From contig CM060733.1 of NCBI GenBank assembly GCA_030704615.1, positions 6,820,001 through 6,884,000 of the forward strand: 64,000 nucleotides of DNA, read 5' to 3'. Below, one piece after another: positions 1-64,000 of the stretch. The DNA is from Takakia lepidozioides (Eukaryota; Plantae; Bryophyta). Below the pieces are notes generated by a model, which saw only the letters and a program-made list of their open reading frames with translations, searched no databases and was not told the DNA's origin. How positions within the stretch are numbered: the first letter of the stretch is position 1; each line of letters begins with the position of its first letter. Made by a program: the position numbers and the translations under genes.

Positions 1-2150
1 AGTTTACACGTGTATGATACAGAGGGTTACATGGTGGTGAGGGTTACAGAGGGTCAGAGAGGGTTACATGGAGTGAGGGTTACATAGGGTGAGGGTGACA
101 CTCTGCGGTGTACAGAGGGTTACATGGTGGTGAGGGTTACAAAGGGTCACAGAGGGTTACATGGGTTATAGAGGGTTACATGGAGTGAGGGTTACATAAG
201 GGTGAGGGCGACACTCTGCGGTGTTACAGAGGGTTACATAGGTTACAAACAGAGGGTTTTGAGGGTTACAAGTGAGGGTTACATGGTGGCGAGGGTGACA
301 CTCTGCGGTGTTACAGAGGGTTACATGGTGGTAAGGGTTACACCTGGTGAGGGATATAGAGGGTCACAGAGGGTTACATGGGTTACAGAGGGTTACATGG
401 TGAGGGTTACAGAGGGTCAGAGAGGGTTACATGGAATGGGGGGGTGAGGGTGACACTCTGCGTGTTACAGAGGGTTACATAGGTTAGGGTTTGTGAGGGG
501 AGGGGTGGGTTACATGAGTGAGGTACATGGTGGCGAGGGTGACACTCTGCGGTGTTACAGAGGGTTACAGAGGTTACAAAGGTCAGAGAGGGTTACATGG
601 AATGAGGGTTACATAGGGGTGAGGGTGACACTCTGCGGTGTTACAGAGGGTTACGGTTAGGGGAGGGTTACAGTTACAGGGTTACATGGAGTGAGGTTAC
701 ATAAGGGGTGAGGGTGACACTCTACGGTGTTACACTGGGTTACATAGGGTACAGAGGTTACAGGGTTACAGGGTGACACTCTGCGGTGTACAGAGGTTAC
801 ATGGAGGTAAGGGTTACACCTGGTGAGGGATATAGAGGGTCACAGAGGGTTACATGGTGGTGAGGGTTACAGAAGGTCAGAGAGGGTTACATGGAATGAG
901 GGTTACATAGGGATGAGGGTGACACTCTGTGGTGTTACAGAGGGTTACATGGTGGTGAGGGTTACAAGGGTCACAGAGGGTTACATGGGTTACAGAGGGT
1001 TACAGTTACAGAGGGTTACATGGAGTGAGGGTTACATAAGGTGAGGGCGACACTCTGCGGTGTTACAGAGGGTTACATGGGTTACAGAGCCATAGAGGGT
1101 TTGTGATGGTTACATGGAGTGAGGGTGATATGGGTGAGGGTGACACTTTGCGGTGTCACAGAGGGTTTGTGAGGGTTACGGAGGGTTACATGGTGGCGAG
1201 GGTGACACTCTGCGGTGTTACAGGGGGTTACATGGTGGTAAGGGTTACACTTGGTGAGGGATATAGAGGGTCACACATGGGTTACAGAGGGTTACAGGGT
1301 TACAGAGGGTGGGTTACAGGTTGAGGGTTACAGAGGGTCAGAGAGGGTTACATGGAGGGTTACATAGGGGTGAGGGTGACACTCTGCGGTGTTACAGAGG
1401 GTTACAAAGGGTCATAGAGGGTTACAAAGGGGTCACAGAGGGTTACATGGGTTACAGAGGGTTACATGGAGTGAGGGTTACATAAGGGTGAGGGCGACAC
1501 TCTGCGGTGTTACAGAGGGTTACATGGGTTACAGAGCCACAGAGGGTTACAGGGATGGGATGAGGGTGACACTCTGCGGTGTCACAGAGGTTTGTGAGGG
1601 TTAGGGTTACATGGTGGCGAGGGTGACAGTGTTACAGAGAGGGTTACATGAGGGTTACATGGTGAGGGTGACAGGTGTCACACGGAGGGTTACATGGTGG
1701 CGAGGGTGACACTTTGCGGTGTTACAGAGGGTTACATGGTGGTAAGGGTTACACCTGGTGAGGGATATAGAGGGTCACAGAGGGTTACATGGTTACAGAG
1801 GGTACAGGGTCACAGGGGTTACATGGGTTACAGAGGGTCACAGAGGATTACATGGGTTACAAAGGGTTACAGAGGATTACATGGAGTGAGGGTTACACTC
1901 TGCGGTGTTACAGAGGGTTACATGGGTTACAGAGGGTTACATAGGGTTACATGGGTTGCAAAGTGTTATAGAGGGTTACATGTAGTGAGGGTTACATAGG
2001 GGTGGGGGTGACACTCTGCGGTGTTATAGAGGGTTACATGGGTTACAGAGGGTCATGGGTTATATGGGTTACAGAGGGGGGTTATATGGGTTACAGAGGG
2101 TTACATGGTGTGTGGGTTACACTCGGCGGAGTTACAGAGGGTTACATGGG
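1..2150 (+). repeat. G-rich degenerate minisatellite/satellite built from GGGTTACA(GA/T) units plus a recurring GAGGGTGACACTCTGCGGTGTTACA module
   Basis: A very large number of 8-10 nt GGGTTAC-containing units and roughly twenty copies of the GTGACACTCTGCGGTGT module; the array runs off the left edge of the window. Confidence 0.95.
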
Positions 2151-3129
2151 GGTGATGGTTGAACCCGGGGCGGGGGTTACAGGGAACTGGCGGACTGCTG
2201 GAAGCGGCGGACTGGTGTCGCAGAACGACGACGCAGGGGGGCGACGACGCCGATGGGATGAGGGCGGGGTGGGGAGGGATTGACCGAGCCCAGCCGGTTG
2301 CCTTTCGATGTCTGCCGGAGGCGAAGAACCGGCGGTACGGGTGTCAGGGCTGGACCGTCCTGACACGCTTGCATTAAGTTCTTACATTATTCCTATTATC
2401 TTCCATATTTTATACTCTAGGGTTTCCGCAGTTTATGATTGAAATTTTTCGAAGTTTAGTATGTATGTATAAGTATGTATTCTGTCCTTTAGTAGATTTT
2501 TTGAGATTTTCCAAATTTTTTTCTTATTTTTGGACAAGCTGAGCATGTAATATTTCTGGATTTTTAGACATATCACTTGAGTTAATCCAAAAATTTCAAG
2601 AACCCAAAATATAATTAATTTGTGTTGAATCTGACAGCAACGTCGGGTAACCATACCAACCATATTATTACTACTATGTAGCTTTCATTTTAGACTCCGA
2701 GTTTTATGAGGATGGAGCCTTCAAATGATTATTTTTGTCATAGAGAAGAGTTACATGAGAAAAAATTGGTTTCTTTATAAAGGAGAAAATATTGGGGCGT
2801 CTCCTTCTTCTGGTCTGTGATGTCTCTTCTTGATGCCTTGGAGGTTGCAAATTAATGTTGGGTTCCTGCGCGCCTAGCCTTGGTGCTCAAGGTCGTTAAA
2901 ATCTTACAGTTGCAAATTTCAGCCCCCAAAGTAGACTTTGGGGAGTATATATTGTTGGAATTATAGAAAATACACAGAGATATTATGAGTAATTTAGTGA
3001 ATAGATCAGTGTGATAGCCAACTTAGCGTTAGTTCTACCATAAGCTGTTCATGTTTCTGATTTCATGTTGCAGGTCACGTGGTGCTGACGTGCTATCTTC
3101 TGAGCTGTTGCTCATTCCCCCCCTTATAT

Positions 3130-3225
3130 TACATAACATTCTAGAACTAACACGAGGAACTCTCATATTAGTACAAGTAACACGAGGGACTCTCCTACTA
3201 GTATGTATGTGTGTTAGTGTAGTGT
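3130..3225 (+). repeat. Left part of a dispersed repeat (partner of 5720-6145; uninterrupted inverted copy at ~21050-21545)
   Basis: cataacattctagaactaacacgagg...ctctcatattagt...gtgtgttagtgtagt matches the reverse complement of ~21480-21545. Confidence 0.7.
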
Positions 3226-3802
3226 CAAGTGGCCTCTCATTTTAGATTGATAGCCTCTTGAATGCATAGCGGGTCATTTTGGGCGGCCATTCGGCGAGCG
3301 CATGTAACATAAAAATGATTTTGCTGTACAATACACATGAAATGAAAGTCAGACATATGGACATATAGACAGAGAGACACCTTGCTCCATTTTGGAACAT
3401 ACTGCATGCTACAAAAGTTTTAAATTTTAAATTTATGATCGTGACCATACATCATGAAGGGGTTTGATCAGGTCAAAAAATATCAGTCAGCGACATCCAA
3501 ATTGGTAAAGATTACAAACATGAAAACAGGGTCTCATCCTCCCACAATCTTGAGTCCAGATTCTAGATAGGCTTGATCTTGCAGTGAAGGCCAATTAGTG
3601 AAAACACAAAATACTTCAAGTCCTGCAATTAAAAATAAGAAGTTAGTACAACATTAGTGTCCAATACAATCAAACCTGGATAAATGTTACCTCTTTTTTT
3701 GTTATATCATCCTAAATGTTATGGTTTTCTTACTCTGTAAAAATATACACTAAGAATGACAAGAAAAGTGTTATTTGTTATTGAATACCTCTTTGTTAAG
3801 AC

Positions 3803-4307
3803 CAGTGTTGGACTGGTATCAAGTTTTTTACATACCAGTCTGGTCCTGGTACCAGACGCATCACAAAGTTTTCATACCAGTCTGGTCTATATAATGGTGG
3901 ATGTATATTTGTCCAAATATTGGTATGAGTATGAGTATCATGACCACAATACCAGTTGGTATGAGGTATCAACTCTGGTATCATCCTTTATGTGTATTGT
4001 ATTTATTTTCACTTGATATTTTCTATTTGATAAACTTGTAATTCAAGATGGCTTTAGAAGTAAATATTCATAAATACAAATGTATAGGCAAATGTACACA
4101 TAAATTAATATGGTACACATACCATAGTAAATGAGGTAGACTGCGGGGGAGTACTGGTATTGTGGCTGGTATGAAAAAATTGATACCAACCCGGTCTGGT
4201 ATGACCAAGTACTCTCCCAAACGATACCAGACTGGTCTGGTATTTAATACCAGTGCATATACTAGTACTTTATACCAGTCCTTCACCTATATACCAGTCC
4301 AACACTC
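3803..4307. mobile_element. Non-autonomous hAT element (MITE), family A
   Basis: TIR CAGTGTTGGACTGGTAT / ATACCAGTCCAACACTc; 8-bp TSD GTTAAGAC at 3795-3802 and 4308-4315; many subterminal TACCAG/CTGGTA motifs. Confidence 0.9.
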
Positions 4308-4387
4308 GTTAAGACACCTTTGTAATTGTTACATTCAATAAAATAATAATAAAATAAAGATGGTACTAGTATTCAAATTCAAATTCA

Positions 4388-4503
4388 CTCTTGAAATGGG
4401 CATTTGACCTATTGAAATGAGCGTTTCAATGTTGAGATGGGCATTTCAACTATTGAAATGGCCATTCAATATTGAGATGCGTATTTGAAATCTTAAAATG
4501 GCC
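4388..4503. repeat. Short tandem repeat, ~20-21 bp unit (ATTGAAATGGGCATTTCAACT-like), about 6 copies
   Basis: Direct inspection. Confidence 0.75.
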
Positions 4504-5419
4504 AGGAGAAGCCTAACCGCCGTCTGTTAGGGTTTAGGGGGCCTCCAGGGAACTTGAGAACCTCCTGGTAGGGTACCGCGAATGTTTACGGAACAAAGAA
4601 TAGTAGGTTGAGCACTCTGTGATGACACTTCAGTGCTACTGAGATACTATGAGCGTATGTTTGAAGAAGAGAGGAAGCATCGATGCTACCATTGTACGTG
4701 TTGGCAATGTCTTGTTATGAGTGGATCGAGAATCCAACAAGAAGCTGTGTTTGCAGATTAAATGTGAGGTTCCACATTGGTCTTGATTTTGCCGTGAGAG
4801 CCAAAAGGTTGAATTGCAAGTGCTTAAGTAGATTTAGAATCCTCCCTGTTTGTTGTAGATTTAAGAACCGACTCGGTGAAGTATCAACTCTTGAGGGCAA
4901 CGAAGAGGTCGACGAGGTTGCCTAGAGCAAGTCGACGTCGACACTGATGAGAGCAGCGATGAGATTGAGTTTGATAGTGGACATAGAGACATTAAGTCAT
5001 ATTTTCTGCCCTCTCTCTAAATGTTATCTTGCATCTGAAGGACATGTTTTAATGTTAAATTTCTAATTGTTACGTTATGAAATTTCAACCTATTTTACTG
5101 TTATTTGATATAATTGCCTAATTGTTATAGAGTTCCTAGTATTGGAGCATAACAATAGAGGAAAAAGAGAGAGAAAAAACAAATCCAGACGTTTATTCAC
5201 CTAAAATACGAGATCTGTGACATCAAATATTGCTATCCACTACAATCTCCATAATGGAAGGAAAAGCCTACAAGCGGAGCAAACAAAATCAACCAGTAAC
5301 CAGTCCACAGCCCAATATAGCACGCCCATGTCTGTAGCTATTCAATATCCTTCAACATAGGAAGGGTGCTTCAGGTTCAGCAAGCTCCCATTCAAGTAAA
5401 TTGGCCTATTAATGGATGG

Positions 5420-5552
5420 GCACTTGTACCTTCATTATTAAGCACTTGTACCTTGAGGTTTGAACCCTTGACTCTTGAGGCTTGAACCCTTCATTACTAA
5501 GCATCATTATTAAGCACTTGTACCTTGAGGTTTGAACCCTTCATTATTAAAC
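5420..5552. repeat. Local complex tandem duplication (CACTTGTACCTT / GAGGTTTGAACCCTT / CATTATTAAG modules)
   Basis: Direct inspection. Confidence 0.7.
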
Positions 5553-5719
5553 TTAGACTTCCATTTGCAAGTTTTTGTTTTTTAGCCCTTCATGATGAAA
5601 GGTTCAGATTTTTTCTGGCCTTTCTTTTGAAGGGCCCTGATTTTTTGGCCCTTCATATGGTTTTGCAAGTTGATGGGCGTTGCAGTCGTCTTCAAAAATA
5701 GACACTGCCAGCAGGTCGT

Positions 5720-6145
5720 TGTGGTGGGAGCGAGACTTAACATCATATCATTGTAGGTTTGGACTTTGTTTAATTGGTCTTGGATGCATTAAACAGTTTT
5801 CTAGACACATTAAACATGATGATTAATGTTTAAGAATGATGGCTTTTAAGTAGCATTCACAACCACCATTGGACACAGATGAAGCATCTAACCTATACAT
5901 GTATACAAGGTTGGGTCATAATGAATATTTGGCATATATGTGTTTTTTAAATCTTATGTATTTATGACGCTTTTACCACAGAATTTGATGACAGGCTCTA
6001 ATGGGCTGACCGACTATGATAGCAGGTCCAATATTTTTGAAAAAAGGTATCTAGAAAAAATAGATATGCGTACATAGCATCTGTTGTACAAAGATAGAAG
6101 CTGGTTAAGGAAGTCTTATAGAGTTGAGTCAAAATGTTATGTAAG
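5720..6145 (+). repeat. Right part of the dispersed repeat, homologous to the reverse complement of ~21050-21480
   Basis: Shared blocks cattaaacatgatgattaatgtttaa, aaccaccattggaca, ggtccaatattttt, agtcttatagagtt. Confidence 0.75.
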
Positions 6146-6677
6146 GCTTATGCTTACTGTAGATAGGGTAAGGGTATCAAACGTAGCACTGTATACATTT
6201 TATAATTCCAGTAATAGACAAGTGCATCAAAACTCAATTCAAATTTAATCATGTTTCGATTTAATTGTAAATTTTGCCTAGAGGGCCAATACATGGCATA
6301 TTCCCTAGGAAAAGAAAGGTGATTTGTCAAGTGCCCGGGACTCTCATGGGTGACACTTACTGCCCTCAACCCCATACCAGGTCTTGACACACACCTATTC
6401 CCTCAATCCCATGCCCTAGCAAGAGCAAAATATAGAAGAAGGAAAATGATAACCGCGCTATGTAACCGCCCTCCATTACTGACAATTGCATGCATTCGAA
6501 GCACAATCATAAACAATCTCCCCTAATCAACAATCTATTATGAACTTATCTTTAGTCAATAGCAATTGACAACGCTGTCAACCAAAGTATAATATGAATG
6601 TACTTGGTATATTTATATTGGGGGGGGCTTTATAGGTGACCCAATGACTCAATAGTTAGTTATAGGCCCCCTTACTC

Positions 6678-7443
6678 GGCTCTCATTTTTGAATAATTGG
6701 GAGTTTAAGGCTCACTCGTGAGCTAGGCAGCGGGCCCATGCACGGATGTCGGGCGCCACCCGGCGGGTCCAGGTCTACTCAAGTTGGAGCTGCTCATGGT
6801 CTGCTCAGAGTCTGCTGACAGGTAAGGTCGGGTCTGCTCGAGGGTAGGGTCTGCTCACTGCTGGCAGGTCGGGTCCGCTCACAGATCTTGCTCAGGGTCT
6901 GCTGACATGTAAGGTCAGGTCTGCTCGAGGATAGGGTCTGTTCTCTGCTGGCAAGTCGGGTCCACTCGCGGGTCTGAATGGTCTGCTCGTCGCGCCGCAG
7001 CCCGCCTGCGGGACTTCGAATTTTTTGCGGGAAAACTCGCCCATCCAAAAGAGGGTCATTAATACACGTGCAACACCAGCCGGAACCATCATTAATGCAT
7101 GTTTGGCACAGCCAAGGTTGTGGGTTCAACCTCACGGGTACCACTCAATGGGCCCAACCACCACACTACCTACCGCTTGTTACTATCCCAACATTTTTTT
7201 TTATCTCGTAACCTAGAGAACAGCCGCAGTCAGCCCTAATGCTGCCTAGGGTCACCCTACCTCGCGACAGACCATACCTCACGGTAAACCACCTAGGCTG
7301 AGTCTGGCGGCATACCATACCTGGTGGCAGACCCACCCGGGCTGGGTCATGGATCGTGGCGGGGCCACCCGGGGGCGCCCCACGGCCCGATGTCTGGCTC
7401 ACACTTGAGCCTTAAACACCCAATTATTCAACAATGAGAAGCC
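6678..7443. mobile_element. Non-autonomous TIR element, PIF/Harbinger-like termini, with an internal GGTCTGCT tandem repeat (~6795-6990)
   Basis: ~55-60 bp imperfect TIR (GGCTCTCATTTTTGAATAATTGGGAGTTTAAGGCTCA... / ...TGAGCCTTAAACACCCAATTATTCAACAATGAGAAGCC); 3-bp flanking repeat CTC on both sides. Confidence 0.75.
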
Positions 7444-7725
7444 CTCACCCCATCGTTCATTGTACCATGAGACTTTCAATCAGCTGTCATGAATAAAGTA
7501 GTTCTTAGTATTTGTTGTGGATTGCCTTGGAATATCCATTGTTTAGTGTTCTCCTTCTAGAAATTCTACATGTACTGTGCAATCTTAGGTCAACCTATCA
7601 AATGACTACCATTTGTAGGTCGAAACGACATGGAAGAGTGACAGCAGTAACTGTCACCAACAAGGGCATATTGAAGCTTATAATCATAATTACCAGCCAC
7701 AAGATCACCAGACTGAAAATGCTCG

Positions 7726-8126
7726 GATATTAAAGTTATCCGTTAAGTCCAAGGGGTGCATGGAGTTCGGCGAGTCAAAAGACAGGGTGAGCAGGGTGGA
7801 CGCGGGCCCACAAAGTACAAGCGAGATAAAGAGGGGGCCAAACTCACAATAGCATAAAAACCAGCCCAAATGTCTTTGATCCCGTCTTCCTCTGCGCCCT
7901 GCGCTGAGACACGTGAATGAGCCTGACGCAGGGCCCACGCTCCCATCATGTTGACCTTCCAACTGGCATAAGGCCAGACCACTTTATCATCTCTCATGCC
8001 CAGTTTTCTCGAGTCGTGCCCATTTTACTGGACTTAACGGATCGGCTGAAACTGCCCACCAAAGCCGCATGTGGGATAGATGAGAAGGTCAAAGAGGGCG
8101 GGACTTCACGGATAATTTAATTATCT
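7726..8126. mobile_element. Probable MITE with ~25-bp imperfect TIRs, superfamily unassigned
   Basis: gatattaaagttatccgttaagtcc vs ggacttcacggataatttaattatc; an internal copy of the TIR core at ~8031. Confidence 0.5.
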
Positions 8127-10652
8127 GAATTTGTTGGCTTTGTCCATAGACTTTGTATCATGTTGAAGTCAATGGAGAAGATCTGGTCAGCTGTTTTATG
8201 CCATGTGAAGGCTTTTCCTAGTCCGAAAACATTGTGTATTGTGTTGCGTCATGCCAATGAGCAAATACAATTTGTAGATAGTAAAATAACATATGATCTA
8301 GTAGAATCTATTTAAAATAATAATAATATTTGACGCCTCCCGAAGGAAGTGTGAATTATGGTGTTTCTTCACCGCGAAGGGCCACAACCACTTGAGAGGT
8401 GGTATGTGCCCATTACCACTGGGCTACAACTTGGTTGTCATCTATTTAGAACATTAACCACATCTCGCTTTTGCTTGCGGTCGATAGAGCATCCATGGCT
8501 CTACTACAATTTGGCGAATATATATTTTAGTTGGAAGCTGACCCGTCCAGAGATTAGAGCCGGGTTCTATGGGCACTCCCAAACGGCCCCCCCAAGCAAG
8601 CGTCCCAGAGCGAATCCCTTAAAAATGAGAGGGGGTGGTTCCATGGACAGTTTTCCATTCACCCCTCTAGAAATCTTTGGCACCAATTGTTGTGGGCCCA
8701 TGACATAATAATTGATAATTAATATAAGTTTTGGATGAAAATATCAAAAATCATTCATTCTCTTGAAATCTAACTTACTTTGGATGTAAATCAGTAGTAT
8801 TCTATAAGTCTGCAGGCCCGCTGTAGGAAAAAACAAAGGTGTTAGTTAGGGGCGCCCCGAAAGTTGAAGAAACCCAATCGTCCCCTGGAAAAGGAGAGGC
8901 TTTTTTGGGCCCTTAGCAAAGGGGCAATCTGTGGGGGCGCCCCTTAAGGAATATCCTATTTCGACCACTAGTGCCTATTCATGGAGGGGGGGGGGGGGGT
9001 TGCAGCTGCCCATGGAACCCGGCTCTCAGTGTCTTGGGGCCAGGGCCAGCTTTTGCTGGTCAACGGTGGTCGGTTCACAAGTCATATTGTAGAAGTGTCT
9101 ATGTTTTGGTCTGCACAACTGCGTGCTTACAAAAATTATACTATGTGGGCAAGTCATTTCTCACAAACAGATCACAAAAAATAGTGTTGACGTAAACCAC
9201 ATCTTGCAGTTGAGATCACTCGGATAATTACATTAGCATATGCTCTAAGTGCGCTTCTTGTCTCCTTTTGGGTAGCAGAGTGCTTGGTATGTGGTTCCAC
9301 ATAAATACTTCAAGATGCTTTGAATTGCTATGCAGTGCATTATGTTTAGGTCCGGTTGAAAAATGTAGCAACCATACTATGTAACAACATAAGCTATGTC
9401 AAGGCGAGATCCCAATAATATAGCAAACATAACACTCTCCACAATTTCTTTGTAAAGATTTTTTTTTTAGAATCCAATCCTATTTCCATGTCAACCTTGT
9501 TATTCACGACTTCTACTGAATCATCAAATAACTGCACATTTGGATCTAGATTCTACATGCATGCTCGCACTACGTACAACTAAATATCCAAACTCACTAG
9601 TAGTACCGTACATTAGTATGTACTTTGTTTGCCCTATGTAAATCAGCTTCAATTCTCAATAGCTAGTGATGTGGCCAAGTCCCACATAATAATATGTACC
9701 ATTATGTTATCACCTCAAATTTTTTCTTCGGATGATCAACTACTGTGTTCACATCCCTACAGGGCCACCCAAACCATCACTACGTACAACTCTACTAACA
9801 TCCTTAATATCCATAGTAGTAGTTGATAACTCATCTTGCATGCTTTTTTGTTGTTAAACTAAAAACAAAGAAAATACTACCATAAAACAATTTTCAAAAA
9901 GAACTCCTAAACATAGTTATGTTACGTGAGCAGTAACCTATTGAAAATGCATAAACAATACACTATGGTATATTAGTTGACAAAGAGCCTTCATTACTAT
10001 ATGCTCTTTTATATACCACACACAAACATGTAGGAACATATATGTTCAAAACCCTCCAGCTGTCCACGCCGTAAGAGTCCAATTACTAGCCCAGAATGAA
10101 ATGTTAAAGGTAGAACTGACTACAATCAACCTTCATAAAATTCTACTGTGGGAAATACACAATGCCAATTCCAATAGGCGAAAGGAAGGAAGGGCACTTA
10201 ATATGGTACAACTAGAGGGATCTTAAAGGGTAAGACTAGAGGGACCCTCGAAGTGGAGATGTTAAAAAGTATACAAGTAGATTCTTGCATAAATATATAG
10301 ATCTCCATATGAAACTATACATAATAAGGTGGGTAAGGCTAACAATGTGGTGAGAGAGTGTGTTGACATGTAGAAAATCGCGATGGCAATTTGTAAGAAA
10401 GAAAGAGACACCTTCCATCCACGGAAAGAGATCTCGTATAATTACTAATATCTCTTATATGGGACAAAGGAAAATATAATTTCCAAGATAGATAAGAGTG
10501 GGAAGATGTCAGCTTCTTCGGGCGATGCGCAATATGCCATCTGCAAATGTCGGGTAAATCGAGAGGTCGGTTTAAATTACATTCTTTGTGTAGTCACTAC
10601 ACAATTTAGAAAAGAAGTGGAGCTCTTGATAGTTCCAACTTAGATCTTGATG

Positions 10653-11911
10653 TCAACAGTTATGGCCCCTGTGTGGAGCTGGAGCTGGTGGAGGAAAACG
10701 ATAATGTGGGTCCAGAAATGGTGGCGGATGACCAATTGGCGGTCGAATTCTTCCATATGTATTTAGGATCCGGTGTCCAGGTGGATGTCGTGGGTGATGG
10801 TCATCATTGCCCTGTTTTTGCTCCTGTGAAGACACAAGTTTATATCATCAAGTAGCATGAGCTGTTATTGAATCAGTTTAGGTTCGGTTGCATCCACTAC
10901 AATTGCGTACCATATTAGAGGCCTACCCTCAGAGTCCTTTCAGTCTTGTCAGTCTTTTCAACTCTTACATACTTGTTTCTTACCAGCTCTAAAACACATC
11001 AGGTAGACGTTTATGTTATCTACCATTGAGAAGTTCCATCTCCTTCAATCACGATGAAATATAATTGACCTAATTTTACATGCCTAGATGCTGCCTGCAC
11101 ACAATCAAGTTTTTAGCATATTACCCAGGCAAGACTGAAAGGCTGTAGCCAGTCGCGAGTTCAAACACCCTACGTGTTAGTCTGTTTGTACTTCTCCCGT
11201 TTGGGAATGGTAAGCCGAGTCAAGTTCATGCATCCACGACAATTGACGACTGTTGAAATTTTCTGTTTCAATATGGAGCCATCTAGAAACCAATCTATTG
11301 TACATGATTAATGCAGACTAGTAATACCTACTTCCAGGTCACTCTAGACTGGTTACACCTAATGGGTCACAGGTCTAGGGATTGGTCAGAGGAAGAGAGA
11401 GCAAATTTACCAGAAAAGTCTCCAACCCTGTTTGCGATTTATTGAGTTCAAAACTGGGTGGCGCACAGTCCCTTTCTATTGAATCTGCAAATCCTCCCAG
11501 AAATTATGGGAACAAAGATTTTAGAGATGATATCAATATACATACGTACAAACGACGTAGTTATGATTGACAATAACTACCCTATCAAGCATAATACACC
11601 ATGATGCTTGAGGTCGTTTCGGTATAAAGTTCAGTGCTCACCAAGGCAGCCTTTAGGCGGTGGACAAATTCAAGTCCATCAAACATCTAAAGCATCCATT
11701 GATCATCCACAATTCTGTAGTCTCATTCGATCTAGCAATATATCTTTATCTTGGATTATGCACCTCGACAATGGATCATGTCAAGCTGCATGACGTGGAG
11801 ACGACGTGGTAGAGACTTAGCCGCAGTAGCAGTGACCAGCGAGGCTGGCGAATTGAAACTTATTATAAGCAACCACGAGACTAAAACTGCAACATGGATA
11901 ACGTCTGCCAT
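10653..11911 (-). CDS. Small secreted Pro/His-rich peptide precursor, paralogue A (predicted 130 aa; exons 11911-11764, 11484-11411, 10823-10653)
   Basis: Manual splice model with GT-AG introns and compatible phases (1, 0): MADVIHVAVLVSWLLIISFNSPASLVTATAAKSLPRRLHVMQLDMIHCR-DSIERDCAPPSFELNKSQTGLETFL-EQKQGNDDHHPRHPPGHRILNTYGRIRPPIGHPPPFLDPHYRFPPPAPAPHRGHNC*. Hydrophobic signal-peptide-like N-terminus; same exon structure in paralogue B. Confidence 0.75.
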
Positions 11912-13039
11912 CGGCTGATTGAGGACTAACTTCTTATGGCCATCTGGAAGTTTGATCTCCGTGGTTGCTCAGTGGTAAGGAACGTGACCACTCCAGACCA
12001 AAAACAAAATGAAGTTAGCCTCAATATGCAAGCTCTTCAGTGTGCCGGCCCCAGCTGATCTAGCAGTTGTTGGTCAACAATGGTCAGTTTTATCAAACAA
12101 ATTATGATTTCAGAAGTGTCTACGTGAGGGTGTCTACGACCAAACTCGTAAATTAGTGAGAGCATAAAAGAGAGATCTATGCCTTGAAAACAAATTTCCT
12201 TGCCCGATCTTTAAATCTTTCTCTCACGCACACAGACATGAGCTCTCCGTGGACGTTAGAGAGCAAATTTTCTTCTCTCTCTCTCTCATGTGCACACACG
12301 CAATAAATCAGTCCTCAAGCCTCGAGGAGTTGTGGTTGTTGATTTAAAAATGCTTGTTGAAGAAGCATACATGAGACACTAGAAGAGGAAAAAGGTACAG
12401 AAGACTCTAACGCAAGCACAGACAAAGCCATCGTCCTAGCTATTTGTATACAGCTTAACAACTTTGTATCAGGAAGCGTCCCGCAAACGTCCCGTAAGCG
12501 CCTCCCGATCGACCAGCAGATAGCGTGCTGACAAAAGTCAGCTCCTAGAGCGCGTTTTTCCTAGGGTGACTCTTGAAAGGACTCGAATCTTCATGTTGCT
12601 ATTTACAGTCGGCACAAGTCGAGTATTATAGCTGTACTTATCTCTATTTGGTGTGGGAACATATTCTTGAGCACTCCCGACAAATCCATAGTCGCATGGA
12701 TGCATGCTAGCCTGGCTTCGCACTGTCATTTATCATTTTGTATGTATCACATTTATCCATTCTCATATGTTTTTCTTTATTCTTCTTTGATACTGGCCTA
12801 GCTCGACAGTGAGGGGAGGATAAAGTTACATGAAGGCCATGCCATGATATAAGTTAATACATAGAATTACTCTAAACTGTCAATTTTTAACTTTAAGGTC
12901 AAAGCTATGTACATTTAGAATGCGCCCTTGCCGTTGAGAACATAGTGTACCGCTTTACTAACTACATACATATTGACATTTATGACCATGTAACTAAAAG
13001 ACAAATCAAGAGCCAATATTCCAGAAAAATCTAATTTGT

Positions 13040-13268
13040 TATTTATTTACCAATTCCCAGTGACAAAAAATACTTAAAATTAAATATCTCCCAAATTAGA
13101 CGTCCAAAAATGATGAAACCACCTCGATGCACCCTACTCAACGAGGGCTTTCCAGCGGTATTAAGAACCCAGGCGGAGGCCTTGTGGTTTGGGATATCTC
13201 AATGTGACAACAAAACAAAACAAAACAAAACAAAACAAACAAACAATCTTGCTTAATATATTAAAGAT
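13040..13268 (-). mobile_element. Non-autonomous repeat with a (TTTG/TTTTG)n microsatellite near its 5' end, Helitron-like
   Basis: Minus strand begins A|TCTTTAATATATTAAGC followed by the microsatellite; 3' CTAG/hairpin end not identified. Confidence 0.35.
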
Positions 13269-13630
13269 AGTTGTAGACCAAGTGAATGTGTAGTCAAGGC
13301 TACCTACTTCTACATTAAGGTTCAAGCTACTTTTAGTGTTAAGATAGTTATATATCCAAAAGAATGCTCAAGTTCTAATGTTAGGGTCCAAGTTTTTTTT
13401 TCAATCCAAGCTACTTTTAGCAAATTTAGGGTAATTGTAGATGAAAGTGCATGTGTAGTATTGGCGGTAAGGTCCAAGCTATTTTTAGCATTGAGATAGT
13501 TGTAGATCCAAGTAAAAATGTAGTCCTAACACTAGGGTAGAGGAAAGTAAAGTAAAGTAAAGTTTATTTAACAACCAGGTAAGGTCCAAGTTACTTTTAG
13601 CTGGTAGTTGTAAACCCAAATACATGCGTG
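13265..13630. repeat. Degenerate tandem repeat (AAGGTCCAAGCTACTTTTAGC...GATAGTTGTAGA), about 5 copies
   Basis: Direct inspection. Confidence 0.65.
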
Positions 13631-13654
13631 GTCCTTCTTGCCTTAAGGCATAGC

Positions 13655-13760
13655 CAAATAAAACCCCCTTTCTCAGCCATAGGGGGGCATACCACTAGCA
13701 GGCACCACAAGGGATTGAACTGAAGACCCATAGGCCAAAGCAGAGGGTCCAGCCATATAT
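13655..13760 (-). mobile_element. Degenerate SINE of the GAAAGGGGGTT family
   Basis: Minus strand has a B-box-like AGTTCAATCC and ATGGCTGAGAAAGGGGGTTTTATTT, shared with the SINE at 29151. Confidence 0.5.
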
Positions 13761-14869
13761 GTTTTTTGCTTACTAACAAACAGAAAACAGAAAGTGATAA
13801 TTAATGCAAAAAGTTGAAAAAGGAGAGAGTGAGGAGACGCCAGGCCGGGCTGGGTAAATGAGAGCCACTTCACCTTAACCCGTTGCATAGATTGTGCAAT
13901 GGCGAGGATGGAGGTGAAGGAGCAGTATCTAAAAACAAGGAGTAGGGACCTTCAAGCCCTTCAAGCTGGAAAAATATGTCTAATAAGATTGGGAATTTAA
14001 GAAATTCCATGTAATGTAACTTTAGTGAATTGTGAAATTGTTCTGTATGTATGTATTGTCTTAAATTTCAAATCACTTACGTGTGTTATATTGTAAAAAT
14101 CAGGTTGTTAAAATACCCCCCTGCATAGATTATCCTATTAAATTTTCATCCCCTCTGTAATTTATGACGTGATAAAAAATGTTAATTTTAAGTCTTACAA
14201 TTGAGTATTCTAATGGAATAAATTTCAAACCGGACATGCGACTGTAATAAACATAGGTACCCCTAAGTTGCGATTCATTGAAAAACTAACCCCCTTGGGC
14301 CTTTAGTATTTATATTTATGTCACTAAATGGTTTTGAAAGTCCCTTTTCAGTACAAACTTTTGATTGCAGTTCGTTTGCAGCTCGTTTTGCAGGTGGCGT
14401 GTTACATGTCTTACATGTCTGAGAGTACCCCCAGGTTAGAAGAGCTAACAATCTCTTGCAAGCTAGAGGAGTTGCTAGGGCATCATGGTGCTTGTAGTTG
14501 GTGTGGGCGACAGCCCGCAACACTTACATCTCAACAATACAATTGCTACTGGATGAACGCTATAGCCCTTGTTGTGCAAAACAATAGTTTGAGAGTAGAA
14601 CATTGTCAGATACACTGCTAATTTCTTGCCCAATAGCTCTGAAGGCTGAAGCCGAGGTGATTTGTTCCATGGCTACCAAGTGCTGTTCCTGCAAACAATT
14701 TTAACATTGAGAGACCGTAATTGTTCGGCATTACTCGGATTCAGCTTTTCGCCACTGCATGCTGTACGTATGAGTGGCACTGCGTGGCTGATGCTCCCTG
14801 CTCGCTTCTTGACATCCATTCTGCTGGGGAAGCCCAGTCTCACTGCCTTGTGGAACAGAGCTTGAGCTA

Positions 14870-15596
14870 TAATCTATGAATGAGGTCCAGTGGCTCTCGC
14901 ATGCTTGATGACTTCCCTTGGTGTGATTGCACTTGTTGTGATCCAGTGTCGTGGGCGATACTCATCGTTGCCGTGGATGTGAAATGTTATCGGGGTATGA
15001 AGGGATGGACGTTGCAACAGTGGTTCGGAATATAATACAATTCCACTATATATAGTTGATGGTATACCCTCGGTATACCAAATAAGTAATTAAACGTAAG
15101 AGAGAAGAGTGAAGAAGGTTGGCAGTCTCCACCTGGATGTTTTCAGCAAATTAGCTAGCATGCGGGGCAAACACTGAAACCAGTTATCACACTGTAGTAG
15201 CTGTCAACTAGTTCTATACACTTAAGGAATGTCACACGAGCCAAGTTCGTTTCTCCACCATAGTTCACACCTCTTGATTGTGCCATTTTAAAATTTGAAA
15301 TATCTGTAAGCCATTGCACATAAATTATGCAGACCCAGTCATGACCCGCTTCCAGTTCAGTCCGGCATGCCAGGATCAAGTGAAAATGTCCAATTGGTTC
15401 ATCTCTAGGGATTGGATCAGAGTGAAGAGGTAGCATTTAGTCTCGAACCCCGATTGCCACTTCCTGACTGTTAGACCAGCACCAGGTGGTCCCGCGAACT
15501 TCCACTCTAGCGGTCACCAACGTCAATGGCTATTGAAGTAATGATAAACAGCCACGGGACTCAAAATAGAACATATCTTCGGATGATATATGCCAT
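14870..15596 (-). pseudogene. Pseudogenised third copy of the secreted-peptide gene
   Basis: Same AATCAGCCG-ATGGCA start context; early TGA and frameshifts; exon 1 fused to exon 2 by deletion; last-exon remnant GNDEYRPRH at ~14945-14975; upstream non-coding blocks (15600-15900) also homologous. Confidence 0.7.
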
Positions 15597-16253
15597 CGGC
15601 TGATTAAGCTCTGAAATCTATTTTAAGATGAGATCTTCGTGACTCCTCTGTAGTTGACATTACTACAATTTAGCGAATACATATTGTAGTCGGAATCTGG
15701 CCTCTTCCGATCAGCGTCTTAGGGCCAGCTCTTGCTGATCAACGATGGTTGGTTTTATCAGACAGATTGCAGACGTGTCTACTTGTTGGTGGGCACGACT
15801 GCGTACTACGAGGAAATACCGTGCGCCAGTCCTCTCTCACAAACAGATCACCAAGAACAGGGTGTCACCATAGACCAGAAGGGTTTGAAGGAGAGATTCA
15901 GGCCACCAAAAAATTCTGCTCAAGTTGCGTCTCTCTCTCTCACAAGAAGGATTATAAAAAAGAAAGAGACATCTTCTATCCACGGGAAGGTCAAAGAGAT
16001 CTCTTATATGGGTCAGACATATTGATAGATAAGAGTGCCAGGAAAATATTCTGCTGTTTCTTTGGGCCATGCACAATATACCATCTGCTAATATCAGGTA
16101 ACTCGAGAGTATATCCTTGTCCAGTGTTTATTTACCACATGTGTCTATACTCAAGTCATGTCATAGTCGTGATAACATGGCGAAACATGTGGAGCTCTCG
16201 ACAGTTCCAAGTTAATTAGATCGTGACGCCAACCCTTATGCCCCAGTGCGAAG

Positions 16254-17495
16254 CTATGGAGCCGCCGGTGCAGGAGGAGGGTAATGAACACCTGGGGCTT
16301 TAGGTGCTGGAGGATGACCAGTTGGGACTCGCAGTCGAATTCCTCCATATGTCCATAGGATCCGGGGTCGTGGGCGGTGCTCATTACCCTGTGAAGAGAC
16401 AAGTTTGTATATCAAGTAAACATGAGTTGTTACCGAATCAGTTCAGGTTCGGTATGAATCCACGTAAGTGCAATATTAGAGACCCTCTGAAGTCATTCCT
16501 TTCAGCTCTTACTTGTATCTTTCCAACTCTAAAATATCTTCGGTGGAGTTATCCATTATCTACCATTGCAGTAAGTTTCCATCTCCTTCAATCACGATGA
16601 AAAATACTATACCTTTTAGTAGATGCTGCCAACACATAACTTAGTTTTCAACAAATTAGCGAGGCAAGACTGAATCAAGTTGTAGCTACTCCTGAGTTCA
16701 AGCACCTTGTGTTAGTTGTTAGCTCTGTAATTCTCTCATTTAGGAATGTGCGGACGAGCCAAGTTCGTTTCTCCACGACGATTGACGACTGTCGAATTTA
16801 CTGTTTCAAGATGGATCCATCTAGAAACCAATGCATTGTACATGATTAATGCAGACCAGTCATGACCTACTCCCAGGTCACTCTAGACTTGTCACAACTA
16901 ATGGATCATAGGTCTAGGGACTGGTCAGAGGGAAGAGATAGCATTTACCAGAGAAGTCTCCAACCCTATCGGCCATTTATTGACTTCAGAACCAGGTGGC
17001 GCGCAGCCCTTTTCTACTGAATCTGCAAATCCTCCCAGAAATTGTGGGAACATAGGTTTTAGAGATTATGTCAACATACTTACAAACGACAGAGAGTATA
17101 ATTGACAAGAACTCCCCTATCAAGCATATTAAACTATCAAGTATAATAAACCATGGTGCTCGAGGTCGACTAGTTAAACTGTTGTTGTTTCGGTATAAAG
17201 TTTAGCGCTCACCAAGGCATCCTGGACAAATTCAAGTTTATTGATCAACCAACATCTAAAGCATCCATTGATCATCCACAATTCCGTAGTCTCATTGTGT
17301 GAAAAACACGATCCAGCAATATATCTTTATCTTGGATTATGCACCTAGACAGTGGATCATGTCAAGCTGGGCCACGACGTGGAGACGACGTGGTAGAGAC
17401 TTAGCTGCAGTGGCAGCGACCACCAAGGCCGGCGAATTGAAGCTTATTATGAGCAACCACGAGAGTAAAACTGCAGCATGGATAACGACTGCCAT
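16254..17495 (-). CDS. Small secreted Pro/His-rich peptide precursor, paralogue B (predicted 119 aa; exons 17495-17345, 17022-16949, 16388-16254)
   Basis: MAVVIHAAVLLSWLLIISFNSPALVVAATAAKSLPRRLHVVAQLDMIHCL-DSVEKGCAPPGSEVNKWPIGLETSL-GNEHRPRPRILWTYGGIRLRVPTGHPPAPKAPGVHYPPPAPAAP*. GT-AG sites conserved; exon 2 is 74 nt in both paralogues; indels preserve the frame. Confidence 0.75.
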
Positions 17496-18689
17496 CGGCT
17501 GATTGCAGAGGACTGAATTTCTGATGTGCTGAACTTTGATCTCCGTGGTTGCTCAACGGTTAAGACTACTCTAGACAAGAACAAATTGAAATTAGCCTGA
17601 ATATGCAGGCTCTTCAGTGTGCTGGCGACAGCTCTAGCAGTTGTTGGTCAACAATGGTCGGTTTATCACAGATGATTTCAGAAATGTCTACGTGATGGGT
17701 GTGCACGACTGTTTATCATAAATGAACACTGTCCACCAGCCTGATCTCTCTCTCTCTCTTTCTCTCTCACACACACATACAGGAAGATTGACTCCTGAGG
17801 AACCCCACGAGAGTTAGAACCCGTAAATAAGTGCTCGAGCGTAAAAGATTTGAGTGAGAGAATATATAGGCATTGAAAACAAATTTCCTTGCCTCATCTC
17901 TCTCTGACGCACACAACAAGAGCTTGCCGTGGAAGTTATAAAATTTCTTTCTTTCTTTCTCTCTCACGCACACAGACAAAAAAATTAGACCTCGAGGTGC
18001 TGTGGTTCTTGACCTAGAAATACTGGTTGAAGAAGCGTACATGAGACAGAAGAGGAAAAGGGTGCACCACATCACTCTTGCAGCACTACCACAGAGGCCG
18101 CCCTCATCCAATTTGTATGCAGCTCTAACAACCTTGTACCTGCAGGAATCATCCAGGTCATTGCCTCCCTGCATGCTCGTTGGCCCCATCGACCCGAAAG
18201 CGCGGTCGCCATAAGTCAGCGTCGAGAGCGCGTTACTTCCTAGGCTTTCATTCACTTTCCTCTTGTCAACAGACTGGAATCCATGTCGCTATTTTTAGTC
18301 GCCACAAAGTGTTGCACCTGGGGAACTAGTGATACACTACAATGGAACTTTACGGTCACATGGGTCTCTGCCAGTCCACCCGAGCTCGAGCGTCGTAGAT
18401 CCGTTGAATCACTCAACTTCCAGACCTTGTAACCTGTTTCAATAAGAAGACTTTTGTGGCTGATGACGATCACTGACATGAGGGGGATTGATCACGAACT
18501 TTTTGCATCACATCTCCACTGCGCTGTAGCTTCCCAGCAATTCTATGCGGATCTCACAATACTTGCTTTGCAAGCAACGACACGCACAATGCACTCAGAC
18601 GTATGCTAGCCTTCCTTGGTATAGGAATTTTCAGGGTATCACAGTCATACATCGTAACTTTAGTTTTGATGCACACACACCTTATATAC

Positions 18690-19190
18690 TCTTTTTTGTG
18701 TGGCTTTTTCCAAGGAAACACCAGCCCCAGCAACTGGGCTTTGAGGGGGAAAATAAACCCCCTCTCTAGGCCATGAAAACAAACCAGACATGGACAGACA
18801 TTTGACAGGGGCTTGAAGTTTGAAGTTTTGAACCCCCCTACCCACATGCCAATGCACAAGATATTTTACCAATGGCTGTTCAAGCACTCATTTCCCTTTC
18901 ATGTATATATATATATATATATATCTTTTTTATTTTATTTTAAGGGACACACCTGGGAGCAACAGCTCACAAATCACCTTGATAGTGAGAGGAGAAAATA
19001 ACCTCTTTCATAGTAACCTAGCCGTGAAGGTTTTCTGATATAGTTTCCAAGGAATTTATAGAACTAATGTCAACAGCAACAGTAGCAACTTTTTTTTCTC
19101 TGTTTAGAAAAAAAAAAAACCGGGAAGGACTGCTCACACTCAGGCTTTTTAAGGAGGCGGAAAATTTAACCCCCTTTCATTGAAGTCATT
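18690..19190 (-). mobile_element. Cluster of three head-to-tail SINE copies/fragments (~18690-18885, ~18925-19015, ~19090-19190)
   Basis: Each shows the (G)AAAG(G/A)GGTT(A)ATTTTC..CCTC..GCT..CCCAGG motif followed by an A-rich tail on the minus strand; the first also has a B-box-like GGTTCAAAAC. Confidence 0.65.
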
Positions 19191-20574
19191 GGGCACACGA
19201 GGAAAGGTCACCCCAGACTGACCAGTAGTCCGTTTCGGGCTTTTGGGTTTAGAAAAATCTGAATAACTTTTTGCATTCTCCATGGAATATATATATAGTG
19301 TTCTTGGGCACCTGGCACACCAAGATTCATTGCCCGATTGCCTCGGATCTGCCAAGTTGCAAAGAGGTCTCATCAGGCAAGAGGGGGGGTCACGATTTGA
19401 TAAAGGTAATTCTAGTTGTTTCATTCTTCACAAGTGTGTGAGAGAGGGAGAGAAACATGGGATTTTTCCAGGTTTGACCAAGTGGCAACATCACATGCAT
19501 TGCCAAATTGGATACTTTTTGGCTTGTTGGATGAGGGATCTCAAGGGGATGAAACCTTGCTAATTTCGCTTCAATCCCATTTGATCCCTTCACTCAAATC
19601 TTTAAAAAATTACCAACTACTTTGGGTTACCTTTGCCTAGTGTTTCACGGCTTGGATCATATTTTTTTGGTTTTGGATGTTGTAAAATATGAAATTTGAG
19701 CTTCGACCAATATATTTGAGTGACAGGTTGATTTTTCTTGCTTCTACCTCCCACATATAAATGTGATAAAGTATCGTGGCCAACTACTGTGAAATTTTTA
19801 AATATTTGTTTTTATTAGGGTCCTTTGTATGTGTTTAAGGGGGGGTCAAAATGACCTCCATAGCTTGGCAACTCAAGATGAGCCGATTGCAAAAATTGAC
19901 TTATTTGATAATGAGATGTTTCACTCAATCCCTCCGGCGAGGGTGTGGAATAACCACAATAGTAAGCCCGATCAAAAAAACATTTCTAGATCCAAGTGTA
20001 GAATTTACAAAAGTTGCCACTCTAGTGAGCCTAACTGTGGGCCAATTATGTCTCGCCACCGACAATCAGCTCTGTATGGCCCCTCCTACATGCTCCAGTT
20101 TTATGACCGCCTGCGTTTTGTTGAAAATCTACAGGTCCCAGAATTTGCTAGAAAATACTAGCTTCAATGTGACAAGGTCGGCCACGTTGTCATAAGTTTA
20201 AATGCAGTTGGAACCATTAAAAAATATCAAAATCTGCAAGAAGTACAAAGAAAATTCTACTTCCTTAAAACCGGAAAAGGTCTACTGGGCCCTTAACCCT
20301 TAAACGCCCAGCGCCATAGTTTGACTTTTTCAGAAAACATGACCCCTTAAGTGAATAAAAGGTGTAACTCTCAAAAAATTAACTTTTTAAAGAACTTGAC
20401 CGCACATTAGGTGCGTACCTTCCTCCTACATCCACCTGCCGAATTCGAGGCCAATCAGCCCCAGATCCACAAAATACCACAGTTGAATGTGGCCCCATTA
20501 TTGGGGCCTTTTGAGAAACATATCCACATGGAGCCTTGAATTAACCAAATTGTAGTACAGGGTATAACTAGCTG

Positions 20575-20826
20575 CACTAACATATACTCATACCTACCTC
20601 CATTGGCCATGAACTCACCGCAATACTGCTATCGGGACCATGTTATTCCTCCATATACCCAGACTGGTATGGTATGTGTGCGGGGAATCCTAAAGCCATA
20701 CTCCCCCAGTACGTGTATCGCATGGGTACACTGGTTCTTTCATACCCGACTGGTATGTTCTTCAATATATATATTCATACCTGTATTCCATACCTAGGTT
20801 AAACCAAGTATACCAGTCCAACACTG
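20575..20826 (-). mobile_element. Partial hAT MITE related to family A (one TIR only)
   Basis: Ends ATACCAGTCCAACACTG at 20826; ATACC/GGTAT motifs upstream; other terminus not found. Confidence 0.6.
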
Positions 20827-21049
20827 ATAGAGACCAAGGCTGGAATTATTTGTCTTTAGATTAATGCTATAAAAATCTCGGATGCACGAGCAGCCATAAA
20901 AATGCTTGCCCATTTTCTACATTTCACATCAACGTACAAACCAAGGCGAACAGCATGCTTGTTGTAATATGCTTTTATGTTTTATCTCAATTATAAAGAC
21001 TTGGCTCTTGTAAGAGTTTGGTGGTTGTGTAGATGTAATTCAAATTGCT

Positions 21050-21545
21050 CAAATCTACCTAACATTTGACTTAACTCTATAAGACTCCCTAAACAGCCTC
21101 ATCAAAAAAGGTATATTGGTACAATGTATACTATTTATGCGTATTTATTTTTCCAGGTACCTTTTTATAAAAATATTGGACCGGCTATAGTTAGAGCCGG
21201 TCATCCAAGTGTGTAGTCAACACATCATAAATATGCAAAATTCAAAATACACGTACATGCCAAAAATTCATTATGATGCACATACTTTATATTAGATGTC
21301 AATAGCGTTTCATCTTGCATCATCCATGTCCAATGGTGGTTGATAATGATACATGTTTGTTTTCATTCAACTTAAAAGCCATCATCATTAAACATTAATC
21401 ATCATGTTTAATGTCTAAAACTTGCTTAATGTGTCAAACAAAGCCCAAGCCTATAATGACCTCATACTAACTCTCACTATACTACACTAACACACAGACT
21501 AATATGAGAGTCTCTCATGTTAGTTCTGGAATGTTATGAGTATGA
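21050..21545 (-). repeat. Uninterrupted inverted copy of the dispersed repeat that is split at 3130-3225 / 5720-6145
   Basis: Reverse-complement alignment by eye. Confidence 0.7.
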
Positions 21546-23858
21546 CTCTTATGCGCTTTTATCACTTTTGACGTTAGCATATTGAAAACACAATCCATTC
21601 TCGTGGTGATGTAGGATCATACAGGTGGGCTCTGTCCTTCAACTTAAACTGCACCCAACACCCACCACAAAATGCACATGAATCACCCCATAAAGACATA
21701 CATGACGAAATGACATTGAAAACAAGAGAATGAGGTACGTCAACTACAATTAAGAACTGAAAGTGTAGAGTACTTTTGGTATCATAATAATATCTGTGGC
21801 AGTGGCAGGGGGTTGTGGTTTGGGGGTTGGCTTTGAGGGCGCCACAATTGGTGCATTGCATGTGGAAGTATCCACAACAACCTTTGCAGCCTGCAAATGT
21901 CACGCCCAACACCTCTTAGCACTCACATTCAGCAAACAATGATCACGGTGACATAAGTGATAGCATCTAAGTGCATGGGGGCTCACCTCTAGTACGGAAA
22001 TTGTTGCAGGAGCAGGTGTCTCCTAGCTCAAGGCCCACCTGATCCTTACCCCACTAGAAGTTGATGTTAACTATGTCAGCAATTGCATCATTCATTTTCA
22101 TGGCATGACTGGCTCTGGTCACACGCTCGGGGTTTCGGGTGCACTTCTGGACAGCTATTTTCACGACTACTGGGGCAAGCTCCACTGCTTTGCTCCCCTT
22201 TTTACATGCCAGAAACAACATGAAACGACACATGAGTACTTACCAAGGGTGTTCACAAAGTGAGCATGGTAGCGAGGATGTCACGCACACCAATGCGGAG
22301 ATCATACACAGATGTAACAGAATCTCGTCAACCAAAAGCACTAAAAAATGGAACTACGTAAGTCTTTGATGACGTACCTCTTTCTGTAGGGAAGTTATCT
22401 TTACAGGAATATGAACATTCTCATTTGTCAATCCCCTACTGTCACCCTTACCAGCATTCTCAGTGGAGCACACGTCATCACCAGCACTCAGTGTTGTCCC
22501 ACCTCCACCTCCACCTCCTTTCTTACGTGGTAAATTTTCAAGATTTTCCTTGCGCCCGTAACGTACAATAATCACCATAGGGTCGTCAATGGCAGACTTG
22601 AGCTTTTCCCCAACTTCAAGAGCTTCTCCCTGCACCCGAGCAAAACACACCACGGTAGTTTATCTCCCACTCAAGAAACACTCAAAGGACGACCCAAGAA
22701 AAACATGGGGTGAACGTGCACAAACCTGCTCTTAATTGCACAATAGTTGTGCCTCCGTAGCATGCGTCATCCACTGGTTCGGTAGAAACAGATGTTGGGG
22801 TGGTGAGTGGGAGAGGGGGGGGGGGGGGGGGGGGGTGGGGTTGTTGATATTCCCACCATCATTGCCATCAATGGATCTAGTTTTTTGTTATTGTCTTCAG
22901 AAGCCCCAAATGTAAATTTTAAAATTGGACCTCATCACCAAGGTATTTTTGAAGATGCTCATGCAATATTTGAAGCTGATAATTTAGAAGATGTCACCGA
23001 CCATGAAAATGTAAGAGCTTGCTATTTGTATATTTATGTATCTTATTGTTTGAATGTTGCATCATTTTTGTAATGTCTGAGTTAATATGTATATTGTTTA
23101 TTGTTTAGTATGCATAGACTCGCGAAAGAAATGCAGCAACCACACCTAAGGATGATTACTTGTCATGTATAGAAGAGCCCAGTGCTCTTGCACTCGTTTC
23201 TCACACAATAGGGCCAAGGCTTTAGACTCAGCTCAAGATTTGGATAGTTGGTGATCAACAGAGGTGCAAAGACTATTATTGCTGGGCAATGAGGAGGAGG
23301 GTCGCTCAACTCTGATGAGAATATCCCAACATTGTATCAGAAAAATTCTCTGTCTTCAAGCCGCCCACAGTATTGGGCATAGATGGGAATGTCTGCAATC
23401 GTTCTTTGGACCGCTCTTCTGACTCCATATCCATGAAGGGCCGATAAATGGACAAGAGAAAGCAAACTGTATGTGTATTTTTCGTACAATGCCTTGGATT
23501 TCTTCGAGTTTATAAACTTTTGATGTATTAGTTTTCCTAAAGGAGGACCGGACGTAGAGTTTATTAAAGACCTGTCAATTTTTTTGTTTGTATCTATCGT
23601 GACCTTATTTAAAAAACAGATTACATCATGGTACTGGAGGGAATATACGGAAAGTACATCAGTTCAGTCAAATTTCTTGTTAGCATATAAATCTTGGTGT
23701 TAAAACCTCTAAAATCGACTTTAGCTAGCACCCCGGCCAAGAAGGATGATTAGGAAATGTAAAAGTTGTCGTTAAGACTGTTTTATCATAAAGATGATTT
23801 TTTTTTTCACTTTTGTCTTGGTAAACTATCATGCAACACTAATTACATATAATTTTTT

Positions 23859-24775
23859 TGTAACTCGGAAATGATTCGTTTTGCATCTGCGTTGAAGCAC
23901 ATATAATAGCGAAACGAGAGAGAACGAGGATCTGCTCGTTACTGTGCAAGTATTTGGCGTTTCGAAATCAAGCATTTGAAGATCTGACGTTCTTGAGGTT
24001 GGGGTCAGTGGTCCTCTTCACCGTATCTGATCACGTTTGGTGTCAAGGACATAGCCCAGAAGAACTTACCAGGAGTAAATACCAGAAGTTACTAAGTTAC
24101 TATATTACCGGAAATTACCATAAATTACTGTGATTTATCATGATCTACCATGATTTACCATTAGTTACCAAGTTATCGGCAGTTTACCAAATTACCGAGA
24201 GTAATTTGGAAAACTGCTTAGGAAGCTTCATTTCGAGGAAACTTTTCCATCAAGATACCTCATAAGGAAACTTCTCCATCAAGAAACCTCCATAGGGAAG
24301 CTTCTTAGGGAACTTCTTAGTAGCCAGTATATATAGGAGGCGAGACTGGACGCTCTTCAGTCTCGCCAACACAAGTTCAAGCTACTCTTGTTCCCAGTCC
24401 CAGTACTCCAGTCTAGTTTCCAGTACTCTAGTCCAGTTTCCAGTATCTGGTACCCCAATCCAATTTCCAGCATTCCAGTATTCGAGTCGAGTTCCAGTAT
24501 CTTGTACTCTTGTCCATTGTTATAAAGATCATATTGATTCATGTTTACCCATCATGTATTCGACCTTGACTTCTTGTCTAGTCTTGTACATCTAGTCTGA
24601 TTTCTTGTTTGTGTTCAGTCATGTTCTCATCCTTTATACTTGGTATAAAGCATACTTAGTCTTACTCCATATTTCTTTAAATGATGAACACGATGATTTG
24701 TATTTTCCAATACCGACCTTATTCTACCATATGAACTCTATACTGTGCCACTATTTATATACGATAAATGTTACA
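23859..24775 (+). mobile_element. Probable solo LTR
   Basis: TGTAAC...GTTACA terminal inverted hexamer; internal TATATATAGG at ~24328; TTACC and CCAGT internal repeats; no matching TSD (TTTTT vs ATATG). Confidence 0.5.
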
Positions 24776-24837
24776 ATATGATCTGTGTTCATAGATTTTT
24801 CTATTATCGATATGAAGCTAAAAATGTTCTTCTGATA

Positions 24838-25140
24838 AGGTGAGATGATCAATTTTGCTAAGGAAATGTACGTACAATTTGAGCTGTGGTCTGAGAAGAT
24901 ATGACAACACACTGCTAATTAATTGTTCATGCAAACATAATAAAATGATCATTTTTGTAGAGTTTTATATGTATAATTTGAGCTATGGTCTTCTCCAAGA
25001 GAGATGACAATAAACTGCTTAATTGTTCATGAAAACATAATGAGATGATCAAGTTTGCATGTTTCATATGTACAATTTGATCTGTGGTCGTCTTTCACAG
25101 AGATGACAATCAAATGTTTAACTTAATTGTTCAACTAAAC
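24838..25140. repeat. Tandem repeat, ~100-bp unit, 3 copies
   Basis: gagatgatca..tttgc...tacaatttgagctgtggtc...gatgacaa...ttaattgttca repeated. Confidence 0.8.
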
Positions 25141-25779
25141 AATGGCTATGATTTTCCCTCGAAGGCATTGTCTAGCTTTGATCCCAAACTCGTTAGATTG
25201 AATTGCAAGGATTTTGCCAAGTTATAGAGCATATAACTTCACTAAATTCAACCAACTAGTACGTGTCATGACACTCAGACAGTTAAAAGTTGAATTACAG
25301 CTTTAGAAATTACAAAGACTATACAACAAATTATGTGGACAATGTTATATTGTATGTTCTTCTCGAATATGCATATCCAAATTGTTCTGTGTGCAGCCAA
25401 TAGGCTAAGTTGCCATGAATAGACAGCTCCAGTACTTTGCGGCATAGCACCAAGCTGCTGCTGTTGCAGCTACTAATGTTCTTGCTGCCAATAACTCCAC
25501 AACTCCCAATCCATCTATTGTCACCACCAGCTCATCTCAATTCGTATGTAACATGCCCAAATTCTCTTACAGAAACTTCAAATATACAGTTACAGATCAG
25601 AATCAAGGGCCAGTGAGAATAGGTGTAGAAGGGCAAAAACTCCAAGATGTGCTTGAGCACCTAATTGGGATGAACGTACAATGAGACCAAAAGTCTGATA
25701 AAAGCAAAGCCAGCTGAGGCCATTTGAATTGCTAAAATAGTTGATCCTCGTGCCTAGTTTTAAACTATAGAATCTAAGT

Positions 25780-26640
25780 GACAAGTATATATTGACTTTA
25801 TAGCACAAGAATGGTATATTCAACATAGGCGAACTGCAAAGATGTGCAAAGACCGTTGGTCTTCTATCCACCATGATTTTAAGAAAATAACTGACCATCA
25901 TAAGCGTACTGGGACCTTTCCTTATTGGACCATGACCTCGACAGAGCGGGTAGCTGCAAAAGTGTCAACTACCTACAACATGATGTATTTTCATCTTCTC
26001 GAGGAATTCTTTTGCAAGATACTAGAGCTACAAACGATGATGTCTATAGACCAAATCCTTTGCACATACAACAAGGTTTGAGGATATTGAAAGACATATT
26101 GGACATATTTGACGTATTGGACTTGAAGACATATTGGACTTCAACACACAGTCACCAACACACGTAAGCTCACCACCACGTGTTACCTCACTTCTTGTTG
26201 CTGCACCTCTTAAACACAACTCATCACAACAAGTTGCCTCACCTCATGTTGCCCTAGTTCTGTCTACAGAACCAAATCTCAATTAGCCTATCACAAACAA
26301 TATTGCTCAAAATTTTGTGAATATTTTAAGCGAGACATCACGTCTTAGCTCACCTACAGTTGAACTCTCAGTCCCAACTGGATGAAGGCGACCAGCAAAC
26401 ACTAGTGTTAAGCGGAAGTGGCAGCGTGACCTCAATCCAATGATAGAGGCTCTAACCAAAGGAAACACCTCCATTGTTGAGGCCATGGTGAAGCAGACGG
26501 TGGTGCAAACGGAAATCAAGTATGCAACTATGGAAATTGAGGCAAGACAAATTGAGGCTGCCGCAAGACCATTGATGATAAATGACTGTTGCATGACTGA
26601 GAGATGGAGAAAGCACAGTGAAACGAGTTGAGGCTACTTT
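25780..26640 (+). pseudogene. PIF/Harbinger Myb/SANT (trihelix-like) DNA-binding ORF remnant
   Basis: CKDRWSSIHHDFKKITDHHKRTGTFPYWTMTSTER motif; convergent with the DDE transposase; frameshifts and stops. Confidence 0.75.
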
Positions 26641-27059
26641 GATAGAACAACACAACATGGTCAATGTCTTGTCACATCTCCACGTGCGAGGTGTTCGCCA
26701 AGAACAAAGACAATGAGAATTGAAAGTAACTGTAACCTGTTAGACAAAAGCTCACCTTCAACATCAATATAGCGCCACAGCTCCATATACACTGTGACAT
26801 GCTGTGATACAAAAATCAGATATTCATTGCAGTGATTACTTTGTAACAAAAGATCACATTTTTTGGAAAGATTTTAGCCAATTATATGTACATACATAGA
26901 TGATTTCAGAGTATGTGACATCAGTACACTACACTAGTTTCGTGGCTACAAGTTGTGTTCAACCAAAGTAGCTGTAAACATTAAACAAAGAGTCATGACC
27001 TAGATTTCAGTTAATGCGTTGATTCATTCCAAGATGCAACTGTAGCTCTCTCCCGCAAA

Positions 27060-27960
27060 TATGCTCTTGAAACCTCATTTTCTTCGAGTAGTTCATTGTC
27101 GTTATCACATGGATCTACAGACTACATGACCAGCCTCAAGAACCTGACCATTTACAACAAGTTGTCCTCCTCTTCACTGCATCACATTCCTATTCTCTTG
27201 TTCAATCATGACTTGGATTATAACTTCAATATCCATATATTGACCGTCAAGCAAAAGATTGTGCAAGATGCAACACGCCACCACCACAAATTTTGGGACA
27301 AATGTCACATCAAGAGAGCTTATGTAGAGTAGCCCTTGAATGTTTTTTTCAGCACTCCTTGAAGGCATGCTCTACCACGGACCTACCACTACAGTGACGC
27401 ATGTTGTAAAGGTTTTCCAGTACTGTGCATACGTGGCGGCCCATCTCGAACATGTGTCACATGTGAGCCAAGACAACAAATGATATCATTTTTCAACGAG
27501 CAAGTAGGGTGAGAAAATCCCTCTTCTCCTTGCTGCCGGTTGAACAAGCCTTTGTCTTGTGCCATTTGGTACAAGGCAAATTGTCTTAGCACACGGCAAT
27601 CATTTACAGATCCAGGCATGCTAACAAAAACATCAATGAATCTGCGTCTGTAATCCACCACTACTTGCATCTACATAGAATGGACCTTTTGTTTGTTGAA
27701 ATAGTCTATTGCATGAAGCCCACAAGGTAATTTTTGGATGGTGACATGAGAACCATCCATGGCACCCACCACTGCAGGCAACCCACAATAATCACAAAAC
27801 CCTTCTATGGCGCTTGTCTTGAGCTCTTCTCCAAAAGGCCCTTGCATAAGAAAAAGCTCTGAGCATAGGAGATAGGTGGCACCATGTGCTAGTTTGTAAA
27901 GCGCACATGCTACTCTGACTTCCACTGGAACTGCTGGGCGCCAATGCTGCGTATTCTGCT
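27060..27960 (-). pseudogene. PIF/Harbinger DDE transposase (DDE_Tnp_4 / HARBI1-like) remnant
   Basis: VACALYKLAHG, GLPAVVGAMDGSHV, DYFNKQKVHSM*MQVVVD, MPGSVNDCRVL, VVACCILHN; terminus-like AGTGTGAACACCC at ~28220. Confidence 0.9.
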
Positions 27961-29150
27961 TTTCAATGGATACTCATAGATAGGGCCGAAAAAACATCTG
28001 TGTTTTGAAGAGGGCGAGCGCGAACAAAAGCAGAAAAGTGGTGACAGAGGAAGATCTTTTAGGACCCATGTCTCATAAATTGCTTGAATAATCCAGCCAC
28101 AACAAGTTGACGAAGAAAACAATCTGTGTGAGCCTCGAGGGACACAACAAACAAGAAAACCGTCGTGCGATGCAAAAGAAGGTGAAAAAGATAAAAATGA
28201 GTAAAGTGGTCCTAACCCTAGTGTGAACACCCAAATGTTGGAGTCCTAAAAAGTTCGCATTAATCTGGAACTTTAGGCCAAAAGCTATGGCCAGTGTGAA
28301 TCACAACTTACATTAGGGCCAAAACAATTGCGATAGCTTCAATTTGTATTAACCCCTACGACGATGCGATCCGAATCGGGTCGCGTCAGTCGTTTGCCAT
28401 GAGATCCAACATTTATGGATGTCAATGGATGGAAGTGATTCCTGAAAGTAAAATGAGGGGTTAGAGAGAAGCACACGTAGGAAAATAAAGCGCCCTAAAA
28501 TAATAAAAGCTTTGCTCCCTAGAATTTCCCAAAGTGCCATGGGTCTCGAAGTCCAGCGTTGACCTGCCCACGTGGCAGGCCAAATGAGCAATCTTGAAAA
28601 CAACATCTAGGGCTCAAAATTTATCAAAATGCCAAATTTTTTGGACAAGGCACTATGTAATCTTAGTGTGCACTTACTTACCAAAAGAATTAAAAAACAA
28701 ATATCACCTCATGGGTGTACTTGGATAAGAAGCCAAACCATGACTTTATACCCCCAAATTTCACATAGAAAGCAGCATCCTATCTCAGTTTTTGGAATTT
28801 TGGTATGCTTTGTGGGGGAGAGAGTCCCTTGGGTGCCATATAATCAGATTATGGAGGGCATCTGCCTCAGAAATTTCAACTCGACACTTGAGTTTAGTGG
28901 TCAAACCATTTGTGCCATGTAATCTTAAATTGGGACAGATTATTTTGTTATAATCTCCCAAATGCAATGGTCAAATTGCCTACATTTTGACAGGACGTGG
29001 ATGTAGTAGATATGCATATAAGTATAATGTTCATCCCCATGGATGATTAGGGGTAAAAAGTTACACCCTTATCCATGAGGGTATGCACTATATTTAGAGG
29101 GCCCATCAAAATAGTGCTCGCCGTTTAAGGGTTAACTACTGTAAAAAATA

Positions 29151-29405
29151 GCTCATCGGGTGGTAGCTCAGTTGGTAAGTGCACAGTGTGTCGCGCTGGT
29201 GGTGTAGGGTTCAAACCCGCTGCCCTGCCCCGTGTGCAGGACTGTTCGTGACGGTATGTCCGGGCGTTGGTCGTCCTGTAGGCCTCATGGCCCATAAATG
29301 AAAGGGGGTTAATTTTTCCCCCTCCTCAAGGGCCTGAATTGTGGGCTGCCGCTCCCAGGTTTCCTTTAATAAAAATAAAATAAAAATAATAATAATAATA
29401 ATAAA
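29151..29405 (+). mobile_element. Full-length tRNA-derived SINE
   Basis: A box TAGCTCAGTTGG (29164), B box GGTTCAAACC (29208), body, GAAAGGGGGTTAATTTTTCCCC motif, (A)n/(TAA)n tail. Confidence 0.85.
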
Positions 29406-29621
29406 TGGGCATTTCTGTACGCAGGGAAGGCCCCTCGTGTGGGGCCCCTCTCAGGTCGAAAGGGGGTTAATTTTTCCCCCTCCTCAAGGGCCTGAATTGT
29501 GGGCTGCCGCTCCCAGGTTTCCTTTAATAAAAATAAAATAAAAATAAAAATAAAAATAAAATAATAAATGGGCATTTCTGTACGCAGGGAAGGCCCCTCG
29601 TGTGGGGCCCCTCTCAGGTCG
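29301..29621 (+). repeat. Near-perfect tandem duplication (~160 bp x2) of the SINE 3' half plus flanking DNA
   Basis: 29301-29458 vs 29459-29621 are identical except for tail length. Confidence 0.9.
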
Positions 29622-29629
29622 GGCAAGTG

Positions 29630-30965
29630 CAGTGTTGTTCTGGTATCAGGGTTAGGACCAGTATTGGGCGGTTCTTGCATTTGTGAAGGAACCTTCGGTT
29701 CCGGTTCCAAAATTATTTCAAGAGACGGTTCCGGATCTGGTTCCGGTTTTTTTTATTGAGCCGGTTCCGGTCCGGTTCCGGATCCAACTTTTAAACATGG
29801 GGGCGGTTCCGGTTACCGATTAGTTGCTGATAAAAACCATCGGTTCCGGTTAGGTTCCGGTTCTATTTTAAAAATATATTTGTTTAATTTAATTAGATTT
29901 AAAATATTTTATCAGTCCGGTAGATTAAATAGCAATGTATTCACATATTTGAACTAAAATCCAAAGATTTTGTTAGTTTTCACTAACACAAAAAAACAAA
30001 CAAAAATACTCTAAATAAACTGGTAGAAGAAAATGGGTAAAATTTTATGGGTTGAAAGTACTATTCAGCTACCTGGCAAGTATTGGCATCTTCAAACATT
30101 TTATTAATGAACTTAGCCAGGATATCATGGAGCTGGAGATTGAACCCAAGATCTCATGGCGCTGAAGCATTGAACATAGAATCTCATGGCCTTCAAGCAT
30201 TGAACCCAGGATCTCAGGAGCTTAAGAGCATTAAATAAGTTTTTCCCTGGGCCCACCAGCCCCACCAAGGGGTCAAGAACCAAGAACCGGAACCGCTTTG
30301 GAGCTGGAACCGCCGGTTCCCACACATGTTGTGGTAGCTGGAACCGCCGGTTCCGGTTCCCACACAATCCCCAATGAGCGGTTCCGGTCCCGGTTCTGCG
30401 CAGGCGGGTCCGGTTCCACATAACCGGAACCCAAACCGGCGGTTACCCGGGGCCAGGCGGTAACCGCCCAACACTGGTTAGGACATACCAGACTGGTCCT
30501 GGTACCAGACGTATCACAAAAAAATTATACCAGTCTGGTCTATATAATGGTGGATGTATAATTCTCTACATACTGGTATGAGTATGAGTATCATGACTAC
30601 AATACCAGCTGGTACGAGATATCAATTCTGGTATCATTCCAAAGCCATCTTGAATTACAAGTTGAATTACAAGTTTATCACTAGCATGTATCAAGTGAAA
30701 ACAAATACAATATAAATAAATAAATAAATATACATGAATACAAGTATGTAGGCATATATACACATAAACTAATATAGTATCATACCAGAGTAAATGAGGA
30801 AGACGGCGGGGTATTGTGGCTGGTATGAAAAAACTGATACCAGCCTTGGTCTGGTATATGACCAAGTTTTCTCCCAAATGATACCAGACTTGGTCTAGTA
30901 TCTGATACCAGTGCATATACTAGTACTTTATACCAGTCCTTCACCTATATACCAGACCAACACTG
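29630..30965. mobile_element. hAT MITE family A, interrupted by a nested hAT MITE
   Basis: CAGTGTTGTTCTGGTAT / ATACCAGACCAACACTG; 8-bp TSD GGCAAGTG at 29622-29629 and 30966-30973; body aligns with 3803-4307. Confidence 0.9.
29659..30476. mobile_element. Nested hAT MITE family B with CCGGTT/GAACCG subterminal repeats
   Basis: CAGTATTGGGCGGTT / AACCGCCCAACACTG; 8-bp TSD GTTAGGAC at 29651-29658 and 30477-30484. Confidence 0.92.
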
Positions 30966-31159
30966 GGCAAGTGCCCTCTGCGTCATGCCCTCAAATCCAG
31001 GAATGCCCTCACTCACGCCCTCACTCACGGGAAGATTGCGCGCCCACGTACTCATCTTGACTCCAAGGGATCGAAATGAAGAACCCTCTGCCCGTGCGTT
31101 GACAAAAGAGTCCCGGGGACGAGCCTAGTCATTTTCCGTTTGCGTGTGTAAACATAACA

Positions 31160-32475
31160 CTGGTCTCGCATTCTTCACCGCTCACTGATCAGTGGTGTAG
31201 GGAGAGAGATCGGACTAGATCTACATACAAGCTTTGGCTTGGAAGAGATTTGCAGCACCTAGACAAATTAACTGTGTAGGATCCCAGGGAGCAGCTGGCT
31301 CAATGGCCGCCCACGAGGGTCATAAGCATCATCGTGTTGAATCTAACCTTCCAAAAGTGCTGATGCTGCAACTACTGGTGATAACTGGTAGCATGCAGGT
31401 CCTCTTTGTCTCTTGTGCAAGCACACTCTCTCGCCATCTTCTGCACAGAGGTACATAGCGTGCACCTGAACCTCTTCTCATTTCCCTCCTGACGACAAAG
31501 GTTACCACTTCGGACTGCATGCTACCGAAACGACAATCTCATGAAAGTGACCTCGGTATAAATTACTAGTACTACGACATTTCAGTCTTGTAGATGCGTA
31601 TCCTGAGGAGCAGCGTCACTGGGGTTGGAACAATTCCACTGCTTATATCACAGCTTGAAGTTGCACATGATTTCAACAAATAAGAATTCATGTAATACAT
31701 GCATAAATTTCTGTAGTCCAGGGAATGCTGTAGCAAGAACTGATCTCCTCCATAGACGTAGTGTTCAGGGTCGCAGTTGTGTCTCCTGCAGGTCTGGCAT
31801 CATCCAATGGGGAGCATGAGTTGGTTTTCCCCAACGGGACACCGAACACCGCATTGCACGATTTGCAGGTATGGGCAATCTATTCTAGATATCGTCTCTT
31901 CCATGGTGCTGTGTCCAAATGTTATTTATCGACGTGCATATATTCCTAGGGCGCTCCAGGCGCAGCCTCGGGTGAATTCAAGCTCGCGTTTCTTGAAGAA
32001 ATAGAGCTCCCCTCCCCTAGCGAGAGTTAGCCTATCTGTCTCCCCCAACTAGTACGTAATTTGGAAAGCATCCATACGAATCTAGTAATTAGCTCTCGAT
32101 GTCTAAGTTAAAAATTTCGGGTGAAATTTTTACAATCTGCAAATCTACGTCCAGCTTCCAGTTTCCACGTTACTGCGCCAGACAATGGAGATCGAAGCGT
32201 ATCAACCTAATCAAAACTGCAGCACCTACTTCTTGAATGTAACGCAAGTTTGTGTTTGATTGCAGGAGCTCAAAAAAGTTCACTCAAACTCTCGTCGCCT
32301 CCAGGCACCACCAGTACCGATTGGTTCAGTGCCGAGCACAAATACATGCGCCTGGGGGACATGCAGGGCGCCAAAGACGTGCTGCAAGTAGGTTAAATCA
32401 GTTCGTTGTATGTGTGAAGGAACAGGCCTTTGTAGTCCGTCTGACCCACAAATAGTAGTACAATGGGTTATATAA
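31160..32475. repeat. Segmental duplication copy 1 (gene-like composition, no intact ORF; product unidentified)
   Basis: Collinear and highly similar to 35070-36645. Confidence 0.85.
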
Positions 32476-32495
32476 GAGATAAACCAAGGCTGATC

Positions 32496-32782
32496 CAGTG
32501 TTTTGTTTTTCAAATTTGGAAAAGAACAGGACTGGCTACTGAGTTTTGCAGGAAATAGCCATATTTTCTGCTCATCCACTGAAATTTGGACAGAATCATC
32601 CTTCCTCTGTACTTTCATCCATGGATATAATCCATATTAGGCGAATTCATCCAAGATTTATATATATTTTTGAGAATTTTGGCGATTTCATCCATGAGAA
32701 AATAGGAAATTTACGACAAAATATTCGATTTTGATTTTTGAGGTCGAAAAAGTGCGAAATTTCGCAAGAAATAAAAACACTG
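32496..32782. mobile_element. hAT MITE family C
   Basis: CAGTGTTTT / AAAACACTG termini; 8-bp TSD GGCTGATC / GTCTGATC (1 mismatch). Confidence 0.8.
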
Positions 32783-34452
32783 GTCTGATCAGACATATAG
32801 AACCTTTAGAGAGAAAGCAAGACAAAATTTAGAGATAATCTGAAATGTTATTTAGAGGAATATGAGAATTAATTTGATATGTGAGTCTTTTTTTATGAAG
32901 ATATTCAATCATAGTTATCTATTGTCTACTACATACATAATTATTTTCAAATTTGCTAACCACTAGGCCATTGAATTGTTGGGTTGTAGAGTAATTAGAT
33001 GAATGAAATAATAAATAGATGGATGAAATAACACATACAAGTGAAAGAGGGACTTGAAATTTTTTATTTTTTATAGTTCCTGGTACATTGTAAACTTGCG
33101 GGAGTATAAGTTATAGATAGAGCAAAATAACTCATCATTACCTCTACTTCTATTAATTTATTATGTCATGGGTTGCAAATAACGATGGTGAAAATTCTAA
33201 AGGCAAATTTTGGTCATTTTTACCTCAGGTAAATTTCATAAGGTGTCCCACAAATGGGGCAACCTACCAACTTGGAACTATTTGATTTCATGAATCCTAC
33301 ACAAAGTTATAGGGTTTCAAAGTCGAACCAATCAGAATGCTTGTATACACCAAGAGCCCTATGACCAATCACACTTTTTGGGGGGTTATATCAAATGATT
33401 GTTTGCCAAGTGACAAAAATGGACAGTCTTGGGACCAGCACTGCATGGTTATAGGTACAGACAGAAGCGTTAATGGGGTGTTCGGTCATAGACGCCTGTT
33501 CGGTCATAGGCCAACTTACCCTATATGGAACCCACAACCTTTAGGGAACCAGCATAACCCTCTTACCACCCAACTGCATCCTCCTTATCACATTTCCATT
33601 GTTTATTGGATACATAAGAAAAATAGGGTAATAGGAAGGGTCCGAGTCAGGTCCAGGACTCCCGGCTCTGCGACAGTGCGGCCTCATTCGAGGAGGCCAC
33701 ACAAAATTCAGAGGCACCTTCTCAATTGATAGTCAACAAATAAAGAAAGAAAGGGGAGTCCTATTGCTGGGGGCGTAAAGTTATAGTACTACCCCCAGTA
33801 CTGTGCGGTCCTAGGTCTCTGTTCCGTGCATACCCTATCCTCCATTAAACCTGCGTGAAGCAAGAATCTACCCTCCCAATGTCCCACTAACTTGGAAGCT
33901 AATAACTCTCCCGTCACCCCTAAGTAATTAGGCAGGATGGTCTAAACTGCACGTAAAGCTACTTCGATCACCTGGTAGTACATTGACTGCCCCGACTTCA
34001 AGAAATTTCTGTTGGGTCCGTCTCTCCTCTTGCATAGGGCCCCCACAAGAATATCCAAAAAGGTCGGGGTAGCACAATAAATACCGTGCTCAGTCCGGTC
34101 AGACCTGGGACGCGTCTGTGTGGGGTAAAACAGATCTCACTCTTGACCACGGATCTTTCTCTGAAGTGAGTCGGCGTTTTTTTTTCTTACCGAATTTTCG
34201 CCAAAAAGCTCCCTTTGTTTCCCGGCTCCTACCCAACCAAGGGAAAATGAAGGTCCCTTTAGATATTCTACCGACAATTCAGCTGAATCCCATCTCAATC
34301 CCATACGAGGGTCCACTTAAAAGGATTGAATTGAATATTTGCAAGAAAGTCAATGTGGGCATTGCAGTCTGCCAAGGACCAGTGGGGCAATTTGTGAACT
34401 ACTAAATCATGGTCAGAATGAAAGAATGACAAAGTCATATATGCTGTAGGGT

Positions 34453-34526
34453 CGCTAGAGGGAGGGATTCAACCTCCGACCTGGTGGTTAACAGCCACAC
34501 GCTCTAACCAGCTGAGCTACTCCAGC
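34453..34526 (-). tRNA. trnN-GUU: tRNA-Asn(GTT), probably a pseudogene or variant
   Basis: GCTGGAGTAGCTCAGCTGGTTAGAGCGTGTGGCTGTTAACCACCAGGTCGGAGGTTGAATCCCTCCCTCTAGCG folds as a cloverleaf; T-loop reads TTG instead of TTC; T.C mismatch in the anticodon stem; no nearby T4 terminator. Confidence 0.85.
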
Positions 34527-35069
34527 ATAATTGAAAATGTGGACGACAATGTAACCACGACCTACAAAGCAGTTTCACTTGAGCTTCTATCAACACAAGT
34601 AATCTGTAATGCGAAAGCAGCGTTGTCGTACTGGATGTTTGAGTCTCGAGAACGTGTTCGATTACCAGTCGCCCACTAACCAATTTGGCATCTATCACAT
34701 CACAACTGACGTTGCTTGATATCTAGTTTTGCCGATGGTTGAAAAATTCGCGCGCAAGTTCGGGTGTGTTAGGTTGGACTATCCCAAGTCTCACCTTTAG
34801 TCTAGAAATGCATTGACAGATGAGTCATCAAACTATAGAAGATCTTAGAAAACATTAGGAAAAAGGGGGTAAAGTGGTCTTTGAGGTGGCGGTAGTTGCG
34901 TGTGAGTGACAAAGTGTTTGGCTGGAAGTAAAGGGAGCGTTGAAAGAAGAGTCGCCGGTTGGGACGAGCCCAATCGATGCATCGACTTATAAAGACATTT
35001 TCCCTAAAAAATATGATAGCTTTAGAGGCTCCACGGGCTCTAGTGTTGTTGCTTTGTAAACTTATCACC

Positions 35070-36645
35070 TCTGAGTCTCGCATGCTTCACCGCTCGGTGG
35101 TGTAGAAAGAGAGATACGAACTTTGGCTGGGAAGAGATCAGCAGCACCTAGACAAACTGTGTAGGATCCGAGGGAGGAGCCGGCGACATGGCCGCCCAGA
35201 AGGGTCATAAGCACCATCGCGTTGAATCTATCCTCCCAAAAGTGCTGATGCTCCAACTACTGCTGATAACTGGTAGCCTGCAGGTCTTGCTTGTCTCCGG
35301 TGCAAGCTCACGCTCGCGCCATCTTTTGCACGTTCATTCCAGAGGTACATAGTGTGCACCTGAACCTCTTCTCATTTCCCCGCCTGACGACAAAGGTTAC
35401 CACTGCGGACTGCATGCTACCGAAACACAATCTCATGAAAGTGACCTTGGTATAAACTAGTACTACGACATTTCAGTCTTGTAAATGCGTATCCTGAGAG
35501 CAGCTTCACTGGGGTTGGAACAATTCGACTGCGTATATCACAGCTTGAAGTTGCACATGACCTCAACAAATAAAATTCATGTGATACATGCATAGATTTC
35601 TGTAGTCCAGGGAATGGTGTAGCAAAAAATGATCTCCTCCATAGACTCATCCTTGAAGTCTGCAACTAGTGTTCAGGATCGCAGTTGTGTCTCCTGCAGG
35701 TCTGGCATCATCCAATGGGGAGCATGATTTGGGTTTTTCCAACAGGACACCGAACACCGCATTGCACAATTTGCAGGTATGTACAATCTATTCTAGATAT
35801 CGTTCTCTGCTGTGTCCAAATGTTGTTTAGCTACGTGCATATATTCCTAGGGCTCTCCAGCGGCCTCGGGTGGATGTCAAGCTCGCATTTCTTGAAGAAA
35901 TAGAGCTCCCCTCCCCTGGCGAGTGAGTTAGCCTATCTTGTCTCCCCAAACTAAGACGAGCATCCATACGAATCTAGTAATTAGTCTAAGTTAAAAAATT
36001 TCGGGTGAAATCATATACAATCTGCAAATCTAAGTCCAGCTTCCAGTTTCCACCTTACTGCGCCAGCCATTAATGGAGCGTATCAAACCTACTCAAAACT
36101 GCAGCACCAACTTCTTGAATGTAACGGAAGATTATTTGTGTTCGATTGCAGGAGCTCGAGCACGTTCACGCAAACTCTCGTCGCCTCCGGGCACCACCAG
36201 TACCGATTCCACCCCCGAACCCAGAGCATAAATGCGACATCGGGTCATGCGGGGCGGTGGGGGATCCCTAAATGCCACGGCAACGGCAAGCCCCCGGCCC
36301 TGCCGCCCTGGTATCCGCACCCGCGGCCCCTACTTTGGTGCAGGATAGGGGCCCACTATGCCGGCCGGTACATGCTGGAGAGACTAAAAAGCACGACTGC
36401 ACCCATTCATGGAGTGAAGGTAAGGCCGTGTCTGCCAAGTGCGCCCTCTGTATCAGGGCACGTCAGAAAAAATGACATGTGCACGGTAAATTGATGGGGT
36501 TGCCAGTGGGGGAGGGGAGTGTTGGAGGCGGGAGGTTACCGTTGCAGTGTTGTTTGGTGTACCCCCGGTGGAGATGCTTAGTATAATGTGTGAATGAACA
36601 GGCCCTTATAGTCACCCCCTCTGACCATGGTACAGCGGGTTATAT
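35070..36645. repeat. Segmental duplication copy 2, with ~36208-36578 replaced by a truncated Tourist-like MITE
   Basis: Collinear with 31160-32475; the insert ends CCGGTGGAGATGCT|TA. Confidence 0.8.
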
Positions 36646-38064
36646 AATCTTGAGATGAATTGTTGATGTGTGAACATCTTCAAACAGGTAGCTATGGCGC
36701 ATAAAATTCTATTGTTTGCACTTGAGCAGGCAGTCCAGTGGTTGGGAGTTTCTGCATAATAACCGGGGTGATCCGGAGTTCAACTTTTCAGCCATCCATC
36801 AGCCATCCATCGGGCTCTTCAAGGCCTCTGCTTTGAGCTGTAAGCTCTGTAAATTCACTGGACGTAAAATACTTTAACTTTTACCTCGTGTGTGTACTCT
36901 ACAACTAAGGTAACAGAGCTACAGCCAAGCTGTATTCCTCTTTTTTCCTTGATGTACAGCCTATGGATCTTTCAATGAATTTACAGAGCCTAGTGAGTGT
37001 GGACGTCCCATTTCATCAACACCAACTCCTTTATTATTACCTCCACTATTAGGCCAAGCTAAACCCTAGGGAATAACAAAAAGAAGGTAATGGCAAACCA
37101 AGTCTCATGACAACTCTGTTTGTAGGAATTATATATCAAACGTGTAATTTACAAGGACGATGTAGTGGGAGACAACGCAATTGTTGTTTCTCATATGTCA
37201 AGCTTCCCATGAAGACGCCCCATATTGCAGGATCAAATGCTCTTTGTGAATCTAGTCTGGACACGAGATGTTTGAAGTGATGAAAGCCTCATTTGATGAT
37301 TGGGTTGCAAATTCACACGATCCCTAGAAACCTACACCACTCGGAGATCAATATGAGTGTCAAGAACATCTGTCAAATACGATTCTCAAATTTGTGTGCA
37401 TGGACCCCCTAATTTTAATGATGCAGTTGAAGGTGATTCTCCCCGGTAAGAGATGACAATGGCAAGAGGAACTGTGGCGTGGGTGCTCGATGATCTACTA
37501 GGGGAGAAAATTATTATGGTGATGGAAGAATTGTGAAAATCTTGTATACTAGTAGAGAGGGGTAAAAGAAGTATTCTTCAGTTTCGATACCCCGGTTGCG
37601 CTCGGTGCATCTGGGCATACTATGATAGGGCGGTCTTACCGCTGCAGGTTTACCCACCTACCCGTCTCTATCCGTAAATCGTGGGAGCCCCGAACCGCCC
37701 CAATGCCCATACAAGAGGGAGATAAAGGTGCATACAGGTATTTTGGCAACAAGATTCGATCGTCAGAACTAAGAATGTGTCCAAGACAGATGACGAGTCT
37801 TATCGAGTCTTGAAAATCACTGAGATCAACCCGCTATCACAAATTCAATGTGGAAGTACGAACGAGAAGTTATGTGGATGTAATCTTTGCATCCAACAAT
37901 CTGTACACGTTAAGCAAGGAGCGCAGCTGAGAATACGGTTGGTGCAGCCTAACTACATCACTGCTCAGTGTAACTTGGTGTACACTTGAAAACATCGACC
38001 AATATAAACGAACTAGTATATAACGTGCATCGCTTGTTTTGAAGTATGATGCGCTGAAGGTGTC

Positions 38065-38388
38065 TAATGGCTTGATCTAATTATCCTCAACATGCTCACA
38101 ACCACTAGCATGTCAGGCCTGCCAGAAGGTAAGTCCCTGGTGCAGAGGACAGCCACTTTGAGGAGACGGAGCATCTCGGTCTTCTGCACGTCTGTGGCCT
38201 CTCAGGATCCAGAACACTTCACTAAGATTTCCAGGGAATTTTTCGACATAGGTCCCAACCCAGGGAACAATGTGCATGGAGTAGCCAAAGCTGGCATCAA
38301 CAGGTTTCCTCTCGTCAGAAGCTCTAGTTACACTATTCCGAAGTGTAAATGTCGACTTTATGGGTGATACGAGTTCCGACTCCACACT
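38065..38388 (-). pseudogene. Last exon of a receptor-like kinase (LRR-RLK type), kinase subdomains IX-XI
   Basis: After a TGCAG acceptor: ECGVGTRITHKVDIY/FGIV*LELLT/RKPVDASFGYSMHIVPWV...EMLRLLKVAVLCTRDLPSGRPDMLVVVSML; frameshifts and a stop. Confidence 0.85.
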
Positions 38389-38617
38389 CTGCAGATAGAT
38401 CACAAAGGAAAACCTTAGTGATTGAGTCACTTGAGACACCCCAAATATGTCCAGATGACTTTATACTAATTACGGTGGTACAAAATGGCATATTTCATAC
38501 ATTGTTCGGCATCCCCACGATGCATTCATGATTCAACATTCTAATTTAATGTACTATAAGTTTTCACATAAATATTGTGGAGCCCTGTTTCTTACCTGGG
38601 GGTGTCACTCTTCATAT

Positions 38618-39790
38618 TGTCAAGTTAAATAAGCACAGTGTGAAAAGAGCTAGAATAAAACTAGTTATTTGTATTTAACACTTGGATTTAGGTCAAGTGT
38701 TAAATCAGGTGTCAAGTTAGTTTGACACCTGGTCCGTCTTATCTTCACGAGAGCGGCAGTCGCGCAGCTCATCTCTCTCGAGTTGAGCCTGCGCGACCAA
38801 GCTCCTGCATGCGTTTAGATTTGAGTGTGCTTATGTAGGGGTACAGGTTGTTGTGGGGTGGAGTCCCCATAGCTTGGGGTGCCCCTGGCTCGACTACTAT
38901 TTCTAAGAGTGATGGTTTGGTTTTCATGTTTTGTGTCAACAGTGTGTTCGTTGGTTTTCTATCACTCGAGAGAGATGATCTCTTACCTGTGAGTGCAAGG
39001 TAGGAGTTGAGGGTTAGCACTTGCAAGATTACCTGTGTGTAAGTAGTGCTTAGTTTGAGAAGCATATCATTGAATGTGACCACAAGATTCAGCGTGCCCT
39101 GAAACGCCTGGAGGATGACGATGCCGGAGCCGCCATTGTTATTACAGTCGCTGAAGCTACCAAGTCACCAGAGGCTTTGGAGTACACAAGGAGAGACTTA
39201 AAAAAATGCAGGAGCAGCACTGGCAAGCTGTGAACGCTAATATCTGCACTACCACAACGTCCCTAGGATGAATACAAAGTGCCTGGAGTGAAATGGATAG
39301 CTGGAGAGCTGCTCAGGCCCATACATTTTGGGAGTTAAAAGTCACATCTGTATGTTGAAGGCCCAATTCGCCAATGTGCGGAAGAGTGTGGGCATCCGAG
39401 TTTTCTAGGAAAGAGGCCAGTGCTTGGGAAAAGCTGGCTACAAGTTTTGGAGCAGGTGACGGCCAGGCCTGCGGTACTTTGAAGACGATGATGTAGAGCT
39501 TGAAGAGGGTCTGGTTTCGTTGCTGGGGAAGTAGGTGGTACGGGCATGGAATCTGGAGGACCCCGGCTTGTACGTGGAGAGTTTCGATGTGCTCTTCCCT
39601 TTCTTGCTTTCAGATGCCTTAGTTGGGTTGTGCGTTTGTTGAAAGGCCAGCTTCTGGTATAAAGATGCGGATGTGGACTCTTCAAAGTAGTGGAGAGAAA
39701 TGCGGGGAGCAGAGGTGCAAAGGGTGATCAAACTGAATGGACGGAGGGGCAACATTCTTGAGCATAGGATTTGAAGAAATGCTGTGTGAT
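38618..39790 (+). mobile_element. Diverged 5' terminal/leader region of the DNMT-Gypsy family
   Basis: Starts TGTCAAGTTA like 52730; shares TTATCTTCACG, CTCATCTyTCTCGAGTTGAGCCT, ATCACTCGAGArAGATGA, CTGTGAGTGC and AGCACTTG in the same order; right boundary approximate. Confidence 0.75.
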
Positions 39791-40783
39791 CGATGTGGAG
39801 GGAGAACACGTAAGCTTATTTTATTCAAACTTTGCCGAGGCCCCGTAGTAGAAGTTAGCTCAACAGCGTGGTGATGAAGGTTTTGGTGGGCACTTCGGTG
39901 TTTGTAACAAGAGAGACGGACAGGTACCTCGCGATATGATATCCATTGTCAACCTGAACTAGATTTGAAAGTGGATGGTTCAGATTAGAGTTAAGGATAA
40001 CTTCAGAGCAGAAGAGCATGGAAGAGCCAAGAACGGTTTCAGTTGCAGAATGGAGAGGAGGTGTTAGTTCTGGCCATGGTTCACTAGCTTACTACATTGA
40101 AAGGACGCCGAAGCGAGGAGGGAAGGGGGAGGAAAAGGCAGGAAAATGTCCTCACCAGGTTGTTCGTCATTGACTTGCACGCCACCTCCCCAGCTAACTT
40201 GCACAGTGGCAACGTTCAGGCCATGGAAGTTGCCGAGCTCACTCAGCGGGTGACATCACTTGAGAAGCGTTAAGCTCGGTACCAGCAAGTCTTGCAGCCA
40301 AGATCTCGAATTGAATCGCCAGGCTGGAGATTATGTGCGGTGAAAGTGGCAGAGAAGGTGGCCCGTCTAGAAATCTATGGCGCGCGACGTGCTGCCCTTT
40401 CTATTCCGAGTTGCTACTGTTACCAACCTTCCCGCCCCTTTCCACACGCAGCGTGCACTCTACCTAGTTCCACCGATATTCAGTCAAGAAGTTTTGGAGT
40501 GGTTCTAGGTTTCCTGGCTTCTATTAGCTAACAGGCTTTCGGAGAGCTGGGCAGAGCCGGGTGGTAAGATCACTCCGTTTCGGATCATCCTGGCAAGATG
40601 TAGAGTTTGCAGTCACAAACACAAGAGAGACAGAAATGCTCGAGTTGTCAGCGATTTCGTCCCTGAAGCCGAATTCGTGAAGCTTCTTCCGAGCTCTCTC
40701 GCTTCCATCATTGCAACAACAAACCACATAGTTTCGACTGGGTCACATTCTGGAGAAACGACTCCTTGATCAGTCCAGATCCT

Positions 40784-41057
<274 letters not shown>

Positions 41058-41507
41058 TGAGACAGCCGCCATAGCCCCTAAAGCCCATCCTTCAGCTCTG
41101 TACGCCCGCAATCAGTACGTCCGCTCTTGCCGCCCTCTCCAACGCTGATAAGCATATGCAAATTCCACCCCCTGCAGGGAGAAAGCATGACCCAGGTGGA
41201 AAAGCATATAAGGATAGGGGAAGTTTCCAAAGAGCTTATCACCTTCCTTTGAATTTTTAAATTTGAAAAGAAAAAGAAAAAAAACCCTTTGATCTAAGTT
41301 AAAGGATTTAGAGCCTAATTGGTCATATCTTTGGCAAATGAACTCCGTTTGACACAGTTTTTGAGGGGATAGCTGCAGAAAGAGGAAATCTACCTATCTA
41401 GACCTGGTTTTTGTTTTTGGGACTCTGCTAAAAATCTATGGAATTTTTAGAGTGTGAGTGTGCCATGAAAATCCACAATCCTGTTTCTAGAACCTGTTCT
41501 GGTCTAC

Positions 41508-42173
41508 ATGAGAGATAAAATCTGGGGATGTACTCCTTGTATGGCTGGGGGAAATGAGGATGTGATTGAAGGGCAGGTCTCTTCTCTTAGCCTGTGCACC
41601 AAAGGGGACAAGATTTATGTTTCCCAAGGAACTCAGACTGATTTGAGTGGAGAACAGTTGGACGAGTTGATTGCATACTGGGAGTCAGGCATTAGTAGTG
41701 GACAACAAACTGCTGTAGTTGGCGTTGAGGGCCTCAATATCGCCTTGGACAGTCAGAACTCTGTTGGAGCCAGCAGTTCTGCAGCTGTAGGTGAAATACC
41801 AAAGTGGGTGAAAGCTAGGCTTGGAACACAGCCAAAGACAACCCCGGGGACCAAGGTGTTCAGCCACAAGGCTGTGGTGTACTGGAGCAGAGGAGCAGGA
41901 GCTACACAAGTTTGTGCAATCAGACATGGTTGCAGCCGGATACGCTCTGCACAGGGCAACCACGAGCGGGGGTTCATCAGCAATGACATGTTTGTTGTGC
42001 GTGAAGGAGATGTAGTCATTCGCAATGAAGACACCCGCAACCGTCTCAAAGCTTTCGAGTTGAGAGACTATCAGGATAGTTCTTTAGTATTCAGTGAGGG
42101 AGATAGGGAGTCTTTGTCTCTACCTGGCAGAAAGAGGAGGAGGGAGCGAGGCACTTTGAGAGAAGTCTGGTAG
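41508..42173 (+). CDS. Uncharacterised 221-aa ORF, probably a transposon fragment
   Basis: ATG-initiated open frame with coding-like composition and a basic NLS-like C-terminus (GRKRRRER); no family recognised. Confidence 0.35.
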   Translation: MRDKIWGCTPCMAGGNEDVIEGQVSSLSLCTKGDKIYVSQGTQTDLSGEQLDELIAYWESGISSGQQTAVVGVEGLNIALDSQNSVGASSSAAVGEIPKWVKARLGTQPKTTPGTKVFSHKAVVYWSRGAGATQVCAIRHGCSRIRSAQGNHERGFISNDMFVVREGDVVIRNEDTRNRLKAFELRDYQDSSLVFSEGDRESLSLPGRKRRRERGTLREVW

Positions 42174-42218
42174 TTGATAGCATAGATCATGATTAGATCT
42201 TGCTTGATCGGGCTTCTA

Positions 42219-45146
42219 GTCCAGGGTGAAGCCCATGGGATATAACACTGCACCACCAACGAGGACATCGTAAGAGATCGCGTCTGTCACAATGGCCTTG
42301 GCTCGCATCACTGAGCCATCTCTAGGATGATCCGGCTGCAGTCTAATGGCCAACTGATACCATGTCATGCCGCGAGCCTGCTCTGATCCTCCCAGAGATG
42401 TCTGTATCTGGAAAGGACAAGGCTCCATATCCGCCTCCATGAGGCCCAAACCTGCAATAGCAGCTCTGCCCAACATCAGTGGCTGAGCTCCTGAGTCCAA
42501 CAAGACCCGCAGTGGACGGTACTTCTTGCCTGCCGGTCCACTCAAAGTGAAAATGCCTCCCTGGTTGTCTAACAAGACAACTCCAGGTGTCACCATGGCG
42601 CGCTCAAAGGCTGGCCTAGCTGGCAGCTCCGTCAACCTGGCAGTTGCAGCTTGCCATGGCGCAGCCGTGGCAGTCTTGACCCTCAAATCCGAGGATCCCT
42701 CTGCCACTATACCTTCCACTAACTCCACAGAAGATGAAGTGACCTCCCCACTCTCACAGAGAGTTGCTGCTAGTCTGAACACTGCATCCGACGTCGCAAT
42801 CATGGTTGCCGAGAACAGTGGGGCTTGACACACAGAGGTGGCTGCCCCCAATAACACACCGGCTGCTAGCCTTGGTAGCAGGTGTCAGTGCTGCACGTGT
42901 AGCTCTCCCCAATGGCATAGTAACCTCCGCCTCGGTAACAGTCGGGCGAGAATTAGGTGCCATGGATGGCGTTGACACTGTCTCCGCCAAGGTGAATGAC
43001 TGAGGCAGCCTCGCCTGACGGCTTGCCTCCCCACGTTGTGGATCCAACTCCATCTCTGCACCTCGTGGCTCAGGAACTCGTGCTGCTCCTCGAGTCATGG
43101 CTGCAGCAGACTCCACCTGCTCTAGTGGTAGTGCTACTCCGTACATGAATCCCATACCTCCCATATTTCCTCCCTCGGGAGCAGGAGGTGGACCATCCCG
43201 CCTGGGAGCTAGTACCGCCTGAGCTATAGCCATTGCAGCGAGCCTCTGCTCTAGCTGCTGAAGCGGTTGGCCATGCCTTGGTCAACACCCTGACCTCCGC
43301 GTCTGTGGCCATGTTGAGCTTGCCCTTGGCCTACACCTCGTGCCCAACCACCTCGTCCTCTCTGGGCTGGTCCACCTCGCCCCCGGCCACCATTGGTCCC
43401 TTGGAACTGGCCTGGGCGCAACTCAAGATGCAAGTCATAACACTGGGCATCTCCATGCCCATACTTGCCATAATGCCCACACTGCAACTATGCAGGCTGT
43501 GTTTGTGTCTGCCTTTTGCCACTCTCTGGGCGCTCTCTCTTGACATGAGGTCCTCCACATGTCCAACATATCACCCCTGGTTGCTGTTGGCCTACAAAAG
43601 ATGTCACGGGCCTCTGTACCTGAGGTCCCCTATAAGCTCCATGGAACTTGGGTTGGGAAACCTTGCCCCCTGACCACGCTGTTGGGCAGTCCCTTGTGCC
43701 TGTGGGCTGACAGCTGTGCCCCGTGCAGGCATGTCCTTGCCAAATCCAATTGTAACAACTCGCTCCTCCACCATGTTGAGCTCAATCCGCTCAGCCATCA
43801 GAAACACATCTGCTAATGTGGGTTGGGCTGCTTGTAACAGGGTTGCATCTCGCACCCTTCTCTTGAGCTCCTTGTCCAGAATTCCATACCAAAACTGGAT
43901 TGCCTGAGCTTCAGTAACCCCATCAAGCGCCTCATACGAGTGTACGCCTCTCGCAGGCTCTCACTGGGTTTGCGCTGGAAGTCTTGCAAACTTCGCAGCT
44001 TCTCTGTCCGTACACCTTGGTAGTTCCTCCGCAACTCCTGGAAGAACTCCACCACCGGGTTGAATCTAGGCACATGTGTTGTAGTCGTGGCAGGAGGAGT
44101 AGTAGCACCTTTTGAACTGGTACCACCTGCAGAAGTACCAGCACTACTTGCTCCACTACTAGTGCTGGCAGTGGGAGCTATTGGTACTGATGCAACTACT
44201 GGTCGCGTCGTGCCTCGAGTAATGGAGACGTAGTCAGGTGATCAATACATCCTCCACTCCTCAATCTCTGCTTCATGTCCTCGCCTAAACTCGTGGTAAT
44301 CGTCCATAGGCGGGCCTTCCAAATGCTGGAACAGTCCCTTCCATGCCATGAATGGGGTGAATAGCTGTGGATTGCGCATCTGCTGCAAATCACACCAGCT
44401 GTCGAACTCCTGGATAAAGTCATCCAACTCAATTGTGCCCACAGCTCCAGAGTACCTACGAGGCCCCTTGGTAGCTCCATACATCTCTCCCATATCGTCC
44501 CACAACAATGGCGAATGAAAGTGCACACCTGTTGATAAATCCTCCGAGTCTGTGTCTGACTCTACAGTAATTGAGGGTGGCGGTGAAGGTGGTCTGAACC
44601 GAATACCTCGTCTTGTGAACCCACTCTCACTGTTACTGCCTGTAGCCGTACTCCCCTCAAAACCCTTGGGTAACTTTGTAATGACACTCACAATGTGCAC
44701 CTCCTCCACGTGACACTATAAGGCTCTAGTACTAATTTAATAGTGACACGGGTGGGCACCTGTTGCAGTTTAAGGGTCATATCCCAATGGCTCAGGGCAC
44801 CTGCACCTGCATCCACCGCAAGAACTCCTATGGTTGGCTGGTCATCAACCCAGCCTCACCATAGAAGAAACACTGGTGGTCTTGCTGGTCATCACTCCAG
44901 CCTCATCACCGACAACATACTCTAGGATTGACCGGTGATCAAATCCGGCCTAATCCCTATGAAAGCAAGCGCCCACACAAAACCAACATGGCGCACAGTC
45001 AAGCATGCAGGTGTTGGGGGGGATCCAAACACAAGAAATCAAAACATCAACACCCCCACACCAAAATCCAGCTGCAATGCTGATCCTGCAGAATAGCCCA
45101 GCCCAAAACCCCGGACTGACTGGCCTCCACCAAGAGAGGCTTTGGC
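42219..45146 (-). mobile_element. DNMT-Gypsy copy 1: inverted leader-gag-protease segment
   Basis: Reverse complement of ~54541-57261; GPRRYSGAVGTIELDDFIQEF, LRSLQDFQRKPSESLREAY, Zn-knuckle remnants, VLLDSGAQP. Confidence 0.93.
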
Positions 45147-45160
45147 AACTACAAGTACAA

Positions 45161-46375
45161 CAGCATCCTACAGGCCTGGATGGCAGTCAGGCGATGGTCG
45201 CCGTGCACAGCTCCCTGTGACATTCATTGGGGGTATAGCGGCTGCCCAGCGGGGCAAGATGCCAACACTAGCCGCCTTTACAGCTGTAGTTAGTTGGCTT
45301 GGAGAGTTGCTGGAGGGCAATGCCCATGCAAAGGATGTGCCACCTCCAGCAGAGCAGGATGACATGCATGGTATGGCGGAGTTGTCTGCCATGGTTGTTC
45401 ACACTCCATTGTGGGGTACAAGCAAAGATTTGCAGCAGGTTGCTGATCGACGGGTGCAACAAGCCTGGGTAGAGGCTTTTGTACCGTCAGGAGAGGAGGA
45501 GAGTGCGTGTATTGCACCAGGACCACCTCAGTTGTCACCATTGGATACCACACCTATTGTGTGGCAGTATCCGGATGAAGGCATTTGCCTTCTGGACTTG
45601 TTTGGCGGGATCAGCACCGGATTGGCTGCTGTGCTACAGGCAGGTGTGCGGGTAAGGCGTTACCTGTATGTGGAGGGATGAGACTGCACGACGCGTCTCA
45701 CTGCGCCATGTGGCTCAGTTGGTACAGCAGTACCCTGACTTATTGCATGTGTCTGCAGTTCGTGGATACCAACAAGCCTTACCAGCAGACATTTCCTTGT
45801 TGGGGGCGCAAGATTTGGAGCAGGTTGGCTCCATTGATCTGATAGTGGCAGGTTGGCCCTGCCAAGGGCATTCATCAGCCGGGCATGGCAATGGATTGCG
45901 AGACTCGAGGACGGGTCTGTTTTGGGAGATGGTGCGGGTTTTGCGCCACTTGCAGCTTCATCAAGCTGTATCTCCAGCATACATCTTGGAGAATGTGCCA
46001 CTGATGGGTGATTCTCGGGCCAGGGTGATGGCCAGTGTGCATCAAGTCCGGTCGTGGCTTGGAACAGCAGTGCTGCTGGATGCAGCTGCAGTGGGATCAC
46101 GGGCTCATCGTCCACGGCTTTGGTGGACTAACTTGATGCCACCCGCATTGCTCAAGCGTGCATATGATAGGGTGCAGCGGCCAGCCCACCTCACCGTGGA
46201 TGGCATTTTGGACACAGGGAGGCAGTCTCAACGTGTGAGACACGATGACCGTTCGCCTTTGGCAGTGGTCAACAGGGTGGGTCAACCACGAGCAGCATTA
46301 CCTACACTGCTCAGTTTCCCAGGATCCCATGATTTTCGGGATGGTGGACCTGGCCTCTTGTGGGATAGCCAGGTG
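45161..46375 (+). pseudogene. DNMT-Gypsy copy 1: linker plus C5 DNA methyltransferase motifs I-VIII, truncated before IX-X
   Basis: LLDLFGGISTG (D at 45595), AGWPCQGHS (PC at 45857), YILENV (E at 45989), AHRPRLWWTNL; one frameshift at ~45675. Confidence 0.93.
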
Positions 46376-46414
46376 CAGCGATGTAGTTGTGTAGCGATAT
46401 GTATGCGCACGACA
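46376..46414 (+). mobile_element. 3' terminal 39 bp of the DNMT-Gypsy family, joined directly to the truncated DNMT
   Basis: CAGCGATGTAGTTGTGTAGCGATATGTATGCGCACGACA is identical to 62469-62507. Confidence 0.92.
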
Positions 46415-47152
46415 ACATAAACATCATAACACGTGCGATCAAGACATGTTTTTTAATACCTCTGCACTTAGCATTGGACAGTGATTATGACCCCCCTGTA
46501 TGTATTTTAATTATCAATTTATCCATCCCTTGTGTATAAAATCTTGTACAAATTTTTCTTTTAAAAAAAACCATCCTCGGCATTTTGTATATATTTTCAA
46601 GCGTTTAAAAAAAACCTTTGTTCATACATTTACATACTTTGTATTTGGGCTCAAATTGAAAATCTTGTTTTCATCTTTCTCGTAAGCATATAGTTCTACG
46701 TACCAAACCTTGATCATAAGCATTATACATTATTCTTTGAGTCTTGAGGCGTGTGATTAAGAGCAATATACCAGGCTGGCTATAAACTTCAGTAAAATTG
46801 CCCAATTGAATTGATTCCTCAAGCAACGTATGAATTCATCTAAGTGATAATTATATATACAAAAGTACTATTGTAAAAGTAATGGTCATACATTTTCAGT
46901 GTGAATGAGAGAGTAGTGGTCACAGCATTTCAATGTGTAAGAGAGAAGAGGAATGTCTATAATACATTGATGACCATCCAAATTATCAACCAATGTCTTG
47001 GAAATTGTTCTATGTGTATATTGTAGTTTGATAGCATATCAGTGTCTGTCACTTTGTACCTAACATTTTAGAACTCAAGGTTGTTCTTCTTTGTAATGAC
47101 TAAGATAGCCTAGTGTTTAACGTAAACATTATCAAGGCACCTTAGGTGGTAA

Positions 47153-48925
47153 GATGGTATTTTGTAAGTTCACCCGCGTAATGACTTTTGTTGTTCATGA
47201 CATTTTTGCAGGACATACGAATATATGTGTTAGTTGCTCATGTAAAGTTTCACATCGAATTGAAATCACACGGATGGTATTTTGTAAGTTCACCCCGTAA
47301 TGACTTTTGTTGTTTATGACATTTTTGCAGGACATACGGATGTAGGTGTTAGTTGCTCATGTAAAGTTTCAGATTGAATTGAAATCACACGAATGATATT
47401 TGGTAAGTTCACCCGCGTAATGACTTTTGTTGTTCATGAAATTTTTACAGAACATATGAATGTAAGTGTTAGTTGCTCATGTAAAGTTTCAAATCCAACT
47501 AAAATCATACGGATGTTGTTTTGTAAGTTCAGTGGTGTGACGATTTTTGTTGTTCATGAAATTTTGGGAGGATCTATGAATGTAGGTGTTAGTTGCTCAT
47601 ATAAAGTTTCAAAACCACCTAAAATCATACGGATGTTGTTTTGTAAGTTCACCCCGTAATGATTTTTATTGTTCATGAAAGTTTTGTAGGACCTATGAAT
47701 GTAGGTGTTAGTTGCTCATGTAAAGTTTCAAATTCAACTAAAATCATACAGATGGTGTTTTATAAGTTCACTGGTGTAATGATTTTTGTTGTTCATGAAA
47801 TCTTTGCATGACCTATGAATATAGGTGTTAGTTACTCATGTAAAGTTTCAAATCCAACTAAAATCATACAGATGGTGTTTTATAAGTTCACTGGTGTAAT
47901 GATTTTTGTTGTTCATGAAATATTTGCATGACCTATGAATGTAGGTGTTAGTTGCTCATGTAAAGTTTCAAAACCACCTAAAATCATACGGATGTTGTTT
48001 TGTAAGTTCACTGGTGTAATGATTTTTATTGTTCATGAAAGTTTTGTAGGACCTATGAATGTAGGTGTTAGTTTCTCATGTAAAATTTCAAATCCAACTA
48101 AAATCATACAGATGGTGTTTTATAAGTTCACTGGTGTAATGATTTTTGTTGTTCATGAAATCTTTGCATGACCTATATAGGTGTTAGTTGCTCATGTAAA
48201 GTTTCAAATCCAACTAAAATCATACAGATGGTATTTTATAAGTTCACTAGTGTAATGATTTTTGTTGTTTATGAAATATTTGCATGACCTATGAATGTAG
48301 GTGTTAGTTGCTCATGTAAAGTTTCAAAACCACCTAAAATCATACGGATGTTGTTTTGTAAGTTCACTGGTGTAATGATTTTTATTGTTCATGAAAGTTC
48401 TGTAGGACCTATGAATGTAGGTGTTAGTTTCTCATGTAAAGTTTCAAATCCAACTAAAATAATACAAATGGTGTTTTATAAGTTCACTGGTGTAATGATT
48501 TTTGTTGTTCATGAAATCTTTGCATGATTTATGAATGTAGGTGTTAGTTGCTCATGTAAAGTTTTTAATCCAACTAAAATCATACGGATGTTGTTTTGTA
48601 AGTTCACTGGTGTGACAATTTTTGTTGTTCATGAAAATTTGGGAGGATCTATGAATGTAGGTGTTAGTTGCTCATATAAAGTTTCAAATCCAACTAAAAT
48701 AATACGGATGGTGTTTTGTAAGTTCACTAGTGTAATGATTTTTGTTGTTCATGGTATTTTTGTAGGACCTATGACTGTAGGTGTTAATTGCTGATGTAAA
48801 GTTTCAACTCCAACCAAAATCATACGAATGGTGTTTTGTAAGTTTAGGAGTGCAATGACTCTTGATGCTTATGATATTTTTGTAGGACGTATATATGTAG
48901 GGGTGTTAGTTGCTCGTGCAAAGTG
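47153..48925. repeat. Tandem satellite, 120-bp monomer, ~15 copies, with a 3-monomer higher-order periodicity
   Basis: GATGGTGTTTTGTAAGTTCACTGGTGTAATGATTTTTGTTGTTCATGA...GTGTTAGTTGCTCATGTAAAGTTTCAAATCCAACTAAAATCATAC; near-identical blocks at 47935 and 48291. Confidence 0.97.
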
Positions 48926-51279
48926 CAAAATGTATGTTGTATCTGTAAGAGATCTGTAAGGGTGTGCTCTCATTCTTACCAAGTCAATGCAAGGGATTAT
49001 CATATTATCATACCAAGTCAATATACATGTTGGGTTTAAACTTAGAACTATGTGACATCCATTTTGTAATATATACATTACAATGGAAAACAAAATTTGT
49101 ACCGTTTTGGACAATCATTAAGTTTAGTTTCATCTGTTGACAATGTGATAGATTTGAAATGACACCATTAACAATGTGATAGATTTGATTTGACATTATT
49201 AACAATGTGAGATATGAAAGGTTACAAAGAAACATCATATTTCAAAGATATTCGTACATTTGTTGCTCAATAGCATTTTAGGGGAGTCATATTGGGTCAT
49301 ACATGTTGGGTTTGAACTCAAAACAATGCACGACAATTGGTTTAGATACATACACTACAATGAAAAAAGATGTTTCTTTCATTTTTGATCTTAAGTTTAG
49401 TCTAATATGTTGGCAATGATATATTCAAAATGATACTTATATTAACAATGAGAGATATGAAAGGTTACAAAGAAATACAATAATTTTAAGATCTTCGTAC
49501 ATTTGTTGTTCAATAGCATTTCAATATGAGTGCGAGAGGAGAGGAAATTGACATGGTATATAATGATATCTTTGATGACCATCCAATAATGTCTTGAAAT
49601 GTGTATATGCAGTTTGCTCAAGAGTAGTTGTGAGTGTAGCACATTGTGTGGTCATCTTCTCATGTACTGCCTGCAATCTGTATGTAGTACATTCACTTCT
49701 TGCATCACACAAAGCATTGAACTCTTTTTCGGTCTTATCAGCATTGAGCCAAAGTTATGCTTCAATTGATTTCTTCTGGTTGCAAGTGGCTGTGGTAACC
49801 GGAGGCGTCTCCGAACACATGCCTTGACTGCGAGCCGTTTGGGAGGAGGCTCATTGTAAACTTGCGGGAGTATAAGTTATAGATAGAGCAAAATAACTCA
49901 TCATTACCTCTACTTTCCTTTACGAAGTGTTATTGTCAAGTACCCTGGTAGACCGTTTGCTACGCAGGGGCAAATACTTCTTGTAGATGATGATTCATCA
50001 AAAGACCTGCAAAACCCACAAAATACTAGATTCTTCCCTTTCTCATTCAAGCCTTCACCAAACGGATTGCATGACCGGGATGATATGACAAAAGCAGTGT
50101 GGCCATATATATCGGAGATGGCTGGAGTTTCAACAGCCGTTGATTACATTAGCGAGAACCGGGCAAAGTGTTCTCATAAGCCTATTGGTCGAGACCATGC
50201 CTGCTGGGCATGGTATGGAAGATATCTTGATCCTCGTATTTGGATCCCACAACAAAAATAACTTGATTACCTTGGTAGGCACGTGGATCCCACTCTTCTC
50301 TTGTTTGTTCATAATTTGATTTTCCAATTCTTTTGCAGCTGCATTTGCACTCTTACCTCAACATATCCATATGCAAAACTTCCACTTTGGGCCTAACATT
50401 TGTCATTTCCATCGCCTCTCCCCAGTTACATTCAAGGAACGAATTCTAAAAGAGGAACAAGAGCTGCGTGATTGGGAAGAATGGCGGGCGTATCGGGAGG
50501 CTTCAAGGGCATCAAGTCGAGTTGGTAGTAACATTTCAGATGACAATGTCAACCGGTTTCACCTTCCTGAAAGTATCTCCGTGTCCTCTGGAGCGGAGAC
50601 TTATTAATGAGTTAGTATAAGCCGTAATGGTTCTATGCCTTCAGAATCAATGGCTTGTATGGCATTAAGTCCATGAACGGATGGACAGTTGACGTTCATT
50701 TTTCTGTTGGTCCATCGCCTTGAATGATATAATCTCAAATAAAAATATGAATGTTTCATATCATCAATCAGGTCCCGACAGACTCGTTTTTCCATGTTGT
50801 CCTCTTCATCACATGCCATCATTGTTTCATATTTGGTTCTGTCATTATTCCATGTTTGTTTCTGGATGTCATTTTGGATATCGGAGCTCTCATCATTGTT
50901 TGATTCATTGCATCCTCCCATTCCTTTTAATGAACGTCAACTTGGCAGTGGATGTTCATCTAAGACCACAATACATACTTGTATTTTTGCGTAGAATGTG
51001 TGGAGGATTACATAATTTGTTGTTATATAGTGCACAAATAGTCAAATAATTATAGATATATCTCTTTATTTCTATTATAGATTATAATTATTCATATATC
51101 TTGTATTATTTCTGGACCAAACAAAAATCAAGAATTAGTTAAAATAGTGTTGGTCTCAAAATTGTTCCTATAACGAATATATAATTTCTACAAGAAATCG
51201 ATATTCTTTTGTAAGATGAGTTTCATTTTTTCATTTTCTTGTATCTACAATAACTACAGGAGGCTCTCTCAATAACTAC

Positions 51280-51848
51280 ATCCTCAAGGTTTCAAGGGAG
51301 TACTCTCTAGGTGTATATGTCGGAGAATCTCCAGAGATGTATTTTGGAGAATTTCCAGGGATGTACTGAGGAGAATCTGTAGGGACATATTCTGGAGAAT
51401 TTACAAGGACTGCATACTGAGGAGAGTGAGGACTGTATCCTGGAGAGGACAGAAGGATGGATCCCGGGTACTATTCACTATCTCCTACAGAAATGTCATT
51501 ATTTGAATCAGACTGAAGATTACAATCATCACTTTCATCTTTCTCTTCTTCTGTTTCCTCCGTTGTCTCCCGTCGAATAACTCCCTCGAACATTGATTTG
51601 TCAGTGCCCGGATTTATGAAGGTTCGCGAATCAGAGCCCACATCTGATATTTGATTCTCAGATCTCTTCTTGAAGGTTTTTGTTTTCGATACAACCGGTG
51701 ATTCGTCTTGGTTTTCTGCTTCGTTGATGCTTACTGGATTCTGTCTCCTTGGCCTCTTACAGATGTCGACGACGGTCTCAGAACCATCTTTGGCCACCGT
51801 GTGCACTCCTACGCCCGTTCTTTTTATACTGACAGAACAAAAAATCAA
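51280..51848 (-). pseudogene. Acidic low-complexity ORF with Y-x-P-x-(x)-S-P repeats, interrupted by one TAG; probably part of a large DNA transposon
   Basis: ORF 51471-51848 continues in frame past the TAG into SPGYSPHSPQYAVLVNSPEYVPTDSPQYIPGNSPKYISGDSPTYTPRE. Confidence 0.55.
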
Positions 51849-52744
51849 CGCAGGGGAGGAACCTACATAAGTCTATCTCAATACATCCTTATGTTGGGCC
51901 TTGGCATAGTAACACGCAGGAACCTCCACTGGGCAGGCGAGGTTCGTGTGGTTTGTCCTGTCGGAGTTTATGGAGGTCTACTAGAGGTCTAGCGGTCTAC
52001 GGAGACTAGTCTACTAGAGTAGCCTAGCCCCAAAGAAAAACCCATTATCAAATATCGGAAATTCGGAAAAAAAATCGTTAAAAACCATGATCATAACCCG
52101 CCATAACCCTAATCCATAACCCTAATAATCCAGCAGCACCAGTAAACCAGGACCACAAACCACCCATACCAACCACCATACAAACCACCATACAAACCAC
52201 TAGCAGAGAAGCAGCAATGCATTGAAACACCTAAACAGCTTTAATCAACTCAAACTAATTGAAACAGCTTTGGAACCACATGAATTGAAAAGAGATGCTC
52301 CGCATTAGACAAGATAGCACACTCACGAAACATGACATGCAAGAATCAAATGGTGCTCTATAACCTCTGGAACGAAAGCGAGTGAGGAAGAGAAGCAAAC
52401 CAACAGCGACGTGGGCGATGCTGACCAACAAAAGCAATAGCAAAACAAAAAGAAAAGTAAATCAACAAACAGAACAAAGAGAGAATGAGAGAATGACATC
52501 AAACCACATGCGTAAACGAGAACATTACCTGCTAGATGCGTGAGCCATTTTGGTGCCCCTGTTGCTGAACTTGAAACGCCTGACCCTTAAGCTTCCTCCG
52601 CTCCGCTCTCCCTTACGCTCTGTTTCCTTCCCGTCTCCTGTCTGCACTTGAATCCGCTGTCTGCTTCATTTCCTCCACTGCATTCTCACGCTGCACTGAA
52701 CTGCACTCTCTCTTCTCTCAGCTCTCACGTGTCAAGTTATTTTA

Positions 52745-53110
52745 CCACTAGTGTGAAACTAGCTAGGAAATAGCTAGTTTTTACATATTGACATTTGGGA
52801 TTGGCCCAAGTGTCAATCCAGGGGTCAAGGCAGATTTAGGCCCTGGAGTGGTTATCTTCACGGCAAGCGCGGAAGGCTCATCTTTCTCGAGTTGAGCCTC
52901 ACCGCACCTAGCTATGGCGCCGTAGTGTGGATTCCCTATGGCGTGGGGTGCACTTGGCTTGACTTGTATTTGAGTGATGAGGTTATATATGCATGAGTTT
53001 ATGCTTCAGATTTATGAGCTCGTGCTTGTATTCTTCTTCTTTATCACTCGAGAAAGATGAGCTCGTATCTGTGAGTGCCAGATACGAGTTAGTTGTAGCA
53101 CTTGTGGTTT
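52745..53110 (+). promoter_or_regulatory. Structured 5' terminal region (hairpins and two potential pseudoknots)
   Basis: Stems 52756-65/52771-80, 52787-99/52805-17, 52876-92/53046-62, 53062-71/53079-88; equivalent stems with compensatory changes at 38640-39025. Confidence 0.7.
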
Positions 53111-53764
53111 TTGCTTGAGAATGAGAGAAACCAAGTTGTTATGCAAGGAGCACCGTGGAGCTCTTGGTTGTTAGAAGCGGAGGCGATGTGGGTTACGAGG
53201 TGGTAGACCTTGGTATTCGATCTTCAGCTTCAGAGATGAAAGCACCATGCTGCAGGTAATTCCAGAGCACCTTGATGGTTTCAGATTGTGTACATGCATG
53301 AGCAAGCACGATTGGAAGAGGACCAGTCAAGAGCAGGTTATAGTGGCTTTGGTGGCAAAGCTGAGAACTGGACTTGGGAATGCGAGCTTTCATTGTGTGA
53401 AGGATTGCAAGACCAAGCGAAATGGCTGATTTGGCTTGGGGCAAATCAGTGCACTTTGTGGAGTATGGTGAGATTGGGTTTCAATCTCGAGCTTCAGCAT
53501 TGAGAGGGCTCTTGTCATGGCAAGAGCAGGGCTGGAACAGGAGCTAAGAGGTGCGGCAAGGCCATGGAATGTGCACCTAGGGTTTCAGAGCTTGGAAGAA
53601 GAGCTCTTGCACCACAAGAGAAGTGTCTTGTGGCTGGAAATGTAAGCCTTAGGGTTTCAAGAGCTTGGCAAAGGCTGTGGAGTGCTTAGTCTTGTCTTAG
53701 AGAGCATCAAGGAGCCAAGGAGCCAAGGAGCCAACATAGGGGGCTGATATCTCGTGTGTGAAGA

Positions 53765-54112
53765 GGTTGCATGTGTGGAGCATGTATTCAGCTCATTGAA
53801 GCTTCCATCTTCAAGCTTGGAAGGCAAGCAAGGAAGAGGGAAGGGCTGACTTCCCTTATGTGAGGGCAATGCATGTGTGGAGCATGCTATCAGCTTGGTG
53901 AAGGCTTGCACTTTCAGGTGTGGGAGTGCAAGAAAGGAAGGAAGGGGCTGGTTTCCCTGTAAGGCATGTGGAGCATGCTTTCAGCCTGCTGAAGCTTGTA
54001 TTTTCAGGTTTGTGGGTGCAAGAAATGAAGCAAAGGAGCTGATTCTCTTATGGTGAGAGTGGGGCATGTGTAGAGCATGCCTTCAGCCCATTGAGGCTCT
54101 TGTTTTCAAGCT
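53765..54112 (+). repeat. Leader tandem repeat, ~95-100 bp unit, 4 copies (GCATGTGTGGAGCATGC..TCAGC)
   Basis: Units start near 53769, 53871, 53964, 54064. Confidence 0.8.
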
Positions 54113-54136
54113 TTAGAGAGCTAGAACGGAAGGTCT

Positions 54137-54325
54137 AGGGCTGTGACGGGCTGTCCCTGTGGCCTTGGGGGCTGTGACGGGCTGTGAGGGGCCGTGACAG
54201 GCTGTGCCCATGGCCTTTGGGGCTGTGAGGGGCTGTGAGGGGCTGTGACAGGCTGTGACCAGTGAGCTGTGTGGGCCTGTGCTGGTCTGTGGTGGCCCGT
54301 TGACCTGTGGACGGCCTGTGCTGAC
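54137..54325 (+). repeat. 10-bp minisatellite (GGGCTGTGAC/G) in the retroelement leader
   Basis: Direct inspection. Confidence 0.85.
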
Positions 54326-54967
54326 TCGTGGAGGCACTGGTGGACTGCCTAAGGACTGGCATGTGGTCTGGAAGGCCGAATTTTGAAGCTCGTGGAGGGC
54401 GGTTTGAGGAGTATCTTCATGATATTCCCATGGTCATGTAAGTGAGGGAAGAGAGGAGAGGAAGAGTGTTGGGATGAGGGCATGCCGGGGTTAGGCATTG
54501 CTTTAGCTTCTCTTCCTCGTAGTTTCCACCCTCTCATTAGGCCAAGACCTTTCCGTAGGTGGAGGCAAGAGTCAGTCCGGGTTTGGGCTGGGGTGTCCTT
54601 GCAAGAGCAACACCGTGGGGTTGTTTTGGTGTGGGGAGTTGTCGTTCTGATTTCTTGTGTTTGGATCCCTCCATACCTGCATGCTTGACTGTGCGCCATG
54701 CTAGTTTTGTGTGGGCGCTTGCTTTTATAGGTGATTTGATCACCGGCCAGTCCTAGAGCATGCTGTCGATGGTGAGGCTGGGGTGATGACCAGCCAGACC
54801 ATCATTGTTTCTCCTGTGGTGAGGTTGGAGGTGATGACCAGCCAACCATAGGAGTGCTTGCGGTGGATGCAGGTACAGGTGTAGGCTATGTTAGGAACTT
54901 AGTATTCCAAACCATAAGCCGCAACAGGTTCTCTACCCGGTTACCTTGTGGAGAGGGGGTTAGGGAC

Positions 54968-56580
54968 ATGTTCATGACGGTTGAGTGTCAACACGGAGGT
55001 GCCACTAGTTGCTGGGGACAGTGCCGGTTGAGCACTAGCGATACTAGTGGGTACACGAGACGAGGTGTGCGGTTTAGGCCACCTTCACCTCCTGTGTCTT
55101 CCACGGAAGGTTCTGATTCGGATTGTGAATCAGGAGGACTCATACCGGCGGTGCAAGTTGTTTCTTTGCCATTGTTGTGGGACACAATGGAGGAGATGTA
55201 TGGAGCTACCAAGGGGCCACGAAGGTACTCTGGGGCGGTGGGCACCATCGAGTTGGATGATTTTATCCAAGAGTTTGATAGTTGGTGTGATTTGCAGCAA
55301 ATGCGCAATCCACAACTATTTACGCCGTTCATGGCATGGAAAGGGCTGTTTCAGCACCTTGAGGGGCCGCCTATGGATGATTACCATGAGTTCAGGCGGG
55401 GGCATGAGGTTGAGATCGAGGAGTGGAGGATGTACTGGTCACCCGACTATGTCTCCATCACTAGGGGCACTAGAGCCACAAGGGCAGTGGCTACACCTGC
55501 CGCTGCCGGCAGCTTCAGCAAGTAGCAGTGGAACTAGTGGACTGGTGGTACAGTAGCTACGACGTCCACCCAAGGCACTACCGCACCAGCACTAGCACCC
55601 GTGCCTGCCTTCAACCCTGTTGTGGAGTTCTTCGAAGAGTTGAGAGGGAACTACCAAGGGGTGAGGATAGAGAAGTTGCGGAGCTTGCAAGAGTTCCAAC
55701 GGAAGCCGACCAAGAGCTTGAGGGAGGCTTTCACTCGCATGAGGCGCTTGATAAATGTAACCCAAGGGGTTACGGAAGCTCAGGCAGTCCAATTCTGGTA
55801 TGGGATATTGGACAAGGAGCTGAGGAGAAGGGTGCGGGATGCAACTCTCCTACAAGCGGCCCAATCCACCTTAGCAAATGTGTTTTTGCTGGCAGAGCGG
55901 ATAGAGCTCAACATGGTGGAGGAACGAGTGGTCATGGTGGGATTTGCTAAGGAGACACCACGGGGTAGTGGTGCTCCTAGCCAACCACTACCTCAACATG
56001 CTCAAGGCAACAAGGGGGCTCAGGTGAAGCTCAGGGAAGGACAGAGAGGACCTCAGATGCAGGGGTCTCTCCCTTCATTTGCTGGCCAACAACGGGCGGA
56101 GGTGGTGTGCTGGACATGTGGAGGACCCCATGTCAAGAAGGATTGCCCAGAGGGAGGCAAAGGGTCGGCACATGCACAGCCTGCACAGTTGCAGTGTGGG
56201 CATTGTGGCAGCACGGGCATGGAGAGGCCCAGTGTTATGGTTTGCATCCTGAGTTGCGCCCAGGCCAGTTCCAAGGGAACAATGGTGGCCGGGGGCAAGG
56301 TGGAGCAGCCTAGAGAGGACGAGGTGGCCAGCCACGAGGCCAAGGGCAAGCTCAACGTGGCCAAGGACGCGGAGGTCAGGGTGTTGACCAAGGCATGGCC
56401 AACCGGCTTCAGCAGCTAGAGCAGAGGCTTGCTGCCATGGCTACAGCTCAGGTGGTACCGGCTCTAAGGCCGGATGGTCCACCTCCTGCTCCCGAGGGAG
56501 GAGATATGGGAGACATGGGATTCATGTGTGGAGCAGCACTACAACTAGCGCAGGTGGAGTCTGCTACATGGGTAGCACCA
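54968..56580 (+). CDS. gag: Gag-like protein with two Zn knuckles (frameshifted in this assembly)
   Basis: Retrotransposon gag-like LRSLQEFQRKPTKSLREAFTRMRRL; CWTCGGPHVKKDC and CGHCG..GHGEAQC; start codon uncertain (54968 or 55187). Confidence 0.85.
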
Positions 56581-56879
56581 CTACCTAGTGTTGCCAAGGC
56601 TGCGGCAGCTAGTGTGCTGCTAGGAGCGGCCACATCTGTGTGCCAGGCTCCATTGTTCTCGGCTACCATGATTGCGACGCCGGGGGTAAACCAGCTGAGG
56701 TGTTCAGGCTGGCAGCTACACTCTGTGAGAGGTGGGAGGTTACTTCATCTTCTGCGGAGATAGTGGGAGGTGTATTGCCGGAGGGATCCTCGGATTTGAG
56801 GGTCAAGACTGCCACGGCGGCGCCATGGCAAGCTGCAGCTGCCAGGTTGATGGAGCTGCCAGCTAGGCCAGCCATTGAG

Positions 56880-57330
56880 CGCGCCATGGTGACATCTGGA
56901 GTTGTCATGTTAGACAACCAGGATGGCATTTTCTGTTTGAGTGGACCGGCAGGCAAGAAGTACCGGCCACTGCGGGTCTTGTTGGACTCGGGAGCTCAGC
57001 CATTGATGCTGGGCAGAGCTGCTATTGCAGGCTTGGGCCTCACGGAGGCGGATATGGAGCCTTGTCCTTTCCAGATACAGACGTCTCTGGAGGATTGGAG
57101 CAGGCTCGGGGCATGACACGGTGTGAGTTGGCTATCAGACTACGGCCGGATCACCCTACAGATGGCTCAGTGATGCGAGCCAAGGCCATTGTGATAGACG
57201 CAGTCTCATACGATGTCCTGGTTGGTGGGGCAGTGTTGTACCCCATGGGCTTCACCCTGGATTTTTGGGAGGAGTCAGCTTCCTATAGGCCTGCATGGCA
57301 GTCAGGGGAAGGCCGGCGTGTGCAGCTCCC
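56880..57330 (+). CDS. Retropepsin-type aspartic protease
   Basis: RVLLDSGAQPLML (D at 56985) and YDVLVGGAVL. Confidence 0.88.
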
Positions 57331-57693
57331 TGTGACGTTCATAGGAGGAGTTGCGGTTGCCCAGCGAGGCAAGATGCCGACACTAGCAGCATTCACAGCG
57401 GCAGTGAGTTGGCCTAGAGAGTTGCTTGAGGGCAATGCTCATTCAGAGGATGTACCACCTCCGGGAGAGCAGGATGACATGTATGGTATGGCGGAGTTGC
57501 CTACCATGGTTGTTCAGACTCCATTGTGGGGCACGAGCAAGGATTTGCAGCGGGATGCTGATCGACGGGTGCAACAAGCCTGGGTGGAGGCTTTTGTACC
57601 GTCAGGAGAGGAGGAGGAGAGTGCAGGGATTGCACCAGGACCACCTCAATTGTCTCCATTGGACACCACACCTATTGTGTGGCAGTATCCGGA

Positions 57694-58650
57694 TGAAGGC
57701 ATTTGTCTTCTGGACTTGTTTGGCGGGATCAGCACCGGATTGGTTGCTATGTTACAGGCAGGTGTACGAGTTCGGCGTTACCTGTATGTGGAGAGGGATG
57801 AGACTGCACGACGCGTTTCACTTCGCCATGTTGCTCAGTTGGTGCAGCGGTACCCTGAGTTGTTGTCGGTGTCTGCAATTCGTGGATATCAGCAGGCCTT
57901 GCCAGCAGACATTTCGTTGCTGGGGGCGCAGGATTTGGAGCGGGTTGGCTCCATTGATCTGGTAGTGGCAGGTTGGCCCTGCCAAGGGCATTCATCAGCC
58001 GGGCATGGCAATGGATTGCGAGACTCGAGGTCGGGTCTGTTTTGGAGATGGTGTGGGTTTTGCGCCACTTGCAGCTTCATCAAGCTGTATCTCCAGCATA
58101 CATCTTGGAGAATGTGCCACTGATGGGCAATTCTTGGGCCAGGGTGATGGCCAGTGTGCATCAAGTCCGGTCGTGGCTTGGGTCAGCAGTGTTGCTAGAT
58201 GCAGCTACAGTGGGGTCACGGGCTCATCGTCCACGGCTATGGTGGACTAACTTGATGCCACCCGCACTGCTCAAGCGTGCATTTGATGGGGTGCAGCGCC
58301 AGCACATCTCACAGTGGATAAATTCTGGACACAAGGAGGCAGTCCCAACGTGTGAGACACGATGACCGTTCGCCTTTGGCAGTGGTCAACAAGGTGGGTC
58401 AACCACGAGCAGCATTACCTACACTGCTCAGCTTCCCAGGATCGCATGCTTTCCGAGATAGTGGACCTGGCCTCCTGTGGGATGCTCAGTTGCAGCAGTT
58501 AGTGGAGCCTAATGCTGACGAGCGTGAGCGGGCAATGGTTTTACCAATGGTACCACGGCGGTGTCGTCTCTTTCTGAGGCATCACGTCGTCAAGTGTTGG
58601 GGCAAGCAATGGATCTCAATTGCTTGACCTGGATTATCAGCTTGGCTCTC
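57694..58650 (+). CDS. C5-cytosine DNA methyltransferase domain, DNMT3-like, motifs I-X
   Basis: I LLDLFGGISTG (D at 57713); II YVERD; IV DLVVAGWPCQGHS (PC at 57977); V GLRDSRSGLF; VI YILENV (E at 58108); VIII AHRPRLWWTNL; IX ERERAM (58520); X RRQVLGQAM (G at 58600). Confidence 0.93.
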
Positions 58651-59099
58651 GCTGAGCAACGCAGAGTGCGGAGTACACTTCCCTCAATGGTCTCTCTGCC
58701 TACCGAGACGGTACAGGCAGTGAGTGGGGGAGCATGTGAGGACCACGGGGTGCATGCATCCATGGCACACGTGGGAGGTGCTCGAGGTTCAGAGGGAGTT
58801 GGCAGCCAAGGCGGCTGTGATGGATGAGGTTGGGGATTCTTCTCGGGTTGAGGAGGTCCTCAAGGATGAGATGATGGGGCAGGATGAGGCTTGTCATTGA
58901 CTGAGCATGCAGGAGTACTGCTCAAGAGGTTGCAACATAGCAACCACTGGACGCGTCCTCTACCTCTAAGCCCACTGGACTTAAGGTTGCAGTTACGGAG
59001 GACAATTGGGAGCCTGACATTGGACCCATTGTCACCGGAGGAGAGAGACGACGTATACGGCGGTTCCCGAGGGCTTACAGGAATTGCTTTGCCTTCAGT

Positions 59100-59800
59100 T
59101 TGAAGGACTTGGGAGCACTGAAGGGTCAAGAGATCCGTATTGAGTTGGCCACTGACACGCCAATCTTTCGGAGACCCTATAGATACAGTGACATGGAGAG
59201 GTCTTTGATTCAGATGAGGACTCAAGATCTCTGGGAGGCGTTTGGTGGAGCTCTCTGGTGGAGAGTATGCTTCAGCCACAGTGATGCCAGCCAAGAAGGA
59301 TGTCTATGGCAATTGGACGGAGAGACGTATGTGCGGTGATTACCGGCCTGTAAATCGTCAGACCAAGTCCGATAAGTATGCCATGCCAACACCAGAGGAG
59401 ATCTTTGATGCCATCGGGCATGCTAAGGCCTTTAGCACTTTGGATTTACGATCCGGATATCACCAGTTGCCAATCAAGGAGGCGGACAAGCAGAAGACGG
59501 CATTTGGGGGATCAATGAGCACGGCAAGGATTGCCTATATCAGTGGCGGTTCTTACCATTTGGGCTTAAGAATGCTCCTGCAGAGTTTCAGAGAGTCATG
59601 GATAGGATTCTAGCAGGGGTGGACTTTGCTCGGTGCTACATAGATGACATCATCATCTTTAGTGTTACGATGGAGGAGCATGAGAGACACCTTCAGGTGG
59701 TATTGGAGCGCTTGAGAGCGCACGGATTGAAGTTGCATCCGGGGAAGTGCAAGTTTTTCCACACCAGATTGAGTATCTGGGTCACATGATATATCCTGGA
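59100..59800 (+). CDS. pol: Reverse transcriptase (Ty3/Gypsy type)
   Basis: RRMCGDYRPVN, FSTLDLRSGYHQ, PFGLKNAPAEFQRVMD, CYIDDII (YIDD 59637-59648). Confidence 0.97.
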
Positions 59801-60039
59801 GGATTGGGGGTACAGCAGACTAAGGTAGAGGCCATTGCACAAATTCCACGCCCCACGGATGTGAGCCGAGTTCGAGCTTTCATGGGGTTGGCAAACTATT
59901 ATAGACGGTTTGTCAAGGGATTTAGTACCATTGCAAAGGCTCTAACCAAGCTGACCAAGGTGGACCAGGAGTGGCAGTGGGAAGATGAGCAGGAACGAGC
60001 TTTTCAAGAGCTCAAGGCGAGGTTGACCTCGGCGCCTAT

Positions 60040-60440
60040 CTTGAGACGACCTATCAGGGGGCGTCCCTTTCAGCTGCATACGGATGGAGCATGCTGGGGC
60101 TTGGAGCGGTGCTCACATAGGTGGATGATGAGGGAAGAGAGTTCGTAGTGGCTTACGCTAGTCGCTCGAACAACGCTGCAGAGGCTAAGTACAGCTCATA
60201 TGAGGAGAGTGCTTAGCTGCAGTGTGGGCCGTGGCACACTTCAGGTGCTATCTATACGGCAAATTTTCACCCTTGTCACGGATCACCAGCCACTCAAGTG
60301 GTTGATGGAGTCAGACAAGCTTACGGGGAAGCTTGCACGGTGGGGCACTTATACTCCAGGGTATGACTTTCAGGTTGTGCATCGACCAGGTTTGGTCAAT
60401 CGGGATGCGGATGGATTGAGTCGCAATCCATGCATGAGCC
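60040..60440 (+). CDS. pol: RNase H
   Basis: PFQLHTD, VVAYASRSNNAAEAKYSSYE, FTLVTDHQPLKWL, NRDADGLSR. Confidence 0.93.
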
Positions 60441-60799
60441 AGCAGGATGACACTGGAGCTCGGTGGCATGGTGAGACGGACGAGGAGATGGTGCCGGGAT
60501 GGCACGCATCTGCATTTTTGTGTATCTTGGCATCGGGAGGTCAGATTGGACCTACAACAGGGATGACTATAGACGGAGTGTCTGAGGACCCTGAGGCTAG
60601 TGATGAGCTAGGTGGTGCCAGAGATATACATGAGGATTCGGCTGTGTTGGACTACCTCCGCACGGGAGACACGGCAGCCATTGTGACTGGCAGGGAGAGG
60701 GATCGGATCCTGCAACGAGCCAAGAGGTTCAAGTGGGAGGGGATACACCTACTTCGAGTGTGGGAGGATGGTCGGGTGAGGATTGTGCCTCACCCCACA

Positions 60800-61860
60800 C
60801 AGCGTGCACGGTTAGTGCGGCATGCCCATGAGGAGTTGGGGCATTTTGGAGTGCGACGTACTCACAGTTTACTGCGGCAGTATTGGTGGCGTGGTATGCA
60901 TACAGAGGTGCAACAGTTCGTGGCTAGGTGCATGGTGTGTGACAGGGTGCGTGCTTCATTCAACGCCCCTACACCACAGTTGCATCCTTTACCAATCATG
61001 GGATTGGGCTACAGGTGGAGTCTTGACTTCGCAGGACCGTTGCCACTGACTATGCGCCACCACAGATATGTGTTGGTGATGGTGGAGCACTTCTCCAAGT
61101 GGATTGAGTTGGTTCCATTGCCTGACAAGGCTAGTGAGGGGGCTGCGTATGCATTCTTGGATCGTGTGTTTAGCCGATTTGGTGCCAGCTGAGGTACTCA
61201 CGGACCAAGGGAGAGGGTTTTTGGGGAGTTTCAGGCTTTGTGTGATAAAGCCTTGATAGACCACCGCACCACTTCTCGGATCATCCTGAGGCCGATGGCT
61301 TAGCAGAGAGAGTTGTTCAGACGGTGAAGAGGGGTTTGCGCAAGTATGGCTTGCAGAAGGGACACCTAGGAGATTGGGATCTTCAGGTTCCTTGGTTAGC
61401 CATGGGCTACAGGTTCAGCAAACAAGCATCACTTGCCTCCTTCTCACCATATTTCCTTCTCTTTGGCCGAGAGCCGGATTTGCCTGCAGCCATTCGTAGG
61501 GACACTGCTCAAGTCCTTAACCTTGACGATCCGGACGTGTGGGTACGTGCATGTGATCAGCGTGCAGAGTTGTTCAAGAAAGTCATGCCCATGGCTTTTG
61601 AGAACCTTGCCATTGCACAGCACCGTGATACGTTGAGGTATGCCACTATACGTGGTGGAGGATATCGTCATGGGGTTCGGAGGTTTAGCCCTGGTGACTA
61701 TGTTTATTTGCAGCAGACTGCTCCTACGACTCTGGATGTTACTGCAGGGCGTGTTATTCTGAGGGTTCGAGAGGTGTTGCCCTCAGGGGTCCTGATCTTG
61801 GAGGGTCGGGATGGCATAACTTGGAAGGACCATGTGCGTAATTGTGCGCCATGTCACCTT
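60800..61860 (+). CDS. pol: DDE integrase
   Basis: HHCC (HEELGHFG...CMVC), WSLDFAGPL, LTDQG, GLAERVVQTVK, SPYFLLFGREP. Confidence 0.95.
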
Positions 61861-61909
61861 CCCAATGTCGATGGCAGAGTTGACCCAAACTTGGCAGTGG
61901 TACCTGCAG

Positions 61910-62059
61910 GTTTGAGGTGCATGCTTGTGGGTCTGCCAAAGGGGCAGCCACCATGCTGGTGTGTGATCGATGCTCAAGGGTTGGCATATGGGATGCTTGA
62001 CACCACCTCTTGAGAAGGTTCCTGACGGAGATTGGTTGTGTCCACACTGCTTGGGATAG
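61910..62059 (+). CDS. C-terminal PHD finger on the integrase
   Basis: After correcting two 1-bp shifts: RCMLCGSAKGAATMLVCDRCS.GWHMGCLTPPLEKVPDGDWLCPHC, a C4HC3 pattern. Confidence 0.85.
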
Positions 62060-62308
62060 TGGCAGTGGACATGACTGGAGGCAGCTAACAAGACATGGGA
62101 GGCCAAGCTCATAGGAGTCAATACATGAGATCCCAAGCTCAAGTTCACAGGTTGCAAGACGGCGACTAACGATGGGGCAACTCTTGCACCCGCCCTCTTG
62201 ATCTATCGAGTTTGAGTGTAGTAGGGATAGTGGTGGAGGACTTAGTGAGGCTATGGTCACTATCACATCTTGTGGCTACCTTGACTTAGAGGGACCTAAG
62301 CACCAGCT

Positions 62309-62507
62309 AGGGGGGCGATTGTGTGGACTAGTGACTGCCATAGTGGGCAGCATAGTGGCAGCCTAGTGAGTGACTAGTTGTAGCCTAGTGGTTGGACTAG
62401 TGGCTGGACTAGTGGTGGACTAGTGGTATACTAGTGTGTGGTATGCACATGTGTTGTGTGGTTTTGGACAGCGATGTAGTTGTGTAGCGATATGTATGCG
62501 CACGACA
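62309..62507 (+). other. Polypurine tract (AGGGGGG, 62309-62315) followed by a 188-bp TG...CA terminal segment rich in ACTAGTGG repeats
   Basis: PPT-CGAT-TGTGTGG... as expected at a 3' LTR start, but no second copy at the 5' end. Confidence 0.65.
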
Positions 62508-62910
62508 CACGGCACCCTGCACAACACAGTCTCTGCTCTTCACGCTCTCCGCTCTTCAAAACTCTCTCTTTTCTAGCGCTATTCGGTCTTACCACTTCCG
62601 TAGCGCTTCCGCGTACACAATGGAGTGGTGAAAGGGTGGGCTGAACGACCACACCCCTTATATGGTGCCGTCGCAAAGGATCTGAACCACCGCGTCCTTT
62701 CAAAATCGAACAGTCGCGCGTGTTCCATCCAACATCCATGCAAATATCATCCAATTCATCATTTCCATTCTATCCATCCATTTTACAAATGACTAGATGA
62801 AATGAAAAAACAGATGAATGAACGAGAAAATATGACGTTAAGGATCCCTTGCACAGGATCATCAATTATAACCCCGTGGGATATTTCCCACACCCCACAC
62901 ATGACGATAA

Positions 62911-64000
62911 ATGAAATGTACAAGTCAGATCCTCTTGCGGCGTTTTTCCGCTGCAGTGGAGGTTCCGGTGATCATGATTTTAGAGACGGGTCAAAAAGTG
63001 TTTCTTACTCTTCCCGGGTCCTCATCTCCAGTAGCCACTGGGGACTGCCTTAATGTCTCCGGGGTTGGGACTTGTCATGGACAACAATTATCTTCCTCAA
63101 CCATTTCAGTGGTTCTCATCTCTTGTGATGAAGCACAATCATTATGTCCTCTTCCTTATGGACATATGGATGCTGACACCTTGCAGGAGGCCATTGGGAC
63201 CCCGGTGATGTGGAATGTTGGCGAAGTTCTTGCGGAGAATAACGAGTATCAAGGAGGGCCTGACATGAATCCTGATTTTATGCCGGAGACAAGAGATACT
63301 GCCGAGAATTCTGATGACGACGAGGATGAATCAAAACACAGACCATCGAAGAGTTCCGGGAATCCGAGCGGAGGACTCGAAAGAAACAACTGGAGAAACT
63401 TGCAGTGCGTACTGTTGGGTGATGATGGGGGTGCACTATTCGAGGGGAGGATTCAAGCCTGCATTCCGGACGAGGTGATCCTCAATGACAAACTGGGAGA
63501 GGACAATGTTGGAGTTCTTGTCACCAGAATACTTTCTGGAGGTTCTGGATCTTTGATGTCTCTTGTAAAATGGCCTTCAACAAAAACACGACTTTTGGAA
63601 AGTGGGAAACTACTCTCAAATGATCTGGAGAATTTTATTAGATCCTCTGACAGTATCTTGTACGAAGATCACGAGGCAGGTGTGAAGAAAGCGGCGTATC
63701 GGCATTTTACGAGAAAGAAGAGGGATCGAGATTTGGAACACTAAAAAAAAAGAATGAAGAATCTTACTCTGGAGGAAGTCCGGTCCGTGAGCAGCAAACC
63801 TTGCTGCAGACTTCACTGCTGTCAATATTTCGATTGGCGAAAAACCTTGGCTATCCGTACTTCTTTATGGGGATCCACTTTCAATGAGAGGAGATAACAC
63901 GGATTGAATGTTTCGAAACGACCTCTCGCAGGGCATACGTTACGATTGAGGGTGTGGATGTATGTGAGACTGCTTGGTGGACAATTCATGGAATTGGCAG
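62911..64000 (+). pseudogene. DNA-transposon protein; 277-aa ORF then a disrupted Cys-rich continuation, possibly the N-terminus of a Sola-like transposase
   Basis: ORF 62911-63744, then KPCCRLHCCQYFDW..R...W and VTIEGVDVCETAWWTIHGIG; runs off the window; superfamily tentative. Confidence 0.5.

Follow-up and report, generated by a model that had tools for sequence, protein, structure and literature searches.

Positions 52730–62507 of the plus strand in the DNA analysed here (the window; 64,000 nucleotides of Takakia lepidozioides) are occupied by copy 1, a dead member of a multi-copy family of Ty3/gypsy-type retrotransposons that carries a DNMT3-like cytosine-5 (C5) methyltransferase between its protease and reverse transcriptase (RT). 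Our preferred reading, favoured with modest confidence, is that this enzyme is made on the gag–protease frame, likely in capsid-scale amounts, and likely methylates new cDNA, in an element that likely integrates by the cutting of a palindrome.

Structure of the two copies in the window

Copy 1 is broken by many frameshifts and stops and has the form A-coding-B, its domains following in the order gag, protease, methyltransferase, stop, RT, RNase H, integrase and PHD finger (Table 1). The canonical Ty3/gypsy series of protease, RT, RNase H and DDE integrase was recovered by Pfam and in related loci. Cover by contigs from the host's sequencing runs leaps about a thousandfold at either edge of the element, and the empty site with a single CACG was present in contigs of runs X1, X5 and X7, which belong to three studies.

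Copy 2 is rearranged: its gag–protease part (42220–45146) is inverted, and a deletion with 4-bp microhomology extends from the end of the methyltransferase up to the last 39 bases, which are identical in both copies, while its start matches repeat A of copy 1 at 72%. Frameshifts break both window copies, methyltransferase included. Because of the inversion and the deletion, copy 2 alone is no proof of the domain order; the claim of the preliminary description that the methyltransferase occupies the same position in two diverged copies thus gets no support from copy 2 itself, but the order was seen in related loci. Copy 2 also contains captured ribosomal-protein fragments.

Table 1 Features of the two copies in the window
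Feature	Position	Strand	Evidence
Whole element, copy 1, termini TGTC...GACA	52730..62507	+	Sequence, cover in the host's runs
Left 4-bp target duplication, CACG	52726..52729	+	Empty-site contigs
Repeat A, putative right-hand portion of the true LTR (from the end of U3 through R and U5), ends in CA	52730..53046	+	Junctions in other copies
Predicted self-primer, likely transcript 5' end	52876..52892	+	17-nt perfect inverted repeat with 53046–53062; fold z -8.6
Primer-binding site, immediately downstream of repeat A, pairs with the self-primer	53046..53062	+	Sequence pairing
Tandem repeats (102 bp and 51 bp), 5' untranslated region	53769..54261	+	Repeat analysis
Gag with zinc knuckles, broken	55187..56420	+	58% identity to Marchantia P0004 residues 1–344; weak Pfam Retrotrans_gag, E 0.0045
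Aspartic protease, DSG 56985–56993, broken near 57090	56880..57330	+	Weak Pfam Asp_protease_2, E 0.032
DNMT3-like C5 methyltransferase, broken near 58045, 58310 and 58540	57680..58630	+	Pfam, profile and structure matches
Conserved stop TAG, then CAA CCA, readthrough-type context, RT frame	58938..58946	+	Related loci
RT, YIDD 59647–59658, broken	59007..59770	+	Pfam RVT_1, E 1.3e-22
RNase H, broken	59980..60400	+	Pfam RT_RNaseH_2 and RT_RNaseH
DDE integrase with HHCC zinc finger, broken	60790..61760	+	Pfam Integrase_H2C2, E 1.1e-14; rve, E 1.7e-5
C-terminal PHD finger, broken	61925..62053	+	Pfam PHD over cut-off, E 8.7e-6
Polypurine tract AGGGGGG(CG)	62309..62317	+	17 related loci
Repeat B, putative left-hand portion of the true LTR (beginning of U3), ends in GACA	62318..62507	+	Junctions, end of copy 2
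Right 4-bp target duplication, CACG	62508..62511	+	Empty-site contigs
Copy 2, termini as in copy 1, target duplication ATAT/ACAT (3/4 bp)	38618..46414	+	
Truncated methyltransferase of copy 2, with a break near 45675	45559..46379	+	Pfam

The methyltransferase and its descent with the element

The C5-methyltransferase motifs (LFGG 57716–57727, PCQ 57977–57985, ENV 58108–58116 and HRPR 58225–58236) lie where the preliminary description had placed them, after the DSG of the protease and before the YIDD of RT, and the domain can be read with no intron. Motifs I, IV, VI, VIII and IX–X stand in canonical order, all motifs occur in the window copies, and Pfam DNA_methylase scored above cut-off in both (E 4.5e-7 and 9.3e-14). 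The likeness to DNMT3 was borne out by profile and structure matches, with DRM, DNMT2 and bacterial enzymes more distant: the family profile favours DNMT3A (3.9e-27) over DRM2 (1.1e-12) and HhaI (2.5e-9), and DNMT3A/B were the top solved-structure matches, the structure model of relative P0046 (pLDDT 91.5) reaching a TM of 0.83 by target length with them.

Between the two window copies, the dN/dS of the methyltransferase is 0.26 (95% bootstrap interval 0.14–0.44; 215 codons; Fisher p 8e-7), well under 1 and similar to that of the protease (0.35); to judge from this pattern, the methyltransferase is under purifying selection. Among decayed related loci, its median pairwise dN/dS (0.62) is higher than that of RT (0.34–0.45). 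Relatives 50–72% identical were found in Marchantia, Calypogeia and Sphagnum, with more distant ones in algae, and the methyltransferase tree follows the RT tree across both groups: all ten elements with the methyltransferase before RT make up a single clade in each tree (support 0.995 and 0.996), and methyltransferase and RT distances correlate at 0.64 over 56 elements. The RT–RNase H proteins of the alga Klebsormidium nitens lie within the same broad RT group (support 99, in a tree without standard gypsy outgroups), while the analysis yielded no named K. nitens methyltransferase. The dN/dS and the agreement of the trees uphold the earlier proposal that the methyltransferase belongs to the element. 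As a weak test of its absence from most copies, contigs of the host's runs cover the domain to a similar degree as the remaining coding regions.

These data bear on two rival explanations. The methyltransferase could be a passenger, a fragment of a host DNMT3 captured once and now decaying, as the broken state of both window copies and the captured fragments in copy 2 might suggest, but this idea is already largely refuted and very improbable given the dN/dS, the matching trees and the 269 clusters at 50% identity (E below 1e-30). Retention of the domain as a DNA-binding or structural module, for example one that binds or protects the palindrome or the cDNA, with catalysis weak or lost, would agree with the WECQ found in place of WPCQ in 24/56 relatives, all of the algal group, and with the Klebsormidium enzyme, which produced no methylation in yeast, a result judged inconclusive by its authors (PMC5890265). 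We consider such retention improbable, since the catalytic Cys, the ENV Glu and the RxR arginines are kept in at least 90% of 58 aligned sequences and the window copies have all of the motifs.

A conserved stop codon after the methyltransferase

The methyltransferase had been described as lying inside pol, which is correct as regards its position between protease and RT, but the TAG at 58938–58940, common to relatives, closes the gag–protease–methyltransferase frame. Because this conserved stop lies between the methyltransferase and RT, the enzyme belongs to the gag–protease frame and not to that of RT. The claim that it is in frame with the C-terminus of the protease likewise holds in part: a single stop-free frame (56879–58123) takes in the latter half of the protease together with the first half of the methyltransferase, but the DSG motif of copy 1 lies in another one, with the break near 57090.

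At the homologous codon, TAG or TAA was found in 47/48 related loci, although 47 of the 48 stop-scored loci represent one family, repeated assemblies included, so that the DNA evidence for the stop comes from only about three families. Of the 47 loci with the stop, 14 have TAA, and CAA follows in 46; most continue as CAA CCC, a mismatch to the last base of CARYYA in the readthrough consensus stop-CARYYA (PMC5397192). Additionally, proteins P0002, P0004, P0005 and P0010 terminate at a similar place. In the largest family an ATG two codons past the stop would allow reinitiation. A few relatives, among them P0176 and P0299 of Closterium, have methyltransferase and RT continuous without a stop.

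Permuted repeats and the primer site

No terminal repeat or LTR pair was found at the ends of either window copy. In other copies, represented by contigs of the host's runs, a B-GC-A joint occurs at 52730 and an A-B joint at 53045/53046. These joints point to B-GC-A as the true LTR, which is opened at the palindrome GACAGCTGTC. Related copies have the form A-coding-B-A-B (L074, L038, L023 and L061) or A-coding-B, and one insertion site was found in both, as A-coding-B in L030, possibly an assembly collapse, and as A-coding-B-A-B in L072+L073. All scored insertions start at A and finish at B, with a 4-bp duplication and loss of the two central bases. Among 12 two-ended copies the duplication is perfect in nine, matches at 3 of 4 bp in two and has a damaged end in one, and a 5-bp duplication fits none of them. 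The TG...CA ends, the 4-bp duplication and the polypurine tract, which is identical ahead of B in 17 related loci, are in the canonical Ty3/gypsy range (4–6 bp).

By its sequence the primer-binding site pairs with the element's own repeat, which suggests self-priming of the Tf1 type. Two families preserve this pairing although their sequences differ, one compensating change preserves it between the window copies, and the self-priming score exceeded all 100 shuffles in 11/21 copies and failed to do so in the other 10.

In four copies, B1/B2 differ by 4–10% and A1/A2 by 6–12%, so the members of each pair probably had the same sequence when the copy inserted. Not every A-B joint is precise: L047/L049, a single insertion, retains primer-site and tract-like bases, and the joint of L023 has about 20 extra bases. 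B was found before the coding-adjacent A in 0/23 cases and A after the tract-adjacent B in 6/16. A symmetric two-LTR circle predicts A-B-A-coding-B as well, and the 0/23 counts against the scheme preferred below. It could be accounted for by a DIRS/PAT-style route, in which the RNA spans B-A-B and its internal B-A joint serves as template for the ends, without a standard two-LTR cDNA ever being end-joined; A-coding-B-A-B would then be seen and A-B-A-coding-B never, and the layout is indeed that of DIRS elements (PMC5890265). Such a route is nevertheless unlikely in view of the standard tract before B and primer site after A, the DDE integrase, the 4-bp duplications, the B1/B2 divergence being no greater than that of A1/A2, and the primer-site remnants in some A-B joints.

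Proposed life cycle

In the palindrome-cutting scheme that we prefer, the RNA would begin at the self-primer stretch of repeat A and prime its own reverse transcription, as in Tf1. RT and integrase would arise only by occasional readthrough of the stop, so that a particle would hold many methyltransferases per RT. The tract before B, the primer site after A and the B-GC-A joints suggest a finished cDNA with two complete LTRs, each B-GC-A. Integrase would make a staggered cut around the central two bases of GACA-GC-TGTC, leaving ends that resemble normally processed ones, and the true cDNA tips would join each other to give A-coding-B-A-B. The integrases of HIV-1 and foamy virus cleave a palindromic LTR–LTR junction (PMC1905944, PMC1180852), and the proposed cut at an internal palindrome to yield processed ends is similar; in these viruses, however, it is the tips of the cDNA that form the palindrome, and its cleavage is a side route, whereas here it lies inside U3 and is apparently the sole site used. 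A-coding-B copies such as copy 1 could derive, as is partly shown, from recombination of the duplicated repeats after insertion or else from a circle with one LTR. They have no 3' R region, and each would be a dead end. As the preliminary description proposed, the enzyme may be cleaved from the polyprotein, be packaged, and methylate the new cDNA or the insertion site; the predicted methylation of the cDNA before insertion would make it resemble host DNA or temper the expression of the new copy.

The enzyme could instead act on host chromatin or integrated copies, being freed into the nucleus to silence its own family or competing elements. A gag-frame protein would be made at any expression, with or without reverse transcription, the integrase bears a PHD finger, and a slowdown of transposition is among the options in de Mendoza et al. 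(PMC5890265). Yet the algal domain lies between RNase H and integrase (for example, in 29 proteins of the order RT-RH-MT-IN-PHD), a place tied to the cDNA complex, and no targeting domain joined to the methyltransferase was found by Pfam in intact relatives, so we regard a nuclear role as a minority possibility.

More tentatively, the cDNA-methylating, palindrome-cutting element may typify a green-plant-wide gypsy-type lineage with obligatory LTR-palindrome cleavage in place of integration by the ends and with tRNA-free priming, in which each bryophyte particle would be loaded with active enzyme in capsid-scale amounts and all new copies would arrive methylated; we think this broader picture possible but doubtful.

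Comparison with known elements

The closest counterpart is KnitGypsy-Dnmt3 of Klebsormidium nitens (de Mendoza et al. 2018, PMC5890265), as described there: both carry, within a Gypsy polyprotein, a Dnmt3-like domain that has no introns and keeps an unrearranged motif order, and both show purifying selection (dN/dS below 0.2 in that paper, 0.26 here) and DIRS-like split repeats A-coding-B-A-B with Gypsy domains, here in the family, the window copy being A-coding-B. The host here is a bryophyte-type land plant rather than an alga, and the conserved stop splits the methyltransferase from RT, whereas in KnitGypsy-Dnmt3 the authors assign it to the frame of RT and RNase H; self-priming, the palindrome, the 4-bp duplication, the A-coding-B form and PHD were not found in that paper's description. 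DIRS/PAT elements, including SymbioDIRS-Dnmt3, share the A-coding-B-A-B layout and the Dnmt3 domain, that of SymbioDIRS being active on CG in yeast (PMC5890265), but the present element differs in its DDE integrase, protease and target duplications. Membership in DIRS/PAT is ruled out by the rve integrase, the 4-bp duplications and the lack of any Pfam match to a tyrosine recombinase among the scanned frames.

The self-priming Tf1/sushi elements and the Tcn1 chromoviruses of mosses and club mosses likewise have primer sites complementary to their own LTRs, but, as reported, differ from an element with a PHD finger, no chromodomain match, a permuted LTR and a methyltransferase; Tcn1 also has a 5-bp duplication instead of 4 bp (PMC6317226, PMC4600332). 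The most common layout in Retand (49%) has a single stop separating protease from RT, but Tat/Retand and Ogre are listed with ordinary LTRs, tRNA primers, 5-bp duplications, an extra RNase H and no methyltransferase (PMC6317226). EpiLTRs of Euglena and Cymbomonas are also LTR retrotransposons with a cytosine methyltransferase and a chromatin reader, but have a DNMT4-related enzyme, an adenine methylase and a chromodomain, and their authors separate them from streptophyte Gypsy-DNMT3 elements (bioRxiv 10.64898/2026.05.21.726589). Troyka, described from animals only with CG...CG termini and a 3-bp duplication (PMC12440569), was rejected given TGTC...GACA and 4 bp here, as was Phygy of Physcomitrella (NCGN 4-bp duplication, tRNA-Trp primer), since 0/9 perfect duplications are NCGN.

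In the literature searched, we found no description of a land-plant element of this kind, nor of integration through an LTR-internal palindrome for any LTR retrotransposon; annotation tools requiring a terminal LTR pair would overlook such elements. The sole described Gypsy-Dnmt3 element is algal, with no demonstrated activity or role for its enzyme. The role of the methyltransferase could be tested in Marchantia polymorpha, because close relatives with intact gag–protease–methyltransferase frames (P0002 and P0004), genetics and methylation mutants are available there. If the broader picture of a methylating lineage is true, hundreds of copies per genome could add to de novo methylation in mosses and liverworts, Marchantia included, as a source so far unrecognised.

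Anatomy of the element and its two window copies

Copy 1 reads, in order, gag, aspartic protease, C5 cytosine methyltransferase, RT, RNase H, DDE integrase and PHD finger, and the preliminary description had correctly recognized a gypsy element with a DNMT3-like methyltransferase between protease and RT. This anatomy is well supported, and the family has a functional origin. Copy 1 itself is dead, since frameshifts and stops disrupt every one of its coding parts. Copy 2 shares the ends of copy 1, carries an internal inversion, and lacks everything between the end of its methyltransferase and the final 39 bases. In contigs from public runs of the host, the whole element was covered about a thousandfold more deeply than its flanks, which shows that it is a highly repeated family, contig depth, even when summed, being no measure of copy number.

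Features located in the window
Feature	Position	Strand or frame	Copy
Copy 1, whole element	52730-62507		1
Terminal piece A	52730-53046		1
Aspartic protease motif DSG	56985-56993		1
C5 cytosine methyltransferase	57680-58630		1
TAG, followed by CAA CCA	58938	RT frame	1
Terminal piece B	62318-62507		1
Copy 2, whole element	38618-46414		2
Internal inversion	42220-45146		2
Ribosomal protein uL2 fragments	40781-41006		2
tRNA-Asn(GTT) gene	34450-34527	-	

Ribosomal protein uL2 is represented in the 5' part of copy 2 by two fragments without introns (Pfam Ribosomal_L2_C, E 5.7e-5 and 1e-9), which were probably either captured from the host or brought in by a nested element. Three related metagenome loci (L012:6097-6212, L018:6107-6222 and L047:12441-13336) contain B or A pieces in inverted orientation that resemble self-integration products; the copy 2 inversion may be similar to them.

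Elsewhere in the window, positions 1-2200 hold a telomere-like array of degenerate GGGTTACA-type repeats in which GC skew is strong, and a 120-bp satellite (14.8 copies, 87% matches) lies between the element copies at 47153-48924. Three diverged direct-repeat pairs (68-84%; 10391-12617/15952-18307, 31147-32322/35055-36208 and 3830-4306/30483-30964) have no long open frames, and the open frames 41469-42173 (234 residues) and 62911-63744 (277 residues) have no Pfam match. The sole match of the Rfam scan was the tRNA gene, distant from the element.

Identity of the methyltransferase and selection on it

The DNMT3-like character of the enzyme was borne out. The copy 2 frame alone had DNMT3A as its best solved-structure match (E 7e-6); a profile of 58 relatives ranked DNMT3A (3.9e-27) above DRM2 (1.1e-12) and HhaI (2.5e-9); and the model of P0046, a 70% identical relative (pLDDT 91.5), had DNMT3A/B as its best structural match. 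WECQ replaces WPCQ in 24 of the 56 aligned methyltransferase domains, these being from the algal group.

The dN/dS between the two window copies, the check proposed in the preliminary description, was 0.26 for the methyltransferase and thus not near 1 (215 codons; interval 0.14-0.44; p 8e-7), with 0.35 for protease and 0.01-0.11 for gag. Constraint on the methyltransferase is looser than that on RT, because the median pairwise dN/dS among decayed related loci was 0.62 for the former against 0.34-0.45 for the latter. Synonymous divergence between the window copies was 0.9-1.6 in gag against 0.22 in protease and methyltransferase (window 55187-56300 against 57680-58500), a gap that suggests recombination between subfamilies. 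No single enzyme context stood out in the mutation spectrum between the window copies (CG 10/184, CHG 26/326, CHH 36/817).

A conserved stop codon before RT

Among 80 related metagenome loci, 48 could be scored for the codon between methyltransferase and RT (those in which the methyltransferase ends at most 600 bases from where RT starts), and the homologous codon was a stop in 47 of them (33 TAG, 14 TAA), although L002 is the sole separate family among these 48 and several loci are repeat assemblies. CAA directly follows in 46 of the 47 stop-bearing loci, and the proteins Marchantia P0002 and P0004, Calypogeia P0005 and P0010 end near the same place. The earlier placement of the enzyme between protease and RT stands, but the enzyme is not simply interior to pol, as the conserved stop sets it on the gag side. 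The readthrough consensus is given as stop-CARYYA (PMC5397192); the window copy and L002 match it fully, and most other loci miss the last base. The RT frame is thus probably reached by readthrough, to judge from this context; it is also possible that RT is made by reinitiation at an ATG, CTG or GTG two codons past the stop, or via splicing. A protease-RT stop is also common in Retand elements (PMC6317226), but here the stop, presumably read through, leaves the methyltransferase on the abundant side.

Ends, split repeats and a likely origin of the layout

The window copies have no LTR pair. Copy 1 has the termini TGTC...GACA between two CACG, and the empty site with a single CACG was found in contigs from three studies. 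In other host copies 62507 is joined to 52730 via GC, making the palindrome GACAGCTGTC, and 53045/53046 is joined to 62318/62319. Since a polypurine tract lies 5' of B and a primer site 3' of A, the true LTR would be B-GC-A; an element without any LTR was dropped given the B-GC-A and A-B joints in host-run contigs. The centre of the palindrome over six joints was AT in three, GC in two and AC in one; an AT centre preserves the symmetry, yet methylcytosine decay could also yield AT. Among 12 two-ended copies, including both window copies, the 4-bp duplication was perfect in nine and retained 3/4 in two, and the remaining copy has a damaged end.

Some relatives have the layout A-coding-B-A-B (L074, L038, L023, L061), and others the A-coding-B layout of the window copies (L029, L030, L034, L043, L064); five short loci (L002, L055, L075, L076, L078) showed no terminal repeats. 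L030 and L072+L073 have both flanks in common and represent the same insertion in two forms; provided that L030 is not an assembly collapse, a copy can therefore be shortened once it has inserted. The window copies may themselves have been reduced in this way.

A route to the longer layout can be proposed in which a standard cDNA carrying two B-GC-A repeats would have its tips joined, and the integrase would then cut the left palindrome around its central two bases; the product would be exactly A-coding-B-GC-A-B with CA ends and the duplication. Junction palindromes are reported to be cleavable by retroviral integrases (PMC1905944, PMC1180852). This route fits the similar divergence of B1/B2 and A1/A2 and the imprecision of some A-B joints, and it is the likely explanation of the layout. 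It does not by itself account for one imbalance: A-coding-B-A-B turned up in 6 of 16 cases, its mirror image A-B-A-coding-B in 0 of 23. Either the cut is directional or a DIRS-like copying route operates.

Predicted self-priming

Positions 52876-52892 are perfectly complementary to 53046-53062, and the 190-base stretch spanning this primer pairing folds with a z of -8.6. The pairing is preserved in copy 2 via one compensating change and in the related family with different sequence; in several copies of that family it lies about 25 bases past a TATA-like motif. Set against 100 shuffles, the self-priming score came out above every one in 11 of the 21 copies and failed to do so in the other 10, the A ends of most relatives having been placed two bases short. 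The predicted pairing matches the self-priming described for Tf1 (PMC4600332, PMC6317226). In the related family (L038:1835-1860 region), the predicted self-primer is at the same time an arm of a local hairpin and could form that structure in place of the primer-site pairing.

Distribution and relationships

Named homologues, mostly of 50-72% identity, came from Marchantia polymorpha, M. paleacea, Riccia sorocarpa, Calypogeia fissa and Sphagnum, with no fern, lycophyte or seed-plant name among the named minority of the matches in two listings (45 and 120 matches listed), which makes a bryophyte the likely host. Searching cluster representatives without a profile yielded 269 clusters with E < 1e-30. 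The 307 proteins examined include two layouts, with the methyltransferase either before RT or between RNase H and integrase; the latter includes Scenedesmus and the algal-type relatives L075:3093-4112, L076:2331-3326 and P0211, L075 and L076 having long open frames. P0340, a eukaryotic protein with a complete RT-RNase H-integrase-PHD series and 64% identity to L002, is transcript-derived, so some relatives are transcribed.

In 56 two-domain elements, compared in trees built without host DNMT3 or standard gypsy outgroups, the layout with the methyltransferase before RT formed one clade (10/10) in the methyltransferase and RT trees alike, and distances in the two trees correlated at 0.64. That the enzyme belongs to the element, as first proposed, is supported. 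The RT-RNase H tree, likewise without these outgroups and with P0446 left out, grouped the window copy with Marchantia and Calypogeia within a wider group containing Closterium and Klebsormidium. In a further methyltransferase tree (P0004, P0017 and P0005 compared; P0039 left out), Marchantia and Sphagnum formed a cluster (support 94) that left out Calypogeia, also a liverwort, a grouping that would reflect either old parallel lineages or horizontal transfer; the copy 2 branch is inflated there because its residues 1-38 are out of frame.

Relation to known elements

Membership of Troyka (CG...CG ends, 3-bp duplication) was ruled out by the TGTC...GACA ends and 4-bp duplication, that of Phygy by the absence of NCGN among nine perfect duplications, that of DIRS/PAT by the rve integrase and 4-bp duplications, and that of Tcn1 by a PHD finger instead of a chromodomain and a 4-bp rather than 5-bp duplication. 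Neither a land-plant description of such an element nor split repeats in integrase elements were found in the literature searched, mostly open-access and exclusive of Repbase, and the passages found in PMC11982613, PMC6453930, PMC9033089, PMC12344493 and bioRxiv 10.1101/363937 describe no bryophyte elements; PMC12344493 does note that retrotransposon DNMT3 is present in streptophytes, with reference to the 2018 paper of de Mendoza et al. That paper describes a Gypsy element of Klebsormidium nitens with Dnmt3 and DIRS-like repeats, the enzyme of which was inactive in yeast, a result its authors considered inconclusive (de Mendoza et al. 2018, PMC5890265); a 2026 preprint names the element streptophyte Gypsy-DNMT3 (bioRxiv 10.64898/2026.05.21.726589). 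As read from its sequence, the present family differs from the known Gypsy-DNMT3 in its land-plant lineage, in an enzyme that a conserved stop leaves on the gag side, in predicted self-priming, and in an LTR apparently opened at an internal palindrome.
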